From contig DATLGC010000163.1 of the NCBI GenBank assembly GCA_035540655.1, forward strand, positions 1 to 55,316: a stretch of DNA of 55,316 nucleotides. The letters run 5' to 3'. Origin of the DNA: Sphingomicrobium sp. Lineage in GTDB: Bacteria > Pseudomonadota > Alphaproteobacteria > Sphingomonadales > Sphingomonadaceae. Position 1 is the first letter of the stretch. Each line of letters starts with the position of its first letter. Positions 1 through 55,316 of the stretch are shown here, one piece after another. A model generated the notes under the pieces. The model ran no database searches. It worked only from the letters and a program-made list of their open reading frames with translations, and was not told the origin of the DNA. The position numbers and the translations under genes are program-made.

Positions 1-1776
1 CCTGAAATCCGGGTGTCGGCGATTGATCGCCGATGCGGACGCGATTGCCTGCTCGAGCACGAAATCGGTGAGCTTGCCGATGCGGTCGTGCTGCTCGGCA
101 GCGGCAATGAATTCGGTGGCTGCGATCGGTCCCTTTTCCGGGTGGGTCCAGCGGGCGAGCGCTTCCGCGCCGATGATCCGCCGGGTCTTGAGGTCGAGCT
201 GGGGCTGGTATGCGACCCAAACCTCGCCCTTGTCGACTGCGGCATCGAGCTGGCTCAGCATCGACAGCTTCCAAGATGCGTCCTGAAGGCTTTCCGGATC
301 GTGATATTTCCACTTGAGTCCGTCGTGCGCCGCCTCGTCGGCAGCGACAAGCGCACTTCCGAAGCGGTTGGCCAGTGACCGCCCGCTGCCAATCTCGACC
401 CCGAAGCTGATCGACAGGTCGATCTGCTGCCCCGACACCTTGGCCGGGTTGCGGAACAGCGCGTAGAGCGCCTCGAGATGATGCCCGAAGGGTACGCGCG
501 GCTCCTCGAACCAGGCGAAAATTCCGTCATCACCATGATACAAAGTGCGTTCCGGCGCGCCGACCCGCAGGCGGCTGACGATCTGCTCGATCAGTTTCTC
601 CTCGCTCGATGCCGGAAGGGCGGCAGCGATCTCCGAATAATTCAGGATTCGGGCGGCGATTAGAGCATGGTCGCGGCCCTCTCGATTGAATCGCAATGCA
701 CTGAGATTTGGCAGTCCCGAAACCGGATTGGTCATCCCGCCTTGCCGGTAGCGGCGCCATGTCAGACTACCGGCGACCCAGGCGATCACGAACAGGGCCG
801 GGGTGATGTCGACGAAAAGCAAATAGGCTTCGAGCAGGGCCGGAGCGAGCAGAAAGACGAGTGCCGCGCCGCCCAGGATCGCTGCTTGTTGAATCGATCG
901 CTTGCGTGTTGCAGCCACCGCAGCTGCCGCGATTGCGACTGCGAAGGCGAGTGCCCAGCCGAGATAAACCGGCCTGCCAGACTTGAGAGTCTCGGCCCCG
1001 AGAATCTGGATATAGACACCGCCCATCTGCCCGGTTCCGGGAATGAAGTAGATGTCCCCGAGGGTGTTCGACGTCGTTCCGATCACGATATCCTTGCCCC
1101 GGATCAAGCTCGGGTCGAAGTCGCTTTTGAGGACTTTGGCGGCCGACAGGGCTGGGATGGAATTCGGATCGATGGAATAATCGACAATGAATGTTGCGTT
1201 GGCGGACCCCGGCCGACGCGCCAGCGTCGCAGCGAGGGAGGGAATTTTCTGATCCTTCCACGAGGCAGCGTAGGGAAGCCGCCAGACTGCATTCTGGTAG
1301 TTGTACTCCGCGCTGATGCTGGCGATCTCGGCACGGTCGGCGAATTTCGCCAGCGGCATTCCGTCTTGTTGGGTTCCGGCGTTGGGTCCCACCCGAGTCC
1401 ACGCAGCCAGCACAACCTTTGACCGTTCCAATGCTTCCGCGAAGGCACGGTCATCATCAGGATCGCCCGGGTTTACGAAACCAACGTCGAAGAAGATTTG
1501 CCTGGCCCCGGCTCGGGTCAGCGAGTCCGTCAGCTGAGCGTGATATCGGCGTGGCCAGGGCCAGCGGCCGACCTGGGCCAGCGCCTCCTCGTCGATCTTG
1601 ACCAGGACGATGTCTCCACTCGCTTCGTGGACGTGCAGCTTGTTGCGGGCGACTCGAAACCAGTCCTCGGCGATCTCGCCAAAGCCGATCAGGCCGAAAA
1701 TCAGCCCTGCGATCGCGGTCCACAGCAGCAGCTTGAGCGGCGGCCATTCCGAGGTTTTTTGGTCGCGAGCCTGCAC
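1..1776 (-). CDS. CHASE2 / degenerate GGDEF / EAL c-di-GMP phosphodiesterase (runs off the left edge)
   Basis: Hand translation of the minus frame from GTG 1776; absent from the ORF track because it has no stop in the window. N-terminal TM; IVLVKIDEEAL..GRWPWPRRYHA (CHASE2); LYHGDDGIF where GGDEF is expected; YQPQLD..IIGAEALARWTHPEKG (EAL). Confidence 0.85.
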   Translation of the reverse strand, partial: MQARDQKTSEWPPLKLLLWTAIAGLIFGLIGFGEIAEDWFRVARNKLHVHEASGDIVLVKIDEEALAQVGRWPWPRRYHAQLTDSLTRAGARQIFFDVGFVNPGDPDDDRAFAEALERSKVVLAAWTRVGPNAGTQQDGMPLAKFADRAEIASISAEYNYQNAVWRLPYAASWKDQKIPSLAATLARRPGSANATFIVDYSIDPNSIPALSAAKVLKSDFDPSLIRGKDIVIGTTSNTLGDIYFIPGTGQMGGVYIQILGAETLKSGRPVYLGWALAFAVAIAAAAVAATRKRSIQQAAILGGAALVFLLAPALLEAYLLFVDITPALFVIAWVAGSLTWRRYRQGGMTNPVSGLPNLSALRFNREGRDHALIAARILNYSEIAAALPASSEEKLIEQIVSRLRVGAPERTLYHGDDGIFAWFEEPRVPFGHHLEALYALFRNPAKVSGQQIDLSISFGVEIGSGRSLANRFGSALVAADEAAHDGLKWKYHDPESLQDASWKLSMLSQLDAAVDKGEVWVAYQPQLDLKTRRIIGAEALARWTHPEKGPIAATEFIAAAEQHDRIGKLTDFVLEQAIASASAINRRHPDFR

Positions 1777-1932
1777 CGGCGGCTTTCCTTCGCTTTTGCA
1801 GCCCCCGCCCTGCCCGAGAAAGGTTAGGAAATAGGAAACCAGAGCGCAGATTAACGACGTTAAGGCGGCACCCCCTCGACACCTCCGCCCGGAGCCGCCA
1901 AGAACGGCGCGAACCTACGCCGGAGGGGGGAC

Positions 1933-2214
1933 ATGGACTTCGTCTCGATCCTGTCGATTTTCGTGCTGTCCTGCTTCGTCGGCTATTATGTCGTCTGGTC
2001 GGTCACTCCGGCGCTGCACACGCCCTTGATGAGCGTCACCAACGCCATTTCCTCGGTGATTGTCGTCGGCGCCCTGATCGCCGCCGCCGCGGCCGGGAGC
2101 CCGGCCGCCAAATGGCTCGGCCTAGGGGCCGTCGCGCTCGCCAGCGTCAACATCTTCGGCGGCTTCGCGGTCACCGCGAGAATGCTTGCGATGTACAAGA
2201 AGAAGGAGCGCTGA
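1933..2214 (+). CDS. pntA: NAD(P) transhydrogenase subunit alpha, part 2 (membrane)
   Basis: VTPALHTPLMSVTNAISS and NIFGGFAVT motifs; GGAGG SD. Confidence 0.95.
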   Translation: MDFVSILSIFVLSCFVGYYVVWSVTPALHTPLMSVTNAISSVIVVGALIAAAAAGSPAAKWLGLGAVALASVNIFGGFAVTARMLAMYKKKER

Positions 2215-2218
2215 GCCC

Positions 2219-3622
2219 GTGGCGGCCGACGAAATGCCCGCCTGGGTGCTGATCGCCTATCTCGTCGCCGGAGTGTGCTTCATCCTCGCGCTGCGCGGGC
2301 TGTCGCATCCCGAAACCAGCAGGGCAGGCAACCGAATCGGGATGACGGGCATGGCCATTGCGGTCATCGCCACCCTGGCGTCCCACGACCTCGCCTCGAT
2401 CCCCGAGATCGCCGCCGCGATCGCCATCGGCGGCACGATCGGCCTGGTCATCGCCCGACGCATCCAGATGACGGCCATGCCGCAGCTGGTCGCCGCCTGC
2501 CACAGCCTGGTCGGAATGGCCGCGGTTCTGGTCGGTGCGGCCGCCTACCTCAATCCCGGCGCCTATGGGATTTTGGGCCCGGACGGCATCTACCAGGTCA
2601 CCCGGGTCGAACTGGGCCTCGGCGTGGCGATCGGCGCGATCACCTTCTCGGGTTCGGTCATTGCCTTCCTCAAGCTCAACGGCAACATGTCGGGAAGGCC
2701 GATCCTGCTGCCCGCGCGGCATGTGATCAACCTTGGAACGATTGCCGCCATCCTCGGCCTGATCGGCTATTTCACTTTCGACCAGAGCCCGTGGGTTTTC
2801 GTCACCATCGCCGCTTTGTCGTTCGTCATCGGCTTCCTGCTCATCATTCCTATCGGCGGCGCCGACATGCCGGTCGTCATCTCGATGCTCAACAGCTATT
2901 CGGGATGGGCGGCGGCGGCGATGGGCTTCACGCTGCACAATACGGCGATGATCATCACCGGCGCGCTGGTCGGCAGCGCCGGCGCAATCCTCTCCTACAT
3001 CATGTGCCGGGGAATGAACCGGAGCTTCATTTCGGTGATCGCCGGCGGCTTTGGCGGCGAGGCGATCGCCGGCGGGGGCGAGGCGATCGACCGGCCATGG
3101 AAGCGCGGCTCGGCCGAGGACGCGGCGTTCATGCTCGCCCAGGCCGAGCAGGTCATCGTCATCCCGGGCTACGGAATGGCGGTCGCCCAGGCGCAGCATG
3201 CGCTTCGCGAAATGGCCGATATCCTCAAGGAAAAGGGCGTCCGGGTGAAATATGCGATTCATCCGGTGGCGGGCCGGATGCCGGGGCATATGAACGTTCT
3301 TCTGGCCGAGGCGAACGTGCCCTATGACGAGGTGTTCGAGCTGGAGGATATCAACTCCGAATTCTCCCAGACCGACGTCGCCTTCGTCATCGGCGCCAAC
3401 GACGTCACCAATCCGTCGGCGAAGACCGACAAGAGCTCGCCGATCTACGGAATGCCGGTGCTCGACGTCGAAAAGGCGCGGACCGTATTGTTCGTCAAAA
3501 GGTCGATGGGCGGGGTCGGCTACGCGGGCGTGGATAACGAGCTATTCTACCGCGATAACACGATGATGCTGCTTGCCGACGCCAAGAAGATGGTCGAGGA
3601 AATCGTCAAGAGCCTAGATTGA
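2219..3622 (+). CDS. pntB: NAD(P) transhydrogenase subunit beta
   Basis: IGGADMPVVISMLNSYSG, PGYGMAVAQAQ, HPVAGRMPGHMNVLLAEA motifs; GTG 2219 is the likely start. Confidence 0.95.
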   Translation: MAADEMPAWVLIAYLVAGVCFILALRGLSHPETSRAGNRIGMTGMAIAVIATLASHDLASIPEIAAAIAIGGTIGLVIARRIQMTAMPQLVAACHSLVGMAAVLVGAAAYLNPGAYGILGPDGIYQVTRVELGLGVAIGAITFSGSVIAFLKLNGNMSGRPILLPARHVINLGTIAAILGLIGYFTFDQSPWVFVTIAALSFVIGFLLIIPIGGADMPVVISMLNSYSGWAAAAMGFTLHNTAMIITGALVGSAGAILSYIMCRGMNRSFISVIAGGFGGEAIAGGGEAIDRPWKRGSAEDAAFMLAQAEQVIVIPGYGMAVAQAQHALREMADILKEKGVRVKYAIHPVAGRMPGHMNVLLAEANVPYDEVFELEDINSEFSQTDVAFVIGANDVTNPSAKTDKSSPIYGMPVLDVEKARTVLFVKRSMGGVGYAGVDNELFYRDNTMMLLADAKKMVEEIVKSLD

Positions 3623-3693
3623 GTCGGCTTCGGTTCAGCAAGGCTCGAGCAGGATTCCGGTTCGGGTCTTGGCACGGTGAGAGGGACGGGCAC

Positions 3694-4410
3694 TTGCGCA
3701 AGCTTGGAATCATCGGCGGGACCAGCTGGTCGTCCACCGCGCTTTATTACGAGCATATCAACCGCGGAATCGCCCAGCGGCTCGGCGGACTGCATAGCGC
3801 CCGGCTGGTGATCGAAAGCCTCGATCTCGCGCCCGTGGCGGAAAAGGAGCTGTCGGGCGACTGGGACGACGTCGCCCAGATCCACCTCGAGGCCGCCCGG
3901 CGCCTGGAATCGGCCGGCGCGGACGGGGTGATCATCACTTCGAACACCGGCCACAAGGTATATGACGCAGTGTCCGCCGAAATCGGCGTTCCGATGCTCC
4001 ACATCGCCGACGCGACCGCCGATAAGCTCGTCGCCGACGGCCGCAGCCGGGTCGCCCTGCTCGGCACCCGCTTCACGATGACCGAGCCGCATGTCCGAAG
4101 CCGCCTCGAGAGCCGCCGAATCGCGCTGGCGCCGGTCGATGTCGGCTGGACCCGCGAGGTCGACCGGATCATCTTCGAGGAGCTTGCCGCCGCCCGGGTG
4201 GTCCGCGACAGCCAGCGCAAATTGAAGACCTTGATCGTCGAGCTTGCCCGCCAGAAGGTCCAGGCGGTCGTGCTCGGCTGCACCGAGCTGGTGCTTGCCG
4301 TCGATACCCGAGCCAACGTCATTCCCGTTTATGACACGACCGCGATCCACGCTCGCGCAGCCGTCGAGTGGATGCTCGCCGACGAAGAGCAGTCGAGGGC
4401 GGCTGCCTGA
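3694..4410 (+). CDS. Aspartate/glutamate racemase family protein (YgeA/RacX-like)
   Basis: LGIIGGTSWSSTALYY..RLGGLHSA and LGCTEL motifs; likely TTG start at 3694. Confidence 0.9.
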   Translation: MRKLGIIGGTSWSSTALYYEHINRGIAQRLGGLHSARLVIESLDLAPVAEKELSGDWDDVAQIHLEAARRLESAGADGVIITSNTGHKVYDAVSAEIGVPMLHIADATADKLVADGRSRVALLGTRFTMTEPHVRSRLESRRIALAPVDVGWTREVDRIIFEELAAARVVRDSQRKLKTLIVELARQKVQAVVLGCTELVLAVDTRANVIPVYDTTAIHARAAVEWMLADEEQSRAAA

Positions 4411-4476
4411 AGCGGCTTTTCTTCAAGAAGCCGGCGTGGAAGGATATCGCCCGCTGAGCACCGGCGGAGCAGTGAT

Positions 4477-5628
4477 TTGGACATAAGAGCTAGCGACGCA
4501 TTCCTTGCCGACACGCTGCGCGCGCCGCCGGCTGCGTGGCCAGCCGGGCGGGACGGGGAGGGGGCCTCCGACCGGCTGTTCGAGCGGGTCTGCTACCACG
4601 GTATTGCCGGACTGCTGATCGATATTGGTGGCGTCGGCCCGTGCTGGCCGCACGAACTTCGTCGCCGCATCCACGGCCATGCGATCGGCCAGGCGATGTG
4701 GGAGGCCCGCCATCAGGCCGAGCTGGCGCGACTGCTTGGCGCACTTGCCGAGCGCGACCTCGAAGCGATCCTGCTCAAGGGCACTGCAATTGCCTATGAC
4801 CTCTACGGGACTCCTTCTGCCCGGCTTCGCGGGGACAGCGATTTACTGGTTCGCGAGGACCAGCTGGGAGAAGTCCGGCAGGTTCTGCGTGCGCTTGGCT
4901 GCGTCCGTCATCTCAGCGGAAGGCCGCTGCCCGACCGGCTCGAGCTTCAGGAAAGCTGGGCGATCGAGGCGCCGGGTTCCCGGCAGCTGATCGATCTCCA
5001 CTGGTCCGCGCTCAATTCGCTGGCGCTTCGCAATGTGTTGCGTTTCGATCAGATCCGGTCCGCCCTGATGCCCTTGCCCCGGCTGTCAAAGGACGCGGTC
5101 GCCGCCGATCGCCCGATCTTGCTCCTGCACACCTGCCTTCACCGGGCGATGCACTGCGTTTCACCCTATTTCGTCGATGGAGTGACTTATTATGGGGGCG
5201 ACCGGCTGATCTGGCTGTATGACATCCGGCTGCTGGCGGCCGCGTTGAGCGAAGAACAGTGGGAAGCGTTTCTGGTCCTTGCCCATCACACGGGCACGTC
5301 GGCGCCCTGCCGTGAAGGCCTTTCAATGGCTAAACTGCGACTTGGCAGCAGAGTGCCCGACGCGGTCATGGCCAGACTTGCCAGTGGCGAGAGAAGCAGC
5401 GCTAGCAGCTATTTGCGGGGAGGACAGTTGCGGCGATCATCGATGGATGTCCTCGCCGTGCCCGGCTTACGGGACAAGCTTCGATTGATCGGCGGCCGGC
5501 TGTTTCCCGGAGGCGCGTTCCTGAGGGCGAAATATCCGCGCATGGCGCGCATGCCGATCGCCATCCTGCAAGCGCGGCGATTTGCCGACATGCTTCGCGA
5601 CCGGCCGCGGCAAGGCAGTGGCCAATGA
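4477..5628 (+). CDS. Nucleotidyltransferase family protein (NTP_transf_5-like), lasso-cluster associated
   Basis: ILLKG..LY..PSARLRGDSDLLV, IDLHW and RLIWLYDI motifs typical of this family. Confidence 0.85.
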   Translation: MDIRASDAFLADTLRAPPAAWPAGRDGEGASDRLFERVCYHGIAGLLIDIGGVGPCWPHELRRRIHGHAIGQAMWEARHQAELARLLGALAERDLEAILLKGTAIAYDLYGTPSARLRGDSDLLVREDQLGEVRQVLRALGCVRHLSGRPLPDRLELQESWAIEAPGSRQLIDLHWSALNSLALRNVLRFDQIRSALMPLPRLSKDAVAADRPILLLHTCLHRAMHCVSPYFVDGVTYYGGDRLIWLYDIRLLAAALSEEQWEAFLVLAHHTGTSAPCREGLSMAKLRLGSRVPDAVMARLASGERSSASSYLRGGQLRRSSMDVLAVPGLRDKLRLIGGRLFPGGAFLRAKYPRMARMPIAILQARRFADMLRDRPRQGSGQ

Positions 5629-5644
5629 GCCGCCGAGGGCTCGA

Positions 5645-7531
5645 TTGAGCGGCATCTGCGGCATCCTCCGCCTGGACGGCGGTCCGGTTACTGCGCCCGA
5701 AATCCGGGCGATGATCGGGCCGCTGAAGCGCCGTGGCCCTGACGGCGCGAATGTTTGGCTCGGCGACGGCGTTGCCCTTGGCCACGCGCTGTTAGCGACG
5801 ACCCGCGAGGCGGCGGCGGAGCAGCTTCCGCTGGCCCACGAAAATAGCCAGTGCGTGATCACCGCCGATGCCCGTATCGACAACCGAGACGAGCTTGCCG
5901 CGGAGCTTGGGCTAAATCTTAGCGAGCGAATGATCGGCGACGGCGAGCTGATCCTCCTGGCTTACCTCAAATGGGGCGAGAATTGTGTCAAGCATTTCCT
6001 GGGCGATTTTGCCTTCGCCATCTGGGACGGTCGCACACGGCGGCTGTTCTGCGCCCGCGATCAGGTCGGCATGCGCCAGCTCATCTACTGCCACCTTCCA
6101 GGCAATCTCTTCTTGTTAGCCACAGAGCCGAGGGCGGTTATCGCACACGCTTCCGCGCCGCGCGAGATCAATGAAGGGCGGATTATCGATTACCTAGAAA
6201 ACTTGGGCGGCTTCGATCTTGTAGAGACCTTTTACAAAGGTGTGTTTCGGTTGCCTCCGGCTCACCTTCTGGTCGTCGACCAGCAACGCCTGTCCGTCCG
6301 CCAGTACTGGTTCCTCCAACCAGAAAACGAATTGAAGCTGGGGTCTGACGAAGCCTATTCCGAAGCTTTCCTCGACGTCTTTCAACAGGCTGTCCGCAGT
6401 AGGCTTCGGAGTTCTGGGCCGGTGGGCGCGATGCTGTCCGGCGGAATTGATTCGGGGAGCGTTGCTGCGGTGGCGGCGAGGCAGCTTGCTGCGACTCACA
6501 AGGGTCCGTTGCAAACCTTTTCAGGGGTAGGACCGGACCCGTCCTCCTGCATCGAAACGCGAACGATCCGCGCCGCGCTGACAATTTCGGGGATCGAGCC
6601 GGAGCTCGTCAGCCTCGCGAGCCTCGATGGATATATTGAGGAGCTGGCTCAGCTCACCCGCTGCATTGACGAACCGACCGACGGCCAAATGACCCTTCTT
6701 CGGGTCGTGTACCTCGCGGCCAACCGATCAGGCATCAAGGTGGTGCTTGACGGCGTCGGTGGGGACACCGTCCTTTCGGCAGGCAATCACGTGGCACGGC
6801 TGCTTCGCCGAGGATGGGTGACTGAAGCCATACGGGAGGCCCGCGGGGAACAATCGTTTTGGGGACATCAACATCCAGCCCACAGGGCGTTCGCCCTAGG
6901 GGCATGGCGTGCATTCGTTCCGAAGGGAATTCGCCACGTTAGACAAAATGCAATCGCGGCAATCCGGGACCGAATCGATCACGGAGCCCACATTAGTGCT
7001 GGGTTATTCAGCAATGCGAGGGAGCGTAAGCGCCGCTGGCGCCAACACTTAACGCCCTTCGATTCCACCGCTCGAGATGAGCGGGCACTGCTTATCCGCC
7101 ATCCGTACCTGACAATCGGGCGAGAAGCGTACGACCGCGTCGCATCGGCTCTTGCAATCGAACCGAGGGATCCGTTTGTCGATCTCCGCCTTGTTCGCTT
7201 TTCACTGGCGCTCCCTCCGGAGCAGCTGCAATCGCGCGGCTGGCCAAAGCTGATCCTTCGCAAGGCAACGGCTGGCCTTCTTCCCGAAGAAGTGCGCTGG
7301 CGCCCGGGCAAAGAGCATCTAGGCTGGTCGTTCACCCGTGCTCTGTTCGCGTCTCGCTGCTGGTCAGAAAAACTTGACGGGCACCCCAGGGAAACTATTT
7401 CGCGTTTCGTTGCTTTAGATCAGATCGAGTCCGTCCAACGGAAGTGCGGGGACTCGAAAGCTTTTGTCGATTGGGTCAATGCCGTGTACCTGAGCTTATG
7501 GTTCGATTCCGTGAACGGAGGGAGGATTTAG
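5645..7531 (+). CDS. Lasso peptide cyclase (asparagine synthetase-like, C protein)
   Basis: Likely start MSGICG (Ser where Ntn glutaminases have the catalytic Cys); RGPDG, GDFAFAIWD, ARDQVG, LSGGIDS ATP motif, DGVGGD, RDPFVD, KLILR..LLPEEVRWRPGK; flanked by precursor, RRE and B2 genes. Confidence 0.9.
   Translation: MSGICGILRLDGGPVTAPEIRAMIGPLKRRGPDGANVWLGDGVALGHALLATTREAAAEQLPLAHENSQCVITADARIDNRDELAAELGLNLSERMIGDGELILLAYLKWGENCVKHFLGDFAFAIWDGRTRRLFCARDQVGMRQLIYCHLPGNLFLLATEPRAVIAHASAPREINEGRIIDYLENLGGFDLVETFYKGVFRLPPAHLLVVDQQRLSVRQYWFLQPENELKLGSDEAYSEAFLDVFQQAVRSRLRSSGPVGAMLSGGIDSGSVAAVAARQLAATHKGPLQTFSGVGPDPSSCIETRTIRAALTISGIEPELVSLASLDGYIEELAQLTRCIDEPTDGQMTLLRVVYLAANRSGIKVVLDGVGGDTVLSAGNHVARLLRRGWVTEAIREARGEQSFWGHQHPAHRAFALGAWRAFVPKGIRHVRQNAIAAIRDRIDHGAHISAGLFSNARERKRRWRQHLTPFDSTARDERALLIRHPYLTIGREAYDRVASALAIEPRDPFVDLRLVRFSLALPPEQLQSRGWPKLILRKATAGLLPEEVRWRPGKEHLGWSFTRALFASRCWSEKLDGHPRETISRFVALDQIESVQRKCGDSKAFVDWVNAVYLSLWFDSVNGGRI
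7521..7525 (+). promoter_or_regulatory. Shine-Dalgarno (GGAGG) of the lasso precursor, inside the last cyclase codons
   Basis: GGAGG lies 7 nt before ATG 7533. Confidence 0.8.
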
Positions 7532-7532
7532 A

Positions 7533-7670
7533 ATGACTGGTAAGCGCGAGCGTAAAGTGTATTCTTCACCGACGCTGGTGAGATATGGTGATTTGGCCGG
7601 GATCACGGCAGGTGGCGTTGGCTCGGTGGTCGAAACAGGCGGTGGTAACACTAACAAGAAACCCGGTTAA
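7533..7670 (+). CDS. Lasso peptide precursor, 45 aa: MTGKRERKVYSSPTLVRYGDLAGITA|GGVGSVVETGGGNTNKKPG
   Basis: Hand-translated. Leader motif YxxPxLxxxGxxxxxT, Thr at -2, core starting with Gly1 and Glu at position 8, strong SD, directly after the cyclase. Confidence 0.92.
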   Translation: MTGKRERKVYSSPTLVRYGDLAGITAGGVGSVVETGGGNTNKKPG

Positions 7671-7688
7671 GCCGGCCGGTTCAGTAGG

Positions 7689-8603
7689 TTGCAGAGCACC
7701 GAGAGGCGCCGCGATTGCGGAGCCTTTAATCGAGCTTCGGCGCTCGCGGAGAGTCATAACTGGTCACTTTTGGTCGCGGCAAACCCATGCGTCGCCGGGG
7801 AGTTTATGCCCGTCGACATGGCGAGTCAGCCGGGTTTTCTACTCGGACGTGATTTAAACAAGTGCTCCCGGTTCCTCGTTTCGTTTCCCAACCTTGCGGA
7901 TTTCGAAGTTGATTGTCGCGAAAGAACCGTAAGCATATTCGAACATCATTCAGGTGCTAGCGAGCAAACGATCCAGCACCTCTTGCTGGATCAACTCCTG
8001 CCCCGGTTATTGGCATGTGCTGGCGATCTTGTGGTCCACGCTGCGGGCTTCGCCACAGTAACAGGTTCGGTGCTTCTGACCGGGCTGTCAGGGAAGGGGA
8101 AATCCACTCTGGCCGCCAGCTTTCACGCCGCCGGACATTTGTTGTTAGGAGACGATGCCATGATCGTCCACGCGGCACTCGGGGCGGTTTCTTGCCGCTC
8201 CGTCTATCGAAGCCTGCGTCTCCACCGGGACTCGATCGAAGCGGTGCTGCCAGGAAAGCGAGAACTCGCGCCCGTTGCGGAGCACACCGATAAGCAAAAT
8301 GTCATAGACCTTGGTCCGTCGCCTGAGGTTGCCAACGAGCAGCCTGTTAGGGCAGTTTACTGCCTTGGGGAGCACAGTGATACGATCCGGGTCAACAGAA
8401 TGTCTCCGGGCGAAGCATGCATGGCGCTTGTCGAACATAGCTTCTGGTTAGACCCGGCAGATCTCGAGCAAACGAAATCTCGTCTTATAACTGCCAGCGA
8501 AGTTGCGAAAGGCGTTCCCGTCTTTAATGTTGCGTACCCACGCGATTATGGCTCGCTGCCGCGGCTGCGACAAATCATCCTAGGCGGTCATGATATTCAT
8601 TAA
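7689..8603 (+). CDS. HPr kinase-like P-loop kinase (lasso kinase type)
   Basis: VHAAG..LLTGLSGKGKSTLA..LLGDD (His, Walker A, DD signature); start uncertain. Confidence 0.85.
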   Translation: MQSTERRRDCGAFNRASALAESHNWSLLVAANPCVAGEFMPVDMASQPGFLLGRDLNKCSRFLVSFPNLADFEVDCRERTVSIFEHHSGASEQTIQHLLLDQLLPRLLACAGDLVVHAAGFATVTGSVLLTGLSGKGKSTLAASFHAAGHLLLGDDAMIVHAALGAVSCRSVYRSLRLHRDSIEAVLPGKRELAPVAEHTDKQNVIDLGPSPEVANEQPVRAVYCLGEHSDTIRVNRMSPGEACMALVEHSFWLDPADLEQTKSRLITASEVAKGVPVFNVAYPRDYGSLPRLRQIILGGHDIH

Positions 8604-8634
8604 AATCAGCTTCGCGGGCTTCTGAGGCGCACTT

Positions 8635-9789
8635 GTGCCTAAAGGATATAATATCTTTATGTACGGTCGGATGGTGACCTCCGAGCCGCGCATGTCGGCC
8701 TACGCGGAGGCGCTGAGACAGGCGATAAGCCCGGGCTGCACGGTCTTCGACATCGGCGCCGGGCCTGGGGTCTTCTCGCTGCTTGCCTGCCGATATGGAG
8801 CCGGCCGGGTGGTGGCGATCGAGCCGGATGATTCCGTTGAGCTCCTGCGCCCCCTGGCAGAAGCCAACGGCTGCCTCGACCGGATCGAAATCTTCAAGGG
8901 CCTGTCGACCGACTTTGCCCCGGTGGGCCGAGCGGACGTAATCGTCTCGGATCTGCGCGGCGCTTTGCCGCTGTTCGAGCACCATATTCCAGCAATCAAG
9001 GACGCGAGGGAGCGTTTGCTGGCGTCGGGCGGCACGCTCATCCCGGCGCGCGATACGATCCGCATCGCACTCGCCCAGAATGCGAAAAACTATTCCGATC
9101 TTTGTGTGGAGCCCTGGCTCCAAAATCGGTTTGGACTCGACCTCTCTGCAGGCCACCAGTTCACGGCGAACCTGCTCGCGCAGGTCGAGCCGGAGCACAC
9201 CAAGCTATTGTCGGAATCCGCCGATCTCGCGGTGCTCGACTATTATTCGGTCACGGACCCCGATTTTTCGGGAGACGTGGAGCTCGAAGTCGAGGTGGAA
9301 GGCGCCCTTCACGGGCTGCTGATGTGGTTCGATTCCGAGCTTGCGCCCGGTATCGGCTTTTCCAACGCGCTGGACCAGCCGCCACAAATATACGGGCGAG
9401 TCTTCATTCCTCTCGAACAGGCGCTCGACGTCGCGCCTGGCGACCGAATCCAGGTGAACCTAGTCGCGAAGCTCGTCGGCGGCAGCTACGTTTGGGCCTG
9501 GAACAGCAGGCTGGTCCGGCCCGGCGACTCCGAGCCCGAGGCAAGCTTTCGGCAGTCGACCTTCCTTGGAAAGGTGATTGACCCCGATGCACTGCGGGTG
9601 CGTGCATCGACCTTCGTTCCGCCGCGGTCGGATGATCACGAGGTCGACCGTTTCTGCCTTTCGCTGATTGATGGGCGGCACAGTCTCGGCGAACTCGCCG
9701 ACAAGCTTCGGGAAAATTTTCCCGCTCGATTCACCCACGCCTCGCAGGCCCTCGACCATGTCACGCGATTGACGGGTCGTTATCGATAG
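8635..9789 (+). CDS. SAM-dependent methyltransferase with PRMT-like fold and C-terminal winged-helix-like tail
   Basis: RMSAYAEAL, VFDIGAGPG, VVAIE, ADVIVSDLRGALPLFE (double-E loop equivalent), ARERLLASGGTLIP, LHGLLMWFD (PRMT beta-barrel); tail LSLIDGRHSLGELADKL. Start may be ATG 8659. Confidence 0.8.
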   Translation: MPKGYNIFMYGRMVTSEPRMSAYAEALRQAISPGCTVFDIGAGPGVFSLLACRYGAGRVVAIEPDDSVELLRPLAEANGCLDRIEIFKGLSTDFAPVGRADVIVSDLRGALPLFEHHIPAIKDARERLLASGGTLIPARDTIRIALAQNAKNYSDLCVEPWLQNRFGLDLSAGHQFTANLLAQVEPEHTKLLSESADLAVLDYYSVTDPDFSGDVELEVEVEGALHGLLMWFDSELAPGIGFSNALDQPPQIYGRVFIPLEQALDVAPGDRIQVNLVAKLVGGSYVWAWNSRLVRPGDSEPEASFRQSTFLGKVIDPDALRVRASTFVPPRSDDHEVDRFCLSLIDGRHSLGELADKLRENFPARFTHASQALDHVTRLTGRYR

Positions 9790-9829
9790 CTAAACAACTC
9801 GTTTTTAACCGCGCTAGGGCGGTGGAGGC

Positions 9830-10111
9830 GTGATGACGGACATTCTGCGGCAGAAGCTCGAGCCGACCGGGGACGCGGTGGAAAGCCGAGTGGGGGACGA
9901 AACCGTTCTCCTTCACCTCAAGCGTGGAACTTACTACGGCCTTGACCCCCTGGGAACCAGAATCTGGTCGTTCCTCAAGGAGGGCAAGGAGCCGCAGGAG
10001 ATCTGCCAGCTTGTGGCTGCGGAATTCGAGGTCGAGCACGAAACGGTGGCGGACGATGTTCGGCGCTTCCTGTCCGATCTGAAGGCGAACGATATCGTTG
10101 TCGAACTGTAA
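9830..10111 (+). CDS. PqqD-family RiPP recognition element (lasso B1/E protein)
   Basis: VGDETVLL..GTYYGLDPLGTRIW..EFEV..DVRRFLSDL; about 90 aa; GGAGG SD. Confidence 0.92.
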   Translation: MMTDILRQKLEPTGDAVESRVGDETVLLHLKRGTYYGLDPLGTRIWSFLKEGKEPQEICQLVAAEFEVEHETVADDVRRFLSDLKANDIVVEL

Positions 10112-10125
10112 GTCGGAGCCAGCCG

Positions 10126-10581
10126 ATGGGCATGTTCGCCAAGGCCGCGAAACTGGGCATTGGCGAGTGGCGTGACGTCGGTCGTGCGGTCATCGAACTG
10201 GCGATCGCACGAGCCTGGATGGCGTTCGCGGACCCGGAAAAATTGCTTGCCACAGCCGCACCGTCGGGGGGAGCGGCGGACGATTGCGCGAGCGACCATG
10301 ACGTGGCGCTCGTCCGCCGCGTTTCGGTGGCCATCGGCCGCGCCGGCGCTCGGGTGCCGTGGCGTTCGGATTGCCTCGTCCAGGCGCTCGCTGCCCAACG
10401 ATGGCTGAGACTAGGGGGGGTCCAAAGCGACCTGTTTATCGGTGTTCGCCCCGCCAATGGTGAAGGGGTCGACGCGCACGCCTGGCTGGTCAGCAGCGGA
10501 TCGGTGGTAACCGGGGGTGACGTCAGCGGCTTTACGCCTTTGGTGACTCCCGATGTGCTGGCGGCGCTCGCCTCGCGCTGA
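10126..10581 (+). CDS. Lasso peptide leader peptidase B2 (transglutaminase-like)
   Basis: DCLVQALA..LFIGV..AHAWL Cys/His motifs. Confidence 0.92.
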   Translation: MGMFAKAAKLGIGEWRDVGRAVIELAIARAWMAFADPEKLLATAAPSGGAADDCASDHDVALVRRVSVAIGRAGARVPWRSDCLVQALAAQRWLRLGGVQSDLFIGVRPANGEGVDAHAWLVSSGSVVTGGDVSGFTPLVTPDVLAALASR

Positions 10582-10632
10582 CACTGGTCCAAGTCGCTCG
10601 CAAAAGCAGGGCCCAGCGCTTACATCGTCGGC

Positions 10633-12579
10633 ATGGACCGGACGCCCGCCAATCGCCCTGACCATCCCGGCGCCGAAGATCGATTCAACGAGGACAAGGC
10701 CACTTACGCGGTTCGCGGCACCGAGGCTCCGGACCTGGACAAGGGCATCGCCGCTATCAGAGAGGTGTGGAAAACATTGCCGGCGCGCCCCGGCGTGTAC
10801 CGGATGCAGGATTCTCGCGGCGAGGTTCTTTACGTCGGCAAGGCGCGGGCGCTCAAGAGCCGGGTTTCAACATACACGCAGATTGCGCGCCTGCCCAAGC
10901 GGCTCCAGCGAATGGTCGCCCAGACCCGCTCGCTGACCATCATAACAACGCGCACCGAAGCGGAGGCGTTGCTGCTCGAGGCGCAGCTGATCAAGCGCTT
11001 TCGGCCGCCCTACAACGTGCTGCTGCGCGACGACAAAAGCTTCCCATTCATCCTGCTTCGCGAGGACCACGCCTATCCGCGGGTTCAGAAGCATCGCGGG
11101 GCAAGGCGCTCGAAGGGCCAATATTACGGACCGTTCGCAAGCGCCGGTTCGGTTACCCGAACGCTCAACGCCCTTCAAAAGCTGTTCCTTCTGCGGAGCT
11201 GTTCGGACAGCTTTTTCGCCAATCGGTCCCGGCCGTGCCTGCTCTACCAGATCAAGCGCTGCTCGGCCCCGTGCGTCGGTCGAATCGGCGAGGAGGATTA
11301 TGCCGAGCTGGTCGACGACGCCAAGGCGTTTCTCGCCGGCCGCTCGACCGGCGTCCAAGCCCGCCTCAGCCGCTCGATGGCGGATGCGGCAGAGCGTCAG
11401 GATTACGAGCTGGCGGCCGTCTATCGCGATCGCCTCCGGGCGCTGACCTATATCCAGGGCAGCCAGTCGGTGCATGCCGAGGGCCTTGGCGATGCCGACG
11501 TATTCGCGCTCGCCTGCAAGGGCGGGGCGATGTCGATCCAGGGTTTCTTCATCAGAGGCGGCCAGAACTGGGGGCATCGCGCTTTCTTTCCCGCGCACAC
11601 CGCCGAGGTCCCCGAGGCCGAAGTGCTGTCAAGCTTCCTCGTCCAGTTCTACGAGGAGATGCCGCCGCCGCGGCGCATCCTGGTCGATCGCAAGCTCGGG
11701 GACCAGGAATTGCTCGAAGAGGCGCTGTGCGAGCGCGCCGGGCGCAAGGTCACGATCGAGCAGCCAAGGCGGGGCGCCCGCGCCAAGCTGATCGATCAGG
11801 CCAAGCGCAATGCCGAGGAGGAGCTCGACCGCCGGCTGGCCGAGACCAGCAGCCAGGCCAAGGTGCTCCGCGAACTTGCCGAGACATTCGAACTGACCGA
11901 GCCTCCCAGGCGCATCGAAGTCTATGACAACAGCCACATCATGGGCACGAACCCGTCCGGAGCGATGATCGTCGCCGGACCCGAAGGCTTTCGCCGAAAC
12001 AGCTATCGCAAGTTCAACATCAAGCGTGCGGAGACTCGGCCGGGCGACGATTTTGCAATGATGCGCGAAGTGCTCGAGCGGCGCTTCGCCCGGCTGGAAA
12101 AGGAGGATCCGGATCGCTCGTCGGGCGAATGGCCGGACCTGATCCTGATCGACGGCGGCAAGGGTCAGCTGTCGGCAGCTTGCGAGATGATGGAGGACGC
12201 CGGGGTCCACGATATCCCGGTCGTCGCGGTGTCGAAGGGCCCCGACCGCAACGCCGGGCGCGAGACATTCCACCTGCCCGGCGGCCGGGAATTGACCCTT
12301 CCGCCCAATTCGGCATTGCTCTTTTACCTTCAGCGGCTGCGCGACGAGGCGCACCGCTTCGCCATCGGCGCGCATCGGCAGAAGCGGGCAAAAGGTCTGA
12401 CGACCTCCAGCCTCGACGACGTCCCGGGCATCGGCCCGTCGCGCAAGCGGGCGCTATTGATGCATTTCGGAACGGCTCGCGCCGTCAAGGGCGCGGCGCT
12501 GGAGGACCTCGAGCGGGCTCCGGGCATCAGCCGGGCAATGGCGCGTCAGCTCTACGATTATTTCCACCCGCGGGGCTGA
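10633..12579 (+). CDS. uvrC: Excinuclease ABC subunit C
   Basis: GIY-YIG (PGVYRM..LYVGKA), [29 protein letters not shown]-terminal HhH. Confidence 0.97.
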
Positions 12580-12583
12580 AGTC

Positions 12584-13318
12584 GTGCAGATCGAAACATC
12601 GGCAATCGTCTGCGGCTTGCGCAGCCACGGCGAGCATGGCGCGGTCGTGCGGCTGATGACTCCGGCTCACGGCCTGCAAGCGGCTTATGTGCGGGGGGCA
12701 CGCGGTCGGCGGCTGCGACCCGTGCTGATCGCCGGCAATATCGTCCAGGCGCGGCTTCGAGCGCGGACTGAAGAGCAGCTTCCCCAAGCCGAGGTGGAGC
12801 TGGTGCATAGCCGGGGCCCGTTGCTCCGCGAGCCGTTGCCGGCGGCGGCAATCGAATGGGCGACGGCACTTGCTGCGACCACTCTTCCCGACGGCCAGCC
12901 CTACGAGCGTCTGCATGAGGCGCTCGACGGATTGCTATCGGCCATAGAGGCGGCGCCGTCGGCCAGCGGTTGGGGGGCGGCGCTGGTGCGATACGAGCTG
13001 TTGTTGCTCGCCGAGCTTGGCTTCGGTCTCGACCTCGAAAGCTGTGTCTTTAGCGGCTCGGCTGATGAGCTGGTCGCAGTCAGCCCAAAATCGGGCCGGG
13101 CGGTGAGCGCCGCCGAGGCCCAGCCTTTCGGTTCACGCCTGCTGCGGCTGCCACCGTTTCTTCGCGGCGGGGCGATGGCATGTTCCTGGGCCGAGATCGT
13201 CGATGGTCTCAAGCTGACCGGGCATTTCCTTGCCCGGGATATCCTGCGCGATCGCTCCGCGCCGGTGGGCGAGGCGCGGGACCGACTGGTCGAGCGGCTG
13301 CAAAGGGCTGCGGTCTAG
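12584..13318 (+). CDS. recO: DNA repair protein RecO
   Basis: [32 protein letters not shown] motifs. Confidence 0.93.
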
Positions 13319-13364
13319 ACCCTGGCCGGTTGTCTGCGGCGGCTGGCTGTCCTAGCCTGATAGC

Positions 13365-13772
13365 GTGACCTCGACCGACACGCTCGCCATGCTGTTCCCG
13401 AACGTCGCGGTGACGCGCGACATCATCGTTCGGGTCGCTGTAAGCTATCTTGCCGAGCAATCCGATCCGTCGTCCCGCCGCTGGTTCTGGTCTTATCATG
13501 TGCGAATCGAGAACGGATCGGCGCGTTCGGTTCAATTGCTGTCGCGCAGCTGGCGAATCGTCGACGGCCGCGGGATCGTCCACGAGGTGCATGGCGAGGG
13601 CGTGGTCGGCGAAATGCCCCTGATTCCGCCCGGGGGCAGCTTCGACTATGTATCTGGATGCCCCCTCGACACTCCCTCGGGCGCGATGAGCGGCAGTTAC
13701 CAGATGGTGGACGAAGACGGCCGCGCCTTTGAAATCGACATTCCCCGTTTCACGCTCGCCGGCGTCGAGTAG
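13365..13772 (+). CDS. apaG: ApaG protein
   Basis: VQLLSRSWRI..GEGVVGEMP..YVSGCPL..GAMSGSY. Confidence 0.93.
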   Translation: MTSTDTLAMLFPNVAVTRDIIVRVAVSYLAEQSDPSSRRWFWSYHVRIENGSARSVQLLSRSWRIVDGRGIVHEVHGEGVVGEMPLIPPGGSFDYVSGCPLDTPSGAMSGSYQMVDEDGRAFEIDIPRFTLAGVE

Positions 13773-13789
13773 GTCCGCGTAAGCGAGAG

Positions 13790-14941
13790 ATGGCAATCCC
13801 CGAAGAGCGGCCACGGCCCGACCGGCGAACCATCGTCGTCTCCGCGAACTCGTCGTGGAACATCGTCAATTTCCGGATGGGCCTGCTCGAGGGCCTCGCC
13901 CGCAGCGGCTTTCGGCCGATCGTCATCGCGCCGGCCGACAGCTACAGCGAAGCCATCACCGAGCGGGGGTATGAGTTCCGCGCTCTGCCGATGAGCCGGT
14001 CGGGAATGAACCCGGCCGCCGATGCCCTTCTGCTGCTTAGATATTATCGACTGATCCGCGATTGCGGCGCAGCTGCCTATCTCGGTTTCACGATCAAGCC
14101 CAACATCTATGGTTCGATCGCCGCCCGGCTGGCTGGAGCCGAGCGGATCAACAACGTCAGCGGTCTTGGCACGGCCTTCCTGCAACGGGCATGGCTAGAA
14201 CGCCTGGTAAGCGGACTGTACCGACTCGCATTCCGCGGCTCGCACACTGTTTTTTTTCAGAATTCGGACGACTGCAATCTGTTTGTCGAAAAAGGAATCG
14301 TCACAGCTCGGCAGGCAAAACTGGTGCCTGGGTCGGGCGTCGACCTCGATCGCTTCAGGCCAGCTTCGGACGAGCCCGGCGGCCTACCGACCTTCCTGTT
14401 CATTGGCCGGCTGCTCCGCGACAAGGGTGTTAGGGAATATGCCGAGGCGGCTCGGCTTTTGCGCTCGAGGCTGCCGGAGGCGCGCTTCCAGATTCTCGGC
14501 GATCTGGACCCCGGCAACCGGACCGGGATCGATCGCATCGAGTTGCAGTCGTGGATCGATGAGTCCGGTATCGAATATCTGGGGCATTCGGAAGACGTCA
14601 GGCCGTATGTCGCCATGGCGACCGCGGTCGTCCTGCCTTCCTATCGGGAGGGCATGCCAAGAGTGCTGCTGGAAGCCGCGGCAATGGCCAAGCCCTTGGT
14701 GGCGGCGGATGTTCCGGGCAGCCGCGAGATAGTCGTCGACGGTGAGACCGGCCTTCTATGCACCGTGCGCGATGCTGCATCACTGGCCTTGGCGATGGAG
14801 CGGATCGCCGCGATGCCTACGCCGGTTCGGCGCGCGATGGGCGAGGCCGCCCGGACAAAAGTTCAAGCCGAATTCAGCGAAGCGCTGGTAGTCGACAGGT
14901 ATCTCGCAACGCTGCTCGAGGTTGCCGGTTCGGACCGATGA
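13790..14941 (+). CDS. Glycosyltransferase family 4
   Basis: TIKPNIYG, FQNSDD, GSGVD, RLLRDKG, PSYREGMPRVLLEA. Confidence 0.92.
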   Translation: MAIPEERPRPDRRTIVVSANSSWNIVNFRMGLLEGLARSGFRPIVIAPADSYSEAITERGYEFRALPMSRSGMNPAADALLLLRYYRLIRDCGAAAYLGFTIKPNIYGSIAARLAGAERINNVSGLGTAFLQRAWLERLVSGLYRLAFRGSHTVFFQNSDDCNLFVEKGIVTARQAKLVPGSGVDLDRFRPASDEPGGLPTFLFIGRLLRDKGVREYAEAARLLRSRLPEARFQILGDLDPGNRTGIDRIELQSWIDESGIEYLGHSEDVRPYVAMATAVVLPSYREGMPRVLLEAAAMAKPLVAADVPGSREIVVDGETGLLCTVRDAASLALAMERIAAMPTPVRRAMGEAARTKVQAEFSEALVVDRYLATLLEVAGSDR

Positions 14942-15032
14942 GCATTGCGCCCGGCCGATCGTCGGGAACCGGGGGCGGCGCTGACTGTTGCCGCCGGACA
15001 GTTTTCGGAAGGGGTTGGATAGCCGGTTCGTG

Positions 15033-15815
15033 ATGTTTGGCCTTTTTCGTAAGAACTTGTCTCAACCCAAGGCACCCAGGGGCCACCGGGCCTACGCGAT
15101 TGGCGACATCCACGGCCGGCTCGACCTTCTCGACCAGCTGCTGGAGCGGGTCGAGCGCGATAATGCCGAACGAGGCCGGGCTGAGACCCATCTCGTCTTC
15201 CTTGGCGATCTCATCGATCGCGGGCCGAGCTCCTGCCAGGTGGTCGAGCGCCTGCGGACGTATCAGCCGAGAAAAATGAGCACGGTCTTCCTGATCGGCA
15301 ATCACGAAGAAGTTTTGCTCCGGCTGCTTGGCGGCGAGAAAGGTTTGTTGTCGAGCTGGCTGCTGTTCGGCGGCGCCGAATGCTTGCGCAGCTATGGCAT
15401 CGATCCGGACAAGGTGGACCCGGCGGACGAAACCACAGCGCTCAGGCAAGTCGCCAGGGCAATCCCGTCAAAACATGCCGATTTCCTGAAGAGCTTTGCC
15501 GACACCTTTCGTTTCGGTGATTATCTGTTCGTCCATGCCGGAATCCGCCCGGGGGTCGAGCTCGATGCCCAGGATTCGACCGATCTGCGGTGGATTCGCC
15601 ATCCCTTCCTGGAAGACGAGAGCGATCATGGCGTGACCGTCGTGCACGGCCATACGATTTCGCCGGGGATTGACGAGCGACAAAACCGGATCGGCATCGA
15701 TACGGGCGCCTATCGAACAGGGATTCTGACGGCGCTCGGCATCGAAGGCGCCGATCGCTGGGTTTTCAGTACGGCCTCGGAACCATCTTGCGCAGACCGC
15801 GTATCGATTGATTAG
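15033..15815 (+). CDS. Metallophosphoesterase (PrpA-like Ser/Thr phosphatase family)
   Basis: GDIHG, GDLIDRG, GNHE, HAG, HGHT, IDTGA motifs. Confidence 0.92.
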   Translation: MFGLFRKNLSQPKAPRGHRAYAIGDIHGRLDLLDQLLERVERDNAERGRAETHLVFLGDLIDRGPSSCQVVERLRTYQPRKMSTVFLIGNHEEVLLRLLGGEKGLLSSWLLFGGAECLRSYGIDPDKVDPADETTALRQVARAIPSKHADFLKSFADTFRFGDYLFVHAGIRPGVELDAQDSTDLRWIRHPFLEDESDHGVTVVHGHTISPGIDERQNRIGIDTGAYRTGILTALGIEGADRWVFSTASEPSCADRVSID

Positions 15816-15893
15816 GTTCAAAATGGAGGCTAGTGGGTGCCCATCCGGCGTGATTTGGGGGAAGGTTCGCGCATCGAGTGGCGAGGTGTATCC

Positions 15894-16610
15894 GTGACTG
15901 GCGTTAATTCTGTTCGGCCCGCATCGCTCCTTCCTGTTTTGCTGATCGTATTCCTTGGTTTGATATTGTCCGCATGCGCCGACCGTCGCGGCGGCCCGAT
16001 TCCCTATGATCCGAGCGGTTTTGGCACGCCCGACCCGATCGGCCTCACGACGTTGGACGCAAACTACAAGATCGCACCCATGGACACGCTGACCATCCGC
16101 GTGTTCCGAATGCCCGAGCTGTCCGGCGACTATGAAGTCGACCTGACCGGCCATGTGTCGCTGCCGCTGATCGGCAATGTCAGGGCGGCCGATTTCACGA
16201 CCGCCGAGTTGGATGCGGCCCTGACCAGCAAATTCGGCGAGCGTTACCTCGAGAATCCGGACATCAGCGTTGGAATCAAATCGTCGACCTTGCGGACGGT
16301 GACCGTCGATGGCGCCGTCACCAGGTCCGGCTCATTCCCAGTTGCCGGCTCCATGAGTCTCATGCAAGCGGTGGCATTGGCCGGCGGCACTCGCGAAGAT
16401 GCAAATGCGAGGCGGGTCGCGATTTTCCGCCAGATCGGGGGCCAGCGCCAAGCCGCGGCTTTCGACCTTACGAGCATTCGGCGCGGAGAGATGCAGGATC
16501 CGCCCGTTTTCGCGGGCGATATCGTCGTCGTCGACGGGTCGTCGATCAAGGCAACGCAGAAGCAGATTCTGAATAGTCTCCCGATCCTATCAATTTTCAG
16601 ACCCTTCTGA
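15894..16610 (+). CDS. Polysaccharide export outer-membrane lipoprotein (Wza-like)
   Basis: Lipobox LSAC; YKIAPMDTL..SLPLIG (PES domain); SLBB repeat; start uncertain. Confidence 0.88.
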   Translation: MTGVNSVRPASLLPVLLIVFLGLILSACADRRGGPIPYDPSGFGTPDPIGLTTLDANYKIAPMDTLTIRVFRMPELSGDYEVDLTGHVSLPLIGNVRAADFTTAELDAALTSKFGERYLENPDISVGIKSSTLRTVTVDGAVTRSGSFPVAGSMSLMQAVALAGGTREDANARRVAIFRQIGGQRQAAAFDLTSIRRGEMQDPPVFAGDIVVVDGSSIKATQKQILNSLPILSIFRPF

Positions 16611-16632
16611 GTTGCCTGACGCAGGGAGCGGC

Positions 16633-18846
16633 ATGAACAACAATCTACCAGTCGCCAAGGACGAAGGCACGTGGGTCGTCGACCGCTACGGGCCCGGCAA
16701 CCGGCTCCACCCCGATGAGCCGGGACGGACGGCGCCGAGTGTGCTCGATCTCGCTGCGCTGGTGCGGATCATTACTCACTGGCGCTGGCTCATTTTGAGT
16801 GCGGTCATCCTTGGCATTGCCGCCGCGGTCATCATCACTTTGCTGACGACGCCAATGTACCGCGCTAAAGTGACACTTGAGGTGAACCCGCCGAGCGTTG
16901 AAATTCTTGACGAGAATACGCGCGACCGGGGGATTGCGCAGAGTAATTGGGATTTCGTGGCGACCCAGGTCGGGCTTCTGGCGAGCCGTAGCGTCGCGGA
17001 GCGTGCTGCTCAGGATTTGAATCTCGCCAACAATCCTGAATTCGTCGGCACTGGAGGCGATCCTTCGACCCGCCTGAACATTGCTGCAAGTCGTGTAGCT
17101 GGCGGTCTTCGGGTTCGGGCGCCCGACCAGGGGCAGCTCATCGAGTTCACCTATGAGTCGGAATCTCCGCAACTGGCAGCCCAGGTGGCCAACGCGATCG
17201 CCGAGGCGTTCATCAATTCCAATCTTCAGCGTCGATACGAGGCGTCCGCCTATGCGCGAACTTTTCTCGAGCGTCAGATTGCGAAGACCCGAGGGGACCT
17301 TGAAAGATCGGAACGCCAGCTGGTCAGCTATGCCCAGGCGCAAGGCATCATCAACACCGCGTCCGGGGACTCGGGGGCACCGGGCAGCGACGCCAACTCC
17401 CTCCAGGGACAGTCGCTTGTCGCTCTCAATGATGCGCTAGCGACGGCGACCGCCCGTCGAGTTGCGGCCGAGGGGGCATATCGGGCCGCCAGCGCCGCGG
17501 GGGCAACCACCGAAGTGACCGAAGGCTCCCAGCACCTTCGCCAGGCGCGCGCCGCTCTCGAGGCCGAGTATCAAGAAAAGCGGACGATGATGAAGCCCGA
17601 GCATCCCGAGATGCTGAGCCTGCGCTCGCGCATCGACGAGCTCGGGCGGCAGATTTCGCGGGAGACTTCGCAGGTGACGTCGGCCAGGGTCAATTCGCTG
17701 GCTGCCGAATATCGCGCAGCCGTGGCTGCCGAGCGGGCTTTGCAAGGGCGCGTTGCGGCGCTCAAGGGCTCGGTCCTCGATCTGCGCGGAAGGAGCATTC
17801 AATATACGATCCTGCAGCGCGACGTGGACACCAACAGGGCGCTCTATGATGCCCTTCTCCAACGGTACAAGGAGGTTGGCGTGGCCGGCGGCATAGGCGC
17901 CGCGCCTATTTCGATCGTCGACCGGGCCGAGCCGCCGGGGGGGCCGTTCAAGCCTAACCTGCCGCTTAATCTCGCCTTCGGACTGGGCCTGGGATTGATC
18001 GGCGGTGTCGGAGCGGCCGTGGGCCTCGAGTTCGTCAACGATACGATCAAATCTCGGGACGACGTACGAAACAAGCTTGGGTTGGCCTGTCTCGGTGCTG
18101 TCCCAAAGACCGTCGGCAAGACCAGCTTCGTCGACGACCTTCGCGATCCCGGCTCGATGGTTTCCGAAGCTTATTCGGCGGTCGTGGCGGCACTTCGCTT
18201 CAGCACCGACAGTGGCGTGCCCAAGGCCCTGCTGGTGACCAGCGCACGACCCTCTGAGGGCAAGTCGTCGAGCGCCCTGGCGCTCGCCCAGAATTTCTCG
18301 CGCCGCGGCAAGAAGGTTCTCTTGATCGATGGTGACCTGCGCAAGCCGACGTTCAAGACCGCGTCGGAAAAGACGGGCCTGACGCAATTGCTGACCAATG
18401 AGGATTCGGTCGGCAATCACATCGTACAGACACAGTATGAAAATCTCTGGCTCCTCCCCTGCGGGCCACTTCCGCCAAATCCGGCTGACCTATTGTCGAC
18501 CAACCGGTTCCAGCATGTGCTCCGGGAGGCTTCATCCCATTTTGACCTGGTGATCATCGATGCCCCACCCACCTTGGGGCTGGCCGACGCACCGCTGCTT
18601 TCAGCGGTTACCGGCAATGTGATGTTCGTGATCGAGGCCGGGAAAACGAGAACCTCGGCAGCGCGCGAGGCGATCGAGCGGATCGAGTCGTCGGGCGCCC
18701 ATATCATCGGCGCGACCCTGACCAAGGCGACCGAATCCGGTGGCTATGGCTACAAGAACTACGGCTATGGCTATGGCTATGGTTACGGCAAGGTCGGAAC
18801 AAAGCAGAACGAGATCCAGATGATTCCGCAAGGGTCGGATAGCTGA
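16633..18846 (+). CDS. Polysaccharide co-polymerase / tyrosine autokinase (Wzc-like)
   Basis: Two TMs around a coiled periplasmic region; SEGKS Walker A, LLIDGDLRKP, IIDAPP; C-terminal Tyr cluster. Confidence 0.92.
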   Translation: MNNNLPVAKDEGTWVVDRYGPGNRLHPDEPGRTAPSVLDLAALVRIITHWRWLILSAVILGIAAAVIITLLTTPMYRAKVTLEVNPPSVEILDENTRDRGIAQSNWDFVATQVGLLASRSVAERAAQDLNLANNPEFVGTGGDPSTRLNIAASRVAGGLRVRAPDQGQLIEFTYESESPQLAAQVANAIAEAFINSNLQRRYEASAYARTFLERQIAKTRGDLERSERQLVSYAQAQGIINTASGDSGAPGSDANSLQGQSLVALNDALATATARRVAAEGAYRAASAAGATTEVTEGSQHLRQARAALEAEYQEKRTMMKPEHPEMLSLRSRIDELGRQISRETSQVTSARVNSLAAEYRAAVAAERALQGRVAALKGSVLDLRGRSIQYTILQRDVDTNRALYDALLQRYKEVGVAGGIGAAPISIVDRAEPPGGPFKPNLPLNLAFGLGLGLIGGVGAAVGLEFVNDTIKSRDDVRNKLGLACLGAVPKTVGKTSFVDDLRDPGSMVSEAYSAVVAALRFSTDSGVPKALLVTSARPSEGKSSSALALAQNFSRRGKKVLLIDGDLRKPTFKTASEKTGLTQLLTNEDSVGNHIVQTQYENLWLLPCGPLPPNPADLLSTNRFQHVLREASSHFDLVIIDAPPTLGLADAPLLSAVTGNVMFVIEAGKTRTSAAREAIERIESSGAHIIGATLTKATESGGYGYKNYGYGYGYGYGKVGTKQNEIQMIPQGSDS
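18742..18789 (+). repeat. Imperfect GGCTAT tandem repeat encoding the Wzc Tyr cluster (GYGYKNYGYGYGYGYG)
   Basis: Directly visible hexamer repeat. Confidence 0.85.
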
Positions 18847-18934
18847 TCGCACCAGCGGGCGGGGGGCAGTTATTCGCGCGATCCTGATCCTGATCCTGAC
18901 AATACTTGTCGCCGGCCATTCAGTCCGATCGGCG

Positions 18935-20044
18935 ATGGTTGCGGAATATGCCTCGAGCGACCTGGAGAAGGCCGGACGGTTCTGGCCTGGGCATCCCAAT
19001 GTGACATTGAATCGGGCACTGGCGGGGATTGCCGGGGCGGCCGCAGCCGGTGAATCGCCGGGTGAGACCCTGGTGGCGTCGGGCATTGCGACGTCGCGCA
19101 AGGCGCCGCTCGCAGCCGGTCCTTTCCTGATCCGAGGTGCTCAGGCCCAGCTAGCGGGCAACCGGCCCGCTGCGGAGCGGTCCTTCCTCGAAGCGCGACG
19201 CCGCGATCCAAGGGCTCCAGCCACGCGCTATTTCCTCGCGGAATATTATCTGCAGGCCGGCCGCATCGGTGAAGGCCTCCAGGAACTATCGGTCCTTGCG
19301 AACCTGGTTCCCGGAGGAGCAAATAATCTCGCGCCATTTCTTGCCACCTTTGCCCGAACGAAGGGCGCGAGCGCGCAGCTGCGGCAGCTATTCCATTCCG
19401 ATCCGCACCTCGAAGCGAGCGTGCTGGGCGAGCTGGCCAAGGACGTCGGCAACGCCCGCCTGATTCTGTCAATCGCCAGCCCGCGGGCATTCGCCCAGGA
19501 CCGTCGCGGCGAATGGCTTCCGTCCCTGCTCGACGGACTAGTCGGGAAAGGCGATTTTGCCGCCGCCCATCAACTTTGGCGGCGCGCTTCCGGAGTGCGC
19601 AGTCATCAGGGGATCTTCGATCCGGCGTTCCAGGGCAATCCCGCTCCGCCGCCGTTCAACTGGAATTTCGCGGCCGGTGGCGTAGGCTTTGCCGAACCTA
19701 CCGGTGACGGCGGTCTTCGGGCGATCTTCTACGGCCGGGATAATGCGGTGCTTGCCAGCCAGACCTTGTTGCTCCGGCCGGGCCGGTACCGACTGTCGAT
19801 GAAGGCGAGCGGATCCCGCGATTCAGCCAGCCTGATAAGATGGTCGATCACCTGCCTTCCGAGCGGGACTCAACTGCTGTCTCTGCCACTTTCGGTCAAT
19901 CCGGGCGAAACTCTGTCGGGCAGCTTCGAAGTGCCCCAGGGGTGCCGAGCGCAGCGGTTGGAGCTGGTCGGCACGGCACCCGAATTCCCGCAACAGGCCG
20001 ACGTCATCGTGTCGGATTTGCAGCTCGCTGGACCGGGCGGTTGA
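18935..20044 (+). CDS. TPR-like protein with C-terminal beta-sandwich, associated with wza/wzc (true start probably upstream)
   Basis: Helical repeat-like segment (FLEARRRDPRAPATRYFLAEYY); PPPFNW motif; open frame extends to about 18839 through a hydrophobic stretch. Confidence 0.7.
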   Translation: MVAEYASSDLEKAGRFWPGHPNVTLNRALAGIAGAAAAGESPGETLVASGIATSRKAPLAAGPFLIRGAQAQLAGNRPAAERSFLEARRRDPRAPATRYFLAEYYLQAGRIGEGLQELSVLANLVPGGANNLAPFLATFARTKGASAQLRQLFHSDPHLEASVLGELAKDVGNARLILSIASPRAFAQDRRGEWLPSLLDGLVGKGDFAAAHQLWRRASGVRSHQGIFDPAFQGNPAPPPFNWNFAAGGVGFAEPTGDGGLRAIFYGRDNAVLASQTLLLRPGRYRLSMKASGSRDSASLIRWSITCLPSGTQLLSLPLSVNPGETLSGSFEVPQGCRAQRLELVGTAPEFPQQADVIVSDLQLAGPGG

Positions 20045-20178
20045 CCGGTTCATGCCGGAGTCACCTTTTATGGAGCGAATCGCCGCCAAAACAGTTACAA
20101 TTGCGGTGGGTTGCTGGCGGGACGGGCTCGCCTTGCCGACCGTAGCGATTTTCCTCGTGGTAATTCGGAGGGACCATC

Positions 20179-20571
20179 ATGACAGGTTCGATTGTCGGTA
20201 AAGCGTTTGGTGCCATTGCTCTGGCTGCGGCGTCGGTGTCGCCCGCCTTTGCGCAGGCTTGGGTGCCTGGGTCAGAGATCGTCGGCCATTCGGCCCAGGT
20301 CCAGACCAGGGGCGTGGTGAATACGGTTCACTTTGATCCGGGCGGAGCTGCCAGGATCGTCTCGCCCGGCGGCAATGTCGTTAACGGCACCTGGTCGGCG
20401 TCTGGCGGAATGCTTTGCCTTCACGCCGGCGGCGCGCAGGAGTGCTGGCCTTATGCCAGGGCGTTCCAGCCAGGGCAGCCGATGACCTTGACGAGCACCT
20501 GCCAGGTTTCTTCGACCTGGATGGCGATGTCGACGAACCAGCCAATGGCAAGGCCGGGCGAGCGCGGCTGA
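20179..20571 (+). CDS. Secreted hypothetical protein
   Basis: GGAGG SD; signal peptide ending AFA; GTW..LC..EC pattern. Confidence 0.75.
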   Translation: MTGSIVGKAFGAIALAAASVSPAFAQAWVPGSEIVGHSAQVQTRGVVNTVHFDPGGAARIVSPGGNVVNGTWSASGGMLCLHAGGAQECWPYARAFQPGQPMTLTSTCQVSSTWMAMSTNQPMARPGERG

Positions 20572-20617
20572 CGCGCTCACCGCGCCCTATTTCATGGGCG
20601 CGAAATCTGCCGAATAG

Positions 20618-20653
20618 ACGAGAGCCGGGTGGCGCTAGCCCCCCGGCTCTCGT
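20618..20653 (+). terminator. Perfect 12-bp hairpin, possible terminator of 20179-20571
   Basis: ACGAGAGCCGGG / CCCGGCTCTCGT inverted repeat followed by TATT. Confidence 0.5.
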
Positions 20654-20695
20654 TATTCCAGACCCCCGTTTGATCCCCGCAGCCATTGAGGACAC

Positions 20696-20727
20696 AAAAA
20701 ATCCGCCCGCGCCGGGGCGCGAGCGGA
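20696..20727 (-). terminator. Intrinsic terminator of 20754-21176
   Basis: GC-rich stem followed by T6 on the minus strand. Confidence 0.75.
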
Positions 20728-20753
20728 CTTTCGTCTTCCAATCTGGAAGTGAA

Positions 20754-21176
20754 TTACGGGCTGATCGGGGTCAGGTCGCGCTCACGGTTATTGTCCAGCG
20801 CGAACAAGAGCACAGCTCCGGTCACTGCGGCGAGGCCGAGAAGCAGGGGCCAAATGCCGATGCCAGCTGGGGCTACGGCGGGAAGCGGCGGCGGCGGAGC
20901 CGGCTCGAAAGCCACCGGAGCCGCATCGGCGACCGGAAGCACGCAGCCCTGGCCGGCAGCCTGGGCGACCGCCGCGCCCTGAGCTGCGGTCGCCGCCCCT
21001 GCGGCGCATAGCGAAGTCACCGCCGCGGGCGTCCCGAACGCGCTCAGTGCAACCCAAGGGCTGACCGAGGTCGGGGCTGGGGCGGCAGCGGCCGAGGCCT
21101 GGGCCGCCGTTGAACTTAAGAGTAGCGCTCCCGACAAAAGAGCTGCTGCAATCGGCTTAGGCCTAACGGAACTCAT
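20754..21176 (-). CDS. Hypothetical Ala/Pro-rich secreted protein with C-terminal membrane anchor
   Basis: GGAG SD; signal peptide; two Cys; PAPPPPLP linker; TM IWPLLLGLAAVTGAVLLFAL. Confidence 0.75.
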   Translation of the reverse strand: MSSVRPKPIAAALLSGALLLSSTAAQASAAAAPAPTSVSPWVALSAFGTPAAVTSLCAAGAATAAQGAAVAQAAGQGCVLPVADAAPVAFEPAPPPPLPAVAPAGIGIWPLLLGLAAVTGAVLLFALDNNRERDLTPISP

Positions 21177-21399
21177 CCACTGTCTCCCTAACGCAGTGAG
21201 TGTCTTAGCAAATTATCTCCGCTTGGGACAAGACTTCCCCCAAGTTGATATGATTCACCGCCCGGGGGCGGCTTTTGCCAGCTTCAATGGAACACCTAAA
21301 ATCGACTTAAGTTGCGCCGAAACGGTGAAAATAACAACAACGGCGTACATTCGCCAATAACAAGCTTCGATGTGCTGCAATCGTGCAACAAGGACCCCA

Positions 21400-21753
21400 A
21401 TGCTAACGTACTGGAACGAAGCGAAAATTTTCGTCGATCGAACCGCGAGCGTTAGCATGGACGTGCTGCACGTGATTGCGGGCGTGATCCTTCTCATCTT
21501 CTTTGCGATCCTCCTGCGCCGGTCACTGGCGAGCTGGCTCCCGTGGTTCGCTGTCCTGCTGGTCGCGGTAGTCAACGAGCTGCTCGACCTTTCCATCGAG
21601 GCCTGGCCGAACCGTTCAGAGCAGTTCGGCGAATCGGCAAAGGACGTGCTCCTCACCATTTTCCTGCCGACGGTGTTGGTGCTCACCGCCCGGTTTCTCC
21701 CAGACGTAATGGCGGCACGGGACGCATCTACTCGTCAAGATCTCGCCGACTGA
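21400..21753 (+). CDS. Small hypothetical membrane protein
   Basis: AAGGA SD before ATG 21400; three hydrophobic segments. Confidence 0.65.
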   Translation: MLTYWNEAKIFVDRTASVSMDVLHVIAGVILLIFFAILLRRSLASWLPWFAVLLVAVVNELLDLSIEAWPNRSEQFGESAKDVLLTIFLPTVLVLTARFLPDVMAARDASTRQDLAD

Positions 21754-21770
21754 GACGGTTGACTGGATGA

Positions 21771-23045
21771 TCAAAGTTCGGCGGGCGGCGCAGGAACCGG
21801 TTCGCTATCGATCCGCGGAAGCGAGGCAAACAGTCGCTTGGGTTCGGTTACCGCAACCAACAGGATGGCCGCGCCTGCACAGACCGCAACCCCCCACAGG
21901 AAGGGCTGTACCGTGCCGTCGAACGCTTGGCCTATGGCAAAGCCGATCACCGCGCCGCCGATCGTTCCGATCACCCCCTGGACCGAGGAGGCGGTGCCGG
22001 CGATCGGCGCCATATGCTCCATCGCCAGCGTGCTGACGTTTGCCGACGTGAAGGCAAAGCAAATCATCGCCAGCCCCTGCATGACAATGAACACGGGCAG
22101 GGTGACCAGCCCGGCCCCGCCCAGCAGGGCATGGGCGAACGTCACCAGCCCGAAACCGGCCACTCCGATATGGCCGACCCGTCGAAGCCCGAAGCGGCCG
22201 ACGATCCGCGAGTTGGTCCACGAGGCCAAAGCCATCGGCGCGGCAATCATCGCGAACACCAATCCGATAAGCTCGCCGGCGCCGAAAGCGTCGAACACGA
22301 TCTGCTGGATGGAGGCGATATAAGCGGTGAGCGTGCCGAATGTCGCTGTGAGCGCCAGCGTGTAGCCGAGCGATTGGCGATCGGCGAGGGTAGCCCAGGT
22401 CGCGGCGGCCATGTCTCTGGGCGCCAGCGTTCGGCGGTACTCCGGGTTGAGGGTTTCCGGCAGCCGCATCCATGACCAGACCAGCATGATAATGCCGTAA
22501 GCGGCGAGAACGACGAAGATCACTCGCCACGGCGCCACCAGCAGGATTGCCTGGCCGATGGTCGGGGCCAGCACCGGCACCACCATGAACACCATGAACA
22601 CCAGGCTCATGATCCGCGCCATTGCCTCGCCCTGGAACAGGTCGCGGACCATGGCGACGATCAGCACCCGTGTGACCGCGGCGAACGCACCCTGCAGTGC
22701 CCGGGCGGCTATGAGCAGCGCAAAGCTCCCCGCCAGCCCGCACAGCAATGCGAATGCGGCATAGAGCGCCACGCCGGTGGCGAGCACCGGCTTTCGCCCG
22801 AAGCGATCGGCGAGCGGACCCCAGATCAGCTGGGTCGAGCCGAACCCCAGCATATATGCGATGACCACCAGTTGGCGCTGGTTTTCGTCCGATACGCCGA
22901 GGTCGGCGCCCATCGCCGGAAGCGCCGGGATCATGATGTCGATGGCAAGGGCGTTGAGCGCCATCAGTCCGGCTAGCATGACCACGGTCTCGCGCTGGCC
23001 GGGACGGGTCGCGGAGGTCGGCGCAGCGATCGAGGAAAAGGGCAT
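21771..23045 (-). CDS. Bcr/CflA family MFS efflux transporter
   Basis: AIDIMIPALP, GPLADRFGRKP, LPETL; about 12 TMs. Confidence 0.92.
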   Translation of the reverse strand: MPFSSIAAPTSATRPGQRETVVMLAGLMALNALAIDIMIPALPAMGADLGVSDENQRQLVVIAYMLGFGSTQLIWGPLADRFGRKPVLATGVALYAAFALLCGLAGSFALLIAARALQGAFAAVTRVLIVAMVRDLFQGEAMARIMSLVFMVFMVVPVLAPTIGQAILLVAPWRVIFVVLAAYGIIMLVWSWMRLPETLNPEYRRTLAPRDMAAATWATLADRQSLGYTLALTATFGTLTAYIASIQQIVFDAFGAGELIGLVFAMIAAPMALASWTNSRIVGRFGLRRVGHIGVAGFGLVTFAHALLGGAGLVTLPVFIVMQGLAMICFAFTSANVSTLAMEHMAPIAGTASSVQGVIGTIGGAVIGFAIGQAFDGTVQPFLWGVAVCAGAAILLVAVTEPKRLFASLPRIDSEPVPAPPAEL

Positions 23046-23185
23046 CCGCCCGTGCTGGCGCAAGCGGGCTCGACCTGCAACTGGGACACAAGGCTGTTAA
23101 GCGCGAAGCGGCCTGACTGCACTCTGCCCCTTGCGGGCTTTTGCGCCTGCTCTACTGATAGGTCGAAGCCGAGAGGGGAGCGCCG

Positions 23186-24421
23186 ATGAGGACCTGGTTC
23201 GCAATTCCGCTGTGGCAGCGGGTCGTCGGAGCGCTGATTCTCGGCCTGGTCGTCGGTCTGCTCTGGGGCCCGGGCGCCGAGACGATCAAATGGGTCGGCG
23301 ATCTTTTCATCCGAGCCATCCGAATGCTTGTCGTTCCACTGATCTTCTTTTCGCTCGTCGCCGGGGTCGTCTCGATCGGCGATCTGAAGAAGCTGGGCGG
23401 TATCGGCGGGCGGGCGATTGGCATCTTCCTCTTCACCGGTCTCATTGCGGTCGTGGTCGGACTGCTGCTGGGAACGATCATCCAGCCCGGCGCGGGCCTG
23501 AACATCGCTCCGACCGGCGAGATTCCCGAGGCGGCTGCCACGCCGCTGACGTTCGTCGACATGGTCCTGTCCATGGTGCCGCCCAACATCGTCTCGGCGA
23601 TGGCGAACATGGAGGTGCTGCCGATGATCGTCTTCGCGATCCTGTTCGGAATCGCCATCCTGATGGCGGGCGAGGCCGGCGCGCCCATCGGCCGGGCAAT
23701 GGATGCGGGCGCCCTCGTCATGCAGAAGATGACCGCGATCGTCATGGAGCTGACACCGTTCGGAGTCTTCGCCCTGATGGCCTGGGTGGCGGGAACCTAC
23801 GGCATGGACGCGCTGCTGCCGCTCGCGCAGCTCGTCGGCGCTTTATACCTCGGCTGTCTGATCATGATCTTCCTTGTCTATGGTGGGCTCGTGAAGTTCG
23901 TCGCCAAATTGCCGGCGCGCCACTTCTATCGCGGCGTCGCCGACGCCATGGCGGTCGCCTATTCCACCTCCTCGTCGGCGGCGACCCTGCCGGTCACCTT
24001 GCGGGTCACCCAGCAGAATCTCGGTGTGTCGCGGCGGGTGTCGAGCTTCATCGTCTCGCTTGGAGCGACGGTGAACATGGATGGCACCGCGCTTTATCTC
24101 GGCCTGGCCGCAGTGTTCGGCGCGCAGATTTTCGGCATCACGCTCGGACCCATGGAATATGTGATGATCGCGATTACCGCGACTCTCGGAGCGATCGGCG
24201 CGGCAGGTATCCCCAGCGCCGGCCTGGTGATGATGGGACTGGTGTTCACAAGCGTCGGCGTGCCTCTCGAGACCATCGCCTTCGTCGCCGGCATCGACCG
24301 GATCATGGACATGATGCGAACGACGACCAATGTGACCGGCGATGCCACCGTCGCGGTGGCCGTCGCCCGGATGACAGGCGAGCTCAACGTCGAGGAGTTC
24401 GTCTCGGCCGACGACGTCTAG
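23186..24421 (+). CDS. Dicarboxylate/amino acid:cation symporter (DAACS)
   Basis: STSSSAATLP, GATVNMDGT, DMMRTTTNVTGD. Confidence 0.93.
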   Translation: MRTWFAIPLWQRVVGALILGLVVGLLWGPGAETIKWVGDLFIRAIRMLVVPLIFFSLVAGVVSIGDLKKLGGIGGRAIGIFLFTGLIAVVVGLLLGTIIQPGAGLNIAPTGEIPEAAATPLTFVDMVLSMVPPNIVSAMANMEVLPMIVFAILFGIAILMAGEAGAPIGRAMDAGALVMQKMTAIVMELTPFGVFALMAWVAGTYGMDALLPLAQLVGALYLGCLIMIFLVYGGLVKFVAKLPARHFYRGVADAMAVAYSTSSSAATLPVTLRVTQQNLGVSRRVSSFIVSLGATVNMDGTALYLGLAAVFGAQIFGITLGPMEYVMIAITATLGAIGAAGIPSAGLVMMGLVFTSVGVPLETIAFVAGIDRIMDMMRTTTNVTGDATVAVAVARMTGELNVEEFVSADDV

Positions 24422-24474
24422 GCGGGCGCAGTGCTTGACCTTCATTGCCGGCACCGCAAAGCGACGACTTCGTG

Positions 24475-25452
24475 ATGGGCGCTGCTGACGGAAATCCGTC
24501 GATAATCGACTTCGGGCGCGAAATCTTGCGCGACGAGGCGCGCGCCTTGGATGCGCTTGCCGACAGCCTTGGCGAGCAGTTCGAGAGGGCAGTCGCACTG
24601 ATCCTCGATTGCGGTGGAAAAATCCTCGTCGGCGGTCTCGGTAAATCGGGCCACATCGGCCGGAAGATTGCCGCGACCTTCGCTTCGACCGGCACGACCG
24701 CCACCTTCCTCCATCTCGCCGAGGCGATTCACGGCGACCTTGGGATCGCCGCCCAGGGGGATGTCGCGCTGCTGATCTCGCAAAGTGGGGCGACCGCCGA
24801 GCTGGAACCGGTCATCGGCCATTTCCAGCTGGTGGGAATCCCGATCATCGCCATCACGGGCAATAGCGGATCGATGTTGGCCGAGGCCGCGGCCGCGCCC
24901 TTGGTCCTTCCCCATTGGCACGAAGTGGGCCCCGAGGCCGTGGCGCCGACGACTTCGACGACGATGACCCTGGCGCTGGGCGATGCCCTGGCGATGACCG
25001 TGATGCGCCAGAAGGGCTTTTCGCGAACCGATTTCGGCCGGCTGCACCCGGGCGGCTCGCTTGGGGCGCGGCTCAAGCCGGTGCGGCGGGTGATGCACAG
25101 CGGGAACGAGCTTCCGCTGACCAGCCGTGACAGCTCGATGCACGAAGCCTTAGTCGAGATGACCGCCAAACGGCTCGGCCTTGTCGGCGTGGTTGATGGC
25201 GAGGGCTGCCTTGTCGGAGTTATCACCGACGGCGATCTGCGCCGCAATATCGAGCGCGGGCTCGACCTGCCGGCGTCCGAATATATGACGCGCGACCCGA
25301 AGACGATCGGGCCGGACGCCCTGATCGACGACGCGCTCACTTTGTTCGAGGAGCATCGGATCACGCAACTCTTCGTCGTCGAGGCCGCTGACGACGGGCG
25401 GCGACGCCCGGTCGGAGTGCTTCACATCCACGATTGCCCAGCGGCCCGATGA
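24475..25452 (+). CDS. kdsD: Arabinose-5-phosphate isomerase (KpsF/GutQ/KdsD)
   Basis: GKSGHIGRKIAAT, HGDLG, APTTST, HPGGSLG, CBS pair. Confidence 0.9.
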   Translation: MGAADGNPSIIDFGREILRDEARALDALADSLGEQFERAVALILDCGGKILVGGLGKSGHIGRKIAATFASTGTTATFLHLAEAIHGDLGIAAQGDVALLISQSGATAELEPVIGHFQLVGIPIIAITGNSGSMLAEAAAAPLVLPHWHEVGPEAVAPTTSTTMTLALGDALAMTVMRQKGFSRTDFGRLHPGGSLGARLKPVRRVMHSGNELPLTSRDSSMHEALVEMTAKRLGLVGVVDGEGCLVGVITDGDLRRNIERGLDLPASEYMTRDPKTIGPDALIDDALTLFEEHRITQLFVVEAADDGRRRPVGVLHIHDCPAAR

Positions 25453-26246
25453 AGGTCGCCATCCTCATCCCGGCGCGCTTCGCTTCGTCGCGCTATCCGG
25501 GAAAACCGCTTGTCGAAATAAGGGGCGCGGACGGCGCGTCCAAGCCACTGATCCAGCGCAGCTTCGAAGCTGCAGAGCGGGTGCGCGGCGTCGATTCAGT
25601 CCACGTGGTCACCGACGACGATCGGATCGCCGATGCTGCCAAGGGCTTCGGGGCCTCCGCCATCATGACTTCGTCGGACTGCCGCAACGGCACCGAGCGC
25701 TGCGCCGAGGGATTGGCGCAACTTGAAAGCGTCGATCTGATCGTGAACTTCCAGGGCGATGCATTGCTGACTCCGCCGGCGTTCGTCGAAGCCTTGGTTG
25801 AACGCATGCGCCTCGATCGCGGCTCGGCCGTCGCTACGCCGGCCCTGCGCCTTCGAAGCGAGGACGTGCGCGCGCTCCAGGCCGAAGAGCGGCTGGGGCG
25901 CGTTGGCGGGACCAGCGTCGTCGTCGACGCTGGTGGCCGGGCCTTATATTTCTCCAAGCGCCTGATCCCGCACCTCCCGCCCGGATCGCTCGACGCGCAG
26001 CTGTCGCCGGTCCGACTGCACGTCGGGGTCTACGCCTACCGCCCCGAAGCGCTGCACCGTTACCTGGCCGCTCCGGTCAGCGAGCTGGAGACGCTGGAAG
26101 GCCTCGAGCAATTGCGATTCCTCGTCGCCGGCATCCCCATCGCGGTGGTGGAAGTCGAGACACCACCCTTCGCCTTGCGCGAATTGAACAACCCCGAGGA
26201 TGTCGAGCCGATCGAGCAGGCGCTGGCGGCGGCCGGCATCGAGTGA
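25449..26246 (+). CDS. kdsB: CMP-Kdo synthetase
   Basis: IPARFASSRYPGKPL, NGTERC, NFQGD, ALYFSK, EGLEQLRFL. Confidence 0.93.
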   Translation: MKVAILIPARFASSRYPGKPLVEIRGADGASKPLIQRSFEAAERVRGVDSVHVVTDDDRIADAAKGFGASAIMTSSDCRNGTERCAEGLAQLESVDLIVNFQGDALLTPPAFVEALVERMRLDRGSAVATPALRLRSEDVRALQAEERLGRVGGTSVVVDAGGRALYFSKRLIPHLPPGSLDAQLSPVRLHVGVYAYRPEALHRYLAAPVSELETLEGLEQLRFLVAGIPIAVVEVETPPFALRELNNPEDVEPIEQALAAAGIE

Positions 26247-27043
26247 GTTTCCTCGATCACCTGGATGGCCGTTACCGGCTGATCTTGTGCGACATCTGGG
26301 GATGCGTGCACGATGGAGTCACGCTCTATCCGGGAGCGGCCGAGAGGCTCGGGCAGTGGAAGCGGGATGGGCGGACCATTGTCCTCATCACCAATGCGCC
26401 GCGGACAGCGGAAGCGGTCGCGCAGCAGCTTTCGAGAATCGGCCTGCCGAGCGACTGCTGGGATGGAATCGCCACCAGCGGCGAGGCCGGCATCGCCGCA
26501 TTGAAGGAGCTCGACGGGCCGGTGGGTTTCATCGGGACAAGAGCGGACCGGGCAATTCTCGAGGGTCGAGGCGTCCAAATCGGTGGCGACGATTTTTCTG
26601 ATTTCGCCTGCACCGGCCTCGACGAGCAGCGTCGCAACGCATCCGACTATGAGCTACAATTGAGCGCGCTGGGCGCTCGCGGGGCCCGGATGCACTGCCT
26701 CAACCCTGACCGGGTCGTGATTCGCGGCGGCGTTGCCGAAGCCTGCGCCGGTGCCTTGGCCGATATCTATGAGTCTATTGGCGGGATGGTTTGCTGGTAC
26801 GGAAAACCGCACGAGCCGATCTATCGCCACGCACTTCGCCTCGGTGGCGATCCCCCGGCCGACCAGGTGCTGGCGATCGGCGACTCACTCCAGACGGACG
26901 TGCTCGGCGCCGCCCGAATGGGCTTCGACTGCGTGTTCGTGGCCGGCGGAATCCACGCCGGGGAAGAATTTCCATCCGATTTCGGACCCGAAAACGGTCT
27001 CGGCCCCTGGCGGCCGGTGGCGGTCGTCGACTCGCTCGGCTAA
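26243..27043 (+). CDS. HAD-superfamily subfamily IIA hydrolase (TIGR01459-like)
   Basis: [35 protein letters not shown]. Confidence 0.88.
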
Positions 27044-27053
27044 AGGCGCCGTC

Positions 27054-27905
27054 ATGAAATTGCTAGGACGCGAGATCGGGCTCGATCAGCCCTTCTTCCT
27101 GATCGCCGGCCCATGCGTGGTTGAAAGCGAGGAGCTGCAGCTTCGCACCGCCGAACGGCTCAAGGCGATCGCCGACAAGCTCGGCATCCTGTTCATTTTC
27201 AAGTCGAGTTTCGACAAGGCGAACAGATCCTCGGGCACCAGCTTTCGTGGTCCCGGCATGGAGGAGGGATTGCGAATTCTCGCCAGGGTTCGCGATGCAG
27301 TCGGGGTGCCGGTGCTGACCGACGTGCACGACATTCCGCAGATCGCGCCGGTAGCGCAAGTCGTCGACGTGCTTCAAACTCCAGCCTTCCTCGCCCGCCA
27401 GACCGATTTCATCACTGCCGTCGCCGGTGCGGGCAAGCCGGTGAACATCAAGAAGGCGCAGTTCATGGCGCCAGGCGATATGAAGAATGTCGTCGACAAG
27501 GCGCGGCGCGCAGCCGAGGCGGCCGGAATCACCGAAGAGACCATCATGGTCTGTGAACGCGGCGCGTCATTTGGCTATAACAACCTGGTCTCGGACATGC
27601 GCAGCCTGGCGATCATGCGCGAAACCCGCTGCCCGGTGGTGTTCGACGCCACTCACAGCGTGCAGCTTCCGGGAGGGCAGGGGACGAGCTCCGGCGGCCA
27701 GCGCGAGCATGTGCCGGTGCTTGCCCGAGCAGCAGTCGCCTCGGGGATCAGCGGCTTGTTCATGGAAAGCCATCCGGAGCCGGCGAAGGCCTTGTCCGAC
27801 GGCCCTAATGCCTGGCCGCTCGACCGGATGGAGAGTCTGCTGACGACGCTGGTCGAGCTCGACCGAATCGTGAAGGCGCGCGGTTTCGAGGAAGAATCGC
27901 TGTGA
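27054..27905 (+). CDS. kdsA: Kdo-8-phosphate synthase
   Basis: [44 protein letters not shown]. Confidence 0.95.
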
Positions 27906-28777
27906 AGCCGACGGTCTTCATCCAGGCTAATGCAAGGCAGATGCTGGGCGCGAAGATTTCCGCGCACAGCTACAAGCGCTCCAGCCGCAGTCCCGACAGT
28001 TTCGAAGTCCAGATCATGGACTCGGCGAATTTCCCGCGGCTGATGCAAGAGGGTCAGTCGATCCTTCGCGCCGGTCACGTCCGAAACTGGGATCCGGATG
28101 ACCTGCAGAGCTTCACCCCGTTGCGCTTCGCGCCGCCCAGCCTGATGCAATTCGAAGGCCGCGCAGTCGTTACCGACCCGGACTGCTTCGGAGTTGGCGA
28201 CGTCGCCGAACTTTTCGATCGCGACATGGAAGGCAAGGCGATCATGGCGGTGCCTCGCCCGGGTCACAATCGCCGAAACGACTATATCGCGACCTCGGTG
28301 ATGCTGCTCGATTGCGGCAAGCTTAGGCATTGGGACTTCGATCGCCTTCTGGACGACCTGTTTGCCCATCGCTTCGATTATATCGACTGGATCGAGCTGA
28401 AGCGCGAAGATCCCGGAACGATCGGGTTTCTTGAACCCGAATGGAATGATTTCGACCGACTAACGGCGCGGACCAGAATCCTTCACACCACGAAGCGTCG
28501 GACGCAGCCGTGGAAGAGCGGCCTTCCGGTCGACTTCACGCTCCGCGAGCGCGGGCCCCTCGATTTCCTCCGTCGGTTGCGCCGTAAGCGCTACGAACCG
28601 CATCCGGACCGAAACCAGGAAGCCCTGGTCTATGCGCTTCTCGCCGACTTATTCGATCAAGGCGAGGTTACGCGCGGCGAGCTGCAGGCGGAGATGGCGG
28701 CCAATCACATCCGCCATGATTCGCTCGCGCTGATCGAGCGCTATCGCGGCTGGCAGCTATTCGACCGGGTCGCCTAG
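27902..28777 (+). CDS. Putative GT-A (GT8-like) glycosyltransferase
   Basis: SFTPLRF, VVTDPD (DxD), TSVMLLD, EWNDFD, LHTT..QPW pattern; coupled to kdsA. Confidence 0.6.
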
Positions 28778-29770
28778 CAACGCGCGGACCGATCGGGCCG
28801 CGGTGATCGCGGGGTCGCTTACCCCGCCGGAGACGGGACGATCCAGTGACCCGATCAGGCGCAGGTCGTGGAGGTGCTTCCAGAATCGGCGAAGATCCCG
28901 CCGCCGTCGGCCACGGCCGCTCTCCTGGATGCTGTCGCCCAATTTGCGCCTGCCTTTGTCACTCAGCTCGATGGGGATCAAACCGACCGGCTTTTTGGTG
29001 AGAACGGCTTCCGACAGCATCGACACGCTGTCGCCGGTCACGAAGATCTCGTCGGCATCGGCAAGGAGCACCGGGAAGCGCGGGCGACGGTCGGCGATGA
29101 AGTGGCAGACGCCCTGGCGGCTGGCGACGGCTTCCTTGAGCGCCCGCACCGATTCGGCGTCCGTGCGCGGGCTGGGAACGGCAATCAGGGTTCCGCCGGC
29201 TCGTTGGGCGCGCTGGCACAGCTTTCGGGCCGCCTCGGCAATATGGTCGGGTGCCAGCTCCCAATATTTGGTGGCGCCGCCGATCGCCATCAGCAGGTGG
29301 GGCCGCGGCAGCCGATCGAGATACTCCCGTTCATCGGGGTCGATCGACGGCGCTGTCCTGTAGCGGCTCATCGCCAGCGGCAGCAACAGGACGTTGTCGC
29401 CGGGCGGAACCGGATATTGACGGGTGGTGATGACCAGGTCGAACAGGCCGGGGTCGATCCGCGGGTGGCCAATCCGGACGAGCTTGGTGCGGCCATCATT
29501 CGCGGTGCGGATCCACCGGGCGATAGGCACGCTGCGCCTGCCGATGGCGATGATCAGGTCGGGCCAGGGCGGATTGAGCCAGCTCCGGCTTTCGCTGGTG
29601 AGCGATGCGAGGCTTTCGCCCAATATGCGCCCGTCGAGCGCCCGCAGCAGGTTGTAGCTCAGCGATCGGGTCTCGAACGGCAGTCCGAGGGCCTCGGCCA
29701 GAGCCAGCACCTGGTTGTTGTCCCCAGTTCGCGGTCCGAGGAGCGCCCAGATGCGAGGGGGCTGGGTCAT
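28757..29770 (-). CDS. ELM1/GtrOC1-family putative glycosyltransferase
   Basis: GDNNQVLALAEAL, PPWPDLII, SPRT, VTGDSVSMLSEA; ATG 29770 overlaps the flippase stop. Confidence 0.85.
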   Translation of the reverse strand: MTQPPRIWALLGPRTGDNNQVLALAEALGLPFETRSLSYNLLRALDGRILGESLASLTSESRSWLNPPWPDLIIAIGRRSVPIARWIRTANDGRTKLVRIGHPRIDPGLFDLVITTRQYPVPPGDNVLLLPLAMSRYRTAPSIDPDEREYLDRLPRPHLLMAIGGATKYWELAPDHIAEAARKLCQRAQRAGGTLIAVPSPRTDAESVRALKEAVASRQGVCHFIADRRPRFPVLLADADEIFVTGDSVSMLSEAVLTKKPVGLIPIELSDKGRRKLGDSIQESGRGRRRRDLRRFWKHLHDLRLIGSLDRPVSGGVSDPAITAARSVRALLGDPVE

Positions 29771-31071
29771 GACAGGCCGCGTACCCTGCGGTGCTCGCCG
29801 CGTACCTGCAGGACAAGGACGACGACCATCGTCGCATAGCCGATGACGAAGGCGGCCGCCGCCCCGGCGACTCCGAATTGCCATGCCAATGGCGCGACGA
29901 TCCCGAAGTAAAGCAACGTTCCGACAAGCCGCGCTTTCAGCGGCCCGTCCGGTCGGTCGAGCGCGTAGAGCATCGGTGGCAGCGGGAAGCTCAGCATGGC
30001 GAGCAGGGGCGCGATCATCAGCACGATCAGCACTGGATAGGCGGCCACGAACTCCATTCCGAACAGGGCGCCAAGCAGCGGCTCCCCGGCAATCAGGAGA
30101 AAGGCGGCCGCGACAAGACCGGCAACCGAAGCCAGCACCGTGCCTCGGAGCATCAGCTTCCACGGTTTCTTCGTCGCAAGGTCCATGCGCACGACTTCGG
30201 GATAATAGGCCTTGGCCAGGAGGTCGGCCGGCTTCTGGGCGCTGTCGGCCAGGCTTGCCGCGACCCGATATAGGCCGGCCGCGGCAGGGCCCAGCAGCCC
30301 ACCGACAAGCAATCGGGAAATCGGCCCCCAGGCCGCCTGCAGCGAGCTCGTCAGATTGACGTGAATGGCGAAGCGCCAGGCGCCCTCGAGGCCGTTCGGC
30401 CGAAGCGTCGGCCGGATTCCATGCAGCATCCTGCGGCGCTTGAGCTCGCGCCAGGCGAGGAACCAGAGGAAGATGTCGCCCGCCAGGTCGGTCACGAACC
30501 AGATGATCAAATAGGCTTCGAAGGGCGCGCTGTGCCACCATGCGATAGCCGATAATATCGCCCGGGCGATCGGATAGCTCGTGCCCTGCCAGCTTATGAG
30601 GTCGAACCGGTCGAGGGAGCGCAGCACCCCCACCGGCGTTGCAGCGCCCATGGTCGGCAGAAGCAGGCAGTAAAGGATCGCGGCCAGCAGATATTCCTGT
30701 GGAATCCCGAACCAATGGCCGATGAACGGAAGCAGCGCGATGGCTGCGACCATTCCGAGCAATCCGCTGACCAGGTCGAGGCCCAGGCCGAAGCCGATAG
30801 CGCGCTTGAACCGGCTGTGGTCCGAGTCCGTCAGGGCGCTGCCGCCGTAGCGGACGATCAGCTGCCAGGACTGGAATTTGCTAAGCCCGCTGATCGCCTG
30901 GGCGTAGCTTCGGATCAGCACCAGCATTCCAAACAGCACGACCCCAAGCCCGCGTCCGGTGAAGGCGAGGGTGGCAAGTCCGGCGACGGCGGCGACCGCC
31001 TTGGACACGGCAAGGTAGCTGCTGTTCTTGAGCAGCGAGCGAAAATGCTGGTCGCGGAACCAGTGCTTCAT
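29767..31071 (-). CDS. Polysaccharide flippase (Wzx/MOP-like)
   Basis: Multi-TM; FQSWQLIVRYG, AAGLYRVA motifs. Confidence 0.8.
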   Translation of the reverse strand: MKHWFRDQHFRSLLKNSSYLAVSKAVAAVAGLATLAFTGRGLGVVLFGMLVLIRSYAQAISGLSKFQSWQLIVRYGGSALTDSDHSRFKRAIGFGLGLDLVSGLLGMVAAIALLPFIGHWFGIPQEYLLAAILYCLLLPTMGAATPVGVLRSLDRFDLISWQGTSYPIARAILSAIAWWHSAPFEAYLIIWFVTDLAGDIFLWFLAWRELKRRRMLHGIRPTLRPNGLEGAWRFAIHVNLTSSLQAAWGPISRLLVGGLLGPAAAGLYRVAASLADSAQKPADLLAKAYYPEVVRMDLATKKPWKLMLRGTVLASVAGLVAAAFLLIAGEPLLGALFGMEFVAAYPVLIVLMIAPLLAMLSFPLPPMLYALDRPDGPLKARLVGTLLYFGIVAPLAWQFGVAGAAAAFVIGYATMVVVLVLQVRGEHRRVRGLS

Positions 31072-31156
31072 GGATTCCGGTAAGCAGGCGTCATCGCCCG
31101 GCCCCTAGAAGAAAGTCGGCGCGATGTCGCCAGCGATCCTTGCTGCTTGGCGCAGA

Positions 31157-33187
31157 TCAGGCCGGCTCGGGCACCCGCTTCTGGATCACCCTGTCGGCGA
31201 GCGGGCCGTTCAATTCGGCGAGATGGTCGAACTCGGCCTCGTAAGTCGCCAGTCCCTGGCTTTGCGACCGAAGCTCGGCCTCGAGGCCGGCAAGCTCCGC
31301 CTCGGGGATCAGCGCCTCGATCCTGTCCCACCCGGTCCAGCCGTCGCGCGGTCCCATGCCCAGCATCTGCCCGCGCCTGCCGGCGACGGCCGAGGTGATC
31401 CGGCTGGTGGCGCTCGATGGACAGACGACGACCAGCTTGTGCATCGGCTCGAGCAGATGGGGCTGGGCTGCGCTCAGGCCCTCCTGCATGGCGATTCGCC
31501 CGGCAAGGCGGAAGGCGAGCTCCGAGCTGTCGACGCTGTGGTAGCTGCCGTCGACCAGGGTCACCGCGACGTCGACGACCGGGAAGCCGAGTGGGCCCTT
31601 TGCCATCGCTTCGCGCACGCCTTCCTCGACCGCCGGGATCCACTGCTTGGGGATGGAGCCGCCGTGGATCTTCTCCTCGAACAGGAAGCCCGATCCGCGC
31701 GGCAGCGGCCGGATGTCGATGATGACGTCACCAAACTGGCCGTGGCCGCCGGTCTGTTTCTTGTGGCGGCCGCGCTGGTGGGCGACGGCTTTGCGGATCG
31801 ATTCGCGATAGCCGATGGTCGGCGCGTGGCTCGACACCTCGACCCCATAGCGACGCTTGAGTTTGGCGAGCGTGTTCTTGAGATGCTCGTCGTTGACGCC
31901 TTTCAGTCGCATTTCATGGTTTGCCTCGTCATGCTCGAGGACTAGGGATCCATCCTCCTCGAGCAGCTTCTGAAGCGCGCCCGACAGCTTGACGTCGTCC
32001 TTGCGATCGGCGGGCTCGATCGCCAGCGCGCAATTGCGGGCCGGATATTCGACCTCGATTTCGGGCGGCAGGCTGCTTTTCCCGAGCCACTGGCCCGCCT
32101 TCACCCCATCGACCTTGGCGATGGCGACGACATCGCCGTTGCGCGCTTCGGAAACCTTCTGGGTCCGCTCCCCCTGGACCTTGAACAAGGCGCCAAGCCG
32201 GGTGGTCTCGCCGTCTCCAGTCTTGAGATCGGAGCCCTCGCTTATGTTTCCGCCGAGCACACGGGCGAGGGCCAGTCGGCCGACCGATCCCCCGTGGCTG
32301 ATCTTGAAGATATGAAGCGCCGGGTCGGTGACATCGAGGCGATTGGCCGTCGAATCCGGCCCGGGCCCCTCGTGGCGAAGCGCCTTCAACAGCCGGCGGA
32401 CGCCCCAGGCGCTGGCGGCCGAGCCGAACAGCACGCTGACCGCAAGATTTTCGCTGGTCTCGCGGGCCAGGTCCTCCATCACCTTCTCGCGCGGCGGAGT
32501 CTCGTCCATCAATAGTTGCTCGAGCAATTCGTCGTCGTGGTCGGCGAGATGCTCGAGAAGCTGGGTCCGGGCCTCGAGTTCGCGCTGCTGAAGCTCGCCG
32601 GGGATTTCGATTTGCTCGGATTCCTTGCCCGGCCGGTAATGATAGGCGCGCTCGAGGGCGAGGTCGATGAAGCCGGTGATCTTGTCGCCTTCGCGAATCG
32701 GAATCTGCCGGGCGATGATCGGCGAGACGCTGAGCGGCTGAAGTGCGGAGAGGAGATCGCGCACCCGCCCGCGGGCCTGGTCGACCCGGTTGACGAAAAT
32801 CAGGTGGGGAATGCCGAGCTCGTCGAGCATCCGCAAGGCCGGCGCGGCGAGCGGAGCTCGCGCCGGGTCGGGATCGACGACGATGACGGCGATGTCGGCA
32901 AGCGCCAGACCCTTCGCCGAGTCGGCGGAAAAGCCGACCGAGCCGGGGCAGTCGATGATTGCATAAGGCTCGCCGAGATAATCGAAATGATAGAGGTTGA
33001 GTTCGGTCGATCCGCCGCGGGCACGGGCTTCGGGACTGGAGTCACCGACGCTCGTTCCGTTGGCAACCGATCCGAGCCGATCAATGGCGCCGGCTGCGAA
33101 CAGCATGGCTTCGGCAAGGCTGGTCTTTCCTGCGCCGGCCGGTCCGACCAGCGCGATTGCTCGAGTGCCGTTGGATTTGCCTTGCAT
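31157..33187 (-). CDS. Elongation factor G paralog (EF-G2-like)
   Basis: GPAGAGKTS, DCPG, NRVD, KKQTGGHGQFG, DGSYHSVDSS; not in an str operon. Confidence 0.9.
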   Translation of the reverse strand: MQGKSNGTRAIALVGPAGAGKTSLAEAMLFAAGAIDRLGSVANGTSVGDSSPEARARGGSTELNLYHFDYLGEPYAIIDCPGSVGFSADSAKGLALADIAVIVVDPDPARAPLAAPALRMLDELGIPHLIFVNRVDQARGRVRDLLSALQPLSVSPIIARQIPIREGDKITGFIDLALERAYHYRPGKESEQIEIPGELQQRELEARTQLLEHLADHDDELLEQLLMDETPPREKVMEDLARETSENLAVSVLFGSAASAWGVRRLLKALRHEGPGPDSTANRLDVTDPALHIFKISHGGSVGRLALARVLGGNISEGSDLKTGDGETTRLGALFKVQGERTQKVSEARNGDVVAIAKVDGVKAGQWLGKSSLPPEIEVEYPARNCALAIEPADRKDDVKLSGALQKLLEEDGSLVLEHDEANHEMRLKGVNDEHLKNTLAKLKRRYGVEVSSHAPTIGYRESIRKAVAHQRGRHKKQTGGHGQFGDVIIDIRPLPRGSGFLFEEKIHGGSIPKQWIPAVEEGVREAMAKGPLGFPVVDVAVTLVDGSYHSVDSSELAFRLAGRIAMQEGLSAAQPHLLEPMHKLVVVCPSSATSRITSAVAGRRGQMLGMGPRDGWTGWDRIEALIPEAELAGLEAELRSQSQGLATYEAEFDHLAELNGPLADRVIQKRVPEPA

Positions 33188-33333
33188 GCGACTCTCCTCT
33201 CGTCCGCGTCAGCGGGCGCGCGAGTCGCTCGAAGGCGCTCGGGCGCCCAATCGAAACGTCCAGCGTCGGACGGTTTTCGGCCGTTGGCAAGGGGGGTCGT
33301 CGATTGAATCGGTCCGCCTGCCGACGGACCGCG

Positions 33334-33358
33334 GGAACGGCTGGCGCGCTCGGCGCTT
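33334..33358 (+). promoter_or_regulatory. Candidate sigma-EcfG (general stress) promoter of the YihY gene
   Basis: GGAAC-N16-GCTT directly upstream of ATG 33368. Confidence 0.45.
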
Positions 33359-33367
33359 GAATCGGCG

Positions 33368-34417
33368 ATGGATTCGAAAGTCGGCACGCAGGACCGCGGT
33401 CACCAGGCGACCTCTCCGGCGCAAATGCCGCGCCGGGCGTGGAAGGACATCGCCCTTCGCACCTGGCAGCGCACCTGGGAGGACAATGTCGGTCTGGTTG
33501 CCGCCGGGGTCGCATTTTATGGCTTTTTCGCCATCGTCCCGCTGCTCGGTCTGATCGTCCTTATCTACGGTGTCTTCGCCGATCCGGCGACGGTGATCAG
33601 CAACATGCAGGCGTTGACCGACATCCTGCCCAACGACGTCGCCGAATTGATCGGCGAGCAGCTGATGGGAGCCGTCGAGGCGTCGGCCGGAATGAAGGGG
33701 CTCGGGATCGCGGTCGCTCTGGCTGTGGCGCTCTACGCGGGCACCAACGGCGCCGGCGCGGTCATCACCGCACTCAACATCGCCTATGAGGAAAAGGAGC
33801 GGCGCAGCCTGTTTCGCTTCTACCTTGTTGCCATCGCCATCACATTCGCCGCGGTAACGATGGCCCTGCTCGGCCTCGGCGCTGCCGCGGCGATCGCCGC
33901 GCTCGACAATTTCATTCCCGACGCCTCCGGCCCAATCGTGATGGCCGGCAAGATCGTCGGATACTTCGCGCTCGGCCTGGCTGCGGCCGCCATCGCAGCG
34001 ACGCTCTATCGCTTCGGCCCGTCGCGGGAAAATGCTCGCTGGGAATGGATCACGCCGGGCTCGATCGTCGCCGCAGCGGCGTGGATGCTGTTGACCCTTG
34101 CCTTCGGTTTCTACGTCACCAGCATCGCCGATTATAACGCGACATATGGGTCGCTGGGCACGATCATCGTCCTGCTCACCTGGATATATCTGTCGGCCTA
34201 CATGCTGGTGATGGGCGCTGAGCTCAACAGCGAGATCGAGCACCAGACCGCCCACGACAGCACCACCGGGCCGGCACAGCCGATGGGCAAGCGCGGCGCC
34301 TGGGCCGCCGACAATGTCGCCGAGGACGACACCGTGCAAAACCGGCCGGAAGAGGCCCGGGAAGGGGACAAGCTGACCCAGGCGTCGCCGGATATGAGCG
34401 ACGACCGGAAGGACTAG
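33368..34417 (+). CDS. YihY/BrkB family membrane protein
   Basis: AAGVAFY, LNIAY, YRFGP, YNATYGSLG, GAELN. Confidence 0.9.
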   Translation: MDSKVGTQDRGHQATSPAQMPRRAWKDIALRTWQRTWEDNVGLVAAGVAFYGFFAIVPLLGLIVLIYGVFADPATVISNMQALTDILPNDVAELIGEQLMGAVEASAGMKGLGIAVALAVALYAGTNGAGAVITALNIAYEEKERRSLFRFYLVAIAITFAAVTMALLGLGAAAAIAALDNFIPDASGPIVMAGKIVGYFALGLAAAAIAATLYRFGPSRENARWEWITPGSIVAAAAWMLLTLAFGFYVTSIADYNATYGSLGTIIVLLTWIYLSAYMLVMGAELNSEIEHQTAHDSTTGPAQPMGKRGAWAADNVAEDDTVQNRPEEAREGDKLTQASPDMSDDRKD

Positions 34418-35289
34418 GGCGCGCGACTCGTCGCCTGCGAGCTAAACAGGCGGCGAAGCATCTCGCGGTACGCATCCGGGAGGTTGGCGGCGTGGGTGCC
34501 GCCGTCGATCTCGATCTTCTCCGCAGTCCAGGGCGCGCCTTGCCTTTGTTGCCAGTAAGCCAGCCACTCAAGTGCAGCACCCCGCCGCCCCGCCGCTTCG
34601 GCTGTACCGGTGGCCAGAAATAGGCGCAGGTCGCGGCGCGTCCCGGCACGTGCGTTTCCGAAGATGATTTCGCGGCCCGGGTGCATCGAAGGATTGCTTG
34701 CAAGCCGTGACCAGAACAGGTCCGGGTCGGTGAACGCCGAATAAAGGACGAAAGCGCCGGCGCGGGACTGGCCGACAAGAATTCTGCGAATCGGGTCCGC
34801 GCGATACCTCTGTTCGACGGTCGGCAGCAGCTCGGACCGCAGGAACTGCTGGAAAGCGGCTGCACCGCTTTCCGATGACTCTACGCCCACGGCCGGAGGC
34901 ATGAAATCGATGTGCCGACGATTGGTGGGTTGCGCGAATGAACCATAGGCAATCCCGACCAAAATCGCTTCCGGGATCTTGTCGTCGTAGGTCAGGAATA
35001 AGTGGTGCGGAGCGAGATAGGGAAAGGCGGAATCGCCATCGAGCAGATAGACGACCGGGTAATGGCGATCCGGCTCGCTGTCATATCCTTCGGGCAGTCG
35101 GACGTAGATGTGATAGAGGTGATCCGCTTCCCTGGATTGAAGTGGGAAATAATCGCCTTTGAGAGCGGGCAAGTGATCCAGTGGAACCGTCGCTGGCGGC
35201 GCCGGCGATGATGGCGTGGTAGTGCAGCCGGTGACGAGCCCTGCACCGGCCAGCCCAAGCAATAGGCGTTGGAAGAGCAACCCCCGCAC
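34414..35289 (-). CDS. Alpha/beta hydrolase (IroE/Bes-like esterase), lipoprotein
   Basis: Lipobox VTGC; YPVVYLLDGD; GQSRAG nucleophile motif. Confidence 0.85.
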   Translation of the reverse strand: MRGLLFQRLLLGLAGAGLVTGCTTTPSSPAPPATVPLDHLPALKGDYFPLQSREADHLYHIYVRLPEGYDSEPDRHYPVVYLLDGDSAFPYLAPHHLFLTYDDKIPEAILVGIAYGSFAQPTNRRHIDFMPPAVGVESSESGAAAFQQFLRSELLPTVEQRYRADPIRRILVGQSRAGAFVLYSAFTDPDLFWSRLASNPSMHPGREIIFGNARAGTRRDLRLFLATGTAEAAGRRGAALEWLAYWQQRQGAPWTAEKIEIDGGTHAANLPDAYREMLRRLFSSQATSRAP

Positions 35290-35327
35290 GTTTCGATGTT
35301 AGCGGATTCACTCTAGCAAACCAGCCC

Positions 35328-36236
35328 TCAGGCGGCTGGAAGCAATTTCTTCTCGCCGGCTAGCCGAAGCAGCGCCGCCTGCAGCTTTTCGAAGGCGCGC
35401 ACCTCGATCTGGCGGATCCGCTCGCGGCTGACGTTATAGACCTGGGAGAGCTCCTCGAGCGTCTTGGGCTCGTCGGACAGGCGCCGCTCGGTGAGGATAT
35501 GCTTCTCGCGGTCGTTGAGCGCATCCATTGCGCTCATCAGCAGGTCGTGGCGGACCCGGCTTTCCTGGTCCTCGGCGATGCGCTCGTCCTGGAGCGGGCC
35601 GCTGTCGACCAGGAAATCCTGCCACTGGCTCTCGCTGCCCTCGTCGCCTTTCAGCGAGACGTTGAGCGAGGTGTCGCCGCCCATCGCCATCCGGCGGTTC
35701 ATCGACACCACCTCGTCCTCGGTGACTCCAAGGTCGGTGGCGATCTTGGCGACGTCCTGGGGCTTCAGATCGCCCTCCTCGAAGGCATCGATCTGGTTCT
35801 TCATCCGGCGCAGGTTGAAGAACAATTTCTTCTGAGCCGCCGTGGTGCCCATCTTCACCAGGCTCCACGAGCGCAGGATGAATTCCTGGATCGAGGCGCG
35901 GATCCACCACATCGCATAAGTGGCGAGGCGAAAGCCGCGCTCGGGCTCGAACTTCTTGACGCCCTGCATCAGGCCGATGTTGCCTTCGGAAATGAGCTCG
36001 CTGACCGGCAGGCCGTAGCCGCGGTAACCCATGGCGATCTTGGCGACCAGCCGCAGGTGCGAATTGACCAGCTTGGCGGCCGCCTCGGTGTCGCCATGCT
36101 CGCGCCAGCGCTTTGCAAGCATATATTCTTCCTCGGGAGCGAGGATCGGGAATTTCTTTATCTCGGCGAGATATCGGTTGAGCCCGGCCTCGCCGCCCGT
36201 CGAGGGGATCGAAACAATCCCCTTTTCCTTAGCCAT
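35328..36236 (-). CDS. rpoH: RNA polymerase sigma-32 factor
   Basis: HLRLVAKIAMGYRGYG; RpoH box QKKLFFNLR; SRERIRQIE. Confidence 0.96.
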   Translation of the reverse strand: MAKEKGIVSIPSTGGEAGLNRYLAEIKKFPILAPEEEYMLAKRWREHGDTEAAAKLVNSHLRLVAKIAMGYRGYGLPVSELISEGNIGLMQGVKKFEPERGFRLATYAMWWIRASIQEFILRSWSLVKMGTTAAQKKLFFNLRRMKNQIDAFEEGDLKPQDVAKIATDLGVTEDEVVSMNRRMAMGGDTSLNVSLKGDEGSESQWQDFLVDSGPLQDERIAEDQESRVRHDLLMSAMDALNDREKHILTERRLSDEPKTLEELSQVYNVSRERIRQIEVRAFEKLQAALLRLAGEKKLLPAA

Positions 36237-36289
36237 TCTTCGCGTCTCCCTGGCCGGGTGCGTTTGACAGCGCCCTAGCCGCTTGTTTC

Positions 36290-37246
36290 CTATACACCAA
36301 GCGCACTGAACAGTTCCTGCATGTCGGGCGGCATGCCGCTGTCGAACGACAGGCGGTGCTTCGTTACGGGGTGAACGAAAGCGAGTTTGGCTGCGTGCAG
36401 TGCCTGCCGATGAAACTGCAGGTTTTTCAACAGGTCGCGATGCGATTTTGATGACCGCCCGTAAACCGGATCGCCGACCAGGGGATGGCCGATCGATGCC
36501 ATGTGGACCCGCACCTGGTGGGTACGACCGGTTTCCAGCCGGCATTCGACCAGCGCAGCGTCATTCAATGGCTGCAGCCTTCGCCAGTGGGTGACTGCCC
36601 GCTTGCCGCGCCCGCCCTCGACGATTGCGATCTTCTTGCGATTGGTGGAGGATCGGGCGAGCGGCGCGTCGATCGTCCCCTCGGCACCCTTCGGCAGCCC
36701 GGTGACGATCGCCAGGTAACGGCGCTCGATGCTGTGGGCGGCGAACTGCCTGGCAAGCCCTTCATGGGCGGGATCCGCCTTGGCGACGACCAGAAGCCCC
36801 GACGTGTCCTTGTCGATTCGGTGGACAATGCCTGGACGGGCCACTCCGCCAATTCCCGACAGGCTGCCGCCGCAATGGTGGAGAAGCGCATTGACCAGGG
36901 TCCCGTCGCGATTGCCCGCGGCCGGGTGGACGACGAGCCCGGCCGGCTTGTCGACCACCAGCAGATGCTCGTCCTCGAAGATGATTCGAAGCGGGATGTC
37001 CTGCGGAGCATTGTGCGCCGGCTCGGGCTCGGGAACGGCGAGGCGAAATTCCTCGCTGCCTTTCACCCTGGCGGCCGGGTCGCGCGCCAGTTGCCCCGCC
37101 GAATCGACCAGGCCGCCGCCGCGGATCAGCGCCTTGAGGCGTTCCCGCGACAGGGCGGGGACGGCGTCCGCGAGGGCGCGGTCGAGCCGCCAGCCCGAAT
37201 GGCCGGCATTGAGCCGCACTTCGACGATCTTCTGCCCCCCGGCCAT
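36290..37246 (-). CDS. rluD: RluA-family pseudouridine synthase (RluD)
   Basis: S4 domain; KPAGLVVHP, HRIDKDTSG, TGRTHQVR. Confidence 0.9.
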   Translation of the reverse strand: MAGGQKIVEVRLNAGHSGWRLDRALADAVPALSRERLKALIRGGGLVDSAGQLARDPAARVKGSEEFRLAVPEPEPAHNAPQDIPLRIIFEDEHLLVVDKPAGLVVHPAAGNRDGTLVNALLHHCGGSLSGIGGVARPGIVHRIDKDTSGLLVVAKADPAHEGLARQFAAHSIERRYLAIVTGLPKGAEGTIDAPLARSSTNRKKIAIVEGGRGKRAVTHWRRLQPLNDAALVECRLETGRTHQVRVHMASIGHPLVGDPVYGRSSKSHRDLLKNLQFHRQALHAAKLAFVHPVTKHRLSFDSGMPPDMQELFSALGV

Positions 37247-37330
37247 AGCTCAGGGATATCGGATGCGGGCCGCCGGCGTTCAAGCTTCCGGTCCTTGCGC
37301 TGGGTTAAACTCTGCCGCATCAAGCCGACG

Positions 37331-37972
37331 ATGAACGCCGTCGATCTCGCCAGCCTGCTTTGCTCGCGCCTGTGCCATGACCTCATGTCCCCGGTCGGGG
37401 CACTCAACAACGGTCTCGAGCTGCTTGCCGACGAGCAGGATGAGGACATGCGCGAGAAATGCCTCGAGCTTCTCGCTGAAAGCGCCCGTGCCTCGGCCAA
37501 CAAGCTCAAATTCTTTCGTTTGGCCTTTGGCGCTGCGGGCGGCTTCGGCGACAAGGTCGACACCCGCGAAGCGCGTCTCGCGCTCGACGGCGTGTTCGGC
37601 CCGGAAAGGCGGATCGATCTCGGCTGGCTGGTCGACGATTCCAAGCTGGCCAAGGGAGCGGTAAAGCTCCTCCTCAACCTCGCTCTGATTGCCGGCGATG
37701 CCTTGGTCCGGGGCGGTCGGCTCGATGTCGGCGCCGAGCAGGCTGACGGTGCGCTCGAACTCGTGATCCGCGCCGAAGGGCCGCGGATCCTGCTCGATCC
37801 CGTGTTGCGGGAAACGCTTGTCAGCGGGGGTAGCGGCGGCCAGGTCGAACCGCGCGCGGCGGGCGCCTGGCTGGCGCATGCGCTCGCTTGCGAGGCGGGG
37901 GGCAGCATTCGACTGTCCGATCCGTCGGAAGACATGCTTGTGATCGGAGCCCAGCTCCCCGCACAGGGATAA
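37331..37972 (+). CDS. chpT: Histidine phosphotransferase ChpT
   Basis: LLCSRLCHDLMSPVGA..NGLELL, FFRLAFG. Confidence 0.92.
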   Translation: MNAVDLASLLCSRLCHDLMSPVGALNNGLELLADEQDEDMREKCLELLAESARASANKLKFFRLAFGAAGGFGDKVDTREARLALDGVFGPERRIDLGWLVDDSKLAKGAVKLLLNLALIAGDALVRGGRLDVGAEQADGALELVIRAEGPRILLDPVLRETLVSGGSGGQVEPRAAGAWLAHALACEAGGSIRLSDPSEDMLVIGAQLPAQG

Positions 37973-37984
37973 CGGCGCGTTAAC
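37969..37984 (+). promoter_or_regulatory. Putative CtrA box upstream of cheA
   Basis: ATAA-N7-TTAAC, one mismatch to TTAA-N7-TTAAC. Confidence 0.55.
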
Positions 37985-38030
37985 ACCTTGCCGCCATAAC
38001 GACCCCGCTAATGGGGGCTGGGGCGCGCCG

Positions 38031-40379
38031 ATGGACGATCTGATTGCCGATTTCGTTGCGGAATGCCGCGAGATGCTCGAAGCTTTGGGGGGCGAGATCG
38101 TCGCCTGGGAAGCCGCGCCCGACGACCGCGCCCGGCTGGATTCGATCTTTCGCTTCGTCCACACCGTGAAGGGCAATTGCGGCTTCTTCGATTTCCCGCG
38201 CCTCGAGGCGCTGAGCCACGCTGCCGAGGATGCGCTTGCCGACGTCCGCGCCGGCCGCCGTCAGGCCGATGGGCCTTTGGTCAGCGCGGTCCTGGCGATC
38301 ATCGACCGGATCAGCGAGATGATCGCCGCGATCGAGGACGGCGAAGAAATGCCGGCCGGCGATGACAGCGCGCTGATCGATGCATTGGCTCCGGGGGCGG
38401 AGGCACCGGCCGCACCCGCGGCCGCTACCGTCGGCGAGGCCCAGGGAAAAGCGTCAGCTCCTCGAACCATCCGGCTGTCGGTGGAATTGCTCGACCGCGT
38501 GATGAGCACCGTGTCCGACATGGTGCTCGCCCGGAACGAGCTTGCCCGCCGGCTTCGCGAATCGCCGACCGAAGTATCGGTCGACGGGGCGTTCGAACGG
38601 CTGTCGGCGATCATCGCCGAAATGCGCGACGCGATTACCCGCACGCGAATGCAACGGATCGAAAATCTGTTTGTCGCCCTGCCGCGAATGGTCCGCGACC
38701 TGTCGGCCGACCTTGGCAAGCAGGTGCTGGTCGATATCGATGGAGGCGATGTCGAGCTCGATCGCGAGATGATCGAAATGATCCGCGATCCACTGACCCA
38801 CATCATCCGCAACGCGGTCGACCACGGAATCGAAAACCCGGCCGAGCGCCTCAATGCCGGCAAGCGCGAGATCGGCGTCCTGTCGGTTTCCGCGCGCCAG
38901 TCGGGCAACCAGATTCTCATCGCCATCCAGGACGACGGCCGCGGCATCGATCGCAAGAGGCTGGTCGAAAAGGCGATCGCCGCGGGCATCATCGACAAGG
39001 CCGCCGCAGCCGAGCTCAGCCCGCGCGAGCAGCTTGCGCTCATCTTCGAAGCCGGCTTGTCTACCGCCAAGGAAGTGACCGCCATCTCAGGGCGCGGAGT
39101 CGGCATGGATGTCGTTCGGTCCAACGTCGAGCGGATAGGCGGCATCGTCGAGCTCGACAGCAGGCTGGGCGAGGGCACTAGGATGACCCTTCGAGTGCCG
39201 CTGACGCTCACCATCATCCCGGCCCTGACCGTGTCGATCGGCAACCAGCATTTCGCCATTCCCAGGTCGGCGATCGACGAAATCGTCCGCGCCAACGGCG
39301 AATCGGTCACGCTCGACATCCTCGGCGGAGCCGGAGTCGCAACGATCCGCGGCCGGCGGGTGCCCGAAGTGGCATTGGCCGACATCCTCGGAATCGACAG
39401 CAATGTTCGCGACGAGGACCGGACCCTGGTCGTGCTTCGACCGGCGGGAGCCGACGTCTACGCCCTCGCTGTCGACCGAATCCACGATCACGAGGAGCTG
39501 GTCGTCAAGCCGGCCGCACCGGCGGTCATGGCGACCGGACTTTATGCCGGGACCACCCTGGCCGACGACGGCAGCCCGATCCTGCTCATGGACCCCGCTG
39601 GCATCGCCCAGGTCGGTGGAGTCAAGCTCGAGGCCCAGGAGCGCGCCGCGCGAGTCGCGGAAGGTCAGGCAAGCGCCGCCGGACCGCAATCGGTGCCGGT
39701 GTTGCTGTTCCGCGGCCTTGACGGCGCTAGCCGGGCCCTTCGCCTCGCGGTCGTCGATCGGATCGAGGAAGTTCCCGCAACCGCGGTTCGTCCCGGCGCC
39801 GGTCAGCTGCGAGTCCAGCTGGGCGAGGCGATCCTTCCGCTCGCCGGAGTCGGCGAAGGCGGAGTAACCGGCGAAAAGGTCCGGGTCTTCCGGATCAATG
39901 ATGGAACCCAGGAAATCGGCTACGCCTTCCAGGAGGTCATCGACCTTTCGACCGTCGACCGCGACATTATCGTCGCCGAAAGCCCCGGCGAGATCAGCGG
40001 CGTCACCCTGATCAACGGCGAGCCGGCCGAGCTGGTCGACGCTCACTGGCTGTTCGCCAACCATCTCGGCGGCGCCGCCCGCCATTCGGGCGAGCCTCCG
40101 GTTTGCCGGCTTCCCGACGACGACCCCTGGATGCAGAACATGCTCCGGCCGATCGTCGAGGCGGCCGGCTATCGGGTCGTCGGCTGCGCCGAGGAGGTGG
40201 AAGCGGAGCTGGTGATCGCGGCCCAGGGGTCGAAGCCCGCGCAGTCCAAATCCGGCAAGACCATCTGGCTGCGGACCGAGCCCGAAAGCGCGAACGACAA
40301 GGACAAGAGCATCTACCGCTATGACCGGGCGGGCCTGTTGATGGCCCTCAAGGCGGCGGGGGCGGGGAAGGGCAAATGA
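38031..40379 (+). CDS. cheA: Chemotaxis histidine kinase CheA
   Basis: Hpt FRFVHTVKG; RNAVDHGIE; DDGRG; SGRGVGMDVV; CheW domains. Confidence 0.95.
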   Translation: MDDLIADFVAECREMLEALGGEIVAWEAAPDDRARLDSIFRFVHTVKGNCGFFDFPRLEALSHAAEDALADVRAGRRQADGPLVSAVLAIIDRISEMIAAIEDGEEMPAGDDSALIDALAPGAEAPAAPAAATVGEAQGKASAPRTIRLSVELLDRVMSTVSDMVLARNELARRLRESPTEVSVDGAFERLSAIIAEMRDAITRTRMQRIENLFVALPRMVRDLSADLGKQVLVDIDGGDVELDREMIEMIRDPLTHIIRNAVDHGIENPAERLNAGKREIGVLSVSARQSGNQILIAIQDDGRGIDRKRLVEKAIAAGIIDKAAAAELSPREQLALIFEAGLSTAKEVTAISGRGVGMDVVRSNVERIGGIVELDSRLGEGTRMTLRVPLTLTIIPALTVSIGNQHFAIPRSAIDEIVRANGESVTLDILGGAGVATIRGRRVPEVALADILGIDSNVRDEDRTLVVLRPAGADVYALAVDRIHDHEELVVKPAAPAVMATGLYAGTTLADDGSPILLMDPAGIAQVGGVKLEAQERAARVAEGQASAAGPQSVPVLLFRGLDGASRALRLAVVDRIEEVPATAVRPGAGQLRVQLGEAILPLAGVGEGGVTGEKVRVFRINDGTQEIGYAFQEVIDLSTVDRDIIVAESPGEISGVTLINGEPAELVDAHWLFANHLGGAARHSGEPPVCRLPDDDPWMQNMLRPIVEAAGYRVVGCAEEVEAELVIAAQGSKPAQSKSGKTIWLRTEPESANDKDKSIYRYDRAGLLMALKAAGAGKGK

Positions 40380-40813
40380 ACGAGCTGCTTTTGATCGTGA
40401 CGATTGGCGGAGAGCGGGTGGCGCTTCCGGCGGCGGCCGTCGAATCCGTCGTCGAGCTCGACACCTTGATCTCGGTTCCGCGCGCCGCTCCGCATGTCGC
40501 CGGCCTGTCGGCGCTTCGCAGCCGGGTGCTAACGGTGATCGATTGCATGCGTTCGCTCGAGCTCGGAACCACCGATTGCTCCGGCGGAATCCGCGAAGCG
40601 GCCGTCGTCGAGCTCGATGGCCATCATTACGCGCTGATCGTCGACCTCGTCGAAGATGTCGTCGAAGCGCAGTCGGAACCAAGTCCCGTTCGCGCTGCCA
40701 TGGGGCCGGGCTGGGAACGGGTTTCGCATGGGATGGTGGAAACGGAGGCCGGGCCGCTGCTGCTGGTCGACGTCGCCGCCTTGATCGTCGGGTTGGAAAC
40801 GAAGGCGGCTTAA
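40376..40813 (+). CDS. cheW: CheW
   Basis: VPRAAPHVAGLSALRSRVLTVID; operon position. Confidence 0.9.
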   Translation: MNELLLIVTIGGERVALPAAAVESVVELDTLISVPRAAPHVAGLSALRSRVLTVIDCMRSLELGTTDCSGGIREAAVVELDGHHYALIVDLVEDVVEAQSEPSPVRAAMGPGWERVSHGMVETEAGPLLLVDVAALIVGLETKAA

Positions 40814-40870
40814 GCTCTTCGTTACCCTTCGCGGCTAAACGGACGGAAACCTAAGCGGGAAGCGCAGGAA

Positions 40871-41236
40871 ATGAAGAGCTGTCTGATCGTCGATGATTCG
40901 AAGGTGATCCGCAAGGTCGCCCGCCATATTCTCGAAACTCTCGATTTCGAGGTCGATGAAGCGGGTGACGGGCAAGAGGCCTTGTCGCGCTGCGAACAGC
41001 GAATGCCCGACGTGGTTCTGCTCGACTGGAACATGCCGGTGATGAGCGGCATGGAATTCCTTCGAATGCTCCGCCAGCGTGGTCATAGCGACCAGCCCAA
41101 GGTGGTTTTCTGCACGACCGAAAATGACATGGCGCATATCCGCGCGGCGCTCGAAGCTGGCGCCGACGAATATGTGATGAAGCCGTTCGACCGAGAGACG
41201 CTGCACATCAAGCTTCAACTCGTCGGCGTCGCCTGA
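40871..41236 (+). CDS. cheY: CheY response regulator
   Basis: LIVDDS, LLDWNMP, KPFD. Confidence 0.92.
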   Translation: MKSCLIVDDSKVIRKVARHILETLDFEVDEAGDGQEALSRCEQRMPDVVLLDWNMPVMSGMEFLRMLRQRGHSDQPKVVFCTTENDMAHIRAALEAGADEYVMKPFDRETLHIKLQLVGVA

Positions 41237-41246
41237 GTCCCCCCGA

Positions 41247-42353
41247 ATGGAGCGGGCGCTCGCCAGATCGCGGGACCGCCAGGTAACGCCACGGAACGGC
41301 AGGCGCCGGATCCGGCTGATGATCGTCGATGACTCGATGGTCGCTCGCGCGGTTCTGTCGCGAATGATCGAAAGCGACGACAGTTTCGAAATCGCTGCTG
41401 TCGCCGGAACCGCCGAGGACGCCTTGGACGCCCTCCAGGCGGTGCGGGTCGATATCATCCTGCTCGACCTTGAGATGCCCGGGGCAGGGGGGCTCAAGTC
41501 CCTGCCGCGGATAATCAACAATGCAGCGGGCGCAAAGGTGATGATCGTTTCGTCCCTCGCCGAGGAAGGTGCGGAGGAAACCATCGCGGCCTTGGCGATG
41601 GGGGCGGCCGACACCTTGCCCAAGCCGGGCACCGGACGCTTCAATGGCCGGTTCTCCGAAATCCTGCTCGCGAGGCTCAAGGCGCTCGGCCATGCCGAGA
41701 CCGTCCAGCCGAAAAGTCCGCCCCCAGGCAACCTGACCGGCGCTCCACTTCGCGCCATGCCGACCGACCCGATCGGCATTCTCGCGGTCGGCGCCTCGAC
41801 CGGTGGGATCCACGCCATCGGCAGCCTGTTCCATTCCCTGCCGCGCCGGATCGGCGTTCCGATCCTCGTCACGCAACATCTTCCGGCTCCCTTCATGACG
41901 GTGTTCGCTCGCCAGCTCGGAGTGACCGCCAAACGCGAAGCCCTCGTCGCCGAAGACGGGATGGCCCTGGCTCCTGATCGAATCCTCATTGCGCCCGGCG
42001 ACGCGCATATCACCGTTGACGTCGGTGCGGACGGTTCGGTGGTCAGGCTGGTGCGCGGCCCGGTGCCGAGCGGCTGCCTGCCGTCGGTCGACCCGATGTT
42101 CGCTTCGGTCGCCGCGGCCTATGGCCCGGCCGCTCTTGGCGTGATCCTGACCGGGATGGGCCGTGACGGAGTTGCCGGGGCTGGTCGCCTGGTCGCCTGC
42201 GGCGGAGCGGTGCTTGCCCAGGACGAGGCCAGCTCGGCGGTGTGGGGAATGCCACGGGCGGTCATCGAGGCCGGCCTTGCCTGCGCGGTGATGGCGCCGG
42301 ACAAGATCGCCCGGCGGATTATTTCGCGGACCGGGGACGGCCCATGCAAGTAA
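41247..42353 (+). CDS. cheB: CheB methylesterase
   Basis: Receiver domain plus GASTGG, QHLP, PSVD, LTGMGRDG. Confidence 0.93.
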   Translation: MERALARSRDRQVTPRNGRRRIRLMIVDDSMVARAVLSRMIESDDSFEIAAVAGTAEDALDALQAVRVDIILLDLEMPGAGGLKSLPRIINNAAGAKVMIVSSLAEEGAEETIAALAMGAADTLPKPGTGRFNGRFSEILLARLKALGHAETVQPKSPPPGNLTGAPLRAMPTDPIGILAVGASTGGIHAIGSLFHSLPRRIGVPILVTQHLPAPFMTVFARQLGVTAKREALVAEDGMALAPDRILIAPGDAHITVDVGADGSVVRLVRGPVPSGCLPSVDPMFASVAAAYGPAALGVILTGMGRDGVAGAGRLVACGGAVLAQDEASSAVWGMPRAVIEAGLACAVMAPDKIARRIISRTGDGPCK

Positions 42354-43213
42354 GCGACAGCTCGAGCCGGATTCTTGCCGGCCTGCTCGAGGCGCGCACC
42401 GGACAGCAGCTCACGATGAGCCGCCGCTGGCGGATCGAAACGGCGCTCTCCGCTTTGCTTCGCGAGCGCGGGATCGCAACGCTCGACGAGCTGATCACCA
42501 TTCTCGTCATGGGCAAGGAGCCAGGGCTGTCCAACCAGGTGGTGGAAGCATTGCTGAACAACGAAACCTATTTCTTCCGCGACCGGGCACCCTTCGACCT
42601 GCTCGCCCGTCACGCCCTTCCCACGATCGCCGAGAAACGCAAGGCGCAGCGCACGATCCGGATATGGTCGGCCGGCTGCTCGACCGGCCAGGAAGTCTAT
42701 TCGCTCGCCATGCTGTTCGCTGAAAATGAAAGCGCCTGGCGCGGCTGGACGATCGACATCGTCGGAACCGACGTGTCTACCTCGGTCATCGACCGGGCGC
42801 GCGCGGGCGCCTATTCGCAGTTCGAGGTCCAGCGCGGCCTCGGCATCCAGCAGATGATCCGCTGGTTCGAGGAATGCGACGGCGGATGGCGAGCGGTCGA
42901 AGCCGTTCGCCGCAGCGTCCGATTCCAGGTCCACAATCTGCTCGAGCCGCCGCCGCATCCGGGCGGCTTCGACATCGTGCTGTGCCGCAACGTGCTGCTC
43001 TATCTCTGTTCCGACAAGCGGACACTGGCGTTCGAGCGGCTCGCTTCGGCGGTCGCGGACGACGGCTGGCTGATGCTCGGCGCCGGCGAGACGGTCATCG
43101 GCCAGACTCGCAGGTTTGCCGCCGACAACCAGGCGAGGGGCCTCTACCGCCCGGTCACCGCCGATGTTGACAAACGATCGGGCCACGACCGCCGGGCAAG
43201 CACCAGGGGTTGA
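42344..43213 (+). CDS. cheR: CheR methyltransferase
   Basis: NETYFFRD, IWSAGCSTGQE, CRNVLLY. Confidence 0.93.
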   Translation: MQVSDSSSRILAGLLEARTGQQLTMSRRWRIETALSALLRERGIATLDELITILVMGKEPGLSNQVVEALLNNETYFFRDRAPFDLLARHALPTIAEKRKAQRTIRIWSAGCSTGQEVYSLAMLFAENESAWRGWTIDIVGTDVSTSVIDRARAGAYSQFEVQRGLGIQQMIRWFEECDGGWRAVEAVRRSVRFQVHNLLEPPPHPGGFDIVLCRNVLLYLCSDKRTLAFERLASAVADDGWLMLGAGETVIGQTRRFAADNQARGLYRPVTADVDKRSGHDRRASTRG

Positions 43214-43244
43214 CCCGACCGTCCCGGTTGTGCGCCATTAGCGC

Positions 43245-43925
43245 ATGACTTTCGTCGAGCGACCATCGCCCAATTTCGACGAACGGGCGCTGCCGGTGTC
43301 GATGGTCGTCCTCCATTATACCGGAATGGCGGATGCGAAGAGCGCGCTCGACCGGCTGACGTCGCCGGAAGCAAAGGTTTCCTGCCATTATTTCATCGAC
43401 GAGGACGGCACCGTCTACCGCCTGGTCGACGAGGCCAAGCGCGCCTGGCATGCGGGCAAGTCGCGCTGGCGCGGAGTGACCGACGTAAACTCCGCAAGCG
43501 TCGGCATCGAGCTCGTCAACCCCGGCCACGAATTCGGCTACCGGCCCTTTCCCGACGAGCAGGTCGCCGCGCTGATCCCGCTGCTGGCCGATATCAAGGC
43601 GCGCCACGGCATCGGGCGTGGCAATATCGTCGGCCATTCCGATGTCGCCCCGGCACGCAAGGAGGACCCGGGCGAACTGTTTCCCTGGTGGGAGCTCGCC
43701 AAGCGCCGGCTTGCCCTGCCGAGCCCCACCCGCGAGCTGATCGATCCTTTCTGGACCGATGCCGGCTTCCTGCTGGCGCTCGAGCGCTTCGGCTATGACG
43801 TCACCGATCCGCAAAAGGCGGTTATCGCCTTCCAGCGGCGATTCCGCCCAGACATGATCGACGGGATCATCGACGGCGAATGCCGCGCCAAGCTGCTGGC
43901 GCTCTTGTTGCCTCGGCCGCAGTGA
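43245..43925 (+). CDS. N-acetylmuramoyl-L-alanine amidase (AmpD/Amidase_2)
   Basis: VLHYT, RAWHAG, SVGIE, GHSDVAP.RK.DPG. Confidence 0.92.
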   Translation: MTFVERPSPNFDERALPVSMVVLHYTGMADAKSALDRLTSPEAKVSCHYFIDEDGTVYRLVDEAKRAWHAGKSRWRGVTDVNSASVGIELVNPGHEFGYRPFPDEQVAALIPLLADIKARHGIGRGNIVGHSDVAPARKEDPGELFPWWELAKRRLALPSPTRELIDPFWTDAGFLLALERFGYDVTDPQKAVIAFQRRFRPDMIDGIIDGECRAKLLALLLPRPQ

Positions 43926-43931
43926 CAGAGC

Positions 43932-45449
43932 CTAAACCGGCTCTGCCTGACTTGCCGGTTGGAGGCTGTCCTTGGTCGTTTCCGGCGCTGTCGTTCGCCT
44001 GTCCGTGGCCTTGCCCGAACTTGGTACGGCCCTCGCGATGAAACGCATGGTGTAAGGATCAAGAATGGCGGGAAGTTCGCTCGGGTCGATCCGCTCGGGG
44101 TCAGCGAGCCGGATGTCATGATGGCGCAGCAATTCGGCGAGGAAGCGGCTTCCGACCATCAGCACCAGATGGCGTGCCGGGCAGATGCCGGGTCCGCCGC
44201 TGAAGGGAACAAGCGGATATCCATTCGCCACGGGCTCCTCCAGCCAGATTTCCGGTTCGAAGCGATGCGCGAAGTCGAGCTGGCGGTCGTCGCGATGGAA
44301 ATAAGGGGCGAAGATGACAATGCCGGAACCGGCGGGCATCTCCGATCCGCGCCAACGCGTCGGCTTCGTCGTTTCCCGCAGGATCATTGGAGTCGTCGGC
44401 CAAAGCCGAAGCGATTCGAGGATGGAGGCGCGAAGTAGAGGAAGTTCTGCGTCGGCCCGCTCGACGGCCGGAGCTTCTCGACGAGCCTCCAGGCTGCGAT
44501 CCTCGTGGCCGGCAAGCAGCGCCAACGCGCGGCTTGTCGCCATTCCCGCCGGGTCGAAAGCGAAAAGCCATTGCGCGGCCTGATGCTCGGGCTTGGTTAC
44601 CTGATCCTTTGGTGCCACCGCCGCAAGGGCGGCCAGGCTGCCGGGCTCGGGTCGATCGATGTAAGCCTGGAGACGGCTGAGGAATTCTTCACGCAGCGCG
44701 GTCCGGCGCGGCTTGAAGAAAGCCCAGTTGGCGTCGGACCGCAGCTGCGTGAGAAGGTGGTAAAATTCCACGTCGTCGCGGGCTGAATCGCCGAGCACGA
44801 CCCGGCGAACGAGTCGGAACCAGCTGCGCTCGAACTCTTCCCAGCCAAATTCGCCCGAAGGCTTCGCGGCCGAGAGCAGGTCCAGTGCTTCGTTCCGAAC
44901 AATTTGCGCAAAACGATTGTTCAGCGAGTGGACCGGGCAGGCGCTCTCCAGCACCTGCTCGTTGAACCGGCGTCGCTCGGCACGTTCGCTGCCGTGGGAG
45001 ATCAGCGACCCGTGAGGTTCGAAGTGGCTGAGCGCCGCCTTCTTCTCCCGGCTTGCGCTCGCGAACGGCTCCGGAGTCTCGGCCAGCACGCGCTCGACGT
45101 CGCCCGGCTCGAGGATGATCGCCAGGTTGCGGAACGGGATTCCCAGCAAGACCGGCCCGGGGCCATATTTCTCCTGGACGCGCTGCATCCGGCGAAGCGC
45201 GCGTTTCTCGATATCCGTCGCTTCCGCCAGGCCGACCACCGTCTTGCGGCGGATGATGACACCCTTGGCGAGTGCTGGAAGCGGAACCTCGGCGATGAAG
45301 GCGAGCGTGTCGGCAACGCTCATGATCGGAAGGCCGCCCTTGTGCCGCCGTGAGGCGAGGGCACCAAGCAGCAGCATGCCGGCGACGGCTGCTCCCGCCG
45401 CGATCAATGCGGATCGCGCATAGGGCGAGCGAGTGGGGGCGGTTTGCAT
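43932..45449 (-). CDS. Cytochrome P450
   Basis: ESLR (ExxR), FEPE, PFSGGPGICPA heme-Cys motif. Confidence 0.9.
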   Translation of the reverse strand: MQTAPTRSPYARSALIAAGAAVAGMLLLGALASRRHKGGLPIMSVADTLAFIAEVPLPALAKGVIIRRKTVVGLAEATDIEKRALRRMQRVQEKYGPGPVLLGIPFRNLAIILEPGDVERVLAETPEPFASASREKKAALSHFEPHGSLISHGSERAERRRFNEQVLESACPVHSLNNRFAQIVRNEALDLLSAAKPSGEFGWEEFERSWFRLVRRVVLGDSARDDVEFYHLLTQLRSDANWAFFKPRRTALREEFLSRLQAYIDRPEPGSLAALAAVAPKDQVTKPEHQAAQWLFAFDPAGMATSRALALLAGHEDRSLEARREAPAVERADAELPLLRASILESLRLWPTTPMILRETTKPTRWRGSEMPAGSGIVIFAPYFHRDDRQLDFAHRFEPEIWLEEPVANGYPLVPFSGGPGICPARHLVLMVGSRFLAELLRHHDIRLADPERIDPSELPAILDPYTMRFIARAVPSSGKATDRRTTAPETTKDSLQPASQAEPV

Positions 45450-45513
45450 CGAAGGCTCCTTTTGGGCTCGGTCAGTTCGCCTTGGGCGGGCGCGATGTGC
45501 GACTATTGGGTCA

Positions 45514-45538
45514 AAGCGATGGTAGGCCGGCACGTTCC
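45514..45538 (-). promoter_or_regulatory. Candidate sigma-EcfG promoter of the P450 gene
   Basis: GGAAC-N16-GCTT on the minus strand upstream of ATG 45449. Confidence 0.45.
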
Positions 45539-45608
45539 CGGCCGCTCGGTCGCTGGTGGCAGTTTCGCGGACTCGAAAGCGGCGTCGGGATCACCTATAT
45601 GTCTTGAC

Positions 45609-45985
45609 GCCAGAGGGCCGGGCGGCCGCGGCCCCGGACTTGATCCGGGGACGAGGAAAGTCCGGGCTCCACGGAACAACGGTGCCGGGTAACGCCCGGC
45701 CGGGGGTTCGCCTCCGAGGGACAGTGCCACAGAAAGCATACCGCCCGGCTTCGGACGGGTAAGGTCGAAAGGGTGCGGCAAGAGCGCACCGCGGTCCTGG
45801 CAACAGGGCCGGCACGGTAAACCCCACCGGGTGCAAGACCGAATAGGGGTGGCATATGAGCTGGTTCCGGCTCGCCGCCCGGGTTGGTTGCTTGAGGGGC
45901 GGGGCGACCCGTCCCCTAGAGGAATGGCCGCACAGCCCCGGACTTGATCCGGGGTGGACAGAACCCGGCTTACAGGCCCTCTGGC
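45609..45985 (+). ncRNA. rnpB: RNase P RNA (type A)
   Basis: GAGGAAAGTCCGGGC, AGTGCCACAGAAA and AGAACCCGGCTTA signatures; complementary ends GCCAGAGGGCC / GGCCCTCTGGC. Confidence 0.97.
45631..45954. repeat. Two identical 20-nt palindromic hairpins GCCCCGGACTTGATCCGGGG (45631-45650 and 45935-45954) inside rnpB
   Basis: Direct sequence identity. Confidence 0.9.
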
Positions 45986-46037
45986 TTTTTCTCCCACCGT
46001 CTCGCCAAGCGCGAGACGGTTCCCTAGATGCGTGGCA

Positions 46038-46571
46038 ATGGCGAAGCAGAAGAGATCCGACGACTGGGGTTTCCCCCGCTGGCGGCCCTACGGCAGCTCG
46101 CGCGGCGCCGCGCGCATTCGCCTGTGCGACCGCGAAGGCTGCGACGAAGCCGGCGACCGGCCCGCGCCAAAGGCCCCCAACAATCCCGAACGCTGGTATT
46201 TCTGCGAAGCGCATGCCGCCGAATATAACAAGAATTGGGATTATTTCGCCGGGCTGAGCGCCGAAGAGGCCGCGCGCCGCGCCGCCGACGAGGAAGGAAG
46301 CGCCTCGGCCTTTCGCCGCTCGGCGCACTGGAAATGGGCCGGGCCCGGCGACGGCAGCCGGTCGCGCGACGAGATGCGCGCGCTCGACGCGCTCGAGCTC
46401 GAGGCGGATGCCGACTTCCGCTCGATCAAGGCTGCCTACCGCCGCCTTGCCAAGGAAAATCACCCGGACCTCAAGCCGGGCGACGAGGAAGCGGCGACGC
46501 GTTTCCGCCAGGTTCAGGCAGCCTACGACGTCCTGCGCAAGGCCGAAGAGCGCAAGGAGGGCAGCGCTTAG
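46038..46571 (+). CDS. J-domain protein with N-terminal Cys/His motif
   Basis: CDREGC..FCEAH..YN..WDYF; C-terminal J domain with HPD. Confidence 0.9.
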   Translation: MAKQKRSDDWGFPRWRPYGSSRGAARIRLCDREGCDEAGDRPAPKAPNNPERWYFCEAHAAEYNKNWDYFAGLSAEEAARRAADEEGSASAFRRSAHWKWAGPGDGSRSRDEMRALDALELEADADFRSIKAAYRRLAKENHPDLKPGDEEAATRFRQVQAAYDVLRKAEERKEGSA

Positions 46572-46999
46572 CCGCTGAACATGAACGTCGCCGCGCTGTA
46601 CGCGATCGGTCGCCCCTGGTCGCCGCCGTGGGCGATCCCGCGGACGAAGGCGATGTTTCGGGTGATCTTGCTGCATTCGCAGCGCGCGTGAACCGTCTCG
46701 CCGCGCAGAGCGGGGCGCAGATAGTCGATCCTCAGGTCCAGCGTCACGACTGGGCGGAATTTGCCGATCGTCACCCAAATCGAGCTTCCGCTGGCGGTGT
46801 CGATCAGGCTGACGATCGCCCCGGTGGCGAGGATGCCGCTTTCGGGCACTCCGACCAGCTCCTCGCGCCAGGGCAGGCAAAGCTCGGCCCAATTGTCGCC
46901 CGAAGCGCGATATTCGAGGCCCAGCGCGCGGCCGTGGCCGACGGCCTTGGCAAAATCGAAGAAGGCTGCAAGGTCGAATTCGCCCTGGCCCTCGGTCAT
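46568..46999 (-). CDS. PaaI family thioesterase
   Basis: GAIVSLIDTA, TLDLRIDYLRPA. Confidence 0.88.
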   Translation of the reverse strand: MTEGQGEFDLAAFFDFAKAVGHGRALGLEYRASGDNWAELCLPWREELVGVPESGILATGAIVSLIDTASGSSIWVTIGKFRPVVTLDLRIDYLRPALRGETVHARCECSKITRNIAFVRGIAHGGDQGRPIAYSAATFMFSG

Positions 47000-47409
47000 G
47001 CGGCAAGCCGCTCGGCGGTCTCGCGAATGAGCGCGATCATGTTGGGCACGCCCTGGGTCCGGTTGGCGCTTAGCTGGCGGCCAAGATCGAAGGGCGCCAG
47101 CTCGGCGGCGATGTCCATTCGGGCTACCCCGTCCGCCGGCTTGTCCTGGACGGCCGAAAGAATGAGCGCGACGATCCCCTTGGTGATCGCGGCATTGCTG
47201 TCGGCGAGGAAATGCAGCCGGCCATCGGCGCTGGTCGGATATACCCAGACCGAAGCCGAGCAGCCGCGAACCCTGGTCGCCTCGGTCTTGAGCGCGTCCG
47301 GCATCGGCTCGAGCTTGCGGCCGAGATCGATCAGCAGCCGATAACGGTCCTCGCCTTCGAGCAGTTCATACTCGTCGTAGATTTCGCGGAGGGGCGGAAG
47401 TCCGGTCAC
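46996..47409 (-). CDS. sufE: SufE family Fe-S acceptor
   Basis: RYRLLIDLG, VRGCSASVW, DSNAAITKG, LSANRTQG. Confidence 0.92.
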   Translation of the reverse strand: MTGLPPLREIYDEYELLEGEDRYRLLIDLGRKLEPMPDALKTEATRVRGCSASVWVYPTSADGRLHFLADSNAAITKGIVALILSAVQDKPADGVARMDIAAELAPFDLGRQLSANRTQGVPNMIALIRETAERLAA

Positions 47410-47445
47410 GCGAGCGAGATAATGGGCCGTGAGGCGCCTGTCATC

Positions 47446-47691
47446 CTAGCGGTCGCGAAGCTCCTCGATCTGCCGGGAAAGGCTGTTCTCGCGGTCGGTG
47501 GCAATCCGCTCGAGGACATGGATGCGCTCCTTGAGCTGCTTGACCTCGTCGCGCAGTCGCATCGCCTCGGCCCGCTCCTCGGGGCTTTGCCCGCCTTCGC
47601 GCGGCGAGCGCGAATGCAGCCAGGCGCGGATAACGGAGGCGATCATGACGATGAAAACGATCGCGACGACCATGGAAAATGGACTGTTCAC
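47446..47691 (-). CDS. PspB-like small membrane protein 4
   Basis: N-terminal TM, coiled coil RIHVLERIATD..LSRQIEELR. Confidence 0.8.
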   Translation of the reverse strand: MNSPFSMVVAIVFIVMIASVIRAWLHSRSPREGGQSPEERAEAMRLRDEVKQLKERIHVLERIATDRENSLSRQIEELRDR

Positions 47692-47972
47692 AGCGCTTGC
47701 TCTCCCTCGCTGATTTGCTTCCGGTCCCGAAGCGCCTCGATCTGCGCGGCGGTCTGCATGCCGCCGTCGGTGACGATCTGCTCGAGAACGCGGACCCGGG
47801 CTGCCAGCTCGGCGTTGCTGGCGGCGTATTGCGCTGCCTTCTCGGCCGCAAGTGTCGTCTCCGCCTCAAGCTGCTTCTCTTTGTAGCGGAAGAATCCGCG
47901 CGCCATGTAGGTCAGGAAGATGACCGGCAGGCCGATTACGATGAAGGCAATGAAGACTTCGCTGGGGCCCAT
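47688..47972 (-). CDS. PspB-like small membrane protein 3
   Basis: TM, RVRVLEQIVTD..AAQIEALR. Confidence 0.8.
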   Translation of the reverse strand: MGPSEVFIAFIVIGLPVIFLTYMARGFFRYKEKQLEAETTLAAEKAAQYAASNAELAARVRVLEQIVTDGGMQTAAQIEALRDRKQISEGEQAL

Positions 47973-48304
47973 TATGCGTTTCCTCCCCTGTCATGGGCCA
48001 GCGCGTCAATCTCCTGCGCAAGCCGGTGCGGCTGGTCGGTGACGATCCGCTCGATCGTCTCGAGCCGGTCCTTGAGCGAGCCGACCTCGGCGCGAAGCTG
48101 GGCATTCTCGCTGGTCAGGAGCTTGATCCGCTCGGCCGCCTCGCGGTCGGTGCGGGGGTGGAGCGGAACGCCCCACGAGGTCTCCAGCGGATAGCCGTTC
48201 TTGATCTTCAGCCAGGTGGTCACCACCCAGCCGCCGACGCTGATCGTGACGATCAGCGCGATCAGCGGCGCCAGTTCGAGGATTGCGGCAAAGTTCGGGT
48301 TCAT
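47972..48304 (-). CDS. PspB-like small membrane protein 2
   Basis: TM, NGYPLE.SW, RLETIERIVTD..LAQEIDAL; AGGAGG SD. Confidence 0.8.
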   Translation of the reverse strand: MNPNFAAILELAPLIALIVTISVGGWVVTTWLKIKNGYPLETSWGVPLHPRTDREAAERIKLLTSENAQLRAEVGSLKDRLETIERIVTDQPHRLAQEIDALAHDRGGNA

Positions 48305-48317
48305 CGCGAGGTCCTCC

Positions 48318-48608
48318 TTAGCGAAGCCGCTCGATTTCGCGGGAAAGCTGGTCCGGCTGGTCGGTCGCGATTCGTTCAAGCACCTTCAGCCGATCTTCCA
48401 GCTTGTGGAGGTGCGCCTTCAGCGCGCCGTTCTCCTCTTTGAGTTGCGCGATCCGGCGCTCGGCGGCGGGGTCACGCTTTTCGGTCGTCCCCGACCATTC
48501 GTTTTCGAGTGGATAGCCGTGCCTCGCCCGGATCCAGCTGCTGACCAGCCAGCCCCCGGTACTGATGGCGATGATTGCAAGCACGAATTCCGGTCCGCCC
48601 CAGGACAT
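48318..48608 (-). CDS. PspB-like small membrane protein 1
   Basis: TM, HGYPLENEW, RLKVLERIATD..LSREIERLR. Confidence 0.8.
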   Translation of the reverse strand: MSWGGPEFVLAIIAISTGGWLVSSWIRARHGYPLENEWSGTTEKRDPAAERRIAQLKEENGALKAHLHKLEDRLKVLERIATDQPDQLSREIERLR

Positions 48609-48630
48609 ATTGTTCTCCTTCCCCTGACGC

Positions 48631-49317
48631 CTAGCGAAGTTGCTCGATCTCGCGGGCGAGCGAGCGGTTTTCGGTCGTCACATAGCTTTCGATGTCGGCC
48701 AGCCGGCGGTTTATGTCCCGAAGCCGGGAGTGCAGGTCTCGCGCGGCTCGGGCCGGCGAAGCGCGCACGCCTTGCCAGAATTCCTTGTGCTCCTGGTCGT
48801 GGGTTTCCCAGCCCTTCGGTTTTGCCGGCGTGATCAGCCCGGCGATCAGATATGGCAGGAGCAGCGTGCCGCCACTGAGAAAGACTCCGGCGATGAAGCA
48901 TACGCGAACCAGGCTCACGTCAACGCCGGTGTAGTCGGCGATTCCGGCGCAGACGCCCATGAACTTGCCCTGCGCCTTGTCGCGATAGAAACGGGTGTGG
49001 CTCGGGGCCCCGCTCGCGGACTGTGAATGAAGGTCAGGCGCCGCTCGCACAGGTTCGCGAGCGTCCCCGAGATTGGCCCCGTCAGCCGGGGCGGAGGGCG
49101 CGAGCAAGCCGGCGGCGAGGTAAAGCGGGAGGGTCATTCCGCCGCTCAGGACCGTGGCGACGACCATGCCGATCCGCACGAGGGTGACGTCCACGCCGAC
49201 ATAATCGGCGAAGCCCGCGCACACGCCCAAAATCTTGCCGTCGCGCTTGTTGAGGCAAAAACGCTGCGAAAGCTGGTTCGGCGGCCGGTAGTTCGGGGGT
49301 CTTTTGTCCGGGGTCAT
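48631..49317 (-). CDS. pspC: PspC with two tandem PspC domains
   Basis: GKILGVCAGFADY and GKFMGVCAGIADY; C-terminal RLADIESYVT..LAREIEQL. Confidence 0.88.
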   Translation of the reverse strand: MTPDKRPPNYRPPNQLSQRFCLNKRDGKILGVCAGFADYVGVDVTLVRIGMVVATVLSGGMTLPLYLAAGLLAPSAPADGANLGDAREPVRAAPDLHSQSASGAPSHTRFYRDKAQGKFMGVCAGIADYTGVDVSLVRVCFIAGVFLSGGTLLLPYLIAGLITPAKPKGWETHDQEHKEFWQGVRASPARAARDLHSRLRDINRRLADIESYVTTENRSLAREIEQLR

Positions 49318-49625
49318 CTCGGCTCTCGCTTGGCACGTTGGCGGCCGCCATGCTCCAGTTCGGGGTCCGCAAGCAGGCGGTCGCTCCGGTTGGGCAGGCA
49401 TTCCTGGCGCCAGTCCGGATTTTCGGCGGTGAGGATTCGCTCGATCGTGCACAGCCGATCGTCGAGCCGGCGAGCCGTGTCGTAGAGATCGTCAAGCAGC
49501 TGCTCGTCGGCCTGCGTGAGCGTGGCGGCGCGCTTCCATTTGGTGATGTGATGGAAGATGATCCACGGCAGCCCGAGCAGGACGACCGGAATGGCGACCA
49601 GCGGTATCAGAAGCTCAAAATCCAT
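49314..49625 (-). CDS. pspB: Phage shock protein B
   Basis: LPWIIFHHITKW..RLCTIERIL..NPDWR. Confidence 0.9.
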   Translation of the reverse strand: MDFELLIPLVAIPVVLLGLPWIIFHHITKWKRAATLTQADEQLLDDLYDTARRLDDRLCTIERILTAENPDWRQECLPNRSDRLLADPELEHGGRQRAKREPR

Positions 49626-49631
49626 TGCGAC

Positions 49632-50300
49632 TCATTCCCCCTTGCGCTTGAGCGCGGCTTTCATCGCCTCGAGCTCGGCGTCGACCTTTTCCGACGCCTT
49701 GAGCTCGGCGATTTCTTCCTCGAGGCTCTTCGGCCCCGTCATTCCGAGCGCGTCGGCCCGCCCCTCGGCGAAGTCGGCGCGCCGCTCGAGCACCTCGAAG
49801 CGCGAGAAAGCGTCCTCGGTGCGGTTGCCGTGCATGATCTCACGCGCCTTGGCCCTGGTCACCGCGCTTTCGAAGCGGGCGCTGATCGCATTCTGCCGGG
49901 CGCGCGCTTCGCGAAGCTTGCCCTGCAGCTTGGCGATGTCCGTCTCATAGGCTCTCAGCGTTTCGTCGATCACCTTGATTTCGTCCCGAAGCCCGGCCGC
50001 CATGTCCGCCGCTTTCTGCCGCTCGTGAAGCGCCGCCTTGGCGAGGTCGTCGCGATCCTTGGACAGCGCCAGCTCGGCCTTTTCGGTCCAGCTCGACTGA
50101 AGCTCGTCGAGCCGCGCCAGCGCCCGCCGCATTTCCTTGCCGTCGGCGATGGTCCGGGCGGCCGAGGCGCGGACCTCGACCAATGTCTCCTCCATTTCGA
50201 GGATGATCATCCGGATCATCCGCGCCGGGTCTTCGGCCCGGTCGAGAAGCTCGGTCATGTTCGCCGCGAAAATGTCCCGCGTCCGGGAGAAGATACCCAT
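49632..50300 (-). CDS. pspA: Phage shock protein A
   Basis: MGIFSRTRDI..AEDPARMIRMIILEMEETLVEVR. Confidence 0.95.
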   Translation of the reverse strand: MGIFSRTRDIFAANMTELLDRAEDPARMIRMIILEMEETLVEVRASAARTIADGKEMRRALARLDELQSSWTEKAELALSKDRDDLAKAALHERQKAADMAAGLRDEIKVIDETLRAYETDIAKLQGKLREARARQNAISARFESAVTRAKAREIMHGNRTEDAFSRFEVLERRADFAEGRADALGMTGPKSLEEEIAELKASEKVDAELEAMKAALKRKGE

Positions 50301-50345
50301 ATTGAACTCCGCAATCGTTTCAGGGCCCTTTAGGCTCCCTGATAT

Positions 50346-50360
50346 ACAAGAGCCGTGCCA
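50346..50360 (-). promoter_or_regulatory. Sigma-54 (-24/-12) promoter of pspA
   Basis: TGGCAC-N5-TTGT on the minus strand (GT variant at -12); divergent pspF. Confidence 0.75.
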
Positions 50361-50433
50361 CTTTTCCGGAAAGTCCGGAAACCTCGGATTTCTCCAATTT
50401 TCGAGCCGTCTGCAGGACAAAATATCTTGCCAA

Positions 50434-50453
50434 TTGGTGGGATTTGCCACCAA
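50434..50453. promoter_or_regulatory. Palindrome TTGGTGG-N6-CCACCAA, candidate PspF upstream activating sequence
   Basis: Perfect inverted repeat about 75-95 bp upstream of the sigma-54 site. Confidence 0.6.
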
Positions 50454-50482
50454 CAGTCGGCCAGATTCTGGAGCGGGAAATC

Positions 50483-51538
<1,056 letters not shown>

Positions 51539-51617
51539 CAGCACGTTGGTCGAAAAGCGGCTGCATCCAGCGATCCGGGGGAGTATAAGCGACTCGTCAC
51601 AGGCAAGGAGGCTTTCC

Positions 51618-52175
51618 ATGAAGTACGCCATCCTATCCGCCGCCGCCGCCGCGATCGTCGCGATTCCCGCCACCAGCGCCAGCGCCGGAACCCTCACGCT
51701 CGGAGGACCGCTGGCGGTCAATTGCTACGAAGCGGCTCTGGCGCGCTACGTCAGCCAGCCGTCGATGGAGGCGTGCAACCGCTCGCTCGCCGAAGAGCCG
51801 CTCAACCGCCGTGACCGCGCCGCGACCCTGGTCAATCGCGGAATCCTGCGCATGCTGGGCAACCAGCATGGCGCCGCCGATGCGGATTTCGACAGCGCCA
51901 TCAGGCTCGATTCGTCAGCCGCCGACCCGTGGCTCAACAAGGCGTTCCTGCGTCTGAAGCAGGGCGACGCAAGCGGTGCCCTGCCGTTGATCGACGCCGC
52001 GATAAGCCGCCAGGCGCGGCGCCAGGCGCTGGCGCTGTTCGCCCGGGGCTTGGCTCACGAGCAGACCGGCAATTACGGCGCGGCTTATTCCGACCTGATG
52101 CGCGCCCGCGACCTCGAGCCCGGCTGGGACATGCCGGCAAAGGCGCTCGCCCGCTACGAGCTGCGCGGCCGCTAA
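51618..52175 (+). CDS. Secreted TPR protein
   Basis: AAGGAGG SD; signal peptide; TLVNRG, WLNKA, FARG TPR repeats. Confidence 0.8.
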   Translation: MKYAILSAAAAAIVAIPATSASAGTLTLGGPLAVNCYEAALARYVSQPSMEACNRSLAEEPLNRRDRAATLVNRGILRMLGNQHGAADADFDSAIRLDSSAADPWLNKAFLRLKQGDASGALPLIDAAISRQARRQALALFARGLAHEQTGNYGAAYSDLMRARDLEPGWDMPAKALARYELRGR

Positions 52176-52194
52176 AGCCCCGCCGGCCCCGCCG

Positions 52195-52755
52195 CTACCA
52201 GCGGAAGGCGGTCATCGCGTAGAGCATCGGGATCGACAGCATGGTGTTGACCCGGCTGGTGACCATCGCCGTGCGGGCGCTCTTCGCCTTGGTCGCGTCA
52301 TCGGCTTCGACCAGGCCGAGCGCCTTCTTCTGGTTCGGCCAGATGATGAACCAGACGTTGAACGCCATGATGAGCGCCAGCCACATGCCCGCGCCGATCA
52401 GCTGATAGGGCTCCTGGAAGGTCAGCGCCTCGACTTCATAGCCGAGCAGATGGGCGAGGATGAGGCCCGTCAGCACCGTCAGCGCCGCGCCCCAGCGGAA
52501 GAAGAAGAGGGCCTTGGGCGCGATATATTTCGACACGGCCGGCTTCAGCTCGGCCGGAACCTGCGGCATGGTCGGGATCTGCACGAAGTTGAAATAATAG
52601 AGCAGGCCGATCCAGGTTATTCCGAAAAAGACGTGAAGCCATTGCATGATGCCGATCAGGCTGACGTCGCCGGTGTGGAACAGGGCCATCAGCGCGACGG
52701 CAAGACCAAGGCCGATGGCCAGCACCAGATGCAGATTGTCGAACAGCTTGCCCAT
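52195..52755 (-). CDS. Urate_ox_N / PuuD-like membrane protein
   Basis: [47 protein letters not shown]. Confidence 0.8.
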
Positions 52756-52851
52756 CTCTTCCCCCTGTTGAACGGCAAATTCGGACATGTTCTTACGACT
52801 GCCGGGCCTTGCCCGGCAAGCGCTGTGGCCCGGCGGTGCAATTCCGTTGCT

Positions 52852-52886
52852 GTTCCCTACTTGTTCTCATTGAACAAAGCATGTAC
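52852..52886. promoter_or_regulatory. Two alphaproteobacterial LexA (SOS) boxes upstream of recA
   Basis: GTTC-N7-GTTC at 52852-52866 and GAAC-N7-GTAC at 52872-52886. Confidence 0.88.
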
Positions 52887-52940
52887 ATGAGCTGCATCCA
52901 ACCGGCGGTGCTCGGCCGCCTTGACGAAAGGAACAGGGGC

Positions 52941-54011
<1,071 letters not shown>

Positions 54012-54086
54012 GCCGGGCCGCGGCCGGCGGCGGGAAGGCCGGCGGCTGGGCGGCCGGCTCGCTGGCAAGCCGCCGCGCCGAGGCGC

Positions 54087-54227
54087 TCAGTCGCGGCCGC
54101 CGCCGCCGGAGTTCTGCTTGTCGCCGGTGCGGCTGTTCGACTCGCCCTTGTCATGGGCCTTCTTGTCGCCGCCCTTGTCCTCGCGCTGCCACTGGTCGAA
54201 ATCGCCCTTCTTCTTGTCGTCGGTCAT
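54087..54227 (-). CDS. 46-aa hydrophilic small protein MTDDKKKGDFDQWQREDKGGDKKAHDKGESNSRTGDKQNSGGGGRD
   Basis: Hand-translated; ATGA overlap with the upstream ORF; GC3-rich codons. Confidence 0.6.
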   Translation of the reverse strand: MTDDKKKGDFDQWQREDKGGDKKAHDKGESNSRTGDKQNSGGGGRD

Positions 54228-54508
54228 CGCACGTCCTCGTCGATAGTGTTCTCGTCCGCATTGCTGGTCGCTTGCCTGGCATTGGCGCCGCCGCCGGTGC
54301 CGATGCTGCCGACGCTAGCTCCGGGTCCGCCGCCCGGGGCCGTGCCGCCCGGCTGAAGGCCGCTCGCCAGGCCTCCGCCGGTCGCATTGGGTTCCTCGGC
54401 GTCGGACTTTTCCATGCCGAAGCGGGTCGTGTCGGTCTCGCCGGCCTCGGCGGGTCGGCGCTTCTCGTCGATGCTTTCAGGGCCGCGTCCGCCATCATTT
54501 GCCTGCAT
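54224..54508 (-). CDS. Gly-rich disordered small protein
   Basis: GGAG SD before ATG 54508; low-complexity hydrophilic sequence. Confidence 0.6.
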   Translation of the reverse strand: MQANDGGRGPESIDEKRRPAEAGETDTTRFGMEKSDAEEPNATGGGLASGLQPGGTAPGGGPGASVGSIGTGGGANARQATSNADENTIDEDVR

Positions 54509-54536
54509 CGCTCCATCTCCTCGGATCCAGGCGACC

Positions 54537-54562
54537 AACTCCCGGCCGGCGGGTGCGGTTCA
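54537..54562 (-). promoter_or_regulatory. Candidate sigma-EcfG promoter of the two small proteins
   Basis: TGAAC-N17-AGTT on the minus strand. Confidence 0.35.
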
Positions 54563-54604
54563 CTTTCCTTGGAGAAGCGCGCCCGGTCGCGGGGCGCCAA
54601 CCGT

Positions 54605-55018
54605 TCAGGCGGCGACGGCGCGTTTCTGGCCGGAGGCGCCGGGGACGGGCTCGGACGGGTCGTTGCCGAGGCGGACGATTCGGTTGGCGTCGTCGACGTG
54701 GACCACTCGCGGCTTGGCCGCCCGCGCCTCGGCATCCTCGAGCATGGCATAGCTCATGATGATGACGAGGTCGCCGGCCTGGACGAGATGGGCCGCGGCG
54801 CCGTTGATGCCGATCATGCCGCTGCCGGCAGGCGCGGTGATGACATAGGTTTCCAGCCGCGCGCCGTTGGTGATGTCGGCGATCACCACCTGCTCGCCCT
54901 CGATCAGGTCGGCGGCTTCCATCAGCGCCGAGTCGATGGCGATCGAGCCGACATAGTCGAGATCGGCCTGGGTGACCGTCGCTCGGTGGATCTTCGATTT
55001 CAGCATCACCCTCATCAA
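54605..55018 (-). CDS. panD: Aspartate 1-decarboxylase
   Basis: [14 protein letters not shown] (Gly-Ser cleavage site), [13 protein letters not shown]. Confidence 0.95.
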
Positions 55019-55126
55019 GGCGACGGCTCTCCTTCGTAGCGGCTGGCGCCGCGCCCCTAGCAGATTTGTCCTTCTTCGCCACTAGTCAAGTGCTGCAGCG
55101 CACAATCGCAGGTGCGGCATGGCCGC

Positions 55127-55316
55127 TCAGGAATATAGCGCCTCGACGAAATAGAGGCCGTCGGGCGGTGCGTTGAAACCGAGAGCGGCGCGGTCCCTGG
55201 CGTCGAGCGCCTTGCCGATGTCTTCCGGCCGCCACTGGCCGCGCCCGACCAGGGCGAGGCAGCCGACCATCGATCGCACCTGGTGGTGGAGGAAGCTTCG
55301 CGCCGCCGCCTCGATC
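55127..55316 (-). CDS. truA: tRNA pseudouridine(38-40) synthase, C-terminal part
   Basis: Hand translation: [22 protein letters not shown]; begins outside the window. Confidence 0.92.

Follow-up and report, generated by a model that had tools for sequence, protein, structure and literature searches.

The locus at positions 4477..10581 of the window, i.e. the whole 55,316-nucleotide stretch of Sphingomicrobium sp. DNA analysed here, raises the question of what a methyltransferase of the PRMT fold does in a lasso peptide cluster. PRMTs are taken to be eukaryotic and specific for Arg, and Arg methylation of the peptide core encoded here is impossible because that core contains no Arg. Seven intact, co-directional open reading frames (ORFs, plus strand) encode, in order, a nucleotidyltransferase (NTase), a cyclase, the precursor, a kinase, the methyltransferase, an RRE and a B2 peptidase. 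All seven genes are genuine, and the set sits between a racemase and uvrC; ORFs and profile matches agree with the arrangement given in the initial annotation. Since the same gene set was found again in many related loci, it is not a chance assembly. The Asp/Glu racemase (3619..4410, +; PF01177) and uvrC (10633..12579, +; profile match) lie outside the pathway: they adjoin each other without an intervening lasso gene in 7 of 11 loci of same-genus genomes. Because the racemase stands beside uvrC in relatives devoid of the cluster, we treated it as a flank and rejected it as a pathway epimerase.

The precursor (7533..7670, +; 45 aa, MTGKRERKVYSSPTLVRYGDLAGITAGGVGSVVETGGGNTNKKPG) is the sole one of its kind found in the source genome and exceeds the cutoff of the leader model NF033521 (19.3 bits, cutoff 19). 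It displays the features of a class II lasso precursor, i.e. a YxxPxL leader, Thr-2, Gly1, Glu8 and no Cys. Its 26-aa leader (7533..7610, +) has Tyr-17, Pro-14, Leu-12 and Thr-2 at a spacing common to related precursors, as well as three Arg. The 19-aa core (7611..7667, +), delimited from the sequence and from related cores, contains Ser5, Lys16 and Lys17 and a predicted Gly1-Glu8 ring; 44 of 57 related cores likewise have their ring acceptor at position 8. It ends in Gly and lacks a C-terminal Ser, Arg, Met, Asp and any aromatic residue. The cyclised, unmodified core was recomputed at 1695.854 Da, in agreement with an earlier hand calculation of about 1695.85 Da.

The AsnB-like cyclase (5645..7531, +) combines PF00733 and GATase domains; its ORF opens at 5582, the likely start is the TTG at 5645, which matches that of homologues, and with this start Ser replaces the glutaminase Cys1. 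Its best model is NF033535, with 504 bits, below the cutoff of 525. The stand-alone RRE (B1; 9830..10111, +) matches PF05402 (E = 5e-19, 68.8 bits, cutoff 23.4), and the leader peptidase B2 (10126..10581, +), with Cys83 and His118 in motifs like those of homologues, matches PF13471 and NF033537 (70 bits, cutoff 33), all of these and PF00733 being above cutoff. The seven genes almost certainly form a lasso pathway. By known chemistry, the RRE would bind the YxxPxL leader, B2 would cleave after Thr-Ala, and the cyclase would close Gly1 to Glu8 and thread the predicted ring.

All three tailoring genes announced in the initial annotation, i.e. kinase, NTase and methyltransferase, were identified. 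The HPr-type peptide kinase (7806..8603, +; ORF opening at 7689, ATG 7806 as likely start) matches PF07475 weakly and TIGR04352 under cutoff (E = 3e-14). It carries the His-Lys-Asp-Asp motif (H117, K138, D155, D156 in the numbering of the 304-aa ORF), and the extended pattern H117-G132-K138-D155-D156 is spaced identically to H148-G163-K169-D186-D187 of BsfK. The PsmN/BsfN-like NTase (4477..5628, +) matches PF14907 (E = 1.4e-30, 107 bits, cutoff 31) and has a D120-x-D122 metal motif. Phosphorylation of a C-terminal Ser, initially cited for Firmicutes clusters of the paeninodin/pseudomycoidin type, was discarded; this model is inapplicable because the core ends in Gly, and a C-terminal Ser occurs in only 1 of the 57 related cores. 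Candidate sites are Ser or Thr at core position 3 (34/57) or at position 3 or 5 (47/57). This core has Val3 and Ser5, and its leader Thr at position -2, where the bsf type has Ser/Thr3 and Ile/Val-2. Judged by its sequence, the kinase is likely to resemble the bsf type, i.e. to phosphorylate the ring, with the site shifted from position 3 to Ser5, since position 3 is Val. It may thus phosphorylate Ser5 inside the ring as BsfK does, and the NTase may put a hexose or a nucleotide on this phosphate in a PsmN-like manner. BsfK is strict for position 3, and the Val at this position of the present core counts against Ser5.

The bsf cluster of Bradymonas sediminis FA350 contains A, B1, B2, C, D, kinase and NTase genes; the sections of its report consulted describe RRE-assisted phosphorylation of ring Ser3 by BsfK, a mature product that was never detected and an uncharacterised BsfN (PMC10368454). 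Like the window's cluster, it is a Gram-negative lasso cluster with kinase and NTase, split B, YxxPxL leader, Gly1 and an acceptor at position 8; as described there, it differs in having an ABC exporter, Ile-2 and Ser3 and no methyltransferase. The pseudomycoidin (psm) cluster of Bacillus pseudomycoides likewise combines a kinase, a DxD NTase and a split B. In the part of its report consulted (PMC6993621), PsmN is required for addition onto the phosphate, its D134/D136 are required, and the unmodified peptide fails to remain threaded, tailoring being proposed as the lock. The same part indicates an exporter, no methyltransferase, and modification of a C-terminal Ser that is absent here. Among sphingomonads, SyanK and SyanB2 of Sphingobium yanoikuyae, i.e. 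an HPr-type His-Lys-Asp-Asp kinase and a separate B2, have been characterised; SyanK differs, as do PadeK/ThcoK of the paeninodin type, in (poly)phosphorylating a C-terminal Ser, and the consulted excerpts mention no PRMT-fold enzyme (PMC9266682, PMC8498205, PMC10368454). These systems, as far as the excerpts go, do not bear out the initial view that a kinase, an NTase and a split B would be out of the ordinary in sphingomonads or beyond Firmicutes. Kinase and NTase add little new, and the methyltransferase is the unusual part.

This enzyme (8635..9789, +) has the full PRMT fold, i.e. Rossmann and beta-barrel domains with SAM motifs, as first noted: PRMT matches in the PDB reach E = 2e-20, Foldseek gives E = 2e-25, and the VIA Z to PRMT2 is 32.8 (rmsd 2.7 Å over 308 residues), against Z 14 or less for non-PRMT methyltransferases. 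Over residues 1-310 it resembles the eukaryotic PRMT1/2/3/8 and CARM1 (Z 25-33, 17-22 % identity). A double-Glu loop and a THW loop are PRMT features, and both are rewired here. With positions taken from the alignment to PRMT1, the double-Glu loop is replaced by Asp-x-Arg (D106-x-R108): Asp stands for the first Glu in 269/269 homologues and Arg two residues on in 249/269, whereas the second Glu, retained in the window enzyme and in 119/119 close homologues, is found in only 30/150 distant ones. The THW loop has become (I/V)YG, and THW occurs in 0/269 homologues. The gene is full length and keeps all columns invariant in the family alignment. Unlike eukaryotic PRMTs, the enzyme bears an additional C-terminal helical bundle (9550..9786, +), weakly PqqD/RRE-like: PqqD was the top match in three weak tests (Z 5.5 across 50 residues, against 4.4 for lasso B1), and Pfam PqqD was reported in 22 of 56 family members at E up to 1. 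HHalign against the cluster's RRE gave 13.7 % only, and the modelled bundle consists of helices without strands, so that it lacks the sheet of a leader-binding RRE (three helices and a three-stranded sheet). Other SAM-dependent tailoring enzymes of lasso clusters, i.e. StspM/LasF (C-terminal ester) and the TceM/LihM type (aspartimide), are O-methyltransferase or PIMT homologues by the description available in part (PMC9266682); a Pfam search of the window enzyme at E 0.01 did not return PCMT, and the core has no Asp.

The neighbourhood check that had been recommended confirmed the link with lasso genes: 75 of 80 metagenome loci with a family member have a lasso-type neighbour. Twelve loci of 17 kb all contain cyclase, kinase, RRE and B2, and 11 of them the NTase. 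In favour of this link, PRMT-like proteins whose Glu and (T)HW loops are canonical (L101-L106, L108, L110) show no lasso gene within ~1.5 kb. A point against it is L002, a locus with the enzyme but with no lasso gene across 17.5 kb. The methyltransferase family is large, spread over many lineages and almost confined to lasso clusters, and the gene set is not peculiar to this genome. A literature search, incomplete for key papers, returned no paper on this family and no characterised cluster with such an enzyme; to this extent the suggestion of an undescribed class stands, although its kinase, NTase and split B were already known. We consider it very probable that the methyltransferase acts on the peptide.

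Its chemical target is less evident. The kinase adjoins the enzyme in 23/23 loci of at least 9 kb, and one database protein (P0026) fuses the two, with a linker that looks frameshifted. Together with wide differences among tail sequences and with Arg108 in the former double-Glu loop, this would suit methylation of an anionic, sequence-independent group, i.e. the phosphate or phospho-sugar that kinase and NTase install, or else the carboxylate of the C-terminus (a StspM/LasF-like outcome from a different fold). We hold this to be unlikely: kinase-bearing clusters readily lose the methyltransferase, and the behaviour of Met and Lys described below would be left unexplained.

In the sister clade (enzymes 20-25 % identical to that of the window, loop D-H-x-G), tail Met occurs in 15/15 cores beside the enzyme and in 0/16 of kin clusters lacking it. 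Met makes up 26 % of tail residues there, and 9 of the 15 cores have neither Lys nor Arg. Among new loci from held-out genera, 26 of 29 that have the enzyme also have tail Met, as does 1 of the 4 that lack it. The one core free of Met (L197) lies next to an enzyme whose catalytic loop has been deleted in frame, and in G756 (locus L168) a Met-tailed precursor and a methyltransferase stand alone, apart from a Met-free main cluster. An anionic target accounts neither for this gain and loss of Met alongside the enzyme nor for the lone pair of L168. Lineage analyses were based on quick and FastTree trees, and the independent events behind the correlation are few: 3/3 pairs (p = 0.25), then about 3.5 of 4, none opposite (median p = 0.125). 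Exceptions comprise L187 and L190 (Met confined to the ring), L193 (tail Met, enzyme not found in that genome) and the Cys-containing L164, L165 and L208 (tail Met without adjacent enzyme, kinase not seen in the DNA examined); at L163 a precursor was looked for and not found. The sister-clade enzyme probably S-methylates Met. Transfer of this correlation to the window is indirect, because the sister clade is only 20-25 % identical and its loop is different.

The same tails bear on two further readings. A true arginine methyltransferase, with leader Arg residues, a protein of the pathway or the Arg-containing tails of relatives as substrate, would accord with the complete fold and with Arg in 30 of the 57 tails of the window's own clade, many of which end in Arg-Arg-Pro. 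Both Arg-binding motifs are altered, however, Arg is missing from 25 of the 57 cores as from this one, and sister-clade Arg occurs in 16/16 tails without the enzyme but in 4/15 with it, so that we find this reading scarcely credible. Almost as improbable is methylation of an Asn amide (Asn13/Asn15) or of a backbone amide, in the manner of the proteusin enzymes PoyE/AerE or of borosin enzymes. This tail has two Asn, Asn occurs in 35/57 own-clade tails, and AerE uses an Asp base (PMC9060474); in the sister clade, however, Asn is found in 6/15 tails with the enzyme against 10/16 without. A PRMT fold for AerE and PoyE was considered and rejected, AerE being described as GenN/PrmC-like with no PRMT fold in its description.

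In the own clade, 56 of 57 tails contain Lys or Met and one contains neither (shuffle mean 50.8, p = 0.004), this pair of residues having been picked post hoc, after data inspection; within the last five tail residues Lys/Arg equals Lys/Met (51/57 each). Such complementarity is not accounted for by an anionic target. Met and Lys represent 8.9 % and 9.5 % of tail residues, versus 2.1 % and 2.6 % in seven window proteins, and aromatic residues less than 1 %. Enrichment of Met in both clades, the dead copy beside the Met-free core of L197 and the chance that Lys-rich ends are natural plugs could indicate a wholly Met-specific family, the window enzyme being idle or a relic and the product merely phosphorylated and capped. 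We judge this quite unlikely: 22 of the 57 tails, scattered across many branches with 13 changes in the tree, have Lys without Met and lie beside enzymes with intact loop motifs, and the window gene itself is full length with family-invariant columns kept. When active-site columns of Lys-only and Met-only loci were compared, none separated them beyond lineage. The three nearest enzymes (73-80 % identical) are all accompanied by Lys-Lys tails free of Met and Arg, and Lys16 and Lys17 are the only Lys or Met residues available in this core. We therefore favour Lys as target in the window, a proposal with about an even chance of being right. The near-invariant Arg108 would fit an anionic substrate and counts against a Lys/Met substrate.

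Under the favoured Lys reading, the enzyme would modify a long unbranched side chain of the tail, i.e. Met sulfur in the sister clade and Lys nitrogen here. A bulkier fixed cation would result at Lys16 or Lys17; it might plug a tail that has no aromatic stopper and so help lock the knot, a role that we advance tentatively. The full reading, i.e. a class II lasso peptide phosphorylated and capped at Ser5 and methylated on a tail Lys by a PRMT-fold enzyme, seems to us equally apt to hold or to fail. It is conceivable, though somewhat short of even, that this PRMT-fold branch is a lasso plug builder, methylating Met sulfur or Lys nitrogen according to lineage beneath a ring whose phosphate carries a sugar or nucleotide cap. 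A precedent for the Met outcome is longipeptin A of Longimycelium tulufanense, with an S-methyl-Met sulfonium at the plug-equivalent tail position, as predicted here for Met-tailed relatives; the cluster, in the parts of its report consulted, has P450s and neither kinase nor NTase, and the description of LopH, predicted to resemble the MTHFR SAM-binding domain, sets it apart from the PRMT-fold window enzyme, whose core is Met-free (PMC10028836). According to PMC11285071, S-methyltransferases are rare in RiPP pathways, and LopH, the only Met enzyme proposed, is unverified.

If this reading is true, a PRMT-fold enzyme would act on a residue other than Arg and partly on an atom other than nitrogen, in a triply modified lasso class. 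This widespread bacterial PRMT branch has a rewired pocket, its substrate is small and genetically encoded, and nature provides loci with and without the enzyme; how the fold changes substrate is thus directly testable. Engineering could also draw on the family for an enzyme that methylates peptide Met on sulfur or Lys on nitrogen. It would also offer a second test case for the open idea that tailoring, rather than bulky residues, holds some lasso peptides threaded.

The cluster has no ABC exporter, which counts against our best explanation. A dedicated exporter was not found elsewhere in the source genome, where the best full-length matches are 29-32 % identical, compared with 44-67 % among cluster-linked exporters; we speak of not found rather than absent because this genome is 83 % complete. 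Promoter and terminator scans gave 2 sites each, where 1.3 and 6.4 respectively were expected, and were uninformative; a plasmid search gave no match. In a search of sequencing runs, no RNA run was listed for this stretch and none of the runs spans it whole; four soil DNA runs cover parts of it in short fragments, almost all of them at least 99 % identical.

The cluster at 4477..10581 of the window comprised seven unbroken ORFs, all on one strand direction, which family searches identified as an NTP_transf_5 nucleotidyltransferase (NTase), an AsnB-type cyclase, a 45-residue precursor, an HPr-type kinase, a methyltransferase with PRMT_C, a PqqD-type RRE (B1) and a transglutaminase-like B2 protein. 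The top model for the cyclase was the lasso cyclase NF033535, with a score of 504 falling slightly below the cutoff of 525. The precursor leader contains Tyr-17, Pro-14, Leu-12 and Thr-2, and the core has 19 residues, including Gly1, Glu8 and a C-terminal Gly, and is devoid of Arg, Met, Cys, Asp and aromatic residues. The cyclised core mass calculated by hand in the initial annotation agrees with our recomputed value of 1695.854 Da.

The combination of kinase, NTase and split B had been put forward as part of an undescribed class, but it is already known, even in a sphingomonad, because precedents exist in the Bradymonas bsf cluster, in the Sphingobium yanoikuyae kinase SyanK and in PsmN of the pseudomycoidin cluster. 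The Gram-negative bsf cluster, which also has split B and an NTase, encodes BsfK, a kinase that phosphorylates ring Ser3 (PMC10368454); SyanK is a lasso kinase characterised from a proteobacterium (PMC9266682, PMC8498205) and PsmN is required for adding hexose onto the phosphate (PMC6993621). In the window, the catalytic motifs of both enzymes are intact and the His-Gly-Lys-Asp-Asp spacing of the kinase is identical to that of BsfK. In the window's own clade, represented by 57 distinct cores whose loci encode a close methyltransferase, Ser/Thr was found at core position 3 in 34 and at position 3 or 5 in 47, a C-terminal Ser being present in only one. The window core has Val3 together with Ser5, a pattern that also occurs at L056, L059 and L161; Ser5 is thus the likely kinase site, even though BsfK is strict for position 3.

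The methyltransferase (METHYLTRANSFERASE) matched exclusively PRMTs among its top PDB hits, both by sequence and by structure: its model (pLDDT 91) matched PRMT2 with a VIA Z of 32.8 and an rmsd of 2.7 A over 308 residues, other methyltransferases reaching Z <=14. Its C-terminal helical bundle was weakly PqqD-like in three tests, without the sheet. The active site departs from that of PRMTs, the first Glu of the PRMT loop being replaced by Asp in 269/269 homologues, with an Arg two positions further in 249/269 (D106-x-R108 in the window) and the THW loop in 0/269. The second Glu is retained in the 119 closest homologues, whereas just 30 of the 150 representatives keep it.

The family amounted to 841 matches among 7999 scored candidates; after clustering at 50% identity, each of the top 150 clusters scored >370 bits. 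A lasso-type neighbour was detected in 75/80 metagenome loci (the best 80 of 173 confirmed), using profiles seeded with the window proteins and then iterated on the same loci; the remaining five were 1.2-2.5 kb contigs, and a precursor was identified on one of them. At one genome locus (L002), the methyltransferase was present with no lasso gene within 17.5 kb. Bacterial PRMT-like proteins in which Glu loops are conserved together with a THW or HW motif lie outside lasso clusters, the short flanking stretches retrieved showing no lasso neighbour (L101-L106, L108 and L110, L101 additionally carrying a SEC-C motif); they are candidates for genuine bacterial arginine methyltransferases. At L019 (genome G195), a TPR-containing PRMT-like enzyme adjoins a kinase, a short precursor-like ORF, RREs, a cyclase, B2 and an NTase in another arrangement. 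One family member is fused to a PhyH dioxygenase and some loci contain a pair of AsnB-like genes (P0239; L064; L076, L079), hinting at additional tailoring. No report of a lasso cluster encoding a PRMT-fold enzyme was found in the literature searched, which largely excludes subscription papers, and the term PRMT is absent from a 2024 review on RiPP methyltransferases (PMC11285071).

The methyl acceptor was approached through a sister clade of 20-25% identical enzymes (loop D-H-x-G) in related genera, whose kinase-type lasso clusters occur with or without the enzyme. In a first set (30 of 36 matches obtained as loci, plus four fetched afterwards), a tail Met was present in 15/15 distinct cores beside the enzyme vs 0/16 without it; 9 of the 15 enzyme-linked cores have no Lys or Arg anywhere, and Arg occurs in all 16 enzyme-free tails. 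No close methyltransferase copy was found elsewhere in eight of nine enzyme-free genomes checked. The ninth (G756), whose main cluster lacks the enzyme, has a close copy far from it, beside a second, Met-tailed precursor (L168, C2:1374000-1388000), in a two-gene unit, the 14 kb examined containing no further lasso gene; this precursor may be processed in trans, and two stop codons are reported inside the methyltransferase match, which is thus possibly damaged. In a held-out test on two further genera, tail Met occurred at 26/29 loci with the enzyme and 1/4 without. These counts omit nine further loci: three that had been seen previously; another three in which no precursor was found (L211, L216 and L222); L223 (different arrangement, none found); and the Cys-containing L203 and L208 (neither kinase nor methyltransferase in view). 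Of the three enzyme-linked exceptions, two carry their Met exclusively in the ring, whereas L197 (G969) is Met-free, and its methyltransferase has lost ~95 residues, including the catalytic loop, by an in-frame deletion. Kin loci are not independent: tree-based independent pairs were concordant in 3/3 cases (first set) and ~3.5/4 with none opposite (held-out), numbers too small to reach significance. Even so, the pattern excludes Arg and Lys as sister-clade acceptors and points to S-methylation of Met. Longipeptin A is a precedent for an S-methyl-Met product, attributed to an unrelated, unverified enzyme (PMC10028836; PMC11285071). Another lasso type, with the same leader and cores with at least two Cys, occurs in the same kin (L164, L165, L203 and L208), with no kinase or methyltransferase in the fetched DNA.

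In the window's own clade, the 57 tails contained Lys only (22), Met only (18), both (16) or neither (1). Lys or Met was thus present in 56 tails vs a mean of 50.8 when residues were shuffled among tails (p 0.004), this residue pair having been chosen after inspecting the tails; the tree-based test gave p 0.25 with too few pairs, and within the last five residues Lys/Arg and Lys/Met were equal (51/57 each). At the sister loci L089 and L090, whose enzymes are near-identical, the Met of L089 is replaced by Lys in L090. The main rival is an anionic substrate, i.e. the phosphate or the C-terminus, with which the near-invariant Arg108 is compatible. Lys-Lys tails devoid of Met and Arg occur in the window and beside each of its three nearest enzymes. 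Under a Lys/Met acceptor, the window core would offer Lys16 or Lys17, its sole residues of this class.

In the proposed pathway, the RRE would bind the leader, the kinase would phosphorylate Ser5 and the methyltransferase would modify the tail, both on the linear precursor, a timing inferred from PadeK, BsfK and StspM; B2 would then cut the leader, the cyclase would join Gly1 to Glu8 and the NTase would cap the phosphate. The neutral masses calculated for such products are 1775.820 Da for the phosphorylated cyclised core and 1937.873 Da with phosphate and hexose, each methyl adding 14.016 Da. A methylated Lys or a sulfonium is plausible as a plug, because aromatic residues make up <1% of window-clade tail residues and unmodified pseudomycoidin does not remain threaded (PMC6993621). 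In the sister clade, enzyme-free tails contain Arg and, in most cases, Phe, consistent with the enzyme-made cation replacing a natural bulky cation there.

The cluster is an insertion between the racemase and uvrC genes: of the 11 same-genus loci compared (those fetched among 16 genus matches), racemase is followed by uvrC in seven and none contains cluster genes. A close cyclase was found in 3/150 genomes of the genus, one of the three being broken; a further genome (G257) has the full cluster, and two loci (L026 and L027) have it at the same site, adjoining uvrC. A same-genus copy (L160, G854) is in many fragments, reflecting decay or a noisy assembly. The cluster has a third-position GC of 0.59-0.76, vs 0.81-0.85 in pntB, racemase and uvrC, but recO also has 0.75. 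Homologues of the methyltransferase are named from Sphingomonas alba, Pseudomonas sp. N040 and P. pohangensis. Unlike many relatives, the cluster contains no exporter gene, and searching the window's 83%-complete genome for the cluster-type exporter yielded no close homologue. An exopolysaccharide locus (window 13790-20044; glycosyltransferase, phosphoesterase, export protein and chain-length kinase) begins 3 kb downstream, and the L001, L029, L036 and L044 clusters adjoin genes resembling, as read by eye, rhamnose-pathway and O-antigen-ligase genes; such neighbours could provide the sugar donor.

Finally, some lasso precursors continue in frame into a C-terminal Peptidase_S74 intramolecular-chaperone domain; such fusions were observed at L018:8428-8787 (Pfam E 4e-8) and at L188, L191, L192, L195, L198, L199, L201, L202, L205, L206, L210 and L214, i.e. 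in 13/42 loci of the held-out comparison, where L194 is L018 again. Peptidase_S74 chaperone domains trimerise and cleave themselves off, which would release the core C-terminus.

Follow-up and report, generated by a model that had tools for sequence, protein, structure and literature searches.

An earlier note, made from the letters of a 55,316-nt stretch of Sphingomicrobium sp. DNA (hereafter the window), described a 45-codon gene as encoding a lasso peptide precursor whose tail lacks the usual steric plugs, and suggested that threading may depend on two lysines or on tailoring that adds bulk. Aromatic locks are nonetheless the rule among lassos (PMC13352647; published work is cited here by PMC number for the parts of each text that were available). 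The locus raises the question of what would hold such a tail in its ring, and whether an enzyme of its own cluster takes part.

The precursor gene and its cluster

The features read from the letters in the earlier note were all found in the sequence, namely an ORF with a GGAGG Shine-Dalgarno site, a leader with Thr at -2, Glu8 as the only acidic core residue and an 11-residue tail without Phe, Tyr, Trp or Arg. The second of two overlapping GGAGG copies ends 7 nt upstream of the ATG, and the spacer contains the TAG stop codon of the cyclase gene (7529-7531). The leader matched the NCBIfam lasso leader model NF033521 with 19.3 bits, the cut-off being 19. With a family leader profile built without the window precursor and without its nearest relative, it scored 36.6 bits, and the runner-up among the 39,564 open segments of the genome reached 9.1. 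The Tyr, Pro, Gly and Thr of the leader were invariant in 30/30 aligned precursors, and the gene lies between those of the cyclase and the kinase, the same slot as in relatives. Contigs of runs X3 (7478-7660) and X4 (7537-7687) agree with it letter for letter over the precursor, with zero differences, and an assembly error was consequently excluded.

The core begins with a small residue (Gly1), contains Glu8 (codon 7632-7634), has neither Cys, Arg nor Met and ends in KKPG, the codons of Lys16 and Lys17 being 7656-7661. The calculated monoisotopic mass of the cyclised core is 1695.854 Da, to which each phosphate would add 79.966 and each methyl 14.016. Among 99 related clusters, 95 have the acidic core residue at position 8 and the other 4 have it at position 9. 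The leader motif, Thr(-2), core Gly1/Glu8 and a cognate cyclase, B1 and B2 with catalytic motifs are all present, as in class II lasso precursors. Judged from sequence, the 45-codon gene is a real precursor of a predicted class II lasso peptide, and the predicted Gly1-Glu8 ring of the earlier note was supported by the leader model, the cluster enzymes and the conservation of the ring position. No second lasso precursor or cluster was detected by profile search elsewhere in the genome, which is 83%-complete. Scans for promoters and terminators around the precursor and for a hairpin 3' of it gave results at chance level, and of 11 runs none was listed as an RNA holder.

Features of the lasso cluster and its flanks in the window
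Feature	Position	Strand	Details
Asp/Glu racemase, upstream flank	3619-4410
NTP_transf_5 nucleotidyltransferase (PsmN/BsfN-like)	4477-5628	+	PF14907, 107 bits
Lasso cyclase C (GATase and asparagine synthetase domains)	5582-7531	+	NF033535, 504 bits; SGGIDS motif
Shine-Dalgarno site, two overlapping GGAGG	7517-7525	+	From sequence; copies at 7517-7521 and 7521-7525
Precursor ORF	7533-7670	+	45 aa, ATG start
Lasso leader peptide, 26 aa	7533-7610	+	YxxPxL motif (YSSPTL), Thr(-2)
Core peptide, 19 aa and stop	7611-7670	+	Predicted Gly1-Glu8 ring; from sequence
HPr-kinase-like tailoring kinase	7689-8603	+	TIGR04352, E 2.9e-14 (below cut-off); HAA, GKGKS and GDD motifs
PRMT-fold SAM-dependent methyltransferase, small helical C-terminal domain	8635-9789	+	PDB sequence matches, predicted model
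B1 (PqqD / RiPP recognition element)	9830-10111	+	PF05402, 68.8 bits
B2 leader peptidase	10126-10581	+	NF033537, 70 bits (cut-off 33); Cys83 and His118 motifs
uvrC, downstream flank	10633-12579

The precursor belongs to a co-oriented lasso cluster with six enzymes, in the order nucleotidyltransferase, cyclase, precursor, HPr-type kinase, PRMT-fold methyltransferase, B1 and B2. The cyclase probably starts near 5645 and the kinase at 7806. The cyclase falls short of the NF033535 cut-off (525), yet its score is twice the best asparagine synthetase score. The His-Lys-Asp-Asp set of the kinase appears to be complete, its His being assigned from motif order. No ABC exporter gene was found in the cluster, where there is no gap to fit one, whereas relatives such as L016 carry one; a relative's exporter used as query against the genome gave a best match of 32%, on another contig.

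The cluster block has a GC content of 61% (66% for the genome) and is inserted between the racemase and uvrC genes. A relative, L009, carries its cluster at the same site, and the two flanking genes are directly adjacent in 2 of the 5 genus relatives tested (L331 and L332). The racemase was ruled out as a cluster member, as it is present in 5/5 of these relatives and follows pntB in all 5. Further downstream, positions 13790-20044 hold a polysaccharide-export-like block with genes for a glycosyltransferase, a phosphoesterase and proteins of export and chain length, an assignment made from translations only.

The type of system is known, and the added methyltransferase is its unusual part. Paeninodin (pade), pseudomycoidin (psm) and the Bradymonas bsf system share with it a split B1/B2, the cyclase, an HPr-type kinase, a nucleotidyltransferase and a Cys-less class II core (PMC9266682, PMC6993621, PMC10368454), and to these the window cluster adds the PRMT-fold enzyme. 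The paeninodin/pseudomycoidin type has a C-terminal Ser as phospho-acceptor and an ABC exporter (PMC9266682, PMC6993621), both missing in the window cluster, and bsf has Ile/Val(-2) and Ser3 (PMC10368454) where the window precursor has Thr(-2) and a ring Ser at position 5. Neither a PRMT-fold lasso enzyme nor a Lys-methylated lasso was found in a mainly open-access literature, and supplementary genome-mining tables may list such clusters. Both were also absent from the lists of modifications in the available parts of four reviews (PMC9266682, PMC8498205, PMC11285071, PMC13352647).

The PRMT-fold methyltransferase

A PDB sequence search gave eukaryotic PRMT1/Hmt1 as the closest solved relatives of the methyltransferase (E 2e-20). 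Its predicted model (pLDDT 91.8) matched PRMT2 with Z 32.7 and an rmsd of 2.6 over 308 residues, and the Rossmann and beta-barrel fold is common to it and to the eukaryotic PRMTs (PRMT1/Hmt1, PRMT2, PRMT3 and CARM1; TM-scores 0.64-0.72). The SAM motif is DIGAGPG. However, the double-Glu loop and the THW loop of the arginine pocket are different from those of the eukaryotic enzymes: SEWMGYFLLYE is replaced by SDLRGALPLFE, in which the first Glu of EWMG..YE corresponds to Asp106, and the THW stretch by QIYG. The second Glu is retained in 51/68 members of the subfamily of the window enzyme, and Asp106, Arg108 and Tyr253 are invariant in 68/68. By model and sequence, the enzyme is PRMT-like in fold only and its arginine pocket is altered. 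Arg methylation was rejected, since the pocket loops are altered, the core (leader aside) has no Arg and Arg is rarer in clusters that carry the enzyme. AerE and PoyE were absent among the sequence and fold matches listed, LopH was absent among the fold matches listed, and a predicted complex of methyltransferase, SAM and precursor was uninformative (score 0.02).

Unlike the eukaryotic PRMTs, the window enzyme has an extra C-terminal domain, its last 70 residues forming a bundle made of helices only. This domain matched Pfam PqqD weakly (E 0.021), and its fold matches to PqqD (Z 6.4, rmsd 2.0, 52 aligned) and to lasso B1 proteins (Z 5.7 and 5.4) were below trust level. The methyltransferases of L250, L254, L262, L295, L296, L320 and L321 end before it and adjoin Met-containing cores, which suggests that the domain may be dispensable.

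Among 7,999 candidates scored, 841 homologues of the methyltransferase were obtained at E 0.001. A genome scan with the enzyme yielded 78 loci in several phyla; in 64 a lasso precursor lay no more than 3.5 kb away, and 14 had none nearby. Among 110 enzyme rows two subfamilies were distinguished, subfamily 1 (68 members), in which the window enzyme is placed, and subfamily 2 (42 members, DHxG..G.DY), where all 42 cores contain Met. Four cores beside subfamily 2 enzymes (L277, L286, L288 and L291) have long Gly-Met repeat tails, with 13 Met in L277, for which multiple sulfonium formation or metal binding is possible.

Core methionine and the methyltransferase in related clusters

Control clusters were gathered from three genera (251, 151 and 63 genomes) by way of their cyclase, so that the methyltransferase was not selected on; precursors were called by leader profile, and each of these genomes was searched in full to set enzyme status. 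From the 101 clusters collected, two split or ambiguous ones (G968 and G908) were dropped and 99 were counted. Cyclase matches without a retrieved or readable precursor were left out, for example G925, the second G908 cluster, G1034, G1045 and G1049, together with the third G1042 match and five weak g76 matches near E 1e-100. A cyclase search of 401 family genomes returned mostly ordinary asparagine synthetases. In addition, 80 regions around B2 matches, holding mostly other lasso types or no precursor that matched the pattern, were excluded as controls.

Core Met was present in 54/59 clusters with the methyltransferase (5 of these enzymes being without the C-terminal domain) and in 3/40 clusters without it or with a broken one, the mean number of Met per core being 2.8 and 0.1, respectively. 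The link was maintained when only intact and absent enzymes were compared (49/54 vs 2/36), when an 18-member clade was collapsed (54/59 vs 2/23) and when G968 and G908 were counted as enzyme-absent (54/59 vs 5/42). As kin are not independent, an independent-pair test was applied on the cyclase tree (FastTree, 99 rows): of 10 independent pairs, 7.9 were in favour of a link between Met and enzyme and 0.0 were opposed to it, with a median p of 0.008 (range 0.002-0.06). Of the clusters with a broken enzyme, 3/4 have no Met, and in the sister pairs G990/G905 and G1021/G1018 enzyme and Met differ together, as if lost together. The three Met-positive exceptions are G1061, whose enzyme is frameshifted, G675 and G1027 (unexplained). 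In G675 an intact enzyme is found at a separate site, beside its own Met-containing precursor; at this site (L311:5610-7035) precursor and methyltransferase stand alone, apart from cyclase, B proteins and kinase, and the two-gene module may use the other cluster of G675.

Core Arg showed the inverse distribution, in 22/59 clusters with the enzyme and 37/40 without (not significant on the tree, median p 0.06). Core Lys showed no link (13/59 vs 8/40; 1.5 tree pairs each way), and Met or Lys was present in 59/59 cores with the enzyme and 11/40 without (tree median p 0.03). A conserved basic tail was also considered as a signature of the methyltransferase and was dropped, because clusters without the enzyme end in Arg/Lys too. 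Tails without Phe, Tyr, Trp or Arg occurred in 29/59 clusters with the enzyme and 1/40 without (1/23 after collapsing the large clade); on the tree 4.5 pairs were for this link and 0.5 against, with a median p of 0.22. A tail without a plug is therefore characteristic of the family and tends to accompany the enzyme, weakly so on the tree. The proposal of tailoring that adds bulk gained some support, in that such tails are commoner with the methyltransferase, though the tree test is not significant and it is Met, not Lys, that tracks the enzyme.

From the way in which core Met follows the enzyme through related clusters, we infer that this methyltransferase family probably S-methylates tail Met, and that the resulting S-methyl-methionine sulfonium would be a fixed positive charge in place of the Arg of clusters without the enzyme. 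The SET fold is a lysine-methyltransferase fold. BurB, a SET-domain protein, S-methylates Met (PMC12542666). In a RiPP, Met S-methylation has been described once, by an enzyme that is unconfirmed and of another fold (PMC10664482). This is longipeptin A, where the sulfonium of Met13 occupies a position equivalent to a plug, the same chemistry as that proposed for the Met-type relatives (PMC10664482, PMC11285071). Its unconfirmed enzyme, LopH, is actinobacterial and resembles the SAM-binding domain of MTHFR, and by this description it is set apart from the PRMT-fold window enzyme (PMC10664482, PMC11285071). In addition, the longipeptin A core has Met (PMC10664482), whereas the window core has none.

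Some other arrangements were observed in the collected clusters. Cys-containing cores were found in 7/40 clusters without an intact enzyme (L210, L282, L284, L285, L300, L304 and L330) and in 0/59 with it, and in the former a disulfide in the tail may act as the lock instead. In the split clusters L312 (G968) and L292 with L293 (G908), the tailoring genes have neither cyclase nor precursor beside them and are apart from a cyclase accompanied by Cys-containing precursors. A second precursor at L309:3575-3988 (minus strand), which was not counted, overruns the usual end by some 70 residues, as after loss of a stop codon. Finally, in 13 clusters (L249:3407-3769, L251, L252, L253, L254, L256, L258, L260, L266, L268, L269, L270 and L302:4633-5043) the lasso precursor runs into a self-cleaving Peptidase_S74 domain. 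The Pfam match was above the cut-off in 5/5 fusions tested, L303 has the domain in another frame, and the Met link is also true of the cores that precede this domain.

The lysines of the window core

The usual plugs are missing from the window core, but the oddity of its tail had been overstated, because the lysines come after Asn13, Thr14 and Asn15 and non-aromatic residues are also employed in solved lassos, 17 and 14 of the 20 amino acids occurring at the two positions that flank their rings (PMC12214591). In benenodin-1, an alphaproteobacterial lasso to which the window peptide can be likened, Glu14 and Gln15 hold the 8-residue ring between them and Lys17 is the stopper (PMC13352647). A lock made of lysines, as had been proposed, is plausible and, given this precedent, unsurprising. 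Unlike the window cluster, benenodin-1 is described in the available text without tailoring enzymes (PMC13352647).

Subfamily 1 includes further cores of this kind. Core Met was present in 49/68 of its members and Met or Lys in 68/68. The 19 Met-less cores, which were found by an enzyme-based search and include distant phyla without matched controls, contained Lys in 19/19, at position -2 to -4 in 17, compared with 8/37 Met-less cores without the enzyme, 6 of them with Lys at position -2 to -4. Within the matched cyclase clade the numbers were thin (Lys in 5/5 Met-less cores with the enzyme vs 4/13 without), and Lys overall in the cyclase clade of the window was present in 9/17 clusters with the enzyme vs 6/13 without. 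Like the window core, that of L009 has a KK tail and no Met, and in a comparison of the two clusters the methyltransferase is the best conserved large gene (74% identity; dN 0.177, dS 1.218, dN/dS about 0.15), with dN of 0.17-0.49 for the other cluster genes. By these substitution rates the window methyltransferase is under purifying selection, and, as this holds in a Met-less pair, the enzyme probably has a substrate here. Lys16 and Lys17 are the best candidates for it. However, in the precursor alignment the usual Met site corresponds to Asn15, and Lys16/Lys17 match an RR/KR pair that is common to clusters whether or not they carry the enzyme. None of the active-site positions examined separated Met-only (15) from Lys-only (19) members of subfamily 1, and one pocket would have to accept both substrates, the Met sulfur and the Lys nitrogen lying at different depths. 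In the 2024 RiPP methyltransferase review the sole example of Lys N-methylation, in its available part, is fungal (PMC11285071). Since Met, and not Lys, tracks the enzyme, methylation of Lys in the Met-less window core is something that we infer.

The following course of biosynthesis would be consistent with these data. The kinase and the methyltransferase would act on the B1-bound precursor; B2 would then remove the leader after Thr-Ala and C would close Gly1-Glu8 around the tail, cleavage by B1/B2 and ring formation by C being highly probable by analogy with known lassos. The ring would rest near Asn13-Asn15, with Lys16/17 below it. Ser5 would be the likely target of the kinase, given that Ser or Thr is present at core positions 2-5 in 99/99 related clusters, that a C-terminal Ser is present in 3/99 and that BsfK phosphorylates the ring Ser3 (PMC10368454); phosphorylation of this ring hydroxyl, followed by decoration of the phosphate by the nucleotidyltransferase, is somewhat favoured. 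The chances are about even that Lys16/Lys17 hold the tail and are N-methylated by the PRMT-fold enzyme of the cluster, and the balance is similarly level for the Met-less members in general, where the same enzyme subfamily would methylate Lys 2-4 residues from the end. At the family level, S-methylation would put a fixed cation on Met, in place of the Arg seen in relatives that lack the enzyme. It is less likely, though conceivable, that the added methyls themselves keep the tail threaded; their role may lie in locking, charge, uptake or the binding of a target.

The evidence bears on other explanations as well. The lysines could be ordinary unmodified stoppers, the methyltransferase being Met-specific and siteless in this core or acting on another substrate. 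This is rather unlikely, although Met alone tracks the enzyme, the stoppers of benenodin-1 (PMC13352647) and the variety of ring-flanking residues in solved lassos (PMC12214591) show what unmodified side chains can do, G694 has a Lys tail without Phe, Tyr, Trp or Arg and no enzyme, and the exchange of Met for Lys on enzyme loss in G990 suggests that unmodified Lys is enough. Against it stand the low dN/dS in the Met-less pair and the 19/68 subfamily 1 members that keep a full-length enzyme beside Met-less cores; these are scattered over the enzyme tree (14 state changes), and broken or lost copies occur elsewhere.

Modification of another tail group was considered very unlikely, whether at the amide of Asn13/Asn15 (as by AerE/PoyE) or at the C-terminal carboxyl (as by StspM). 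RiPPs with N-methylated Asn side chains and with O-methylated C-termini are known, Asn15 aligns with the Met position of many relatives and 59/68 subfamily 1 cores have Asn or Gln, but these residues do not track the enzyme (Asn 39/59 vs 29/40, no link for Gln, Asn/Gln tree pairs 0.4 for vs 1.2 against) and neither chemistry explains the Met link. It is also quite unlikely that threading is secured, in the way suggested for pseudomycoidin, by a tail hydroxyl (Thr14) that is phosphorylated and then glycosylated or nucleotidylated, or that the product is an unthreaded branched cycle. Both the kinase and the nucleotidyltransferase are in the cluster, the tail is Gly-rich, and pseudomycoidin made without these two enzymes is unthreaded, bulky groups having been proposed as its lock (PMC6993621). 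However, the window core has no C-terminal Ser, the conserved hydroxyl is in the ring, as in BsfA, and the kinase and nucleotidyltransferase are present both with and without Arg or aromatic tails. N-methylation of Lys16/Lys17 is thus the reading that we retain for the window.

This locus is of interest less for its aromatic-free core than for the enzyme family and the natural knock-outs of that family. The pattern of gene loss singles out one residue as substrate of a bacterial family with the PRMT fold, and the Met-type, Lys-type and natural knock-out clusters constitute a ready-made paired comparison that bears on the proposal that tailoring can lock a lasso (PMC6993621). The most general version, in which the family makes a permanent tail cation (Met sulfonium or Lys methylammonium, one pocket serving both chemistries, with the window as a Lys-type member) that replaces the Arg or aromatic plug and acts as the lock, is rather doubtful. 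If it were true, a widespread bacterial PRMT-fold family would replace the Arg or aromatic plug of lasso peptides with a permanent cation.

Follow-up and report, generated by a model that had tools for sequence, protein, structure and literature searches.

A PRMT-fold methyltransferase in a Sphingomicrobium lasso peptide cluster: a candidate for N-methylation of tail lysine

Methylation and phosphorylation of lasso peptides

Lasso peptide clusters with an HprK-like kinase have been described for paeninodin and pseudomycoidin (PadeK/PsmK, PsmN) and for the Bradymonas bsf system, whose kinase BsfK phosphorylates the ring residue Ser3 (PMC10368454). In the accessible portions of their descriptions these clusters combine the A, B1, B2 and C genes with the kinase and a nucleotidyltransferase, and no methyltransferase is listed for them. 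Methylation is known from other members of the class. StspM and LasF methylate the C-terminal carboxylate, and the PIMT-like TceM and LihM lead to aspartimide; all are SAM-dependent tailoring enzymes, like the one discussed here, and the available text sets them apart as O-methyltransferases of other families. In longipeptin A it is a tail side chain near the C-terminus that is methylated (Met13, as an S-methyl sulfonium), and the associated LopH, whose role is unproven, is described in the excerpted text as resembling the SAM-binding domain of MTHFR and not a PRMT, as actinobacterial and as accompanied by P450s (PMC10664482). Outside the lasso peptides, AerE and PoyE N-methylate the side chain of Asn in RiPPs; AerE is reported, in the accessible part of its description, to be closest to GenN and PrmC (PMC9060474).

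As far as their accessible text goes, reports on lasso and RiPP methyltransferases (PMC9266682, PMC11285071, PMC13352647, PMC10664482) cover C-terminal esters, aspartimide and Met sulfonium and contain no PRMT-fold lasso enzyme; the corresponding part of a paper on LPPs has no mention of methylation (PMC13381572), and that of a paper on saskemycin mentions SznE, a small-molecule Arg methyltransferase (PMC12637814). The THW motif has been tied to Arg coordination in PRMTs, according to the section of that work at hand (PMC8399567). Neither a PRMT-fold lasso enzyme nor a characterised member of the present family was found in the literature searched, a search that could miss a listing in a genome-mining supplement. 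The original prediction for this locus, made from the DNA letters, had described the known lasso methyltransferases as carboxyl methyltransferases or aspartimide formers with no PRMT fold among them; the latter point agrees with the searched literature, but the list omitted the Met S-methylation of longipeptin A.

The lasso cluster and its precursor

The window, by which we mean the whole 55,316-nucleotide stretch of Sphingomicrobium DNA that was analysed, contains on its forward strand a run of genes in the order nucleotidyltransferase, cyclase, precursor, HprK-like kinase, methyltransferase, B1 and B2, with a racemase gene and uvrC on either side. The nucleotidyltransferase-like protein (NTP_transf_5, 4477..5628) matches PF14907 at E 1e-30. 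The AsnB-like cyclase (5645..7531, Pfam Asn_synthase) has a probable TTG start at 5645 inside the open frame 5582-7531, and its best NCBIfam match is still NF033535, even though the score of 504 bits falls short of the cut-off of 525. The kinase (7689..8603, these being ORF limits with an uncertain true start) matches TIGR04352 at E 3e-14, below cut-off, and its His, GKS and DD motifs can be read in the sequence. B1 is a stand-alone RRE of the PqqD family (9833..10111, PF05402 E 5e-19) and B2 a leader peptidase (10126..10581, NF033537 at 70 bits against a cut-off of 33).

The precursor (7533..7670, 45 aa) scores 19.3 bits with NF033521, whose cut-off is 19, and is the sole above-cut-off match in the genome. 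It has a YxxPxL leader with Thr at position -2, and this Thr, together with aligned homologues, places the probable cleavage site in front of a predicted core of 19 aa, GGVGSVVETGGGNTNKKPG (7611..7667), with a Gly1-Glu8 ring. The genes thus present the leader YxxPxL, Thr(-2), Gly1, Glu8, B1, B2 and AsnB-like cyclase of a lasso cluster. The core contains neither Arg nor Met; as the original prediction had stated, arginine is confined to the leader, where it occupies positions 5, 7 and 17 and forms an Arg-x-Arg. Ser5 is a possible kinase site, and the core ends in Lys-Lys-Pro-Gly, of which Lys16-Lys17 (7656..7661) are the predicted methyl acceptor site on the strength of the co-variation described below. 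In contrast to the paeninodin-type and bsf systems, the core has neither a C-terminal Ser nor Ser3, and no ABC exporter gene was found within the cluster.

Across the cluster (4477-10581) the GC content dips to 0.57 at 7-8 kb, compared with 0.61-0.67 in the flanks, and polysaccharide export genes (13790-18846) begin 3 kb downstream. Promoter and terminator scans gave results at chance level. Three soil DNA runs compared with 7400-10600 list no differing letters; one of them may be the source and the other two cover the region partly. No RNA dataset containing the region was listed.

Predicted fold of the methyltransferase

The methyltransferase gene (8635..9789, +) is an open frame with a GTG start encoding 384 aa; its start position is shared by the homologues, and Tyr5 is conserved in at least 90% of them. 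The protein comprises a Rossmann domain, an arm, a beta-barrel and a C-terminal helical extension. A search of PDB sequences returned 59 distinct sequences at E <=0.001, all arginine methyltransferases by name, with yeast Hmt1/PRMT1 as the best match (E 2e-20, query residues 19-277), and Pfam PF22528 is matched above cut-off. The AlphaFold2 model (82-row alignment, pLDDT 93.6) finds PRMTs as all of the matches listed by Foldseek (E 4e-26, residues 1-310); compared with 48,161 representative chains, it has PRMTs in the top 15 rows (Z 24-33), among them PRMT2 at Z 32.6 with an rmsd of 2.4 over 307 residues, and the best non-PRMT rows lie at Z <=12.5. A PRMT layout over both the Rossmann and the beta-barrel parts, as originally proposed, is confirmed by the model. 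With the eukaryotic PRMTs (PRMT1/Hmt1, PRMT2, PRMT3 and PRMT8; Z 31-33 across residues 1-310) the enzyme shares about 20% identity, the PRMT-conserved Met13 and Arg19 and the SAM motif: motif I, DIGAGPG, and the acidic post-I residue E63 align to Hmt1, the latter position being E or D in 90 of 90 loci. The model also contains an arm-like helical insert, whose Trp161 is invariant (90/90). Unlike the eukaryotic enzymes, it has Asp followed by x-Arg-Gly in place of the first Glu, QIY in place of THW, a second Glu that is unconserved across its family, an extra C-terminal helical domain and a bacterial setting in RiPP operons.

Databases label the homologues PrmA, a label that stems from the Rossmann part alone. 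Pfam PrmA covers residues 25-106 only, the full-length model TIGR00406 scores 20.5 bits against a cut-off of 183, and the PrmA-like structure 3grz reaches Z 12.2 over 122 residues. A PrmA identity was rejected, with the full-length model and fold match absent, the beta-barrel present and PrmA-like proteins at Z ~12, so that the lack of a barrel, raised in the original prediction as grounds for abandoning the PRMT reading, was not what the model showed. No model in NCBIfam matches the enzyme at a score above its cut-off.

The C-terminal extension (approximately residues 332-384, 9628..9786) forms three helices outside the PRMT-aligned part, without the three-stranded sheet of RRE/PqqD. It is weakly like the helical half of these proteins (Foldseek E 0.54; hhalign to the B1 profile at a probability of 28%); its top structure match, PqqD 3g2b, gives Z 7.0 with an rmsd of 2.3 over 49 aligned residues, and lasso B1 proteins give Z 5.5 and 5.2, all within the noise range, as the tool states it for the first. 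Three Anaerolineae loci (L052:5431-7942, L058:7968-10610 and L080:6703-9564) encode a shorter enzyme that lacks the C-terminal helices; stand-alone PqqD-like and radical-SAM-like genes follow it, and no lasso genes were observed. A complex prediction of the enzyme with SAM and the precursor scored 0.01 and was counted neither for nor against any reading.

A family linked to lasso clusters

The family is common. Of the 7,999 candidates scored in the homologue search 841 proteins were returned, and no fewer than 150 of the 50%-identity clusters reach E 2e-106 or better. A scan of genomes confirmed 245 relatives, of which 80 were kept. Loci of this kind come from Proteobacteria, Acidobacteria, Cyanobacteria and Chloroflexota, the nearest named homologue (74%) being that of another Sphingomicrobium locus, L001. 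Linkage to RiPP genes, proposed originally as a check, is borne out: among the 80 loci, many on short contigs, a kinase lies near the enzyme in 75, usually adjoining its gene, a cyclase in 67, B1 in 70, B2 in 59 and a nucleotidyltransferase in 54. The five loci without a kinase place the enzyme beside an RRE and a radical-SAM-like gene (three) or an ABC-like gene and a nucleotidyltransferase (two), where the radical-SAM-like and ABC-like labels are a reading of motifs. Sister clades with CDH[VI]G and DQIG motifs sit in the same kind of operon. The enzyme likely belongs to an uncharacterised lasso tailoring family and, judging from its model, would act like a PRMT-fold peptide methyltransferase.

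An incomplete arginine clamp

In PRMTs two glutamates and a histidine hold the guanidinium group. The double-Glu-loop equivalent of the enzyme, SDLRGALPLFE (residues 105-115, 8947..8979), aligns to SEWMGYFLLYE of Hmt1 and contains D106, R108 and E115; the THW-loop equivalent, QIY (residues 251-253, 9385..9393), aligns to Hmt1 THW. Both motifs, including the exchange of the first Glu for Asp, had been read in this way at the outset, and the Hmt1 alignment agrees. D106 is kept in 89 of 90 enzyme-bearing loci and in 150/150 wider representatives, and R19 and G109 are similarly constant (89/90 and 88/90). The second Glu, E115, is present here and in 119/119 close homologues, all of which also have D106; it occurs in 27/90 loci and in 30 of the best 150 representatives. 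The THW His is replaced by Ile or Val in 70/90 loci. Since E115 and this His are lost family-wide, the family keeps one acid and not the full Arg clamp, and by its motifs the enzyme departs from the PRMTs at both the double-Glu and the THW loop. R108 is kept in 69/90 loci, and 17 loci, matching the sister clades, have Arg at position 253, so that a pocket Arg (108 or 253) is found in every clade.

One enzyme-bearing locus, L042 (match 8001-9137), has the motif altered to SDIRRP and is the only one with a tail lacking both Lys and Met; its enzyme may have shifted in specificity or be decaying. Further bacterial PRMT-like proteins, in which the first Glu is kept in an SEI motif, occur near kinase or lasso genes at L156:1375-2490, L173:6395-7510 and L200:658-1890.

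Core residues that travel with the enzyme

The window and 233 further loci were examined, loci L081-L110 being excluded as too short. Precursors were obtained from 157 loci: 92 with the enzyme, 33 without it but with adequate flanks, and 32 with too little sequence to judge, which were left out of the contrast. Manual checking eliminated three spurious precursor calls, and the counts further omit two duplicates and a core in which no ring acid could be assigned; the division into ring and tail, at the first Asp or Glu near position 8-9, is a prediction. Tail Met occurs in 58/92 enzyme-bearing and 0/32 well-flanked enzyme-less clusters, and tail Lys or Met in 91/92 and 11/32, respectively; Lys plus Met ranks first among the 190 residue pairs. 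The absence of Met from enzyme-less tails flatters the contrast, because tail Met is also present in 6 of the 32 loci left out for their short flanks, and among these L210, L240 and L261, at least, show cluster genes and no visible enzyme.

After removal of duplicates, Lys or Met follows the ring in 103/104 precursors from 90 enzyme-bearing loci, which provides the residue shared among enzyme-bearing clusters that the original prediction had suggested looking for. By tail, these loci divide into 33 with Lys only, 31 with Met only, 25 with both and one, L042, with neither. Among distinct tails, 98/99 have Lys or Met; the single tail lacking both compares with a mean of 9.8 over 10,000 shuffles, and no shuffle gave as few as one. 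The two residues complement each other, Lys being present in 35/36 Met-less and 26/63 Met-bearing tails, and no such complementarity is seen for Arg (16/36 vs 26/63). In 81/98 tails the final Lys or Met is 2-4 residues away from the end. Lys alone is a weak marker of the enzyme, because it also occurs in 16/36 distinct enzyme-less tails. No pocket residue separating Lys-only from Met-only loci was found within the SDxRG clade; the two states switch five times on the enzyme tree, and no pocket residue cleanly tracks them.

The contrast recurs among close relatives. In the sister clade CDH[VI]G tail Met is present in 14/14 loci and Arg in only two; the enzyme-less relatives of this clade (L113 and L175-L183) have no tail Met, and a genome-wide search detected no enzyme in nine of these ten genomes. 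In the tenth, G920, the tail of the enzyme-less cluster contains no Met, and a separate enzyme gene lies at another site next to a precursor with tail Met. A FastTree tree of the cyclases of 115 loci provides seven independent pairs: on average, tail Met accompanies the enzyme in 6.1 of them, and it runs against the enzyme in none (median p 0.03); for Lys or Met in the last six residues the same seven pairs give 4.5 and none (median p 0.06). Related loci are not independent, and only these seven pairs bear on the Lys/Met rule as independent comparisons; moreover, two clades with longer tails, one rich in cyanobacteria and the other of sphingomonads, account for the bulk of the enzyme-less set. 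The choice of the rule was made in part with the data in view, an earlier version still allowing Arg; in loci gathered after the idea was first noted, Lys or Met is present in 8/8 enzyme-bearing clusters and Met in 0/18 enzyme-less ones. Of the nine nearest relatives of the window listed, eight have tail Lys and the ninth Met.

Proposed reaction and its alternatives

Lysine and methionine can mimic one another in methyltransferase pockets. The reading that we favour, with confidence evenly balanced between acceptance and doubt, is SAM-dependent N-methylation of Lys16 or Lys17, with sister clades of the same family S-methylating Met. B1 would hold the leader, the kinase would phosphorylate ring Ser5 much as BsfK phosphorylates Ser3, and release and closure of the Gly1-Glu8 lasso would fall to B2 and the cyclase. 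The methyl group of SAM would pass to the epsilon-amine of a tail Lys rather than to arginine. Asp106, held by Arg19, would orient the single heteroatom that ends an unbranched side chain, and without the THW His no complete guanidinium site would remain. Arg108 would either engage the C-terminal carboxylate close by or depress the pKa of the Lys; an anchoring of the carboxylate by the pocket Arg is suggested because the last Lys or Met lies so close to the end. Relatives that have only one tail Lys carry it in a K-x-P register (K-F-P in L002, K-H-P in L111), which would favour Lys16; distance from the end would favour Lys17. Where sister clusters have Met tails, this pocket would produce an S-methyl sulfonium. 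The modified residue, in the tail or as a plug, would be bulkier and cationic. More tentatively, a PRMT-fold branch widespread in bacteria may have been rebuilt as a lasso family with interchangeable Lys and Met acceptors, giving N-methyl-lysine or S-methyl-methionine sulfonium by clade; a neutral Met tail would thereby become cationic, a state for which enzyme-less clusters often use Arg. Should this hold, bacteria use the PRMT fold for non-arginine chemistry, which bears on the setting and origin of PRMT specificity; methyl-Lys and a second route to Met sulfonium would be added to lasso peptide chemistry, and a peptide methyltransferase that needs only a short tag could serve as a biocatalyst.

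Several observations go against a Lys acceptor. Arg108 could favour an anionic one, and to judge from the alignments the pocket Arg may leave carboxylate or phosphate as candidates. Methylation of the C-terminal carboxylate or a nearby backbone amide, with tail Lys or Met as a recognition residue only, would account for the pocket Arg of every clade and for the position of the last Lys or Met, and it has a precedent in the C-terminal methyl esters of StspM, as far as the accessible text describes them (PMC9266682). We nevertheless consider it unlikely: pure recognition should accept Leu, Gln or Arg, none of which complements Met as Lys does, Asp106 is nearly invariant beside the acceptor position, and three precursors from related clusters that are fused to a Peptidase_S74 domain, one of them with the enzyme at L116 and one at L167, would not have a free C-terminus at first. 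Transfer to a phosphate or phospho-sugar that the adjoining kinase places on a ring Ser or Thr is improbable. The frequency of the kinase beside the enzyme, the presence of Ser or Thr in 100/100 cores, the pocket Arg and the BsfK reaction, as given in the available text (PMC10368454), would fit such a target; however, the kinase also occurs in enzyme-less clusters, the G920 enzyme and its precursor stand apart from any kinase, and a ring phosphate leaves the association of tail Met and Lys with the enzyme unexplained.

Retention of Arg methylation, alone or beside Lys, with an Arg of the leader, of another protein or of the relatives' tails as target, is unlikely. The fold itself, the joint presence of D106 and E115 in the window's own clade, tail Arg in 34/70 SDxRG loci and the Arg-x-Arg of the window's leader speak for it, and the retained E115 and these tail Args count against the Lys reading. 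Yet 57/99 distinct tails have no Arg, as have all cores of 47/90 enzyme-bearing loci; the whole precursor is Arg-free in 9/82 cases, including the closest homologues L001 and L184, which also led to the rejection of leader Arg as the target; Arg tails are common without the enzyme (15/36); and the second Glu and the THW His are lost across the family. The altered specificity suggested originally gains support from these Arg-free cores and precursors. A family specific for Met, in which the window's copy would be idle or act elsewhere for want of an acceptor, is very unlikely: Met gives the sharpest contrast with enzyme presence and the window's core is Met-free, but the 33 Lys-only loci come from several phyla and have intact genes and conserved motifs.

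Among the acceptors first proposed (Lys16/17, Asn, the C-terminus or a phospho-adduct), Lys is favoured by co-variation and Asn is disfavoured, being absent from 22/100 cores; Met had not been foreseen. Asn methylation through kinship with AerE and PoyE was rejected on the same count and with AerE not among the listed matches. A penultimate Arg or Lys as a family rule was likewise set aside, since Arg tails occur just as often in the enzyme's absence and 20/99 tails lack both residues. A logic like that of fosfazinomycin (PMC13622209, in its accessible part) offers a parallel, but there are no hydrazine or phosphonate genes among the proteins scanned.

Unusual precursors and neighbouring proteins

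At L240 (4272-5333, +) a Cys-rich protein lies directly 3' of a Met-tailed precursor, in the slot often taken by the methyltransferase. It looks FliB-like but has no Pfam or NCBIfam match and stays without assignment; it is possibly an unrelated replacement enzyme. At L012 (2272-4896) and L022 (4863-7007) the precursor shares its reading frame with the upstream cyclase, with no stop in between, and the two may be fused or a stop may have been lost. Lasso precursors are fused in frame to a Peptidase_S74 domain at L116 (8404-8787, +), L167 (7385-8161, -), L175 (6512-6910, -) and L261 (1686-2207, +); the domain (PF13884) is matched at E 4e-8 in L116 and 2e-11 in L261 and is assigned by similarity in L167 and L175, and it may free the C-terminus of the core by self-cleavage.
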